Source: an uncultured virus (IMG/VR IMGVR_UViG_3300009873_000013) (lineage: Duplodnaviria > Heunggongvirae > Uroviricota > Caudoviricetes). Taken from it: a stretch of DNA of 20,000 nucleotides. Where the stretch lies: the IMG/VR virus record IMGVR_UViG_3300009873_000013, positions 49,471-69,470 of that record; one strand, given 5' to 3'. The translations under genes were made by a program, and so were the position numbers. The notes beneath the pieces were generated by a model. It worked only from the letters and a program-made list of their open reading frames with translations. It searched no databases and was not told the origin of the DNA. Numbering within the stretch: position 1 is the stretch's first letter; each line of letters begins with the position of its first letter. This document shows positions 1 through 20,000 of the stretch, piece by piece.

Positions 1-627
1 CGGCCAGTCGACCGACAGCGAAGTGTTGGGCCGGTCGCTCGCGCCGAGATTCGAGCTCCATGTGCCGGCCTCGCTGGCCAGCGCCGTCGAGAGTCCGGCG
101 TAGTTGTCCGAGGGGACGGCGATCAGGTCGTTGGCGGTCACCGTACCGGCGCCCAAAAAGCTCTCCAGGCCGTGGATGTTGTTCTCGCGGCCCGAGGCGT
201 TGCCGTCCAGGAACAGCTCGCCCGAGAAGTGATCGGTCATGGCTTCCATCAGCCAGGGGATCGTCTCGGCGTACCGGTTGAGGATCCGCGCGCTGCCGCG
301 GTTCATCAGGTACTCTTTCTCGGTCATGGCGTCGGTGCCGACGTAGCCACGCCAGTTGAGAGCCGCCTGTCGCTGCAGGTCGTGCCGATTGAAGACCAGC
401 GTGCCGGCGTCGCCGGTCGCCTCGATCGGCTGCTGCGAGAATTTCATGTTCCAGATACACATGGAACTCGAGCAGCCCAGCACGATCTTGCCGTACTTCC
501 GCAGGTAGGCCAGGGCGATGCGGCGACGGATCGTTTCGTCGACGTAGCCCTTGAACCACTGCGGAGCCTGTTCGTGGATCACACCGATCCATTCCGTGTC
601 GAACGTCGAGATGAGCGTGGCAGTCAT
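1..627 (-). CDS. Probable phage major capsid protein (N-terminal 209 aa, runs off the left edge)
   Basis: Not in the ORF track; translated by hand: MTATLISTFDTEWIGVIHEQAPQWFKGYVDETIRRRIALAYLRKYGKIVLG...ELFLDGNASGRENNIHGLESFLG. GAGGT SD upstream of ATG 627. Lies directly downstream of a scaffold-like gene. The 'LFxDG...xxGL' pattern resembles HK97-fold capsid proteins. Confidence 0.7.
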   Translation of the reverse strand, partial: MTATLISTFDTEWIGVIHEQAPQWFKGYVDETIRRRIALAYLRKYGKIVLGCSSSMCIWNMKFSQQPIEATGDAGTLVFNRHDLQRQAALNWRGYVGTDAMTEKEYLMNRGSARILNRYAETIPWLMEAMTDHFSGELFLDGNASGRENNIHGLESFLGAGTVTANDLIAVPSDNYAGLSTALASEAGTWSSNLGASDRPNTSLSVDWP

Positions 628-671
628 GGTTTACACCTCGGTTGGAGGGGAAGGATCGGAAACTCCCGAGA

Positions 672-2306
672 TCAGAACTGGTCGGGGCGCGCGATCCCCC
701 TTGCGATCGCGCCTTGCTGGAAGAGTTGGCCCAAGTTGGCGTTGGTGTTTTGCGCGACGCCGTTCGCCGCGGCCGCCACCGTGCCGCCTGCGCCCGGCAC
801 GTGAAATGCGCCGTTGGCGGCAATGGCCCGTTGGATCAGGTGGTCCTTCATGGCCTGGTTCGGGTCGTACGGCTGGCCGTACGGCACCTGTCCAAGCTGC
901 GGGTAGCCGCCGGCCGGCTGCATGAAAGGGGGCTGCGGCTGCATGAAACCGCCGTTTTGCGGGTAAAACTGACCGCCCGGCGGATAGGCTCCGTTCGGCT
1001 GGGCATAGCCGTTCGTGGGCTGAGCCGCCGCGGCCAGCGCGCTGTCCACGTACTTGATGACCGTCGTGGCGTCGGGCTGGCGGCCGTAGGTCTGTTCGAA
1101 GTGCTGGCGGAAGTCGCCGATCAACTTCTGCGCCATCTGGCCGGTCGGGTTCAACAACGGCTGATTCGTGTAGGGGTTTGTCTGCAGGCGACCGTCCTGG
1201 CCGACGACGCAGAAGCGAGCCGCGTTCTGATCGACCCAGCGGCCGATCGTTTCCTGGCTGTGCTGCGCGCGGAAGACTTCGGCCACGCCTCCCAGCACCT
1301 CCTGCCGCGTCTGCTCGCGGACGTCGGTCAACAGCTTGTCGAGGCCTCGTTCGCGCAGGTAGCCGACCGGATCTTCGTCCATTCGCCGGCGTTGCTCGCG
1401 CTCCCAGCCGGCGCGCTCGTTGGCGCGTTGCACGATCAGGGGACTCGTGGCCATCGGATCCTTGGCCTCGTAGAGTCCCGTCTCGGGATTCATTCGCACG
1501 TAGGCGCCCCACTCGGGACGCCACTCGGGCGCCTTGGGTGGTTCTACTTGGCCGCCCCCTTGTGGCTGCTGCGGCGTGCCCTGCTGACCTGGCTGCTGCG
1601 TTGTCTGCTGTGGCTGACCGCCGCCGCTGTTCTGGCGCAGGTACTCCTGCCCCAGCCCGGCCATTTGTCGGAGGTAGCCGCTTTCCAGGGCGGCGCTGCC
1701 GAGATCCGCGAGCAGCGCTTCGTCGTCGGCGTACTGCCCGACGTTGATACCCCGCTGCGCCAGCGCATCGCGGACGACGGAAGTCGGCTGGCGCTGCGGC
1801 TGAGCTGCACTCTGTTGCGCGCCGGCGCCGTACAGCCAACCGTACTGTTGTGCCGGTGGTTGCTGCGGTTGCTGCTGCGGCGCTTGGCGCGCAAACGAGT
1901 GCATGCCGCCGGCTGGTCCGCCCAAGGCCAGGCCGTCGTCGTACGGTTGCTGCTGCCCAGCCGCGGGCGCTGATAGCGGCTGCGCGGGAGCTCCGCCACG
2001 ACCGAAGAGGGGATCCGGCGACATCGGCGTGCCGCTCGGCGAGAAGGGAGATTGCTGCGGCGGCGCCTGCGCGAAAGGCTGCGCGGCGAACTGCGGCGGG
2101 CGCTGCTGGCCGTACTGCGCTTGCATCGGCTGCTGGCCGTACTGTCCTCCGTAGCCCGGATCGGGCGGCATGATGTTGCCCTGCGTCTCGGGCATCATCT
2201 GCGGCTGGGGCGCACCGCCTTGGCCGCCGGGAAACGAATCGGGCGGCGCGCCGCCGATCGACTGGAAGCTGCCGGACCCTGGATGGGGCTGCGCAAACTG
2301 ATTCAT
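672..2306 (-). CDS. Scaffold-like head assembly protein with long Q/P/G-rich low-complexity regions (544 aa)
   Basis: ORF 672..2402; the preferred start is ATG 2306 (MNQFAQPHPG), preceded by GAGGT. Central charged helical segment; sits immediately upstream of the capsid gene. Confidence 0.55.
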   Translation of the reverse strand: MNQFAQPHPGSGSFQSIGGAPPDSFPGGQGGAPQPQMMPETQGNIMPPDPGYGGQYGQQPMQAQYGQQRPPQFAAQPFAQAPPQQSPFSPSGTPMSPDPLFGRGGAPAQPLSAPAAGQQQPYDDGLALGGPAGGMHSFARQAPQQQPQQPPAQQYGWLYGAGAQQSAAQPQRQPTSVVRDALAQRGINVGQYADDEALLADLGSAALESGYLRQMAGLGQEYLRQNSGGGQPQQTTQQPGQQGTPQQPQGGGQVEPPKAPEWRPEWGAYVRMNPETGLYEAKDPMATSPLIVQRANERAGWEREQRRRMDEDPVGYLRERGLDKLLTDVREQTRQEVLGGVAEVFRAQHSQETIGRWVDQNAARFCVVGQDGRLQTNPYTNQPLLNPTGQMAQKLIGDFRQHFEQTYGRQPDATTVIKYVDSALAAAAQPTNGYAQPNGAYPPGGQFYPQNGGFMQPQPPFMQPAGGYPQLGQVPYGQPYDPNQAMKDHLIQRAIAANGAFHVPGAGGTVAAAANGVAQNTNANLGQLFQQGAIARGIARPDQF

Positions 2307-2414
2307 CGTGGCACCTCGGGCGATCTTGGTTGGGGGCGATGCGTTAAGCCCTAGTCGAAATCGCGCGTGCCGCACAACAGCGCGTGCCGCACGCTGGTGC
2401 ACTTCGATCTTCGT

Positions 2415-2443
2415 TTGTCGTAGAAAAACTCCTTTGTTATCAT
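2415..2443 (+). promoter_or_regulatory. sigma70-like promoter for the rightward block
   Basis: TTGTCG (2415-2420), 17 nt spacer, TATCAT (2438-2443) with extended -10 TG, in an AT-rich divergent intergenic gap. Confidence 0.6.
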
Positions 2444-2479
2444 TTGCGGCGCACCAACCGAGAGCGCAGGAGCCAGGGC

Positions 2480-2713
2480 GTGAGCGTGGCCATCGATCCC
2501 GACAAGGAAGTGCTGCACCGGGTCAGTCGGCCCAGCAGCTTCGGTTGTCCCCGGCATCCCAACACCGTGGAACGCTGGATCCGGCAAGGCCTCAAGAGCC
2601 CGGTCACCGGCGAGATCGTGAAGCTCGAAGGCTTCTACGAAGGGGTCGAGTTGCACACCACGCGCGAGGCCTACCTGCGGTTCCTGCGTCGGCTCAACGG
2701 ACAGGACGAGTAA
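2480..2713 (+). CDS. DUF1580-like small HTH DNA-binding protein (excisionase/AlpA-like)
   Basis: GTG 2480 after AGGAG. The sequence 'HPNTVERWIRQGLK...VKLE...TTREAYLRFLRRL' matches the pattern of the Planctomycete DUF1580 family as I recall it. Confidence 0.7.
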   Translation: MSVAIDPDKEVLHRVSRPSSFGCPRHPNTVERWIRQGLKSPVTGEIVKLEGFYEGVELHTTREAYLRFLRRLNGQDE

Positions 2714-2738
2714 CCTGGCTCGAGCGGGAGGACGTCCG

Positions 2739-3191
2739 ATGCGCGACGACCAGTTCTTCGGCCCGTCGAAGTTCCACCCGCACGGCAGTGAGCCTACTCC
2801 CCCACCGAACAACCTCGAGGTGGAGCTCGTGGGCGGACCGCAAGATGGCCGTACGGTCGTCACCGGCGATCCGCTGCGGCAGTTCTTGATCGCGGCCGAG
2901 CCCTTGCCCGGGCGTCCCGACTGGAACCACGAGTGGGAGTACTTCGTCGAATACGACGAGGAGTTCGAGTGTTTCCGCGGCGTGACCGACAACGTGCCGC
3001 GACACATCGTCGACGCGGCCAACGCCTGGCACCGCTGGGCCGCGCGGATGGACGACGAGGTTGCGCCGATCTACGAGCACCGCGGCGACCTGCGGCACTA
3101 CGACTTCCTCGGCAACTTGACCCGCCGCCACCTCCGCGAAGGCGGACAGAGCGACGACGGCTTCGATCCCCGTAGTCTCGGTTCGTACTGA
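2739..3191 (+). CDS. Hypothetical protein (150 aa, acidic)
   Basis: GGAGG SD; GC3-rich codon usage; part of a tightly packed run of genes. Confidence 0.75.
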   Translation: MRDDQFFGPSKFHPHGSEPTPPPNNLEVELVGGPQDGRTVVTGDPLRQFLIAAEPLPGRPDWNHEWEYFVEYDEEFECFRGVTDNVPRHIVDAANAWHRWAARMDDEVAPIYEHRGDLRHYDFLGNLTRRHLREGGQSDDGFDPRSLGSY

Positions 3192-3202
3192 GGACGCACG
3201 CC

Positions 3203-3856
3203 ATGGCCACATCGCTCGATCGCCGCCAGTTTGCCGGCGCCGCTTGCTCGCTGTTTGGATTTCCGATTCCCGAAATGATCGCGCGGAGCTTCGGCGTTCT
3301 GCCTGGCGAGGGCGAGGTCGAGGTCGCCCGGCAACAGACGCTCTATGCCGACAATCTGAAGGTCTACTACACCTCGGCCCGCGACCTGCGCGTCGGTAAG
3401 ACGTTGGTCGTCGAGGCGGTGCAACCCAACTTGCCCTGGCCGGGGATCATCACGTCGTACTTCCTCGAGGACCAGCGCGACGCGAGCCGGTTCTTCACGC
3501 TGGAGAACGCGCTGCCGGCCTGGGGATTGATCAAGCGACTGCGAGCAGAGGGTGGTTGGAGCGGCGTGGCCGATCGTCTCTGCCAGCAAGCGGCTCTATT
3601 TTGGTTGGACGATTTCACCGCCGAGGAGCGGTCGGAACTGGCCGAGCAGATCCCGACGCCTGATCGTCTCGACGCCCTGTATGCGATCGAGGGAGCGGTC
3701 GATCACGCGAGCTACGGGCAACTTGCCTTTGCGGTCGGCTGGGTCGACAACACCTGGCACATGCACAAGCTGCTGGCCATCGTCGATCGTCCGCAGCCCG
3801 AGCGGATCGCCTTGTCATACCTCGGCAGCAAGCAGTACGAGCGGCTGATCGGATGA
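3203..3856 (+). CDS. Hypothetical protein with twin-arginine-like N-terminus (DRRQF)
   Basis: GAGG SD; MATSLDRRQFAGAACSLFG; ATGA overlap with the next gene. Confidence 0.75.
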   Translation: MATSLDRRQFAGAACSLFGFPIPEMIARSFGVLPGEGEVEVARQQTLYADNLKVYYTSARDLRVGKTLVVEAVQPNLPWPGIITSYFLEDQRDASRFFTLENALPAWGLIKRLRAEGGWSGVADRLCQQAALFWLDDFTAEERSELAEQIPTPDRLDALYAIEGAVDHASYGQLAFAVGWVDNTWHMHKLLAIVDRPQPERIALSYLGSKQYERLIG

Positions 3857-4350
3857 GCGACGCCCACGCAGAATCCAAGTCGCGTTGTCCCTACTGCCGC
3901 GAGCTCGGCCTGGTGAGCACGGTCCGACATCAAACAGCCACGTTGTCGACGCTCATGGAGACCGACAAATGGTACGACGAGCAAGGCCGTTTTCAGGTGG
4001 ACGATCCCAATACCTACACGACCGGCTATCGCTGCTCGCAAGGGCACGTCTGGTCGGAGAGTCGTCGAGCAGGGCGTAAGCTGATTCTCAAGCGGCACGA
4101 CGATACGAAGCCCGACCCTGAGCCGGAATCGATCGAAGATCTCGAGCTCAAGTTCAGGCACTTCGAGTCGTTGTCGGACAAATTTGCTATTGCCTTTGAG
4201 ATTGAACGCACGCGTCCCTATCGCTACCGACTCGAGATGAAGGGGCACGTCACTTACGAGTACGACACCGATCGGCCAATGCCCAACCGCTGGTGGCGCT
4301 TCTGGGCCTGGCTCCTCTTGGGCTGGACATGGACGCGAGTCGAGAAATGA
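3853..4350 (+). CDS. Hypothetical protein, N-terminal Zn-ribbon-like (CPYC ... CSQGH), Trp-rich C-terminus
   Basis: Translationally coupled (ATGA) at both ends. Confidence 0.7.
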   Translation: MSDAHAESKSRCPYCRELGLVSTVRHQTATLSTLMETDKWYDEQGRFQVDDPNTYTTGYRCSQGHVWSESRRAGRKLILKRHDDTKPDPEPESIEDLELKFRHFESLSDKFAIAFEIERTRPYRYRLEMKGHVTYEYDTDRPMPNRWWRFWAWLLLGWTWTRVEK

Positions 4351-4559
4351 GCGATCGCCAGTTCCCCCCGATCAACTTCAACATTGTGCAGCCCGAGCCG
4401 GGCGAGTTCCGCGAGCTCCGCTCCATCCTGCCCGAGACCGAGCAGGCGCACACCGCCGCGGTCGAAGAGCTCTACCGCCAAGAACAAGCGGCCCAGGAAG
4501 AGGCCGCCCGTCGTCGGGCCCGGATGCCCAGGAAACGCCAACCCGGGAGAAAACCATGA
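4347..4559 (+). CDS. Hypothetical protein (70 aa)
   Basis: Start MSDRQFPP at the ATGA overlap 4347-4350; stop overlaps the next ATG. Confidence 0.65.
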   Translation: MSDRQFPPINFNIVQPEPGEFRELRSILPETEQAHTAAVEELYRQEQAAQEEAARRRARMPRKRQPGRKP

Positions 4560-4795
4560 CAGGTGCCGAACAAGTCGTCCGCCAGCTCGGTCGCTTGGAC
4601 ACAGCGCTCTCGCAGATCAACGCCGCCGACGTCCTGGCCGAGCTCAGTATCGAGAAGCGGAAGGAAACCCTCGCCACGCTCGACGCCCTGGCGGCCAAGA
4701 TCGCCAGCACCCACCGCCGCATCATCGCCACGATCCCGACCGAAGAACCGGCCGTCGCCGAGCAACCAACGCCAGCCGGCTCGCCGGTGGACTAA
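4556..4795 (+). CDS. Hypothetical helical/coiled-coil protein (79 aa)
   Basis: GGAG SD, ATGA coupling. Confidence 0.65.
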   Translation: MTGAEQVVRQLGRLDTALSQINAADVLAELSIEKRKETLATLDALAAKIASTHRRIIATIPTEEPAVAEQPTPAGSPVD

Positions 4796-4846
4796 TCGGC
4801 CGATCAGTGGCTACAAAGTAGCCCACCCCCAACTCGAGGAGCCACC

Positions 4847-5506
4847 ATGCTCACCCGACGCTCTCTCCTGCAGGCCGGCGCCGCGGTGCTCGCCCTGCCG
4901 GCCACCCTGCTGGGCAAGACCAGTCGCAATCAGATCTCCTACAACGACTCGACCGGCGCCCTCGACCTCGCCACGGTCGGCGAGTTCCACCCGCCTCGCG
5001 CGCCGTTCGAAGTCGGCGTCACCGACTGCTCGGAGTACCTCTTCGACACGAAGACTGGCGACGTCTTGTTCCCGCTCTATCGCGAAGAAGGGACGCCGCC
5101 GCTTCTCACGCGCGACACGGCTGCCTACATCTTCAACATGATGAAGAACCGCGGCCTGGAGGTCCCGTACTTCTGCACGCCGATGCACAAGGTTCTAGCA
5201 ACGGGACGGGACGTCGGTAACGCCAAGGACGAACTGGCCCGCCTGCAAAACGTCAAAGCCGAGGCGTACGGCTTTCGACCCATGACCGACATGGAGTTCG
5301 TGCAGTACCACGGTCTCCTCGAGGTCGCCCGTCGACGGGAAGCGTTTTACGAAGAGTGGATCGAACACCGGGCGATCTACGACCTTGCCAACGGCCTACT
5401 CGTCCTCTTCGACAAGACCAACTGGCGGATCGCCTTCGCGCTCCTCGTGCCGAAGGAGCCCGCGCGCACGCTGATCACCCGTTGCCTCTACATCCAAGAC
5501 CATTGA
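4847..5506 (+). CDS. Hypothetical protein with Tat-like signal (TRRSLL + hydrophobic stretch)
   Basis: GAGGAG SD; MLTRRSLLQAGAAVLALPATLLG. Confidence 0.75.
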   Translation: MLTRRSLLQAGAAVLALPATLLGKTSRNQISYNDSTGALDLATVGEFHPPRAPFEVGVTDCSEYLFDTKTGDVLFPLYREEGTPPLLTRDTAAYIFNMMKNRGLEVPYFCTPMHKVLATGRDVGNAKDELARLQNVKAEAYGFRPMTDMEFVQYHGLLEVARRREAFYEEWIEHRAIYDLANGLLVLFDKTNWRIAFALLVPKEPARTLITRCLYIQDH

Positions 5507-5532
5507 CAGCCCCGGGGCTATCGACATAGACT
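5503..5532 (+). promoter_or_regulatory. sigma70-like promoter
   Basis: TTGACA (5503-5508), 18 nt spacer, TAGACT (5527-5532). Confidence 0.6.
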
Positions 5533-5581
5533 CCCGCCCAAGGAGCCTGGGCGATCTCAAGCGCGGCCGCCCACGCGCCCC

Positions 5582-5643
5582 GCCGCTCTGTGCACGACGC
5601 CGCCCCGAAACGACGTCGCCGCACTCCAGAGAGCGGCTTTTTT
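5582..5643 (+). terminator. Intrinsic terminator-like structure closing a short non-coding transcript
   Basis: GCCGCTCT (5582-5589) pairs with AGAGCGGC (5630-5637), followed by T6; large internal region. Confidence 0.55.
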
Positions 5644-5658
5644 CTTGCGCCCGTCCGC

Positions 5659-5686
5659 TTGACTCGCCTGACAGCACCGGTATTAT
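5659..5686 (+). promoter_or_regulatory. sigma70-like promoter
   Basis: TTGACT (5659-5664), 16 nt spacer, TATTAT (5681-5686). Confidence 0.55.
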
Positions 5687-5719
5687 CACGGCGTGCGCTG
5701 GCGACAGCGTGCCTCGAAC

Positions 5720-5768
5720 AGGAGAGGCGGGCCGAGTGCCTCTACGCTCACCGGCCCGCTTCTTTTTT
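5720..5768 (+). terminator. Intrinsic terminator/attenuator in the leader of the 5798 gene
   Basis: GCGGGCCG...CGGCCCGC stem followed by TTCTTTTTT. Confidence 0.6.
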
Positions 5769-5772
5769 GCGC

Positions 5773-5796
5773 TCACCACGCCGGCTGGAGTCTCAC
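5773..5796 (+). repeat. Bipartite RBS motif copy 1 (TCACCA...GGAGTCTCAC)
   Basis: TCACCA 5773-5778; GGAGTCTCAC 5787-5796; GTG 5798. Confidence 0.85.
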
Positions 5797-5797
5797 C

Positions 5798-6097
5798 GTG
5801 GCCAGCAACTTTGACGAGCACGGCTGCCACATCGCCAACGACAAAGAGTTCTACTTCCAGTGCTCCCTCTCCCGCCGCCGCGACGACGGCACCATCATCG
5901 TCCAGGTCGCCTGGATTCCCGCCAAATTCGCCGAAGCCGGTCGCGTCCTCAAAATCAAAGCCACCGACGGCTCCTGGGTCGACGGCTGGACCGTCACTAG
6001 CGTCGGCGCCGGCATGGTCGGCGTCCCCGACGTCCGCAAAGGCCGCCGCCAACACCGCAAACAAACAGGCGACAGCCTGCCCAAGGAGAGAAAATGA
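5798..6097 (+). CDS. Hypothetical protein (99 aa)
   Basis: GTG start after GGAG within the motif; in frame with ORF 5693..6097; ATGA overlap with the next gene. Confidence 0.7.
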   Translation: MASNFDEHGCHIANDKEFYFQCSLSRRRDDGTIIVQVAWIPAKFAEAGRVLKIKATDGSWVDGWTVTSVGAGMVGVPDVRKGRRQHRKQTGDSLPKERK

Positions 6098-6300
6098 TCT
6101 CGAGACGCTCGCTCCTCGCCGCCCTCCCCTTCTGCGGCTGGCTCAAGCCGGCGCCCGTCGACGGTCTCGCCGACAAAGTCGAGTCGTGGATGGGCGAAGC
6201 ACGTAGGTTCGACGAAGTTTGGGCCTTCCTCGACCAGTTCCAACACCGCGTCGGACTCATCGAGCCGCCCATCTACGGCAACAACCCTCACGCCACGTAG
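6094..6300 (+). CDS. Small protein with Tat-like N-terminus (SRRSLL)
   Basis: AAGGAG SD; MISRRSLLAALPFCGWL. Confidence 0.65.
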   Translation: MISRRSLLAALPFCGWLKPAPVDGLADKVESWMGEARRFDEVWAFLDQFQHRVGLIEPPIYGNNPHAT

Positions 6301-6587
6301 AAGCACGACCGAACCGACGGCTCGCGCGGCGATCGCTTCTCACCGGCCGCCATCTTGCGCAGGTCCACATCGCGATCGAGCAGACCGCCGCACGCACTGC
6401 ACCGTGGCGCCGAACCACGCGTCGATGAAAACAGGTGCCGCAGCGTGGGCTCCTTCGCCCCACAGTCCCGGCACGTCGCCATCCCAGGACCACGCCGACG
6501 CCCACCCTTCCGCCGCTTCTTGTGCTTCCGCTTCCGCGGACCACCGTGCGGCTTGTGATAGCTCGCGTGCTGAATCTTCCCCATCAT
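6288..6587 (-). CDS. Basic Zn-ribbon protein (CRDC...CSAC)
   Basis: MMGKIQH..., K/R-rich tract and two CxxC pairs; start position uncertain. Confidence 0.55.
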   Translation of the reverse strand: MMGKIQHASYHKPHGGPRKRKHKKRRKGGRRRGPGMATCRDCGAKEPTLRHLFSSTRGSAPRCSACGGLLDRDVDLRKMAAGEKRSPREPSVRSCFYVA

Positions 6588-7261
6588 GCCACCCAAAATT
6601 TCTCGACCGGCCATAACCCCTTTGTTGTTGCAGACGACGACTCGCAAGATAGCACGCCGCCCGCCCACCGACGACAAAAATTCCGTTGACGACGTTCGCC
6701 AAGAATCCTAATCTCACCTCCCGCCGACCTGACGGTGGGCCGGCTCACAGCCCCAACCCGTGGCAACGACGAAACACCGTCAGCCGTTCCTGTTCGGGTG
6801 TAGGCGGACAAGACGTCACGCGCGACGTACTCCGCCGTGCCAGAGAAAAGCCCCAGCGAGCTCGGGCCTGGCGTGTAATAAACCGTAAAGTGCACTCCCT
6901 GGAACCGGCCGATCGCTCCTTCTTTTACTAAGCGGTCGTGCGCGCCTGCCTCTCTACCGGTCAACTCGACCAAAGCGCTCGACATCAACGTCAATGCGCC
7001 CGCTTTCGTGACACCCTTCTCACTCCCGCCCAGACTCGAACACCCTCCAGACCACCCATCTCCACGACCACCAGCGCGAAAAAAATCTTCGCGGGGAACG
7101 TAATCACGGTCGAGGGGGGGCCGACGGGGCCTCCCGGTGGTCGATCGGTCCACGCAACGTGTTGCGGCCTATAGTCTTGCGTTGCGTCGACCGAACGGGG
7201 GTAGAAATGGCACGTTTGGCACACCATTTGCGAATGCATGCGGCCGCTATTCACCCCATCA

Positions 7262-7596
7262 TGTGGCCACGTGTGACGCGTAGGCGTGGCATCGTCCAGC
7301 AAGCGCGGTCTGCGGCCGAGTCGAGACCGCGGCGCGATCTATCCAGTCGCCACACGAGTAACGCTATTGAGTCGACACCATAGTGGCGCTTGCGTGGCGT
7401 GGCGTATGTCGTGGCATGGTAGGCGCTTGTGTGGGGTGATGCGTGGCGTAGGCGTGGCACGTGGTCAACGCGCGCCGTCTGCGCGATTCCCGAAAACCAA
7501 GTGTCCAAATTGGACCGCGGCCGGATTCTTTGGGCTACGTTCTATCGGCGTGACAGCGCCGGAGTTATCGGCGTGGCGTTGTGCTGTCACGTGGTC
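7262..7596 (+). repeat. Cluster of (C)GTGG(C/T) short direct repeats, including 2x GCGTAGGCGTGGCA
   Basis: About ten GTGGC/GTGGT cores between 7262 and 7596; the 14-mer is at 7277 and 7446; no credible ORF. Confidence 0.55.
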
Positions 7597-7672
7597 CTGG
7601 TCGAATTGACCGACGGCGGATGATTGAACTCGGCGGACGGTTTCCGATACGGTATCTGGGACCGTTTCACGT

Positions 7673-7695
7673 TTCACCCGTTTGCGGAGTCTCAC
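7673..7695 (+). repeat. Bipartite RBS motif copy 2
   Basis: TTCACC 7673-7678; GGAGTCTCAC 7686-7695; ATG 7699. Confidence 0.85.
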
Positions 7696-7698
7696 ACC

Positions 7699-8217
7699 AT
7701 GGCAGCGACGACAACTTTTCAGCTCACGACCGATACGACGATCGACGATGCGGCCGGCGCGTTGCGCGCTGGTCTCGTGCCGCTTGAAGCGTTCCTGGAA
7801 TGGCAGGCAGGCTACGTGAAGCGCCAGTCTGCGGCATCTGGCCGAGTGCGCGTCACGGTCTCGCCGAAGGGCATGATCGTACTCAATGGCGTGGTCGGCA
7901 AAGGCGAAGGATTCGCGCCCAATTTCACGCCGCGCGTTCTGGCCGATCTTCTGGACAACGCGGACGCCTTGATCGGTGCCGTTGTCGAGAATGCAGACAA
8001 GTCGCACGCGGCGGACGCCACGGTCAAGGATCTGAACCCCGCGTGGAAAAAGGCGAAGGATTCCAAGGCGAGCGAAGAGCAGCTCGCGAAGATCCCCAAG
8101 CTGGTCCCCGTGGCGCATCCGCGGGCAGGCAAGCCGGTGCTGAAGTACGGTAGCGCGGCGGAGCTGGCCGAGACCGTGAAGCGCCTTCAGGCGATTCGCG
8201 CCAAGCTGGTCGGCTAA
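7699..8217 (+). CDS. Hypothetical protein (172 aa, A/K-rich)
   Basis: ATG 7699 after the motif RBS; in frame with ORF 7624..8217. Confidence 0.8.
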   Translation: MAATTTFQLTTDTTIDDAAGALRAGLVPLEAFLEWQAGYVKRQSAASGRVRVTVSPKGMIVLNGVVGKGEGFAPNFTPRVLADLLDNADALIGAVVENADKSHAADATVKDLNPAWKKAKDSKASEEQLAKIPKLVPVAHPRAGKPVLKYGSAAELAETVKRLQAIRAKLVG

Positions 8218-8223
8218 CGCGGT

Positions 8224-8285
8224 CCGCACAACGCGCCGTGTGCCGCGCGAGTCTCCGCGGTCACCATCGCACGGCGCGCTTGCGG
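8224..8285 (+). promoter_or_regulatory. Intergenic RNA structure displaying GAGTCTC (loop) and TCACCA (bulge)
   Basis: CGCGCCGTGTG 8232-8242 pairs with CGCACGGCGCG 8268-8278; inner CCGCG/CGCGG stem with loop CGAGTCTC 8248-8255; TCACCAT 8261-8267 unpaired. Confidence 0.6.
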
Positions 8286-8297
8286 TTTGCGTTTCTC

Positions 8298-8319
8298 TTC
8301 ACCACGATAGGAGTCTCAC
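8298..8319 (+). repeat. Bipartite RBS motif copy 3
   Basis: TTCACCA 8298-8304; GGAGTCTCAC 8310-8319; ATG 8321. Confidence 0.9.
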
Positions 8320-8320
8320 C

Positions 8321-8575
8321 ATGAAACTGCGCTGGCGGAAGGTGTTCGACGGCTGCTGGCATGGGTTTGCCGAAGGTAACCCGAATGCCGTGGCCGAAGT
8401 CGAACAGTTCCCCTACGGACGGAAGCTGTGGTCAGCGGAGATCTGCGGCTACGGGCGTCTGACGTGGGGCTCTTACGGTCTGTTCACGTTTCGGGAAGCG
8501 AAGGCACTCTGCGAGCGCAGGCTGCCGGAGTTCTATCCCGCTGTCACCACGAAGGAGTCTCACCCATGCGACTGA
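8321..8575 (+). CDS. Hypothetical phage protein (84 aa)
   Basis: MKLRWRKV...TFREAKALCERRL; motif RBS upstream. Confidence 0.75.
   Translation: MKLRWRKVFDGCWHGFAEGNPNAVAEVEQFPYGRKLWSAEICGYGRLTWGSYGLFTFREAKALCERRLPEFYPAVTTKESHPCD
8544..8563 (+). repeat. Bipartite RBS motif copy 4 (inside the 3' end of the upstream gene)
   Basis: TCACCA 8544-8549; GGAGTCTCAC 8554-8563; ATG 8566. Confidence 0.9.
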
Positions 8576-9252
8576 GCGAGAAGTACCGGCCCAAGACGCT
8601 GGAAAGTGTCGTGGGTCAACCGTGCGTCGTGCCGCTGCGGCGATTCGTCGAGCGGCCCTACGCCTGCTGTCTGTTGTTCGAGGGACCGCCAGGCTGCGGC
8701 AAGACCACGTCGGCCCTGGCACTGGCGGCCGAGTTGGGTTGCCTCGACGAACTGTCGGGGCTGCACGTGGTCACCAGCACCGAGCTGACGATCGACCGCT
8801 GTCGTGACCTGTTCGAGAGCACGTTGCGACTGAAACCCATGCTGGGCGACGGCTGGCGGGTGCTGGTCGTCGAGGAACTAGAGGCGCTGACCAGTGTGCA
8901 GGTGCAGCGGTTCCTCAAGGTGGCGCTCGAGCAGCGCTTGCCGGACCGATGCGTCGTGGTGGCCACGTCGAACGGCGCCGGGGCCATCCAGAAGGCCGAC
9001 AAGGCGCTGCTGCAGCGGTTTCGTATCTACCGCTTCGAGGCCGGCAAGATGTTCGCTGCTGCGGCCGAGGGCTACCTGGCCGACGTGTGGCAGCGTGAGA
9101 CCGGCCAGGATCGTTTGCCGGTCGGCTGGCGGACGTGGGGCACCGACGGCGACGGCGAGTTCTCGCTGCGAGTGGCGCTCGATCGGCTGCAATGCGAAGC
9201 CGAACTGTGCGACGTGCGAGAGCACGGTCCCGCGGCGAGGTGCGTGGCATGA
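8566..9252 (+). CDS. Clamp-loader-clade AAA+ ATPase (RFC small subunit/DnaX/RarA-like)
   Basis: N-terminal 'LSEKYRPKTLESVVGQ', Walker A GPPGCGKT, Walker B VLVVEE, sensor-1 ATSN, 'ALLQRF' Arg finger; 228 aa, lacks a collar domain. Confidence 0.85.
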   Translation: MRLSEKYRPKTLESVVGQPCVVPLRRFVERPYACCLLFEGPPGCGKTTSALALAAELGCLDELSGLHVVTSTELTIDRCRDLFESTLRLKPMLGDGWRVLVVEELEALTSVQVQRFLKVALEQRLPDRCVVVATSNGAGAIQKADKALLQRFRIYRFEAGKMFAAAAEGYLADVWQRETGQDRLPVGWRTWGTDGDGEFSLRVALDRLQCEAELCDVREHGPAARCVA

Positions 9253-9683
9253 TCCACACGAAGCTACCACGCACGACCGGTCGAAGGCCCACAGCCCGAC
9301 GCGTCGATGCTGCTGAGAAGCATCTGGCGCAAGAGCGTGATCGGTACGCGCTGTTCGCCGAAGAGGTCGCGGCAGAGCAGCCAACGGCGGTCGAGCGCGT
9401 GGAGGGCTTCGACGCCGGCTTCGAAGCATGGTGGCAGGAGCATCGCTTGAAACATGCCCAACTGTGGCGCAAGGCTCGAGCGTTGTTCCATGCCTTGCCT
9501 ACCGAGCAGCGTCGTGCCGCCGACTCGTACTGGCGACGCCGGGTCTACCCGCTGGATCCGATCTACCTGATCGCTCTTGTACGACGGATCGCCGACGGGA
9601 GCTTCGACGTCGTGAAAGAGGATGCCGAGATCGATCGACTACGCCGACTCGGCGAAGCCCACAGAAAGGGGATTGTGCCTTGA
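9249..9683 (+). CDS. Hypothetical protein (144 aa)
   Basis: ATGA overlap with the ATPase gene; MIHTKLPRTTG... Confidence 0.7.
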   Translation: MIHTKLPRTTGRRPTARRVDAAEKHLAQERDRYALFAEEVAAEQPTAVERVEGFDAGFEAWWQEHRLKHAQLWRKARALFHALPTEQRRAADSYWRRRVYPLDPIYLIALVRRIADGSFDVVKEDAEIDRLRRLGEAHRKGIVP

Positions 9684-9838
9684 GTGACGACACTTTCACG
9701 CTGAAGAACGATCCGCCGCGGCCGAAGCCGTGGCGTGCTGAAGATGAACCGTGCCGCCAGCGCGTGCTCCTCGAGGGGCTCGACTGCTGCGCCGGCCAAC
9801 TGAACCTATTCGAGGAGGAACCAAGTGATGGCTCGTAG
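9680..9838 (+). CDS. Small acidic protein with QLNLF putative beta-clamp-binding motif
   Basis: TTG start overlapping the previous stop (TTGA), AAAGGGG upstream; ...AGQLNLFEEE... Confidence 0.55.
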   Translation: MSDDTFTLKNDPPRPKPWRAEDEPCRQRVLLEGLDCCAGQLNLFEEEPSDGS

Positions 9839-10133
9839 GTCGAACGCGGATGTCTGGGCTGACTCCATGCTGCGTCAAATCAGGTCTCAGCTTTGGACTG
9901 TTTGCTCTGACACAAAGCCCAAATCCAAGAAGCTCGTGGAGCGGCTCGAACGCGCCTATACCCAGGCAAACTTCGATCCAGACATCGAGTGCCCGGAGGG
10001 CTCATGGTCGCTTGACCAGGCCGAAGTTCTCGACGCGATCAGGCGGCTGATCTGCAGTGAGCGTGACCTGCCGATCCTGACGCATGACGAAATCGAAGCC
10101 AAGTATCGACAGGAGGACCAACGCGATGAGTAA
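9828..10133 (+). CDS. Hypothetical protein (101 aa)
   Basis: GAGGAGG SD upstream of ATG 9828. Confidence 0.7.
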   Translation: MARRSNADVWADSMLRQIRSQLWTVCSDTKPKSKKLVERLERAYTQANFDPDIECPEGSWSLDQAEVLDAIRRLICSERDLPILTHDEIEAKYRQEDQRDE

Positions 10134-10521
10134 CCACACACCGGGACCGTGGCAGGTTCTCGACAGGGACCTCGGCGTAAATGGAGGGCGAGGGCTCTAC
10201 ATCGTCAGTGAGCGTGAAGTCACGCCGACGCTGGCCAAAATTCGAGACGTTGGCAGCGCGACCGAGGCGAATGCGCGGTTGTTCGCATGGGCGCCTGAAC
10301 TGCTGCAGGCGTGCGACTGGGCGGACACGGCGTTCGCCGTGCTGAACCTTGGCGGCGACGAGATCACGCCCCAGGCACGTGCAGAGATGCGTGATGCGTG
10401 GGCGCTGGTCAACCACGCCATGGCGAGGGCCAAGGGACGCGACGATCCGTTCGCCGAGGTCAACCCGGAAGTCTCGAAGGCCGCGATCGAGAAGGCCCGG
10501 CGCGAGATGTCGGGCGCCTGA
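10126..10521 (+). CDS. Phage 'HTPGPW' family hypothetical protein
   Basis: MSNHTPGPW ... EANARLFAWAPELLQAC, the common phage pattern 'HTPGPW...ANARLIAAAPELL'; AGGAGG SD. Confidence 0.8.
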   Translation: MSNHTPGPWQVLDRDLGVNGGRGLYIVSEREVTPTLAKIRDVGSATEANARLFAWAPELLQACDWADTAFAVLNLGGDEITPQARAEMRDAWALVNHAMARAKGRDDPFAEVNPEVSKAAIEKARREMSGA

Positions 10522-10543
10522 GTCACAACCGAGGGGCAACCTA

Positions 10544-10564
10544 TTCACCACAAGGAGTCTCACG
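10544..10564 (+). repeat. Bipartite RBS motif copy 5
   Basis: TTCACCA 10544-10550; GGAGTCTCACG 10554-10564; ATG 10565. Confidence 0.9.
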
Positions 10565-11128
10565 ATGGCGAAACAGAAGTCACTCTATCACCGGCCCGTG
10601 CCGGCCATCCTGGTCCGCGTCGAGAAGCCGAACCGCATGTACGGCGGCTGCGATTGCTTCCACGTCTACGGCCGCTTCGTGATCTACGACTCGTCGAAAC
10701 GCGAGGACGTCACGTTCGTCCACAAGTACGGCGACAAGTGGCCGCCCAAGGAAGACCTCGACCTGGAAGATCTCTTCGTCTGGTCGCAGGGGGATACGGA
10801 TGCCGAGCCCGATCGGACCCGGCTCTATGGCTGGGAGCTCCGCTACAAGCGCTACTCCTGCACGCTCTCGGACGTCGAGCGGATGCACAGCACGCTCAAG
10901 TTCCTCGATCGCGGCCTCGATCGCGAGATTGCGCGGACTGGTCATCCGCAGACGTTCGGCGCCTGGATGTGTTACGTGGCCCTGGCGTCGAAGGCCGAAG
11001 GGTTCGTGTTCGAAGGGGAGCACGGCTACTCGATCCTGACGCCCGGCGAGTCGATCCGCCGCATCGACAACCTGACCTACGAGCAGTTCCGTTGCAACCA
11101 GCGTAAGGCCGAAGAAGCGGCCGCTTAA
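10565..11128 (+). CDS. Hypothetical protein (187 aa)
   Basis: ATG 10565 after the motif RBS; in frame with ORF 10349..11128. Confidence 0.8.
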   Translation: MAKQKSLYHRPVPAILVRVEKPNRMYGGCDCFHVYGRFVIYDSSKREDVTFVHKYGDKWPPKEDLDLEDLFVWSQGDTDAEPDRTRLYGWELRYKRYSCTLSDVERMHSTLKFLDRGLDREIARTGHPQTFGAWMCYVALASKAEGFVFEGEHGYSILTPGESIRRIDNLTYEQFRCNQRKAEEAAA

Positions 11129-11140
11129 CGTCCACACGTA

Positions 11141-11187
11141 GCCCGCGAAGCGCGTCACCGGGATTCGCCTCCCGGCGCGGGCCTTTT
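11141..11187 (+). terminator. Intrinsic terminator-like branched hairpin
   Basis: GCCCGCG 11141-11147 pairs with CGCGGGC 11176-11182; CCGGGA/TCCCGG inner stem; TTTT 11184-11187. Confidence 0.55.
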
Positions 11188-11190
11188 CCG

Positions 11191-11218
11191 TTGCATCGGG
11201 CGACGGTGTCGCTATAAC
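11191..11218 (+). promoter_or_regulatory. sigma70-like promoter for the methyltransferase-helicase module
   Basis: TTGCAT (11191-11196), 16 nt spacer, TATAAC (11213-11218). Confidence 0.5.
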
Positions 11219-11242
11219 TCGACAACTAAGGAGCTATCTCGC

Positions 11243-12250
11243 ATGCGCCACGCAGGACGCATGAAGGGCGGGTTCTACCCCGCGCCTTCGGACGCCGTTG
11301 CGCTCGCACTGCGCCATCTACGGCCGCCGAGCGAGCCAGACGCCCCCTTTGCCATCCTCGACCCGTGCGCCGGCGAGGGCGAGGCGATCGGCCAGTTGGC
11401 CGATGGTCTCGGCTGCCGGCCTGACTTGGTCCACGCGATCGAGCTCGAGTCGAGTCGAGCGGAGAAGTGCCGCCAGCGCTTGCCCGAAGCGCAGCTTCTC
11501 GCGCCGGCCAGTTACTTCGGTTGTCGCATTCGCAGTTGGTCCTTCTCGCTCGTGTGGTGCAATCCACCCTTCGACGACGAGATCGGCGGCGGCGAACGCG
11601 TCGAGGGTCAGTTCTTGGGTTCGGCCCTGGCGCTCCTGGCGCCCAAGGGCATCCTCTGTCTGGTCTGCCCTGAGCGGGTCTGGCGCGACGGCGCGATCCG
11701 CCGCGTGCTCTTGACCTGGTTCGACGACGTCTCGTGCGTCGAGTTCCCCGCGGACTGCCGGCGGTTCGGCGAGGTGATCGTATTCGGCATCAAGCGCCGT
11801 GAGATGACCAACCCGGACAAGCGGACTTGGGGCGACCTGGTCACTGGTCGGACGGAGTACACGCTGCCGAAGAGCAACGGGCCGCGTGGTCTGTGGCGGA
11901 AGATCGAGCTCACTCCCGAAGAGCTCGACACAGCGTTCGCTCAGTCACCGCTGCGACGGATGCTCGAGCCACCACCCGAGCGACCTCTACCGCGTCCGCC
12001 GATGGCGTTGGGCAAGGGACACCTGGCGTTGCTCCTGGCCTCGGGGCACCTCGACGGGCTGGTCTGCCCGCCGGGCGAACCACCGCACGTCGTCCGCGGC
12101 ACGGCCAAGAAGGTCGAAGAGGTGACCGACGTCGAAGAGGACGAGAGCAAGGGGACGCGGACCACCAAGACCACCTACACCGAGCGGATCACGTTGACCG
12201 TTCGGGCCGTCGGCGCCGATGGCGTGATCCACACGTTTGCTCAGGAGTAA
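11243..12250 (+). CDS. DUF6094-like class I SAM-dependent (N6-adenine-type) DNA methyltransferase
   Basis: 'GFYPAP', motif I 'LDPCAGEG', motif IV 'NPPF', C-terminal 'PPMALGKGHLALLLASGHLDGLV' typical of this family; AAGGAG SD. Confidence 0.85.
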   Translation: MRHAGRMKGGFYPAPSDAVALALRHLRPPSEPDAPFAILDPCAGEGEAIGQLADGLGCRPDLVHAIELESSRAEKCRQRLPEAQLLAPASYFGCRIRSWSFSLVWCNPPFDDEIGGGERVEGQFLGSALALLAPKGILCLVCPERVWRDGAIRRVLLTWFDDVSCVEFPADCRRFGEVIVFGIKRREMTNPDKRTWGDLVTGRTEYTLPKSNGPRGLWRKIELTPEELDTAFAQSPLRRMLEPPPERPLPRPPMALGKGHLALLLASGHLDGLVCPPGEPPHVVRGTAKKVEEVTDVEEDESKGTRTTKTTYTERITLTVRAVGADGVIHTFAQE

Positions 12251-12254
12251 CCCC

Positions 12255-12815
12255 ATGATCGACGGACCACGAGCAGTCGTCACGATCGGCGAGCAGTGTT
12301 ACACGCTGCACCTGGACGCCGTGGCGATCCAGGACACATCGCAATACAGCCAGCCGATCCAGATTCTCTCGGTCGCCGGCCCAGCCACCAGCGTCAAGGC
12401 AGTGACGGCCGGCTTCCAGACCAACCGCGCTGGCGTGTCGCAGGTGACGTTTCACGACGTCGAGGGACGCAAGCCGTTCCGCGGACACCGCGGCTACGAG
12501 CCCTACAACTGCTACAAGCACCGCCTGGGCCTCGACACGTGGCATCTGGTGGTCATCAGCACCGACCAGAACCTGCTGCTGACCGTCAGCGACGAGGCGA
12601 TCTGGCGGCACCTCACGAGCGATCGCTACACGACGCCGCTCTTACGGACCTGGATGCCGTGGCTGGTATCCGAGCTCCGCGAGAAGGGGCACGTGCGAGA
12701 GCACCAGTGCGTCAACTGCCAGACAGCGCACCTCTACCTCACTGAAGGCAAGCTCGACGAGATCGTGTCGTTGGGCATCAACCGCGGCGAGCTGCGCATG
12801 GAAGCCGCCGCCTAA
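12255..12815 (+). CDS. Hypothetical protein of the methyltransferase-helicase module
   Basis: AGGAG SD; contains 'TTPLLRTW'; located between the DUF6094-like gene and the helicase. Confidence 0.75.
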   Translation: MIDGPRAVVTIGEQCYTLHLDAVAIQDTSQYSQPIQILSVAGPATSVKAVTAGFQTNRAGVSQVTFHDVEGRKPFRGHRGYEPYNCYKHRLGLDTWHLVVISTDQNLLLTVSDEAIWRHLTSDRYTTPLLRTWMPWLVSELREKGHVREHQCVNCQTAHLYLTEGKLDEIVSLGINRGELRMEAAA

Positions 12816-12834
12816 CTACCGAAGGGTCAAACGC

Positions 12835-13497
12835 ATGAAGAAACGCTTTCGAGCGGTCGACCTGTTCTGTGGTGCCGGTGGCACCACGACCGGGGCGATC
12901 CAGTCTGGCCACGTTGAGGTTGTGGCCGCGATCAATCACTGGCGCGTGGCCTGCCTCAACCACGGGCCAGGTCATGTCGTCGTGCCCTGGATCTACCAGA
13001 TCATGGGCCGCGGCGCCGGTCGTCACATTCCGCCAGAGCAACCACTGCCGACGATCATCGCGCAACGCAACTGTTTCGGAGTCGTGGCGCCGTTCTTGAT
13101 CGATGTTCACAACAGGCGTCGCGACGATACGACGACCAGCGTCGACGATCCGATGCCGACGATCGTGACGAAGCCTGGCAACTCAGTCTGCCTGCCGTTC
13201 ATCACGAAGTACAACTCGAACGGCGGCGCTGAGTCGGTCGAACAGCCACTCTCGACGGTGACCACGAAGCACCGCCACGGCCTGGCGATCGTGCACCTGA
13301 TCGAGACCATGAACGAACTGGGGATCGCCGACATCGGCTTCCGCATGCTCGACGTCGATGAGCTCGCGGCCGCCCAAGGTTTCCCTGTCGGCTACGACTT
13401 GCACGGCAGCAAGGCTGAGCAAATCAAGCAAGTCGGCAACAGTGTCCACACGGCCGTCGCTCGTGCGCTCTGTGAAGCGATCGCGACCGCGGACTGA
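12835..13497 (+). CDS. C5 cytosine methyltransferase homolog lacking the catalytic core (in-frame internal deletion; possibly a pseudogene)
   Basis: Motif I DLFCGAGG, motif IX RMLDVDELAAAQGFP and motif X QIKQVGNSV are present; no catalytic (S)PxC/PC and no ENV motif; three 'xPL/MxTI/V' repeats. Confidence 0.8.
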   Translation: MKKRFRAVDLFCGAGGTTTGAIQSGHVEVVAAINHWRVACLNHGPGHVVVPWIYQIMGRGAGRHIPPEQPLPTIIAQRNCFGVVAPFLIDVHNRRRDDTTTSVDDPMPTIVTKPGNSVCLPFITKYNSNGGAESVEQPLSTVTTKHRHGLAIVHLIETMNELGIADIGFRMLDVDELAAAQGFPVGYDLHGSKAEQIKQVGNSVHTAVARALCEAIATAD

Positions 13498-13509
13498 AAG
13501 GAGACCACC

Positions 13510-13761
13510 ATGCCCAAGACTGAGTGCCGCCATTGCGTCGAGTGCGAAGGGATGTCACACCACTGGATCGACAACCCCGACTTCGGCAACGACGAAGCGC
13601 CGGAAGAGTCGCGCAAGTGGCCGGTCGTCTGCAAACACTGCGAGACGTTCGGTGACGAGTGCTGGGAGTGCCACGGCACAGGAACGGAATACGAGAGCAG
13701 CTTACACGACGACGAAGTCGAAGAGTGCCCAACCTGCGGAGGAGAAGGTTACATCCAGTGA
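13510..13761 (+). CDS. Small Cys-rich Zn-finger protein (DnaJ-like CxxCxGxG repeats)
   Basis: CVECEG, CKHC, CWECHGTG, CPTCGGEG; AAGGAG SD. Confidence 0.75.
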   Translation: MPKTECRHCVECEGMSHHWIDNPDFGNDEAPEESRKWPVVCKHCETFGDECWECHGTGTEYESSLHDDEVEECPTCGGEGYIQ

Positions 13762-13778
13762 CCGACCGATCAATCGTT

Positions 13779-13796
13779 TTCACCACACGGAGTCTC
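13779..13796 (+). repeat. Bipartite RBS motif copy 6
   Basis: TTCACCA 13779-13785; GGAGTCTC 13789-13796; ATG 13799. Confidence 0.85.
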
Positions 13797-13798
13797 TG

Positions 13799-15943
13799 AT
13801 GCTCGAAGAAATCACCAACCTGGAGGGCTACATGGCCCGCTACGGCACGCTCCTCGGCGAGCAAGCCCAAGCGGCCGTGCATCCCTTACACGTGCCGGGG
13901 AAACATCCGCCGGCGGGCGTCATCAGTCTGCGCGAGCCGTTTGAAGCGCAGGCCCACGTCATCGCCGCGTCCACCAAAGGCCTCGGCGAGCACAAGTCGC
14001 TCACGATCTGCGGAGAGTGCGGCGTGGGCAAGACGCTCTGCGGCATGCTCACCGTCGACAACCACGCCGGCGTGAAGCCCTACCGAGCGCTCGTGTTCTG
14101 CCCGCCCCACCTGGTCGGCAAGTGGAAGCGCGAACTCGAAGAGACGATCCCCGCCTGTCAGGCCACGATCATCGACGACTATCGCCAGGTCACCCGACAC
14201 AACTGGCGGCAGAAGCCGACCCTGCCCGAATGGTGGATCGTCTCGAACAACCGGGCCAAGCTCGGCGCCAAGTGGCGTTCCTCTTACACGACGCGTCCCA
14301 CGCCGCCTGGCGTGGCCTTCTGCACCCACTGCGATCACCCGGTCTTGAAGAAGGACAGCGAGACCCAACAGCTCGTGCCCATGCCGCTCGAGGAGCTCGA
14401 CAAGAAGCGGCTCTTCTGCGAGGAGTGCGGCAGTGCCCTGTGGACTTACACCCACGATCTCGATCGCTGGCCCGTGGCCACCTACATCCACAAGCACCTC
14501 AAGGGCGTGTTCCGCTACCTGATCGTCGACGAATGCCACGAAGAGAAGGGCGAGGACACCGCTCAGGCCAACGCGATGGGCTCGCTGGCCTCGGCCTGTC
14601 GCTACGTGATCGCCATGACCGGCACGCTGATCGGCGGCTACGCCGACCATTTGCGGACGCTCCGGTTTCGCCTCTCGCCGACGTCGCTGGTCGAGGAGGG
14701 CTTCGGCTGGTCCGACCGGATGCCGTTCAACGAGCGCTACGGCCGCATCGAACGCAAGGTGACCACGAAGGAGGACCTGGGCAGCGGCAAGACCAACCGC
14801 CAAAGCCGCGGGTCGAGCCAGCGGACGGTGAAGTACGTCCGCCCGGGCATCGTGCCCACGTTCTTCGGTCGTCACCTGATGGGCAACACGGTCTTCCTGG
14901 GCCTCGAGGAAGTGGCCGACAACCTGCCGTCGCTGACCGAAGAGGTCGTGCCGGTCGCCATGGACTCGGAGCAACGGTCCGAGTATCGGCGGATCGAGGA
15001 GCTGCTGACCGCGGCGCTCAAGCAAATGGTCGCCAAAGGGGACAAGCGGCTCCTGGGCGCCATGCTGCAGACGCTCCTGTGCTACTGCGACAAGCCGTAC
15101 GGCTGGGGCGAGATCGGCTACTACGAAAACAGCGACGACAGCGACGCTCGTGTGTGGGTCCCCGTCGTCGAACCAGCCAATCTCGACGCCGATCTGCTGC
15201 GGCCCAAGGAGGCCGAGCTCGTGCGGCTCATCTCGGCCGAGAAGCGGGAGAACCGCCAGACCTGGCTCTTCACGACGATGACCGACAAGCGCGACGTGAC
15301 CGAGCGGATGCAAGTCCTGCTCGAGCAAGCCGGCATCAGCTCGACGATCTTGCGGGCCAACGTCGAGACGAAGAAGCGCGAGGACTGGATCGCCAAGCAC
15401 GGCCCCGAGCACGACTGCATCATCAGCCATCCGCAGTTGATCCAGACCGGCATCGATCTGTTCGACAAGAAGGGCAACTACAACTTCCCGACGATTGTCT
15501 GGTATCTGACCGGCTACAACCTCTTCACCTTGCGGCAGGCCAGCCGGCGAGCCTGGCGGATCGGCCAGCAGCAGCCGTGCAAGGTGCTCTACCTCTACTA
15601 CGAAGAGACCATGCAGGCCCGGGCCATGACGCTGATGGGCACGAAGCTCACGGCGGCCGAGGCGATCGAGGGCAAGTTCTCGGCCGAAGGACTGGCGGCC
15701 ATGGCCGGCACCGAGGGCTCGATGGAAATGGCCCTGGCCCGCTCGCTCGTGAATCAGCTCGACGACTTGGACGCGTCGCGCTGCTGGAAGAAGGTCGGCG
15801 CCAAGGCCTCGCCGGCCCCAGCCATGCCCCAGGCACGCCCCGAGCCGTCGCTCGTGCGGCGTCCGCTGCGGCCCAAGAAGCAGGCCCCGCCCAAACCAGT
15901 GTTCCAGCAAATGTCCCTGTTCGATGACTTGGCGGTCGCGTGA
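13799..15943 (+). CDS. SF2 (SNF2/DEAD-like) helicase with Zn-ribbon insertion (714 aa)
   Basis: Walker A GECGVGKT, DECH, motif III MTGT, 'TGIDL', motif VI QASRRAWRIGQ; CTHC...CEEC insertion; start ATG 13799 at the motif RBS. Confidence 0.9.
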   Translation: MLEEITNLEGYMARYGTLLGEQAQAAVHPLHVPGKHPPAGVISLREPFEAQAHVIAASTKGLGEHKSLTICGECGVGKTLCGMLTVDNHAGVKPYRALVFCPPHLVGKWKRELEETIPACQATIIDDYRQVTRHNWRQKPTLPEWWIVSNNRAKLGAKWRSSYTTRPTPPGVAFCTHCDHPVLKKDSETQQLVPMPLEELDKKRLFCEECGSALWTYTHDLDRWPVATYIHKHLKGVFRYLIVDECHEEKGEDTAQANAMGSLASACRYVIAMTGTLIGGYADHLRTLRFRLSPTSLVEEGFGWSDRMPFNERYGRIERKVTTKEDLGSGKTNRQSRGSSQRTVKYVRPGIVPTFFGRHLMGNTVFLGLEEVADNLPSLTEEVVPVAMDSEQRSEYRRIEELLTAALKQMVAKGDKRLLGAMLQTLLCYCDKPYGWGEIGYYENSDDSDARVWVPVVEPANLDADLLRPKEAELVRLISAEKRENRQTWLFTTMTDKRDVTERMQVLLEQAGISSTILRANVETKKREDWIAKHGPEHDCIISHPQLIQTGIDLFDKKGNYNFPTIVWYLTGYNLFTLRQASRRAWRIGQQQPCKVLYLYYEETMQARAMTLMGTKLTAAEAIEGKFSAEGLAAMAGTEGSMEMALARSLVNQLDDLDASRCWKKVGAKASPAPAMPQARPEPSLVRRPLRPKKQAPPKPVFQQMSLFDDLAVA

Positions 15944-15949
15944 GCGGCC

Positions 15950-15955
15950 TATAAT
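15950..15955 (+). promoter_or_regulatory. -10 box of the sRNA/recombinase promoter
   Basis: Perfect TATAAT 7 nt before the first base of the RNA stem; -35 box not clear. Confidence 0.6.
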
Positions 15956-15962
15956 CAGTTGC

Positions 15963-16054
15963 GAGCGGCCAGCCGGCTAGCGTTGGTGAAGCGCGAATAG
16001 CCCGGGGTGTGACGTGAGACTCCACCTCGGGACTCGCCGGCTGGCCGCTCTTTT
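15963..16054 (+). ncRNA. Candidate c4/CI-like antisense small RNA (three-way junction, two guide arms)
   Basis: Perfect 15-bp closing stem (15963-15977 with 16036-16050) followed by TTTT; arm 1 carries TGGTGAA (15984-15990); arm 2 (CCCGGGGTG/CACCTCGGG) carries GTGAGACTCC (16014-16023); both are complementary to the 7-copy RBS motif. Confidence 0.8.
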
Positions 16055-16073
16055 CACCACACGAGGAGTCTCA
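16053..16073 (+). repeat. Bipartite RBS motif copy 7 (cis target directly after the sRNA)
   Basis: TTCACCA 16053-16059; GGAGTCTCA 16065-16073; ATG 16076. Confidence 0.9.
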
Positions 16074-16075
16074 AG

Positions 16076-16933
16076 ATGCCACGACGAGCGAAGAAGGAAC
16101 GTACCGGCCCCTTCTACTTCTACGGCTACTGCCGCGTCAGCCACGAGAAGTCGACCCAGCAGGGAACCTCGATCGACGCACAGATCGCACAGATCATCCG
16201 CCTGCACGATTACCGCCGAGACCAGGGCAAACTGGAAGGCGTCGAGTGGGGGCCTGTCGGCTGGTGGGGCGAGAAGCAAGAGGGCGAAGAGTCGAGCGAC
16301 GGGTTCTTCGTCGACCAGTCGGTGAGCGCTTTCAAGGTGGAACTGGGAGCGCGGCCGGCCGGCCGACGTCTCAACGCCATCTTGCAGCCAGGCGATCACA
16401 TCGCTTTCGCCTACGCCGATCGCGCCGTCCGCTCGATCCGCGACTTCTCGCTGACGATCCACCGCTGGATCGAACGCGGCGTCCGCGTGCACTTCGTCAC
16501 GCCCGACGTCGATCCCACGACGCCCTACGGACTGGCGTTCCTGCAGATGAGCGTGGTCTTCGCCGAGCTCGACAGCCGCTTGAAGAGCCAACGGATCAAG
16601 GACACGTTCGAACAGATGCGGGCCGTCGGCAAGCCGACCAGTGGCGGCCCGAATTACGGCTGGAAGAAGGTCCCGGGCAGCAACGAATGGATTCCCGACC
16701 TCGAGGAGCGGGCCCTGATCGATCAGATGATCTATTGGCGGGACGTCGAAGGCCGAGGCTGGTGCGAGATCGAGGACATGATCGAAGAGCTGCAGGCCCA
16801 GCGCGACGGTCGCAAGCCCTACCCGCGCAACTCGTGCGACCCCAAACGCAAGCGGCGTTACACCCACGAGCAGGTCCGCAAGGCCATCCAACGCTCGGCC
16901 GAGTGGCGGAACAAAGTGCCGGCCGAGGCCTAG
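16076..16933 (+). CDS. Serine recombinase (resolvase/invertase catalytic domain plus short recombinase-like C-terminal domain)
   Basis: YGYCRVS (catalytic Ser), SIDAQ, SAF...RP, DRAVRS, 'FAELDSRLKSQRIKD', 'GGPNYGW'; 285 aa. Confidence 0.9.
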   Translation: MPRRAKKERTGPFYFYGYCRVSHEKSTQQGTSIDAQIAQIIRLHDYRRDQGKLEGVEWGPVGWWGEKQEGEESSDGFFVDQSVSAFKVELGARPAGRRLNAILQPGDHIAFAYADRAVRSIRDFSLTIHRWIERGVRVHFVTPDVDPTTPYGLAFLQMSVVFAELDSRLKSQRIKDTFEQMRAVGKPTSGGPNYGWKKVPGSNEWIPDLEERALIDQMIYWRDVEGRGWCEIEDMIEELQAQRDGRKPYPRNSCDPKRKRRYTHEQVRKAIQRSAEWRNKVPAEA

Positions 16934-17109
16934 CCGGCTTGCCGCTGCACGTCCACCACGGCATCGACCGGGTCGCTGTTGACGGCCGAGAAGCGTTCGT
17001 TGCCCACGGTCCAGCTACAGACCCATAGGTCGGTGTCCTCATCCCAGCAGAGCGAGAACGCCTCGCCGTTGGTTTTCATCTGGCGGATCATCCGCTCGAG
17101 ACCATCCAT
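16930..17109 (-). CDS. Hypothetical protein (59 aa)
   Basis: Hand-translated MDGLERMIRQMKTNGEAFSLCWDEDTDLWVCSWTVGNERFSAVNSDPVDAVVDVQRQAG*; GGAG SD; the stop shares CTAG with the recombinase stop. Confidence 0.6.
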   Translation of the reverse strand: MDGLERMIRQMKTNGEAFSLCWDEDTDLWVCSWTVGNERFSAVNSDPVDAVVDVQRQAG

Positions 17110-17139
17110 GCCGGCGTCTCCATCACAGGCCGGTATGTG

Positions 17140-17433
17140 CTACTTCTGCGCTCCCCAGATGAGCGTCACGATGGACGTCACCAAGGCCCCGATCACCGAG
17201 ACCACCGCCGCCGCGATGCTGCCCTTGATCGTCCGCTCGGTCTGCTTCATGTCCTTCACGGTCCGCTCCACGCGATCGAGCCGGGTGTTGATCCCCACCC
17301 GATGCGACGAGCCGTCGCCGTAGATCGACGTGTCGTGGCACTCGAGCCGCTCGAGCGCGTCGTCGAACTTCGTCTCCATCCGGGTCAGACGTGTGAGAAT
17401 CTGACCAAGCTGTTCGCTGTCGGTCGGCGACAT
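17140..17433 (-). CDS. Coiled-coil protein with C-terminal TM helix (XhlA/holin-like)
   Basis: 'LTRLTRMETKFD...RLDRVE' followed by hydrophobic IAAAVVSVIGALVTSIVTLIW; GGAG SD. Confidence 0.6.
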   Translation of the reverse strand: MSPTDSEQLGQILTRLTRMETKFDDALERLECHDTSIYGDGSSHRVGINTRLDRVERTVKDMKQTERTIKGSIAAAVVSVIGALVTSIVTLIWGAQK

Positions 17434-17494
17434 CCATCGGCTCCTGGCTGCTGGTCCGTCATGGCGATCAGGCGCAGGAGGAGCGAGCCGGTGA

Positions 17495-17845
17495 TCAGGC
17501 CGGGATTCCGCCCAGGAACAAGGGCAAAAGCTGCTTGATCGCCTCGACGATCAGTGGAATGATCCGCTCGAGAAAGTCGGCGAACCCTTCCCAATCGCGA
17601 CCGTCCGGCGGCACCATCTCGACGTCGATCGTCTGATAGGCGGCGTTGAGCAAGTTGTTGTCGCCCATGCCCGACCAGATCGCATCGCGATCCTCTGCGG
17701 ACAGGTCGGACTTACGGAGCTGACGCCACAGGGCGATCTTCAAGAACGGCTCAGCCAAACGGAAGTCGACAGGCTGTGGCAGGTCGCGACGTCGGCGACG
17801 GAAGAGCAAGCCACTCGGTTGAACGGCGGCAGAGGCGGTGCACAT
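17495..17845 (-). CDS. Hypothetical protein with amphipathic C-terminal helix
   Basis: AAGGA SD; C-terminus DWEGFADFLERIIPLIVEAIKQLLPLF. Confidence 0.65.
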   Translation of the reverse strand: MCTASAAVQPSGLLFRRRRRDLPQPVDFRLAEPFLKIALWRQLRKSDLSAEDRDAIWSGMGDNNLLNAAYQTIDVEMVPPDGRDWEGFADFLERIIPLIVEAIKQLLPLFLGGIPA

Positions 17846-17863
17846 GGCGAGGTTCCTTGGTAA

Positions 17864-17974
17864 GGCACGGCCCGACGAGCAGCCGAAGCCACTCGCCGGG
17901 CCTCACATGGGAATTTCAAAGTTACCCCAGCCTGGGGTGAGTCAGCCCCAGGCCGGGGCGCCTCCGGGTCAAAC
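17864..17974 (-). other. Intergenic run of three GC-rich hairpins, one with a C(UUCG)G tetraloop
   Basis: Minus strand: GCTTCTGG/CCGGAGGC; CCCCGGCCTGGGG/CCCCAGGCTGGGG; GGCCCGGCGAGTGGC-TTCG-GCTGCTCGTCGGGCC. Confidence 0.6.
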
Positions 17975-17997
17975 CAGAAGCAGACGGCAGGCTGGGC

Positions 17998-18825
17998 TCA
18001 GTAGCCCAGCGCTTGGTTGTAGAGCTCGGTCTCGAGGCGATCCTGCTGGACGGCCGGCGCGCCGCCATGCAGCCACGATCGCACGGGAGTCTTGAAGTGC
18101 TTGGGAGGGTAGCCCCACAAGGCCCCCTGTGTGGCCGCGCGATAGGTCGCCGAGCGGGTACCGTACCCCAACGCGTAGCTGGGCGCGTAAGCCGGTCCCG
18201 CTCCGTTGTACGTGTACCGCATCGAATAGTCGTAGCCCGGGAAGTAGCCGGTCGACTTGGCCTCGGTCTTCTTCGTCTCCAGCTTCTCGACGCGCTCGTT
18301 GATCTGGTTCAAGCTCTCGCCCAAACCGCGGAGCATGCCGATCAGTTCGTCGTCGATCGCGGCGCCTTGCGCCTCGACCTGGCAGCTACCGCAGGCGCTG
18401 CCACTGCAGGAGCAACCGCCTCCCATCGGCGCCATGCAGCCATGCGCCCGATACTCGAAGGTGTTGCTGTACTGGTTCTGCGGCGTCACAGGCGCCGCGG
18501 CCTGGCCGCTGAAGCGGCGCTCGACTTCGACCGAGATGTCCTGGCTGCTACTGCCACAGTTGCCGCTACGGCAGCGACCTCCACGGCGACCAAACAGACC
18601 GACCTGCTGCACCGGAACCACCCCCGAGGCGGTCGTGGCCGTCGTCACCTGGGCGTTCTGGAAGGCGGCGTTGAAGTTGTCCACCGTCCGCGGTCCGCAC
18701 TGGTTGGACTGAGCCAAGACGGTGTGCGGCGCGAAGATCAGTAGGTAGACGATCACGAGCAGCAACAGCACTCGAACGGGCGGTAGCGAACAAAGCACCT
18801 CGGACCACCACTTCATGCACTTCAT
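17998..18825 (-). CDS. Secreted/membrane-anchored low-complexity Cys/Gly/Tyr-rich protein
   Basis: Start MKCMKWW at 18825 with AAGGAG SD; hydrophobic signal segment ending VLA-Q; short coiled coil. Confidence 0.7.
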   Translation of the reverse strand: MKCMKWWSEVLCSLPPVRVLLLLVIVYLLIFAPHTVLAQSNQCGPRTVDNFNAAFQNAQVTTATTASGVVPVQQVGLFGRRGGRCRSGNCGSSSQDISVEVERRFSGQAAAPVTPQNQYSNTFEYRAHGCMAPMGGGCSCSGSACGSCQVEAQGAAIDDELIGMLRGLGESLNQINERVEKLETKKTEAKSTGYFPGYDYSMRYTYNGAGPAYAPSYALGYGTRSATYRAATQGALWGYPPKHFKTPVRSWLHGGAPAVQQDRLETELYNQALGY

Positions 18826-18839
18826 GGCAAAGCTCCTTC

Positions 18840-19811
18840 TCAGTAGGGGCCGGCTCGCTCCAGCACCGTGGCGGCGTCCGACAGCGCGAGACACGCGGTC
18901 TCGTTGTCGGAGATCAGCCCCAAGGCTTCCAGCGAACCGAGCAGTTTGTCGACGCCTGTAAAGAACGGTTCCCACGCAGCAGCGGCGTCGCCCAACTGCG
19001 AGGTGGCATACTCCACAACGTACTGGTAGTGCGTCTGGTCATTCAGTTGACCAGACATGGCGGCGTTCACGGCCATCCGAAAGGCGGTCGCCACCTTGGG
19101 CACGTCCGCGGCCATCGAGGGAGACTGGACCTGCACGATCAGCTTCTCGATCGCCCGGGCGAAGTCGGTCATGCCGGTGTCGGCCAACTCGAGTCGCTGC
19201 GGCGTGACCTGCGGAACAGGAGGGCCCGCCGGCTCGTCTGGTTCGACCGGTTCGCCTTCCGCGTTCACCTGCACTGGCACCGGCACCGGGACGTCGAAGG
19301 TGTTGGGCGTCAGCGTCAACGCGCGCCAGTCGCTCGCGACCTCACCGTTGGGACCCGAGACCGAGACGAACAGGATGTAGTCACCGTCCTCGTCACTGGC
19401 GAATGACATATGCGACGGATCGGGAGTCGGGCGCAGGCCGTCGACCGGCGGCACGATCTCGAAGTGAAAGCTGTCGGCCGTGCCCACGACGTTGGCGATG
19501 ATGTCGACCATCGATCCGGCGACAACAGCCTTCGGCGCGACCAGCTTGACGGCCAGCGGGTCCTTGTTGGACGCCTCTTGTTCCTTGGTCTCGGTCAGCA
19601 TCTTCTCGATCGCGTCGATCCGCTCGACGAGCGGATCGGCCGGCTGGCTGACTTCGGTCTTTTGGACCGGCGCCGCCGACTCTCCCTCGCCGCCGACGAA
19701 GTAACCGCCTCCAGCAGCCGCCGCTGCGGCGATGCCGATCATGGTGGCGATCTGTTTCCAGTTGTTGGCCGCCGGCTTGGACGGCTCGATCTGCTGAGCT
19801 GGCTGGTTCAT
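18840..19811 (-). CDS. Membrane-anchored protein: TM helix, coiled coil, beta-rich (Ig/PKD-like) domain, Pro linker, helical domain
   Basis: IATMIGIAAAAAAGGGYFV TM; AAGGA SD; domain calls are from residue patterns only. Confidence 0.7.
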   Translation of the reverse strand: MNQPAQQIEPSKPAANNWKQIATMIGIAAAAAAGGGYFVGGEGESAAPVQKTEVSQPADPLVERIDAIEKMLTETKEQEASNKDPLAVKLVAPKAVVAGSMVDIIANVVGTADSFHFEIVPPVDGLRPTPDPSHMSFASDEDGDYILFVSVSGPNGEVASDWRALTLTPNTFDVPVPVPVQVNAEGEPVEPDEPAGPPVPQVTPQRLELADTGMTDFARAIEKLIVQVQSPSMAADVPKVATAFRMAVNAAMSGQLNDQTHYQYVVEYATSQLGDAAAAWEPFFTGVDKLLGSLEALGLISDNETACLALSDAATVLERAGPY

Positions 19812-19815
19812 GCGT

Positions 19816-19998
19816 TCATTCCTTCGCTAGCTGTTTTGACCCGTAGACGTAACTCCGAGACGTGAAAGTTTCGAACAGCGCCATCAGATCGGCCGCCTCT
19901 TGGGCCGACATAGGTGGCTGCTGTAGGACGCGAGGATCGCAGAATCGATCGGCCCGGCCGTTGTCGCTCATGCCCTGGCCGTAACCGGCGAGCACGTG
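19816..19998 (-). CDS. 3' end of a hypothetical gene entering from the right edge
   Basis: Open frame ...HVLAGYGQGMSDNG...GSKQLAKE* stopping 4 nt before the next ATG. Confidence 0.5.
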   Translation of the reverse strand, partial: HVLAGYGQGMSDNGRADRFCDPRVLQQPPMSAQEAADLMALFETFTSRSYVYGSKQLAKE

Positions 19999-20000
19999 GC

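Follow-up and report, generated by a model that had tools for sequence, protein, structure and literature searches.

What does a short two-part sequence do when it stands directly in front of seven genes in one arm of a phage genome? The question is raised by a 20,000-nt stretch of DNA (the window) that belongs to the 69,470-bp genome of an uncultured phage, whose likely host phylum is Planctomycetota. An earlier note on this DNA listed five exact copies of the 10-mer GGAGTCTCAC (plus strand, 5787, 7686, 8310, 8554 and 10554) and weaker matches at 13789 and 16065. All of them are present; the latter two, GGAGTCTCTG and GGAGTCTCAA, carry two mismatches and one mismatch, respectively, and a sixth exact copy occupies 16014-16023 on the minus strand. 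The claimed over-representation is borne out, as these six exact matches compare with a mean of 0.03 expected and none of 200 dinucleotide shuffles gave six. The bipartite form, TCACC-n(3-10)-GGAGTCTC, gives seven matches versus 0.01 expected (0 of 200 shuffles gave seven), all of them on the plus strand, as had been stated. As a class, 10-mers with up to two mismatches are not enriched in the window (14 found versus 25.3 expected), and therefore the signal consists of the exact copies and the bipartite form.

TCACC and GGAGTCTC are the invariant columns of the seven copies, while the spacer between them and the flanks vary. The spacer from TTCACCA to GGAG measures 3-8 nt, just as had been described. 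Gaps between the 10-mer and the start codon are 1, 3, 1, 2, 1, 0 and 1 nt for copies 1-7, so that the claimed distance of 1-3 nt is correct for six copies but not for copy 6, which abuts its start codon. All seven copies fall within 10.3 kb of the genome. A scan of the whole genome revealed no further copy of the two-part motif and none at minus-strand genes, in agreement with what had been noticed in the window; the sole other site with at most one mismatch (genome position 6337, minus strand) has no start context. These observations support a motif that is non-random, start-associated and limited to plus-strand non-structural genes.

Table. Positions, within the window, of the motif copies, the signals around them and the candidate antisense element.
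Feature	Position	Strand	Description
Two sigma-70-like promoter matches	5503..5686	+	TTGACA-18-TAGACT, TTGACT-16-TATTAT; head of motif-bearing arm
Terminator-like hairpin, U6 run	5721..5771	+	directly 5' of copy 1
Copy 1	5773..5796	+	TCACCAC-gccggct-GGAGTCTCAC; GTG 5798, 99-aa protein, no family
Hairpin then U-rich tract	7635..7665	+	directly 5' of copy 2
Copy 2	7674..7695	+	TCACCcg-tttgc-GGAGTCTCAC; ATG 7699, 172-aa protein, no family
Long hairpin then U-rich tract	8218..8290	+	5' of copy 3; holds eighth GAGTCTC core at 8249
Copy 3	8299..8319	+	TCACCAC-gata-GGAGTCTCAC; ATG 8321, 84-aa protein
Copy 4	8544..8563	+	TCACCAC-gaa-GGAGTCTCAC; ATG 8566, 228-aa AAA+ clamp-loader-like ATPase
Copy 5	10545..10563	+	TCACCAC-aa-GGAGTCTCAC; ATG 10565, 187-aa protein, no family
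Copy 6	13780..13798	+	TCACCAC-ac-GGAGTCTCtg; ATG 13799, 714-aa SNF2-type helicase
TATAAT box	15950..15955	+	7 nt past helicase stop codon; 7-8 nt before base of folded element; -35 region poor
Candidate 92-nt RNA	15963..16054	+	15-bp outer stem then UUUU; two inner hairpins enclosed
Loop 1, GGUGA	15985..15989	+	complement of invariant box 1 (UCACC); unpaired probability 0.99-1.0
Loop 2 and stem start	16013..16023	+	GUGAGACUCC (16014-16023), exact complement of GGAGUCUCAC; 16014-16020 unpaired probability 0.52-1.0
Copy 7	16054..16074	+	TCACCAC-acga-GGAGTCTCAa; ATG 16076, 285-aa small serine recombinase

The tagged genes are non-structural; besides four without assigned function, they encode the clamp-loader-like ATPase, the SNF2 helicase and the serine recombinase. 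The set is one of replication and recombination genes, and the phage may switch all seven together at the level of translation. As the earlier note had it, copy 4 lies within coding sequence, namely in the 3' end of ORF 8321-8575 (the protein ends with AVTTKESHPCD), 244 nt past copy 3, and both boxes are kept. An internal gene at this place needs a ribosome site, not a promoter.

GGAG in the motif, at a normal distance of 6-9 nt to the start codon, is a Shine-Dalgarno core of the ordinary kind. Its presence at such spacing could mean that the whole motif is merely the general extended Shine-Dalgarno sequence of the host, a view we consider almost certainly wrong. The 16S 3' tail in two Pirellulales genomes with the closest relatives is the canonical GGATCACCTCCTTTCT, whose pairing is limited to (A)GGAG; given such a tail in the likely host phylum, the conserved flanks are unable to pair with 16S rRNA. 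Among 401 Planctomycetota genomes, the bipartite pattern has 24 matches in 21, never more than two per genome, and the reversed control pattern has eight. This is chance level, and it speaks against a general signal of the host, insofar as the host itself is only a probable member of that phylum. Within the phage itself, some 70 further genes also lack the motif, and plain GGAG, AGGA or GAGG in unrelated surroundings is found at other genes. The phage genome further holds a second start-associated motif, ACAACTAAGGAG, mainly at minus-strand genes, which the earlier note missed.

It is very improbable that the motif is a ribosome-site cassette with no regulatory role, portable and distributed to gene boundaries through recombination or gene conversion as a mosaic joint. 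Most tagged genes have no detectable family and the genome has a second conserved start cassette, as would suit this theory. Copying, however, would carry along the inter-box spacer and the flanks, yet both differ in every copy, and the antisense element described below would be left unexplained. That the boxes are invariant while the spacer is free in length and sequence indicates selection on two separate boxes rather than copied cassettes. The variable spacer had been taken as evidence of RNA-RNA pairing; it does argue for two separately recognised boxes, but by itself it is compatible with a protein as well.

Could the motif instead be a phage-specific transcription start signal, or part of one (promoter or initial transcribed sequence), needed after upstream terminator-like hairpins? 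A hairpin with a U-run immediately precedes four of the seven copies (1, 2, 3 and 7), leaving no room for a classical promoter. Related phages have lineage-specific repeated upstream motifs, one of them (L127) with seven clear sigma-70-like promoters, and the L200 locus contains 14 copies of TTTCAc-CCCAACTCTCAC, which precede starts by 13-30 nt and lie upstream of a separate Shine-Dalgarno sequence. We nevertheless hold this possibility to be quite improbable. Only 0-3 nt separate the end of the motif from the start codon, and a transcript starting downstream of the motif would lose that codon. Variable spacing between boxes misfits a rigid promoter, no -35/-10 pattern matches the motif, copy 4 is intragenic so shortly after copy 3, and a scan of 66 ORFs (29 + 37) detected neither an RNA polymerase nor a sigma factor.

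The earlier note had also pointed to a cognate antisense element, and an exact reverse complement of the 10-mer does exist at 16014-16023. It is the sole exact reverse copy in the genome, and it is intergenic. The element is in fact better placed than had been claimed: the complements of both boxes lie in separate apical loops (GGUGA and GUGAGACUC, each exactly complementary to one invariant box) of one predicted fold with a -10 box and a U-run. The fold of the candidate RNA has a minimum free energy of -60.9 kcal/mol (z -7.1 versus 300 shuffles; z -4.06 for 147 nt). TATAAT occurs only twice on the plus strand of the 69-kb genome and never on the minus strand, and the box preceding the element is absent from the output of the promoter scan. 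Probabilities for all such coincidences were calculated post hoc. Predicted loop pairing with start regions reaches -15.6 to -24.3 kcal/mol for the seven tagged genes versus -4.9 to -13.8 for 19 other genes, a comparison whose design favours the tagged genes. On the minus strand the order of the boxes is swapped and they lie 24 nt apart, so the element is not simply an inverted motif site. Each inner hairpin contains one G-U pair, paired only in plus-strand RNA. A search of Rfam, C4 included, gave no match at the gathering threshold and only chance-level matches at E up to 10. Only one sequencing run contains the sequence, and this is probably the DNA metagenome from which it came.

These features bear on a further alternative, that the motif is an operator in DNA of the "stoperator" type, where a DNA-binding protein of the phage blocks transcription and GGAG doubles as Shine-Dalgarno core. 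HTH and RHH regulators are among the proteins of the phage, GAG-T-CTC in the core reads nearly as a palindrome, and an exact copy exists in the opposite orientation as well. An asymmetric repeat that lies in short intergenic regions and keeps one orientation to transcription is also what has been described for Cluster A stoperators (PMC9262239). We find this explanation unlikely. An operator would not need the Shine-Dalgarno register that is kept in seven of seven copies, none of the copies reaches into the sigma-70-like promoters that head the arm, and copies are confined to so small a portion of the genome. Further, the reverse element with its swapped, distant boxes is not a valid bipartite site, and its G-U pairs suit RNA, not DNA.

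The same position and strand evidence that speaks for RNA would also be accommodated if the motif acted on mRNA with no antisense RNA at all, and this is possible, though somewhat unlikely. In one variant, a protein of phage or host recognises the site, either as a translational repressor or activator, for which T4 RegA and Mu Com are precedents, or as a site-specific endoribonuclease such as T4 RegB, which cuts within GGAG. RegA and RegB resemble the system presumed here in aiming at the ribosome sites of a gene set, in their case early genes whose translation initiation regions they act on; they are, however, proteins, with loosely defined sites, and no homologue of either was detected among the phage proteins searched. 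In the other variant, the site is an intrinsically strong, unstructured one, the U/C/A tracts around GGAG, free of G on both sides, serving as a standby site. A zinc-ribbon protein of 83 aa with four cysteines, whose gene lies a short way upstream of copy 6, has weak Anti-TRAP/DnaJ-CXXC matches (E 1e-3; 3e-5 in another search). Moreover, no structured antisense partner was found for ACAACTAAGGAG in the phage genome, and the start-associated sequences (SAS) of mycobacteriophages are kept in cluster K2 and K3 phages without a reverse copy. On the other hand, family searches detected no RNA-binding family among proteins of the motif-bearing arm, and an intrinsic enhancer needs no exact 8-10-nt identity in seven genes with a free inter-box spacer. 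Three features at 15950-16054 would all have to be coincidences: the complementarity of both loops, the TATAAT box and the U-run.

We therefore prefer, tentatively and at somewhat less than an even chance, to regard the motif as a start-associated tag at the mRNA level, through which an antisense RNA of the phage controls the seven genes jointly. The tag would be a translation-initiation signal with GGAG as its Shine-Dalgarno core, flanked by two specificity boxes illegible to the 16S tail: UCACC(AC) upstream and UCUC(AC) in the spacer before the start. Its likeliest partner would be the RNA of about 92 nt encoded between helicase and recombinase genes (15963-16054), which might be transcribed from the TATAAT box as a promoter of its own, be left as the 3' end of a terminated helicase transcript, or originate in both ways. 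This RNA is predicted to fold into a closed three-way structure, presenting GGUGA and (U)GACGUGAGACUC in its loops to box 1 and GGAGUCUCAC. Pairing in vivo would cover the Shine-Dalgarno core and the spacer up to the start codon, and the translation of all seven genes would presumably be repressed together. Such repression, comparable to that by the C4 antisense RNA of phage P1, may serve late shut-off or an immunity of the lysogeny type.

Several points weigh against this antisense pairing. Firstly, the element is also well explained as a terminator or insulator of the helicase operon; at the same place, relatives L197 and L196 have a large hairpin/terminator with no evident anti-motif. Secondly, loops and boxes run in the same 5'-3' order, so that pairing cannot take the form of one continuous duplex and presupposes two loop contacts, each on its own. 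Thirdly, in L200, whose motif is the most similar among the relatives, the contig has 17 copies and none in reverse. SAS-type motifs need no antisense partner, since the K2/K3 phages TM4 and Pixie, with 12 and 17 SAS cores, have zero reverse copies, and the single reverse copy of ZoeJ is an ordinary SAS of a leftward gene. An independent parallel in favour comes from the K1 phage Anaya, where an intergenic hairpin on the transcribed strand carries the single reverse SAS in its apical loop (10-11 nt). In 10 phages drawn from 124 matching records, the loop of this subcluster K1 hairpin is invariant (10/10), 99.4% of aligned cells are paired and two pairs show compensatory changes. Overall, the interpretation given in the earlier note is partly supported.

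Among known systems, the C4 RNA uses two short exposed sequences. The C4 RNA of the P1/P7 immI operon (Citron and Schuster 1990, cited in PMC8198154) and the candidate RNA are both small structured phage RNAs, encoded in the transcription unit of their target, and both (the candidate by prediction) pair with a ribosome-binding region and block expression of downstream genes. C4, however, has one target region, whereas the candidate RNA would have seven dispersed genes with a common tag. Stoperators, in the account cited above, resemble the phage motif in that an asymmetric site of 13-14 bp recurs many times in short stretches between genes and points one way relative to the direction of transcription. 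They are genome-wide repressor sites in DNA with no Shine-Dalgarno register, whereas every copy of the phage motif supplies the Shine-Dalgarno core and all lie in one 10-kb arm.

The closest known analogue, by analogy and not homology, is the SAS of Cluster K mycobacteriophages described in Pope et al. 2011 (PMC3203893), whose function is still called unknown in 2024-2025 papers (PMC11373665, PMC12699233); the comparison made earlier was apt. The sequences themselves are unrelated (GGGATAGGAGCCC versus TCACC-n-GGAGTCTCAC), as are the phages and, in all likelihood, the host phyla (Actinobacteria versus Planctomycetota-associated), and SAS number 11-19 copies compared with seven here. The upstream partner also differs, being a 5-7-nt box at 3-10 nt in the present phage and, for SAS, the ESAS of about 50 bp, now read as a SigA-like promoter plus inverted repeat. 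The two systems are nonetheless alike in being short asymmetric repeats in one orientation, a few nucleotides from start codons, with a GGAG core and a conservation exceeding the part that can pair with 16S rRNA. Both are confined to the non-structural arm and absent or at chance level in host genomes, and both have a lone, oppositely oriented copy that does not stand at a gene start.

The motif is a short asymmetric repeat of many copies in one orientation (7/7 on the + strand), composed of box 1, TCACC(AC), a variable spacer and a 10-mer with a GGAG core. For the exact 10-mer, five sites on the + strand and one on the - strand compare with an expectation of 0.03; none of 200 shuffled sequences reaches six. 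With up to two mismatches the 10-mer is not enriched (14 vs 25 expected), and the two near copies therefore count by their context alone. The pattern TCACC-n(3-10)-GGAGTCTC matches precisely the seven copies, all on the + strand, against 0.01 expected. In their alignment the invariant columns are TCACC and GGAGTCTC; the intervening stretch varies in both length and sequence from copy to copy. The motif ends 0-3 nt from a start codon in 7/7 copies, copy 4 overlapping the final codons of the upstream gene. All copies are situated within genome 55.2-65.5 kb, a single stretch of 10.3 kb, and none at structural or minus-strand genes; the remainder of the 69-kb genome holds no additional copy with start context. 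The earlier note, which tied the motif to starts and to the + strand and did not see it at the minus-strand (late) genes, is thus confirmed over the whole contig. An eighth GAGTCTC core, in sense orientation and without a start codon, lies at window 8247-8256 inside a long hairpin 5' of copy 3; GAGTCTC occurs 10 times genome-wide, 8 of them in the window.

In the simplest case, the motif would be nothing but the general extended Shine-Dalgarno (SD) sequence of the host, a possibility that the earlier note itself had raised. Its GGAG stands 6-9 nt from the start, and about 70 other genes of the phage have plain GGAG, AGGA or GAGG with unrelated flanks. The 3' end of 16S rRNA in the two Pirellulales genomes with the closest relatives is canonical (GGATCACCTCCTTTCT); with this tail, from a host inferred through relatives, the tag pairs by (A)GGAG only, and UCUCAC and UCACCAC add nothing. 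Across 401 genomes of Planctomycetota, the presumed host phylum, the bipartite pattern has 24 matches in 21 genomes, at most two in each, and a reversed control has 8 by our own count. Because the flanks cannot extend pairing with 16S rRNA, and the pattern is scarce in these genomes and absent from those 70 or so phage genes, we reject the general extended SD sequence. An internal complement was considered as well: GTGAGACT is the 8-nt complement of AGTCTCAC, near position 1138 of 16S rRNA in two Pirellulales genomes (L291 and L292). As extended pairing it is within chance (about 0.07 by our own estimate), and we know of no contact of this region with mRNA.

The phage record (69,470 bp, 65% G+C) carries a direct terminal repeat of 144 bp, and the window is its final 20 kb (49,471-69,470). 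Minus-strand genes occupy genome 1.2-51.9 kb and encode an S8 protease, methyltransferases, RusA, DnaC-like and DnaD-like loaders, RecT, RecE, RHH and HTH regulators, tail, head and portal proteins and the large terminase. Unknown proteins predominate in the plus-strand arm (window 2384-16933), which also encodes an AAA+ clamp-loader-like ATPase, two methyltransferases, a zinc-ribbon protein, a SNF2 helicase and a 285-aa serine recombinase; a short minus-strand block including a holin-like gene follows it. Megablast of window 5000-17000 against GenBank phages gave no match, and a scan of viral contigs with the helicase as single-protein query returned no relative. Hundreds of helicase relatives (50-76% identity) are known otherwise, many on contigs of 66-70 kb; the one at about 76% is represented only by protein P0002 of a 7.8-kb contig. 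Because the closest named ones sit in Pirellulales genomes (58% identity), and other close ones in Gemmataceae and other Planctomycetia, the host is probably a planctomycete. Among the sequencing runs searched, the single DNA match is an activated-sludge metagenome, the probable source, and no RNA run with the sequence is listed.

Several features of the arm deserve mention. At its head, window 5503-5771 contains two sigma-70-like promoter matches, TTGACA-18-TAGACT and TTGACT-16-TATTAT, and, within about 35 nt after them, a strong hairpin with U6 just 5' of copy 1. The arrangement has the look of an attenuator or a short terminated leader, and it suggests that entry into the arm is governed by antitermination or leaky termination. 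In the otherwise tightly packed arm, window 6300-7700 (about 1.35 kb) and 9264-9825 (0.56 kb) have no frame with coding-type GC3 and no Rfam or tRNA match; they might contain decayed genes, non-coding RNAs or an origin. A very basic minus-strand ORF at window 6288-6677 has a GC3 of 0.75, its basic part following an internal ATG (MAGREILGG...). Between the methyltransferases and the tagged helicase, window 13510-13761 encodes an 83-aa protein with CxxC pairs of zinc-ribbon type and weak Anti-TRAP and DnaJ-CXXCXGXG matches, conceivably a nucleic-acid-binding regulator.

The tag is not the only stereotyped start region of this phage. Another start-associated motif, ACAACTAAGGAG(Y)T(A/T)T, is found at 11 genome sites with no more than one mismatch, mostly before minus-strand genes and several of them 8-9 nt before the start (for example, of the genes ending at genome 41820 and 19542). 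The sole + strand gene that has it encodes the DUF6094 methyltransferase (start at window 11243). Stereotyped ribosome sites of this phage thus form at least two families. At genome 3037 the second motif has a reverse copy, which falls between two minus-strand genes 60 nt apart and shows no significant fold (z +0.4 to +1.3), that is, no structured antisense partner.

Positions of the tagged starts, the inverted repeat and the sites of the second motif
Feature	Position	Strand	Context
Starts preceded by tag copies 1-7	window 5798, 7699, 8321, 8566, 10565, 13799, 16076	+	copy 4 inside ORF 8321-8575
Perfect 15-bp inverted repeat	window 15964-15978 / 16036-16050	+	between helicase stop (15943) and recombinase start (16076); TTTT after
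Second-motif sites	genome 10543, 15562, 15843, 19562, 21120, 41840, 48958	-	
Second-motif site	window 11222	+	
Second-motif site	window 6628	-	
Second-motif site	genome 3037	+	

Position, strand, intragenic copy and free spacer are read most economically as a tag that marks ribosome sites at the level of mRNA. If the motif were instead a transcription signal, each copy would act as a promoter. Such a role is very improbable: the motif directly adjoins the start codon, its boxes are loosely spaced, copy 4 is intragenic and only 244 nt past copy 3, and among 66 ORFs scanned there is no RNA polymerase or sigma factor able to read it. Nor does a scan find a sigma-70-type promoter (-35/-10 with 16-18 nt spacing) at any copy. 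The hairpin with U-run found directly 5' of four of the seven copies (copies 4, 5 and 6 are without it) speaks in favour of a promoter; leaky termination, or a role in processing or stability, would explain such hairpins equally well. As a DNA operator, the motif would resemble the stoperators, the repressor sites of cluster A mycobacteriophages, and this too we hold improbable. Unlike stoperators, which are distributed genome-wide with one over the early promoter, the sites here are limited to their one stretch, and none lies over the promoter-like sites at 5503-5686.

A candidate partner for the tag is found between the helicase and recombinase genes, where the inverted repeat encloses two small hairpins. 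The 92-nt stretch 15963-16054 has a predicted minimum free energy of -60.9 kcal/mol (z -7.1, 300 dinucleotide shuffles). Loop 1, GGUGA, is predicted to be unpaired at about 1.0 and is the exact complement of the invariant box 1 (UCACC). Loop 2 (GUGAGACUC) contains GUGAGAC, predicted unpaired at 0.5-1.0, and runs on into stem UCC; together with this start of the stem it is the exact complement of GGAGUCUCAC. Each box complement is thus placed at the tip of a separate hairpin. Read on the minus strand, the element has the boxes in swapped order and 24 nt apart, and it is therefore more than an inverted eighth motif site. One G-U pair in each inner hairpin turns into a mismatch if read from the opposite strand. 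TATAAT, which occurs twice on the + strand of the 69 kb and never on the other, stands 7-8 nt 5' of the first base of the outer stem; its -35 is poor and the promoter scan does not include the site. At the end of the element the 15-bp stem is followed by UUUU.

Predicted duplexes of the loop-2 region with start regions range from -15.6 to -24.3 kcal/mol for the seven tagged genes vs -4.9 to -13.8 for 19 others, a contrast that follows from the complementarity and is therefore not independent evidence. Rough after-the-fact estimates give about 0.08 for an exact reverse 10-mer anywhere in the genome, about 0.1 for GGTGA within 50 nt of it and about 0.002 for TATAAT within 70 nt upstream. Judged from sequence, two-loop complementarity joined with TATAAT and a U-run is hard to dismiss as chance. 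The inverted repeat might also be the attP of the recombinase or bound an invertible segment. Both are less likely because the relative L196 keeps helicase, hairpin and recombinase contiguous in a 137-kb bacterial contig, and the latter also because an invertase would have very little room in the 57 bp that separate the arms. No inversion joints at 15963-16050 are listed in three runs, which gave the source contig and short unrelated fragments only.

We suggest, with somewhat less than even confidence, that antisense control by an RNA of about 92 nt is the single most likely mechanism. By pairing with every tagged ribosome site, the hairpin RNA would act on translation and so switch an entire set of non-structural genes. 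Next in order, though unlikely, comes a protein partner of the tag or an action as intrinsic enhancer, ahead of the DNA operator and, last, the transcription signal.

None of the 151 related loci fetched contains the exact 10-mer. In viral contigs TCACCAC-n(2-8)-GGAGTCTC matched at least 118 stretches; among the 80 loci listed, 79 have a single match and one (L069) has two, 30 nt apart. No contig among the matches listed carries dispersed multiple copies, and thus none of them presents a relative with the same motif. Related phages possess lineage-specific repeats before non-structural genes. In L200, a 37.9-kb Pirellulales MAG contig whose helicase is 48% identical to that of the window, TTTCAc-CCCAACTCTCAC is present in 14 copies in the locus (e.g. 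2348-17685) and 17 on the contig, all oriented alike and placed 13-30 nt before starts, with a separate SD sequence downstream of them. It resembles TTTCACCAC...GTCTCAC of the window phage, and no reverse copy exists on the L200 contig. The same contig has about 21 copies of CTGGCACTGTTAA in one orientation, often directly after stop codons; its only orthologues of window genes are the helicase and the DUF6094 methyltransferase, and the helicase is tagged in both phages. Another related locus (L131, 1884-20735) has a 22-nt palindrome, GGGTGGTGGATTTCCACCACCC, in 9-10 copies that lie 10-25 nt before SD sequences, and a third (L127, 912-18353) has seven sigma-70-like promoters TTGCAC-17-TGTGCTATAtT followed by SD sequences of AGGAGTC type.

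The closest relatives, L196 and L197, share the order of helicase, large hairpin or terminator, and serine recombinase. The recombinase start region of L196, TTTTGAACCAC-GGAGTGTTCCC-ATG, resembles that of the window phage; other genes of the two have a loose GGAG(C/T)T preference only. Because both keep a hairpin at this place and no anti-motif was seen in either, the hairpin between helicase and recombinase may be primarily a terminator.

The earlier note had compared the motif with the start-associated sequences (SAS) of cluster K mycobacteriophages. According to the accessible text of their description, SAS are 13 bp long, occur in 11-19 copies 3-7 bp before starts of the non-structural arm, have one orientation and are conserved beyond the positions that can pair with 16S rRNA (PMC3203893). 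Their role is still called unknown in the accessible parts of papers from 2024 and 2025 (PMC11373665, PMC12699233). The cluster K1 phage Anaya has an orphan reverse SAS on the transcribed strand of a 385-nt gap between genes 96 and 97. It lies in the apical loop (CCUCCUAUCC) of a hairpin at record 59,849-59,899 (29850-29900 of the fetched locus L293; homologues are L294-L302), and the surrounding 161-nt fold has z -4.0. The 61-nt hairpin region matched 124 mycobacteriophage records at 60-100% identity, of which 10, picked to span this range, were aligned. In these the 11-nt loop is invariant (10/10), 99.4% of 158 cells are paired and 2 of 16 pairs have compensatory changes. The 10-bp outer stem shows compensatory and G-U changes, many pairs being G-U and hence valid on the + strand only. 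The covariation score is 0.201 vs 0.167 in shuffles, and 10 of 500 reach it. Because the records are close relatives and 10 out of 124, conservation gives the hairpin moderate support. Some depositor annotations put a hypothetical protein over it.

TM4 and Pixie (K2/K3) have no reverse SAS despite 12 and 17 forward cores, and the single reverse copy of ZoeJ, considered as an orphan anti-SAS, is an ordinary SAS five bases before the leftward gene 40. These three phages are evidence against an antisense partner as a general rule. The window phage and K1 have in common a single reverse tag in the apical loop of an intergenic hairpin that is conserved or strongly folded and lies on the transcribed strand. 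On this basis we put forward, as a doubtful conjecture drawn from sequence comparison, that in these two unrelated lineages SAS might serve antisense stem-loop RNAs encoded by the phage as address tags. The mostly open-access literature searched, which included the accessible text of SAS papers, contains no link of SAS to a small or antisense RNA; in one listing the papers that name SAS do not mention small RNA, an unrelated one excepted.

If our assumptions are true, then SAS, unexplained since 2011, would gain a testable mechanism: the window phage offers a concrete candidate partner, one small RNA with seven targets. A common tag on ribosome sites would then provide compact post-transcriptional control of a phage gene set and a portable design for synthetic co-regulation. 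The anti-SAS idea is soon testable, since cluster K1 phages can be manipulated genetically and have RNA-seq data available. Even if the RNA is irrelevant, this is, as far as we found, the first SAS-like system outside phages of Actinobacteria.

Two known systems stand closest. Firstly, like C4, the antisense RNA of phage P1, the element would present complementarity to the ribosome-binding region of its targets in predicted exposed loops. TATAAT (weak -35) and the stem with UUUU are candidates for transcription signals of its own. The element matches no curated RNA family in Rfam: the whole window gave 0 at the gathering threshold and region 15900-16120 chance-level matches only (best E 0.04, a microRNA model), and a tRNA scan gave nothing. 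Secondly, the motif shares with SAS its short, asymmetric, multi-copy form in one orientation a few nt from starts, an SD core with conservation reaching positions that cannot pair with the 16S 3' end, and restriction to the non-structural arm. Its sequence differs from the SAS consensus GGGATAGGAGCCC (at up to 2 deviations), GenBank phages give no match and its relatives are in Planctomycetota MAGs; it is therefore an analogue of SAS, not a member. The comparison is thus borne out as an analogy in repeat form, start position, SD core and gene arm: what has been known in cluster K since 2011 appears here as the same phenomenon, independently evolved, in a phage of a presumably distant host phylum.

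Follow-up and report, generated by a model that had tools for sequence, protein, structure and literature searches.

The phage region and its small RNA

The stem-loop analyzed here occupies positions 8218–8291 on the plus strand of the window, the whole stretch of 20,000 nucleotides under analysis, which forms the last 20 kb (49471–69470) of a 69,470-bp IMG/VR virus genome. The record carries 144-bp direct terminal repeats, has a G+C content of 65%, and is estimated to be 100% complete. Its minus strand codes for a terminase, a head protein, a tail fibre, RecE/RecT-like proteins, and a DnaC-like loader. Early or replication-type genes form a block on the plus strand, from about position 2400 to 17300 of the window; their products include an AAA/clamp-loader-like ATPase, two DNA methyltransferases, an SNF2-type helicase, and a serine recombinase. 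The only sequencing sample with the phage was an activated-sludge metagenome (one contig, 0 differences), which is probably its source, and the contigs from this sample contained no variants of the region. No run was listed as an RNA run holding the phage; one possible RNA run covered 3 of 30 bins, with unrelated contigs.

The stem-loop is located between two small plus-strand genes. The upstream gene (7699–8217) encodes 172 amino acids and ends with a TAA stop codon at 8215–8217, so its mRNA would bear the hairpin at or near the 3′ end. The downstream gene (8321–8575) encodes 84 amino acids and is followed by the AAA ATPase gene (8566–9252). A search of the ESM Atlas returned no family for the protein of either small gene. 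Directly upstream of gene 7699 lies a stretch of about 1.4 kb (6300–7690) that is probably the replication origin. None of its 14 candidate ORFs has a coding signature: their GC3 is at most 0.75 and their GC2 at least 0.53, compared with a GC3 of 0.75–0.90 and a GC2 of about 0.41–0.51 in nine neighbouring genes (5798, 6094, and seven behind the target sites described below). The same stretch contains iteron-like direct repeats, with two copies of GCGTAGGCGTGGCA and related copies of 18–28 nt at 7198–7596, and the cumulative GC skew reaches its minimum near position 7100.

The partner of the stem-loop is a candidate small RNA (sRNA) encoded on the plus strand at 15962–16053. It is 92 nt long, with three stems and a UUUU tail, and is preceded by a TATAAT box at 15950–15955. 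A perfect 15-bp outer stem encloses two inner hairpins, the loops of which are UUGGUGAA (a′, 15983–15990) and GUGAGACUCC (b′, 16014–16023), the complements of two short sequences that we call half-sites a and b. The predicted fold has a free energy of −61.1 kcal/mol (z −6.0) and places both arms in loops, where they open cheaply, at 2.2 and 2.9 kcal/mol.

The pattern TCACC-N(2–14)-GAGTCTC was found seven times on the plus strand, against an expectation of 0.07. Each of these TCACC-N-GGAGTCTC sites ends 2–5 nt ahead of a start codon (5798, 7699, 8321, 8566, 10565, 13799, and 16076), and all seven ORFs have a clear coding signature. Site 1 (5773–5794) precedes the GTG at 5798, and site 2 (7674–7693) is the ribosome-binding site (RBS) of gene 7699–8217. 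Site 3 (8299–8317), which reads TCACCA-N6-GGAGTCTC, is the RBS of gene 8321–8575, and its start codon is the ATG at 8321. Site 4 stands before the AAA ATPase gene, site 5 (10545–10561) before the ATG at 10565, and site 6 (13780–13796) before the SNF2-type helicase gene (ATG 13799). Site 7 (16054–16072) lies directly behind the sRNA terminator and precedes the serine recombinase gene (ATG 16076). All seven sites, each on the plus strand, fall within one 11-kb early or replication region of the 69-kb phage, and the other 49 kb of the genome contain no further copy of TCACC-N-GAGTCTC. Judged by sequence, we regard the sRNA and its seven-site regulon as real. In the proposed mechanism, the sRNA would normally pair a′ with TCACCA and b′ with GGAGTCTC(AC) at the seven ribosome-binding sites, and pairing there should block translation.

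Three further features of the regulon were observed. At site 6 (13790–13819), a second a-type sequence, TCACCAAC, lies 15 nt downstream of b, within the first codons; it has an 8-bp match to the a′ loop and stands in the order b then a. Ahead of site 1 there is a promoter-like TTGACT-16-TATTAT (5659–5686), followed by a leader hairpin (5726–5759) with a TTCTTTTTT tail and then by the site itself. In the 17-nt loop of this leader hairpin, a degenerate b-like word, GAGTGCCTC, precedes TCACC; the b-then-a order and the spacing of 5 nt are those of the stem-loop at 8218–8291. The segment 5659–5798 looks like an attenuator ahead of the first sRNA-gated gene. The outer stem of the sRNA (15963–16050) is also a perfect 15-bp inverted repeat around 58 bp, and the adjoining serine recombinase gene (16076–16933) has similarity to DNA invertases. 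As an idea only, inversion of the 58 bp would give the sRNA the sequence of its own targets; no inverted form of the segment, which is very short for inversion, occurs in contigs from the source sample.

Structure of the stem-loop and its exposed half-sites

The stem-loop starts immediately 3′ of the TAA stop codon of gene 7699–8217 and is 74 nt long. RNA folding yielded four stacked stems of 5, 5, 10–11, and 5 bp, with a minimum free energy (MFE) of −43.2 kcal/mol (z −3.43); 0 of 200 shuffled sequences were equally stable, and the MFE structure was the same as the centroid structure. Two stems of 5 bp each (8218–8222/8287–8291 and 8224–8228/8281–8285) form the base. They are followed by an outer stem of 10–11 bp (8232–8242/8268–8278) and an inner stem of 5 bp (8243–8247/8256–8260), which closes the apical loop. 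In the MFE structure, G8242 pairs with U8261 and not with C8268; the two forms seem near in energy. The original prediction described a hairpin with an 11-bp outer stem and a 5-bp inner stem at 8224–8297. The fold agrees with the hairpin and with both stems, but the structure is larger than the predicted span, with stems from 8218 on.

The apical loop CGAGUCUC (8248–8255) contains half-site b, GAGTCTC, at 8249–8255 and complements 7 nt of the b′ loop of the sRNA. Half-site a, TCACCA, complements the a′ loop and lies at 8261–8266, within a 7-nt bulge of the 3′ strand (UCACCAU, 8261–8267). All 7 bases of half-site b are complementary to sRNA loop positions 16016–16022, and all 6 bases of half-site a to positions 15984–15989. 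The apical loop and the bulge are the two largest unpaired stretches of the hairpin, and they hold exactly the two half-sites. Both placements, GAGTCTC in the apical loop and TCACCA in a bulge, had been predicted and were found in the sequence and in the RNA fold. The half-sites stand in the order b then a; the predicted reversal relative to the RBS copies is true against all seven of them. Because the order is swapped, the half-sites of the hairpin are antiparallel to both sRNA loops at once. The stem is followed by the T-rich tract TTTCTCTT (8292–8299), an interrupted tract with 6 T in 8 positions; it overlaps the first base of target site 3, so a T-rich tract running into the third motif copy is present as described.

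A first alternative is that the hairpin is an ordinary terminator or a 3′ stabilizer of the gene 7699–8217 message and that its motifs are idle, being chance occurrences or leftovers of recombination. The frequency of the motif pair bears on this reading. The swapped pattern GAGTCTC-N(1–30)-TCACCA is expected 0.03 times per window (both strands) and was found three times: on the opposite strand of the sRNA gene, at site 6 together with a coding TCACCA, and in the hairpin. GAGTCTC itself occurs 13 times in the whole 69-kb genome, comprising the seven RBS sites, the sRNA gene, the hairpin, and four others, and these four are the only copies outside the sRNA system in 139 kb (both strands). A chance origin of the motif pair in the hairpin is therefore unlikely on these sequence counts. 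Neither the sRNA gene nor any a-b site shows sequence homology to the hairpin that would explain the motifs as leftovers. Alignment of the hairpin with the reverse complement of the sRNA gene revealed no similarity beyond the motifs; the hairpin thus contains no recognizable inverted copy of the sRNA gene, and a recent duplication does not account for 13 intact motif bases. The coincidence of the motifs with the two largest unpaired stretches likewise argues against idle motifs.

Other properties are those of a terminator: the stem is G+C-rich, stands directly behind a stop codon, and has a T-rich tract after it. A hairpin with a T tract also precedes two other target sites (the leader hairpin 5726–5759 and the sRNA). 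To these points must be added that one unrelated locus reaches a similar predicted binding energy for the sRNA, as given below. We calculated a d score after d'Aubenton-Carafa. The value was −2.5 for the whole hairpin and −6.6 without the outermost stem, compared with +4.9 for the sRNA terminator, +8.8 for the leader hairpin at 5726–5759, and +4.8 for another hairpin at 5618–5638. A simple terminator scan did not call the hairpin at 8218–8291. The hairpin is thus at best a leaky terminator, and a borderline one. The gap between the hairpin and the ATG at 8321 is too short for a promoter, and a promoter scan found none there, so the downstream replication-type genes must be transcribed through the hairpin. 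Considering both sides, we regard the idle-motif terminator as somewhat unlikely. If the hairpin is merely a terminator, it is ordinary, and the interest rests with the sRNA regulon itself.

The opposite strand was also considered, on which the same DNA would specify a miniature second antisense RNA with an AUGGUGA bulge and a GAGACUC loop. The minus strand folds nearly as well (−42.4 kcal/mol, z −2.97), and its arms would stand in the order a′-b′, the same as in the sRNA. However, a scan found no promoter-like site on the minus strand and none was seen by eye in 8300–8380; the U tract present behind the stem on the plus strand is absent on the minus strand; and every gene in the surrounding part of the genome is encoded on the plus strand. 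We consider a functional opposite strand extremely unlikely. The same very low probability is given to an element acting at the DNA level, either a palindromic operator or a single-strand initiation hairpin of the adjoining origin-like region. The 11-bp inverted repeat would suit such a role, as would its distance of about 600 bp from the region without coding signature that has the iteron-like repeats and the GC-skew minimum. On the other hand, at up to one mismatch the genome contains no further copies of the stem arms, each other excepted, although operator sites would be repeated, and a DNA element leaves the sRNA motifs in the unpaired parts unexplained.

Predicted docking of the sRNA and its possible role

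Nested cofolding cannot represent loop contacts, and an RNAup-like sum was used instead. The energy of the duplex was added to the cost of opening both partners, calculated by means of constrained partition functions that included 70 nt of flanking context per side. In this model the two arms bind independently of each other, and neither the strain nor the geometry of loop-loop helices is taken into account. The cofolding check proposed with the original prediction was of little discrimination: the gain was 0 kcal/mol for the hairpin and likewise for the true sites 1, 3, 4, 5, and 7.

The RNAup-like total for the hairpin was −10.4 kcal/mol, compared with −9.1 to −14.5 kcal/mol for the seven RBS sites, and the predicted binding is no weaker than that of four of the seven true targets. 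Opening both half-sites of the hairpin costs 1.6 kcal/mol, the lowest value, against 3.6 to 5.2 kcal/mol at the RBS sites. Half-site b in the apical loop contributes a duplex of −9.5 kcal/mol at an opening cost of 1.1 kcal/mol, and half-site a in the bulge contributes 5–6 bp at a cost of 0.5 kcal/mol. The paired arms of the hairpin are short, each at its minimum length (7 + 6 bp), versus 8–11 + 6–8 bp at the RBS sites. Extension of the arms into the stems would require about 17 kcal/mol of opening for a net −0.3 kcal/mol, so binding of the sRNA should leave the hairpin folded.

We also scanned both strands of the genome for two-arm candidates; ranking these by raw duplex energy alone was dropped as too noisy. 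Among the best 350 of 9003 candidates, the hairpin scored −9.8 kcal/mol, inside the range of the RBS sites, and only one unrelated locus (−10.2 kcal/mol) reached this range. As an unrelated locus has a similar predicted energy, the energy alone is not diagnostic.

Taken together, it is somewhat more likely than not that the hairpin is a functional sRNA docking site of some kind. The original prediction of a loop-loop docking site that either titrates the sRNA or lets it control termination is supported in part: the half-sites are single-stranded in the predicted fold, and the predicted binding lies in the range of the RBS sites. Its termination half came out weaker. An sRNA-switched terminator or attenuator, as in phage P4, would mean that docking alters read-through into the genes at 8321–15943. 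In its favour, the downstream genes depend on read-through, and the a′ arm could gain 3 bp in the 3′ strand of the outer stem. P4 also offers a precedent: according to one report, pairing of its CI RNA with seqA and seqC causes premature termination and keeps the replication genes off (PMC4825925). The d score of −2.5, against +4.8 to +8.8 for the three neighbouring hairpins, nevertheless marks a weak terminator, and the predicted contacts spare every stem. The absence of a gain on nested cofolding and the cost of extending the arms into the stems point in the same direction. The precedent itself differs, in that the P4 sites adjoin the CI gene and act through translation and Rho, and they are not known to act on an intrinsic hairpin. 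The RNA-switched terminator claim is thus weakened, and we consider this reading quite unlikely. A decoy is favoured over P4-like control of termination because the terminator is borderline and the stems would stay intact on binding.

The position of the hairpin, 33 nt upstream of site 3, allows another role, that of an auxiliary site that raises occupancy of the gene 8321 RBS or makes a double-stranded cleavage site. Besides this proximity, mixed pairing of the hairpin's half-site b with half-site a of site 3 was predicted at −9.3 kcal/mol. We found no specific support for the auxiliary role, though, and the other six sites appear to work without such a neighbour; it is very unlikely in our view.

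Our preferred reading, held tentatively, is that the hairpin is a decoy or competitor docking site for the two-loop antisense sRNA of the phage. The stem-loop at the 3′ end of the gene 7699–8217 message would be an extra and very accessible docking site. Transcripts ending at or crossing the hairpin would capture the sRNA while no gene is silenced, and, once the region beside the putative origin is transcribed, this capture would buffer or relieve the repression of replication-type genes. We infer that the sRNA and the hairpin meet and bind, with these consequences. Some findings speak against a decoy, among them the minimum length of the arms and the similar energy at one unrelated locus. The swapped order is a geometry used by none of the seven accepted targets, and G+C-rich hairpins behind genes are ordinary in a genome of 65% G+C. 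Since the message probably has true sites 1 and/or 2 already, the hairpin would add only modestly to the titration by each transcript.

The bolder form of the decoy reading, in which the hairpin serves specifically as an anti-sRNA, placed at the 3′ end of the first gene past the origin-like region, seems to us doubtful. If it is true, transcription of gene 7699–8217 would titrate the repressor RNA and turn on the seven sRNA-gated replication and recombination genes as a set. This would constitute an all-RNA positive-feedback switch in a phage lineage without catalogued RNA families, with the two loops of a c4-like RNA for immunity or copy control captured in a colinear antiparallel geometry.

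In summary, an sRNA beyond the Rfam models appears to gate seven genes of the replication module in an orphan environmental phage of high G+C content, and the phage would supply a built-in competitor in the form of the hairpin. Should this element titrate the sRNA, one phage would provide a compact sRNA/anti-sRNA pair. In that case, the order of the target sequences and their presentation in loops could separate gene silencing from soaking-up of the regulator.

Relatives and comparison with known systems

By its sequence matches, the phage appears to be nearly an orphan. Of 8000 candidates in the helicase protein search, 664 reached E ≤ 1e-20; the nearest helicase, encoded on a 7.8-kb contig of a Logan assembly, is 76% identical, and the others are at most 58% identical. 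Helicase identities to GenBank phages are at most 36%. In IMG/VR, the helicase alone gave no match and a helicase alignment gave 15 loci at 30–57% identity; the best match of the AAA ATPase there has 31% identity, and the serine recombinase had none. The terminase has one 39% match, on a 6.7-kb contig in IMG/VR, and a 25% match to a Vibrio phage in GenBank. The DNA at 7600–9300 had no match among GenBank phages.

Neither the sRNA nor the hairpin was recovered in these relatives. When the sRNA model (R1) was run on 20 sources (380,194 bases), only the window's own copy was significant, and it was found in 0 of 5 whole relative records. The proteins of genes 7699 and 8321 have no homologue in the helicase-related loci. 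The AAA gene occurs in only 1 of 16 loci, with no hairpin upstream of it there (L040). Rfam searches of the helicase-related loci returned two tRNAs only.

Pattern scans were performed as well. The pattern combining the sRNA b′ sequence with a and b had one match in IMG/VR, which lies in coding sequence and is likely due to chance, and 48 matches in metagenomes, each with at most a single a-b site. Of these 48, 11 were set aside as an unrelated leader family before a transposase-like gene. The a′ + b′ pattern gave 23 matches in 185,579 species genomes, of which 0 fit R1 at E ≤ 1. The pattern of a hairpin plus a site gave at least 80 loci in IMG/VR, and the arrangement described here was found in 0 among the matches listed. 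One further candidate was rejected: it has three GGAGTCT ribosome-binding sites, two of them with TCACCA, and its 22-kb record contains no matching sRNA (L050).

Two side observations come from these searches. The leader family (metagenome contigs L060, L063, L064, L065, L074, L076, L078, L080, L083, L101, and L091) surfaced because it fits the search pattern. About 150 nt are conserved, with GAGACTCC upstream of TCACCA-N-GGAGTCTC-ATG; the leader could sequester the RBS in cis. The downstream ORF is transposase-like by translation in L080, and the family has no Rfam match at E ≤ 0.1. Three IMG/VR phages of the helicase group have repeated intergenic signals of their own. L046 carries 9 copies of the word TTTCCACCAC, 8 of them within a palindrome of the GGTGGTGGATTTCCACCACC type, and in L042 a promoter/operator-like block with GTGTGCTAT at its end occurs 7 times. 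In L043, 10 ribosome-binding sites read GGAGGATGA, 4 of which are preceded by TTCCTGTAG; the 68-kb record contains no complementary copy of this TTCCTGTAG + GGAGGATGA tag.

A cmscan comparison, suggested with the original prediction, returned no Rfam family for the hairpin or the sRNA at E ≤ 10. The hairpin region (8190–8330) had no match to C4, IsrK, or any other related Rfam family at E ≤ 10. Searched in the whole window and in 15930–16090 alone, the sRNA did not match C4 (RF01695) with either the gathering score or E ≤ 10 as the cutoff, and no Rfam family of any kind matches it at E ≤ 10.

The c4-type antisense RNAs are known as single-operon immunity switches of P1-like phages. As in the C4 RNA, the outer stem of the sRNA encloses hairpins exposing a′ and b′, and the a-b target covers the RBS. 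Unlike in P1, there are seven targets instead of one, and the sRNA has no detectable C4 membership. In P1, the a1/b1 site lies directly upstream of c4 in the same transcript, whereas 7.7 kb and at least 10 genes separate the hairpin, which has a T-rich tail, from the sRNA downstream of it; the sRNA gene has its own TATAAT box. The a1/b1 element of the P1/P7 c4 systems is the nearest precedent for the hairpin. In the catalogue of Weinberg et al. (2010), the c4-a1b1 motif is given with 87 representatives and no RF number (PMC2864571). The legend of its drawing labels a1, b1, P1, and P2 (PMC2864571, supplement file 6), and from this legend and the alignment rows, a1 would lie 5′ of P1 and b1 in the P2 loop (PMC2864571). 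On that layout, the hairpin would resemble c4-a1b1 as a structured non-RBS copy of both sRNA target sequences with at least one half-site in a loop. It would differ in its order, b then a rather than a then b, and in being a single composite of loop and bulge rather than P1 plus P2.

With the P4 CI RNA, as portrayed in the report cited above, the system shares a small phage RNA that pairs with short complementary stretches in a replication-gene message. CI has one antisense region and two flanking targets by its own gene; the present sRNA has two arms, and its seven RBS targets extend over 11 kb, and, unlike in P4, the hairpin is predicted to remain folded when bound. IsrK of the Gifsy-1 prophage is described in the same report as a c4/CI-like RNA whose target in trans is a longer message; alternative hairpins and a Rho-independent terminator are involved (PMC4825925). 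Unlike the sRNA and hairpin, IsrK activates translation by remodelling the message.

Compared with an intrinsic terminator, the hairpin has the G+C-rich stem-loop immediately behind a stop codon and the T-rich tract that follows, but it is 74 nt long, has a 7-nt bulge and an interrupted T tract, and scores below its three neighbours. The closest functional analogy would be the sRNA sponges, such as 3′ETS-leuZ, SroC, and the prophage-encoded AgvB, which are often 3′-end or spacer RNAs with target sequence that titrate an sRNA. These sponges have been shown experimentally and bind Hfq-type seed regions. The hairpin shares with them the idea of a carried target sequence, while its capture is predicted and would use two loop contacts with a c4-type RNA.

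What the first reader, a model, noticed from the sequence alone, without database searches (positions are those of the whole stretch)
15950..16076. Two-armed antisense small RNA complementary to the RBS of seven genes: candidate RNA master repressor
Seen: TATAAT (15950) is followed by a perfect 15-bp stem (15963-15977/16036-16050) and a T-run. The stem encloses two hairpin arms carrying TGGTGAA (15984-15990) and CGTGAGACTCCA (16013-16024). These are the reverse complements of TTCACCA and GGAGTCTCAC, the two halves of a motif over the SD of the genes starting at 5798, 7699, 8321, 8566, 10565, 13799 and 16076 (8-11 nt continuous pairing to arm 2). I saw the antisense orientation only here. Known: phage P1/P7 c4 RNA and P4 CI RNA are three-way-junction RNAs that use two short single-stranded segments on bipartite targets, but they act on sites in their own operon. 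Inference: here one RNA would silence a dispersed regulon (AAA+ ATPase, helicase, recombinase, early ORFs) in trans, acting as an RNA-based immunity or timing switch. No CI-like protein repressor is evident in this window.
Basis: partly seen in the sequence, partly recalled or inferred. Interest (0 to 1): 0.93.

Follow-up and report, generated by a model that had tools for sequence, protein, structure and literature searches.

The report
Two-loop anti-RBS RNA hairpin in phage
An uncultured phage of planctomycete bacteria carries a very stable branched RNA hairpin whose two loops are complementary to a two-part ribosome-binding cassette shared by seven of its replication-module genes, so it may be an RNA that shuts these genes off together, but this rests on sequence alone.

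Summary
Window 15963-16050 folds into a 15-bp stem carrying two arms (-61 kcal/mol, z -5.7). Loop 1 (GGUGA) and loop 2 (CGUGAGAC) are complementary to TCACC and GUCUCAC(G). These are the invariant cores of a cassette, TCACCAC-N2-7-GGAGTCTCAC-N1-4-start, found at 7 of 76 called genes of a 69.5-kb phage genome. All seven lie in the replication module.

The only antisense copy in the genome is this hairpin. Chance is about 0.0004-0.006 under a first-order Markov model. An accessibility-aware pairing score ranks the seven leaders 1-4, 6, 7 and 9 of 72.

The regulatory reading is not shown:
- No Rfam C4-family hit, no RNA data, a perfect -10 without a -35, and only four U after the stem.
- Syntenic relatives (helicase 58% identical) have other hairpins at this position, without a repeated cassette or anti-RBS loops, so covariation cannot be tested.
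- An unrelated phage shares the cassette without any antisense copy.
- Seven related loci have their own repeated RBS motifs without one.
- A Cro/CI-type HTH protein exists outside the window.

Best reading (about 0.4): a trans-acting, two-kissing-loop antisense repressor. It works like c4, P4 CI or OxyS but belongs to none of these families.

The parts
15950..15955 (+). Perfect -10-like hexamer TATAAT, 7 nt before the first base of the outer stem. It may be the promoter of the RNA or of the recombinase mRNA.
   Evidence: Read. The sigma-70 consensus scan did not report it because no -35 with a 16-18 nt spacer is present.
15963..16050 (+). Branched RNA hairpin: a 15-bp perfect outer stem (15963-15977 / 16036-16050) enclosing two arms.
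   Evidence: MFE -61.1 kcal/mol, z -5.68, 0 of 200 shuffles as stable; the centroid equals the MFE. No Rfam family at gathering score. No tRNA or tmRNA.
15980..15994 (+). Arm 1: a 5-bp stem with the 5-nt loop GGUGA (15985-15989). UGGUGAA is complementary to box A (UUCACCA).
   Evidence: Structure and unpaired probabilities. It is the only TGGTGAA-type antisense copy of box A in the window on this strand at this site.
15999..16034 (+). Arm 2: an 11-bp interrupted stem, a 2-bp extension and the 8-nt loop CGUGAGAC (16013-16020). CGUGAGACUCCA is complementary to box B (GGAGUCUCAC) and its flanks.
   Evidence: It is the only GAGACTC on the + strand of the window and the only antisense copy of GGAGTCTC in the 69.5-kb genome.
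16051..16054 (+). Short U-run (UUUU) directly after the outer stem. It runs into box A of the recombinase leader.
   Evidence: It is below the terminator scan's threshold of 5 T in 8, and the site is not listed.
5772..5800 (+). Cassette 1: CTCACCAC-N7-GGAGTCTCAC-C-GTG, gene 5798 (99 aa, unknown). It follows two promoter-like sites and a hairpin with a T-run.
   Evidence: Predicted loop pairing -11.8 kcal/mol.
7673..7701 (+). Cassette 2: TTCACCC-N6-GGAGTCTCAC-ACC-ATG, gene 7699 (172 aa, unknown).
   Evidence: Predicted -9.8 kcal/mol.
8298..8323 (+). Cassette 3: TTCACCAC-N4-GGAGTCTCAC-C-ATG, gene 8321 (84 aa, unknown).
   Evidence: Predicted -11.2 kcal/mol.
8543..8568 (+). Cassette 4: GTCACCAC-N3-GGAGTCTCAC-CC-ATG, gene 8566 (AAA+ ATPase, clamp-loader-like).
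   Evidence: Predicted -11.2 kcal/mol.
10544..10567 (+). Cassette 5: TTCACCAC-N2-GGAGTCTCACG-ATG, gene 10565 (187 aa, unknown). It gives the longest pairing (11 nt) to arm 2.
   Evidence: Predicted -16.0 kcal/mol, rank 1 of 72.
13779..13801 (+). Cassette 6: TTCACCAC-N2-GGAGTCTCT-G-ATG, gene 13799 (SNF2/ResIII helicase, 714 aa).
   Evidence: Predicted -7.2 kcal/mol.
16053..16078 (+). Cassette 7: TTCACCAC-N4-GGAGTCTCA-AG-ATG, gene 16076 (small serine recombinase, 285 aa). It starts 3 nt after the hairpin.
   Evidence: It is the weakest predicted trans pairing of the seven, -5.8 kcal/mol.
8232..8279 (+). Intergenic hairpin holding an eighth, sense-orientation pair of box cores in reversed order (GAGTCTC 8249-8255, TCACCA 8261-8266). 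It could be an extra docking site or a relic.
   Evidence: regex and fold.

Best explanation
The 15963-16050 element is made as a discrete RNA of about 90-100 nt. It would arise either from the TATAAT at 15950 or as the stable 3' end of the helicase transcript.

Its rigid 15-bp stem presents two loops. Loop 1 (GGUGA) kisses the TCACC core of box A. Loop 2 (CGUGAGAC, extending into UCC by opening a weak 2-bp helix) pairs with the SD-spacer segment GGAGUCUCAC of box B.

Binding both boxes of the cassette occludes the Shine-Dalgarno sequence and start region of seven genes of the replication module: four unknown proteins, a clamp-loader-like ATPase, an SNF2 helicase and a serine recombinase. This represses their translation together. 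It would act either as feedback or timed shut-off during infection, or as an RNA layer of immunity in a lysogen.

Shown: the structure prediction, the complementarity, its statistics, and the restriction of the cassette to these genes.

Inferred: that the RNA exists as a separate species, that the pairing occurs, and that it represses.
For: - Stability is far beyond shuffles: z -5.68, 0 of 200.
- The only antisense copy of GGAGTCTC in 69,470 nt lies in loop 2, with the anti-box-A 29 nt upstream in loop 1. Joint chance is 0.0004-0.006.
- The two anti-boxes are in the order A'...B', the opposite of what a single inverted duplication of a cassette would give.
- The loops match what is invariant in the targets. 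TCACC is present in 7 of 7 and GGAGTCTC in 7 of 7, while flanks and the 2-7 nt spacer vary. The conserved TCTCAC after GGAG is not needed for an SD; the 69 other called genes use GGAG/GAGG-type SDs with unrelated spacers.
- With opening energies included, the seven leaders rank 1, 2, 3, 4, 6, 7 and 9 of 72 leaders (-16.0 to -5.8 kcal/mol). The 65 lowest-ranked average -1.0, sd 1.7.
- In the fold of 15955-16079 the recombinase RBS stays open, so the hairpin does not simply sequester it by nested pairing.
- The logic has precedents. c4 RNA uses loop-exposed complementary segments at the RBS of its target (passages of PMC12197685). P4 CI RNA silences P4's own replication genes (passage of PMC4825925). 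OxyS binds fhlA through two kissing complexes, one over the RBS (passages of PMC2946933).
Against: - No expression evidence of any kind.
- The TATAAT lacks a -35, the stem is followed by only 4 U, and the consensus scan lists neither a promoter nor a terminator there.
- Loop 1 offers only 5-7 nt, and half of anti-box B is paired in arm 2 (opening cost 5.8 kcal/mol).
- A naive duplex score without accessibility does not separate the targets well: ranks 1, 3, 5, 6, 7, 9 and 13 of 72.
- No homologue of the hairpin was found in the helicase-anchored loci fetched by then (L003-L082) or in 50,697 phage records.
- The two syntenic relatives (L067, L068) have other hairpins in the same spacer, without repeated cassettes or anti-RBS loops.
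- The same cassette is used at least 4-5 times by the unrelated phage G001, which has no GAGACTC antisense copy.
- Seven related loci have their own repeated RBS motifs with no antisense copy in the DNA fetched. The cassette's conservation therefore has another sufficient cause.
- The finding was picked out of a very large scan, so a per-genome chance of about 1e-3 is less decisive than it looks.
Confidence: 0.4

Rival explanations
1. The hairpin is part of the recombinase mRNA, either as a 5' leader from the TATAAT promoter or as read-through from the helicase gene. It acts in cis. Loop 2 reaches the box B that lies 15 nt after the stem and forms a pseudoknot, keeping the serine recombinase translationally quiet. 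Complementarity to the other six leaders is a by-product of their sharing the same cassette.
For: - There is no room for a promoter between the stem (ends 16050) and box A (starts 16053). The recombinase must therefore be transcribed through or from just before the hairpin.
- The same layout (-10-like hexamer, hairpin with T-run, cassette, gene) is seen at gene 5798 with the promoter-like site 5659-5686.
- Hairpins occupy the helicase-recombinase spacer in L068 and L067 too.
- Recombinases are commonly kept at low level (general knowledge, from no call).
Against: - Box A starts 3 nt after the base of a 15-bp stem, so it cannot reach loop 1 at the far end without melting that stem (geometry inferred). 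The presence of anti-box A is then unexplained.
- The recombinase cassette is the weakest match of the seven: 9 nt, -5.8 kcal/mol.
- The nested fold leaves the RBS open. Pseudoknots were not modelled.
- The hairpins of L067 and L068 show no comparable complementarity to their recombinase RBS.
Confidence: 0.2
2. It is only a structural hairpin: a terminator, 3' protector or 5' stabiliser between two operons. The complementarity of its loops to the cassette has no regulatory use. It would be either chance found by a very wide scan or a relic of recombination among repeated cassettes.
For: - Strong hairpins precede the cassettes at 5798 and 8321 as well, and these carry no antisense boxes.
- Relatives have hairpins at the same place without anti-RBS loops.
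- The cassette is maintained in G001 without any antisense partner.
- Repeated 'signature' RBS motifs without antisense copies are seen in seven related loci: L004, L006, L010, L043, L047, L073 and G407.
- The scan behind this finding covered a very large number of windows.
Against: - The joint chance is 0.0004-0.006 before requiring that both boxes fall in loops of an intergenic hairpin in the same module. None of the seven related loci with signature motifs shows such a coincidence.
- A single inverted duplication would give the order B'-A', not the observed A'-B'.
- The loops coincide with the invariant cores of the targets.
Confidence: 0.3
3. The element works as DNA. The nested inverted repeats upstream of the serine recombinase gene would be its binding or crossover site (res-, att- or inversion-type).
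For: - Sites of small serine recombinases often lie next to their gene and contain inverted repeats (general knowledge of Tn3/gamma-delta res, recalled, from no call).
- The gene at 16076 matches Resolvase PF00239 (4.9e-21) and PHROG integrase/invertase families.
Against: - No short motif is repeated several times, as it is in res sites. The outer, arm-1 and arm-2 repeats are three unrelated sequences, which is the pattern of an RNA fold.
- A 58-bp segment between 15-bp repeats is too short for known invertase synapses (recalled).
- This reading does not explain complementarity to seven ribosome-binding sites.
- L067 and L068 recombinase homologues have different upstream sequences.
Confidence: 0.05

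Closest known systems
c4 antisense RNA of phages P1/P7 (Rfam C4 and related motifs)
   Same: It is a phage-encoded structured RNA. Short complementary segments, thought to lie in loops, bind around the ribosome-binding site of a target and block translation (passages of PMC12197685; PMC8198154). Recognition is bipartite.
   Different: - No match to any Rfam C4-type model, even at E <= 10.
- c4 acts on one site in its own operon (icd/ant). Here there are seven dispersed leaders across 10 kb.
- The host phylum is Planctomycetota rather than enterobacteria.
- Processing and expression are unknown.
CI RNA of satellite phage P4
   Same: [quoted passage not shown] Here, too, the targets are the replication module.
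   Different: - P4 CI causes premature transcription termination on one transcript (seqA and seqC flank it) and is cut from that leader.
- Here the targets are ribosome-binding sites of seven genes, and no processing signal was tested.
OxyS-fhlA double kissing complex (E. coli)
   Same: Two stem-loops of one small RNA each kiss a separate short site of the mRNA, one covering the RBS (passages of PMC2946933). This is the nearest mechanistic model for loop 1 with box A plus loop 2 with box B.
   Different: - OxyS is a host stress sRNA, Hfq-assisted, and its second site is in the coding region.
- Here both sites are upstream of the start, 2-7 nt apart, and repeated on seven genes.
T4 RegA translational repressor (recalled, from no call)
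   Same: One phage factor shuts off translation of many early mRNAs by recognising a shared element at their initiation regions.
   Different: RegA is a protein. Here the proposed factor is an RNA.
Anti-RBS loops in 3'UTR hairpins (earlier scan finding e1-5641984: the hairpin ending the SSB mRNA of T4-like phages, antisense to the capsid RBS)
   Same: A hairpin at the end of a replication gene exposes a loop complementary to a ribosome-binding site elsewhere in the phage (an AI note, unchecked).
   Different: That case has a single loop, a single target and a different phage group. It was not tested here.

Membership tests
Rfam C4 / c4-2 / c4-a1b1 antisense RNA families | Match to the family covariance model (sequence plus structure) at or near the gathering score | tested here: not met
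   cmscan of the whole window at E <= 1 gave only an M23 match elsewhere. cmscan of 15930-16090 at E <= 10 gave 9 weak matches (7-23 bits, all far below gathering). None is a C4-type family.
c4-like mechanism (antisense block of an RBS by loop-exposed segments) | Two short segments complementary to a bipartite target that includes the RBS, exposed in single-stranded parts of a stable fold | tested here: met
   GGUGA and CGUGAGAC are predicted loops with unpaired probabilities of 0.5-0.9. They are complementary to TCACC and GUCUCACG in the leaders.
c4-like mechanism | RNA present as a discrete species, with translation repressed in trans | not testable with these tools
   Only the source sample holds the DNA, and no RNA holder is listed.
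P4 CI-type immunity RNA | Processed out of the leader of the operon it controls; pairing causes premature termination at flanking complementary sites | not tested
   No processing or termination data. The complementary sites here are RBS cassettes on seven genes, not two flanking sites.
Intrinsic (Rho-independent) terminator | G+C-rich stem-loop with a short loop, followed at once by a U-run (at least 5 of 8) | tested here: not met
   The site is not listed by the consensus scan. The stem is G+C-rich, but the structure is branched and only UUUU follows. The scan does not cover branched hairpins, so weak termination is not excluded.
Sigma-70-type promoter for the RNA | -35 and -10 hexamers with a 16-18 nt spacer | tested here: not met
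   The -10 TATAAT is perfect, but no -35 passes the scan. Two other promoter-like sites in the region (5503-5532, 5659-5686) do pass. Promoter rules of Planctomycetota are not covered by the tool.
Conserved structured RNA (any family) | Homologues with compensatory base changes | tested here: inconclusive
   No homologue was found in the 80 helicase-anchored loci fetched by then (L003-L082), in INPHARED phages or by motif scans of IMG/VR. The nearest helicase relative (76% identity, P0002) could not be fetched as DNA.
Regulon-type shared leader element | Element restricted to a defined gene set and over-represented there | tested here: met
   GGAGTCTC lies before 7 of 76 called genes, all between genome positions 55.2 and 65.5 kb. 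TCACC lies upstream in 7 of 7 against 1 of 65. It is not a host RBS feature: 66 of 401 Planctomycetota genomes have a match, never more than 2 each, and 1 of 31 matches examined in the 30 loci fetched precedes a start codon.

The most novel reading that the evidence does not exclude
The hairpin is a phage-encoded RNA master switch. It is a single RNA of about 90 nt that uses two kissing loops to read a bipartite 'address' placed on the ribosome-binding sites of the whole replication module, silencing it as a unit. That would be an RNA counterpart of T4 RegA or of P4 immunity, in a temperate phage of Planctomycetota. Because an unrelated phage (G001) uses the same address on its own early genes, the RNA could also repress that competitor in trans, giving RNA-based cross-immunity between unrelated phages.
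Probability: 0.12. Interest if true: 0.85.

Novelty: new variant of a known kind. Interest (0 to 1): 0.6.

Why it matters
Known phage antisense regulators (c4, P4 CI, oop, sar) each act on one site near their own gene. One RNA that reads a two-part address repeated on seven ribosome-binding sites would show that a phage can run a translational regulon with an RNA instead of a protein repressor. It would also give a compact, programmable two-loop design.

It would be among the first regulatory RNAs proposed for phages of Planctomycetota, a phylum whose gene regulation is little known. The shared cassette in an unrelated phage raises the testable idea of RNA-mediated interference between phages.

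If the reading is wrong, the case is still a useful warning. Repeated 'signature' RBS motifs are common in this phage group and do not by themselves point to a regulator.

Tried and rejected
- **Expression.** No RNA holder is listed. Only the probable source sample (activated sludge) holds the DNA, and one run guessed to be RNA holds next to none of its words. Laying the three runs gave one identical 21-kb contig and nothing at the hairpin from the others.
- **Close relatives.**
  - The recombinase as query in IMG/VR found none.
  - The exact motif with a 4-nt spacer found none.
  - A looser motif gave more than 118 single, chance-like matches, of which only L142 was real.
  - The stricter motif found only G001 and a 99.9% identical contig.
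  - Helicase profiles fetched 7 + 57 + 16 + 6 loci at 31-58% identity. None has the hairpin.
- **Covariation analysis and a covariance model** were therefore not attempted.
- **Naive duplex energies with whole arms** do not discriminate, because G+C-rich stem bases pair promiscuously. I replaced them with an accessibility-aware score.
- **Genome simulations for the chance estimate** timed out twice. I replaced them with an analytic first-order Markov estimate.
- **Host-RBS explanation** rejected.
That tail is recalled, not fetched.
- **An antisense partner in G001.** The best 10-mer is simply an RBS on the other strand.
- **Anti-RBS loops in the L067 and L068 hairpins.** Best scores were -4.9 and -9.4, the latter a self-palindrome.
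- **tRNA or tmRNA:** none.
- **RNA-guided recombinase (bridge-RNA-like) reading.** I considered it and set it aside. The enzyme is a Resolvase-family serine recombinase, its homologues in L067 and L068 lack such an RNA, and recombination at seven of its own ribosome-binding sites would be destructive.
- **Not used:** Complex prediction, structure prediction and the protein atlas. None bears on an RNA-RNA claim.
Full report
**Setting.** The window is the last 20 kb (49471-69470) of a 69,470-nt IMG/VR virus record with 144-nt direct terminal repeats and 65% G+C.
- Its SNF2-type helicase (window 13799-15943) has 664 relatives at E <= 0.001 among the 8000 candidates scored. The best non-self relative is 76% identical.
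- Of the 16 loci found in species-representative genomes, 15 lie in Planctomycetota MAGs (Pirellulales, Gemmataceae and others), several inside contigs of 137-970 kb. The phage group therefore infects planctomycetes and is at least partly temperate.
- My GC3-based gene calls give 76 genes.
- The right arm (window about 2480-16933, + strand) holds a clamp-loader-like AAA+ ATPase, two DNA methyltransferases, the helicase and a 285-aa Resolvase-family serine recombinase.
- The left arm of the genome holds RecT, YqaJ, RusA, a DnaC/IstB-like ATPase and, at genome 20761-21177, a Cro/CI-type HTH_3 protein.

**The observation.**
- The 132-nt spacer between the helicase stop (15943) and the recombinase start (16076) contains TATAAT (15950-15955), a perfect 15-bp inverted repeat (15963-15977 / 16036-16050), and TTTT (16051-16054).
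- As RNA it folds to -61.1 kcal/mol against -41.3 +/- 3.5 for shuffles (z -5.68, 0 of 200; centroid equals MFE).
- The stem encloses arm 1 (15980-15994, loop GGUGA) and arm 2 (15999-16034, loop CGUGAGAC).
- GGAGTCTC occurs exactly 9 times in the genome. Seven copies sit 1-4 nt before the start codons at 5798, 7699, 8321, 8566, 10565, 13799 and 16076. One copy lies on the + strand in a region of minus-strand genes. One copy is antisense, and that is loop 2.
- TCACC lies 2-8 nt upstream of the GGAG in 7 of 7 of these leaders, against 1 of 65 other called leaders.
- An alignment of the seven leaders shows nothing conserved beyond a T/C-rich run, box A, box B and the start.
- The other 69 genes use ordinary GGAG/GAGG Shine-Dalgarno sequences with unrelated spacers. 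The conserved TCTCAC after the SD is therefore a mark of this gene set.

**Is it more than chance?**
- Under a first-order Markov model of the genome, an antisense 9-mer on the gene strand with TGGTGA within 60 nt has probability 0.006. The 10-mer plus 7-mer actually present has probability 0.0004.
- These figures do not yet count three further facts: both anti-boxes fall in hairpin loops, the site is intergenic, and it lies inside the very module that carries the cassette.
- The anti-boxes are in the order A'...B'. A single inverted copy of a cassette would give B'...A'.
- Two cautions apply. With one mismatch allowed, the plain count of GGAGTCTCA in the window is not above shuffles. And the finding was selected from a very large scan, which weakens any per-genome probability.

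**Would the pairing work?**
- A naive duplex score using whole arms does not separate the targets: ranks 1, 3, 5, 6, 7, 9 and 13 of 72.
- I then charged opening energies of both partners and allowed only contiguous helices in the -35..+12 region. The seven leaders rank 1, 2, 3, 4, 6, 7 and 9 of 72, at -16.0, -11.8, -11.2, -11.2, -9.8, -7.2 and -5.8 kcal/mol. The 65 lowest-ranked leaders average -1.0 (sd 1.7).
- Rank 5 is an unexpected leader at genome 3014 on the minus strand (-10.8).
- Weak points are the 5-nt loop 1 and the 5.8 kcal/mol needed to free the UCC part of anti-box B.
- The variable spacer (2-7 nt) between the boxes suits two independent loop contacts better than one rigid protein or promoter site. 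This is inference.

**What it is not.**
- No Rfam family reaches its gathering score. A search of 161 nt at E <= 10 lists nine generic hairpin matches (7-23 bits) and no C4-type family.
- No tRNA or tmRNA.
- The consensus scan lists neither a promoter nor a terminator at the site. It does list two promoter-like sites at 5503-5532 and 5659-5686, upstream of the first cassette gene.
- The cassette is not a host ribosome-binding feature. Five MAGs holding relatives have 1-4 matches each. Of 401 Planctomycetota genomes, 66 have a match and none more than two. Only 1 of 31 matches examined, in the 30 loci fetched, precedes a start codon.

**Relatives.**
- No homologue of the hairpin was found in the 80 helicase-anchored loci fetched by then (L003-L082) or in 50,697 phage records.
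- Two MAG loci, L067 and L068, keep the helicase-recombinase synteny (58% and 40-41% identity). They have structured spacers, and L068 has a 75-nt hairpin. Neither repeats its recombinase RBS elsewhere, and neither shows notable loop complementarity to its own leaders.
- Several relatives carry other repeated 'signature' RBS motifs: L006 GGAGGATTGC, L004 TTGGAGGATG, L043 and G407 ACAGGAGTC, L010 CAAGGAGC, L047 GAAAGGGG, L073 AAGGAATC. None has an antisense copy in the DNA fetched.
- In L043 the motif is the tail of a repeated promoter-like unit.
- The covariation test cannot be run with what could be fetched.

**An unexpected second carrier.**
- A looser motif scan of IMG/VR gave mostly single chance matches, but one 65.6-kb virus record (G001) stood out.
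- G001 uses hairpin-CTCTC-TCACCAC-A-GGAG(TCTCACC)-ATG at five leaders, three of them within a repeated unit of about 60 nt.
- G001 shares no DNA with G000 apart from the motif. Only one small ORF is similar at the protein level (39% over 69 aa).
- G001 has no GAGACTC antisense copy. The best 10-mer found is an RBS on the other strand.
- The stricter pattern finds no third phage.
- The cassette therefore has some value independent of the hairpin RNA. Why two unrelated phages share it is unexplained.

**Mechanism and rivals.**
- I rate a trans-acting, two-kissing-loop antisense repressor of the seven leaders as the best single reading (0.4). The RNA would be made from the TATAAT or as the 3' end of the helicase transcript. 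It would give either feedback shut-off of the replication module or an RNA layer of immunity.
- A cis-only role on the recombinase leader (0.2) is favoured by the layout, because the recombinase must be transcribed through the hairpin. It leaves anti-box A unexplained: box A starts 3 nt from the base of a 15-bp stem and cannot reach loop 1.
- A purely structural hairpin with fortuitous or relic complementarity (0.3) is favoured by the relatives and by G001. It is disfavoured by the statistics and by the fit of the loops to the invariant cores.
- A DNA site for the recombinase (0.05) does not explain the complementarity.

**Comparison with known systems.**
- In logic it resembles P1/P7 c4, where loop-exposed segments act at the RBS (passages read in PMC12197685 and PMC8198154).
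- It resembles P4 CI RNA, an RNA that silences the element's own replication genes through two complementary sites (passage in PMC4825925).
- It resembles OxyS-fhlA, with two kissing complexes, one over the RBS (passages in PMC2946933).
- It also recalls the protein RegA of T4 (recalled, from no call).
- It is not a member of the C4 Rfam families.
I did not check it.
- I ran two literature searches (listings only). I read passages from one 2025 review of phage-derived sRNAs. In what I saw there was no phage RNA aimed at a repeated RBS cassette. This is not an exhaustive check.

**Verdict.** I class it as a new variant of a known kind, with interest 0.6.

Noticed in passing
G001 = IMGVR_UViG_3300032050_000111 (L212-L215), minus strand, record positions about 9450-15650: A phage unrelated in proteins and DNA shares the cassette TCACCAC-N-GGAG(TCTCACC)-ATG at five leaders. 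Each follows a small hairpin and a CTCTC tract, and three lie within a repeated unit of about 60 nt. No antisense copy is present. Why two unrelated phages share a 20-nt leader is unexplained.
   Followed up: partly
window 7283-7578 (within the gene-poor stretch 6300-7698): Six copies of a GGCGTGGCA-like 9-mer (at most 1 mismatch) lie on the + strand within 300 nt, in a 1.4-kb region without a convincing gene. They look like iterons or operators of an origin or control region just upstream of cassette gene 7699.
   Followed up: partly
window 5503-5532, 5659-5686 and 5722-5775: Two sigma-70-like promoter matches (TTGACA-18-TAGACT; TTGACT-16-TATTAT) are followed by a strong hairpin with a T6 run, directly before the first cassette gene. 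This is a promoter-terminator-gene layout, as in antitermination- or attenuation-controlled early operons.
   Followed up: no
window 8232-8279: An intergenic hairpin contains sense-orientation cores of both boxes in reversed order (GAGTCTC 8249, TCACCA 8261), 50 nt upstream of cassette 3. It could be a second docking site for the hairpin RNA or a relic.
   Followed up: partly
genome 20761-21177, minus strand (L264:761-1177): A 138-aa protein with a Cro/CI-type HTH_3 domain (4.5e-12) sits between the RecT/YqaJ/RusA arm and the structural genes. It is a candidate protein repressor outside the window.
   Followed up: no
genome 15803, 19542 and window 11243 (leaders): A second repeated leader motif, ACAACTAAGG(A/G)G, precedes three genes on both arms of the genome.
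   Followed up: no
L043 (1456, 6376, 18343, 23036) and L262/G407: A related phage repeats a promoter-like unit, GTGTGCTATnnTTGGATAGngAC, containing a palindrome, about 20 nt upstream of its signature RBS ACAGGAGTC. It probably marks repeated early promoters with an operator.
   Followed up: no
genome 3014, minus strand (L263:2340-3014): The leader of a 224-aa gene outside the module scores -10.8 kcal/mol with the two loops (GUCUCACG just after the start; CUUCGCC upstream), rank 5 of 72. It is either an eighth target or chance.
   Followed up: no
L067 12157-12260: The helicase-recombinase spacer of a Pirellulales MAG prophage holds direct repeats of about 22 nt (CTCACGCAGATCTTCGCC-type) and TTGAC-type promoter-like hexamers instead of the two-armed hairpin.
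   Followed up: no
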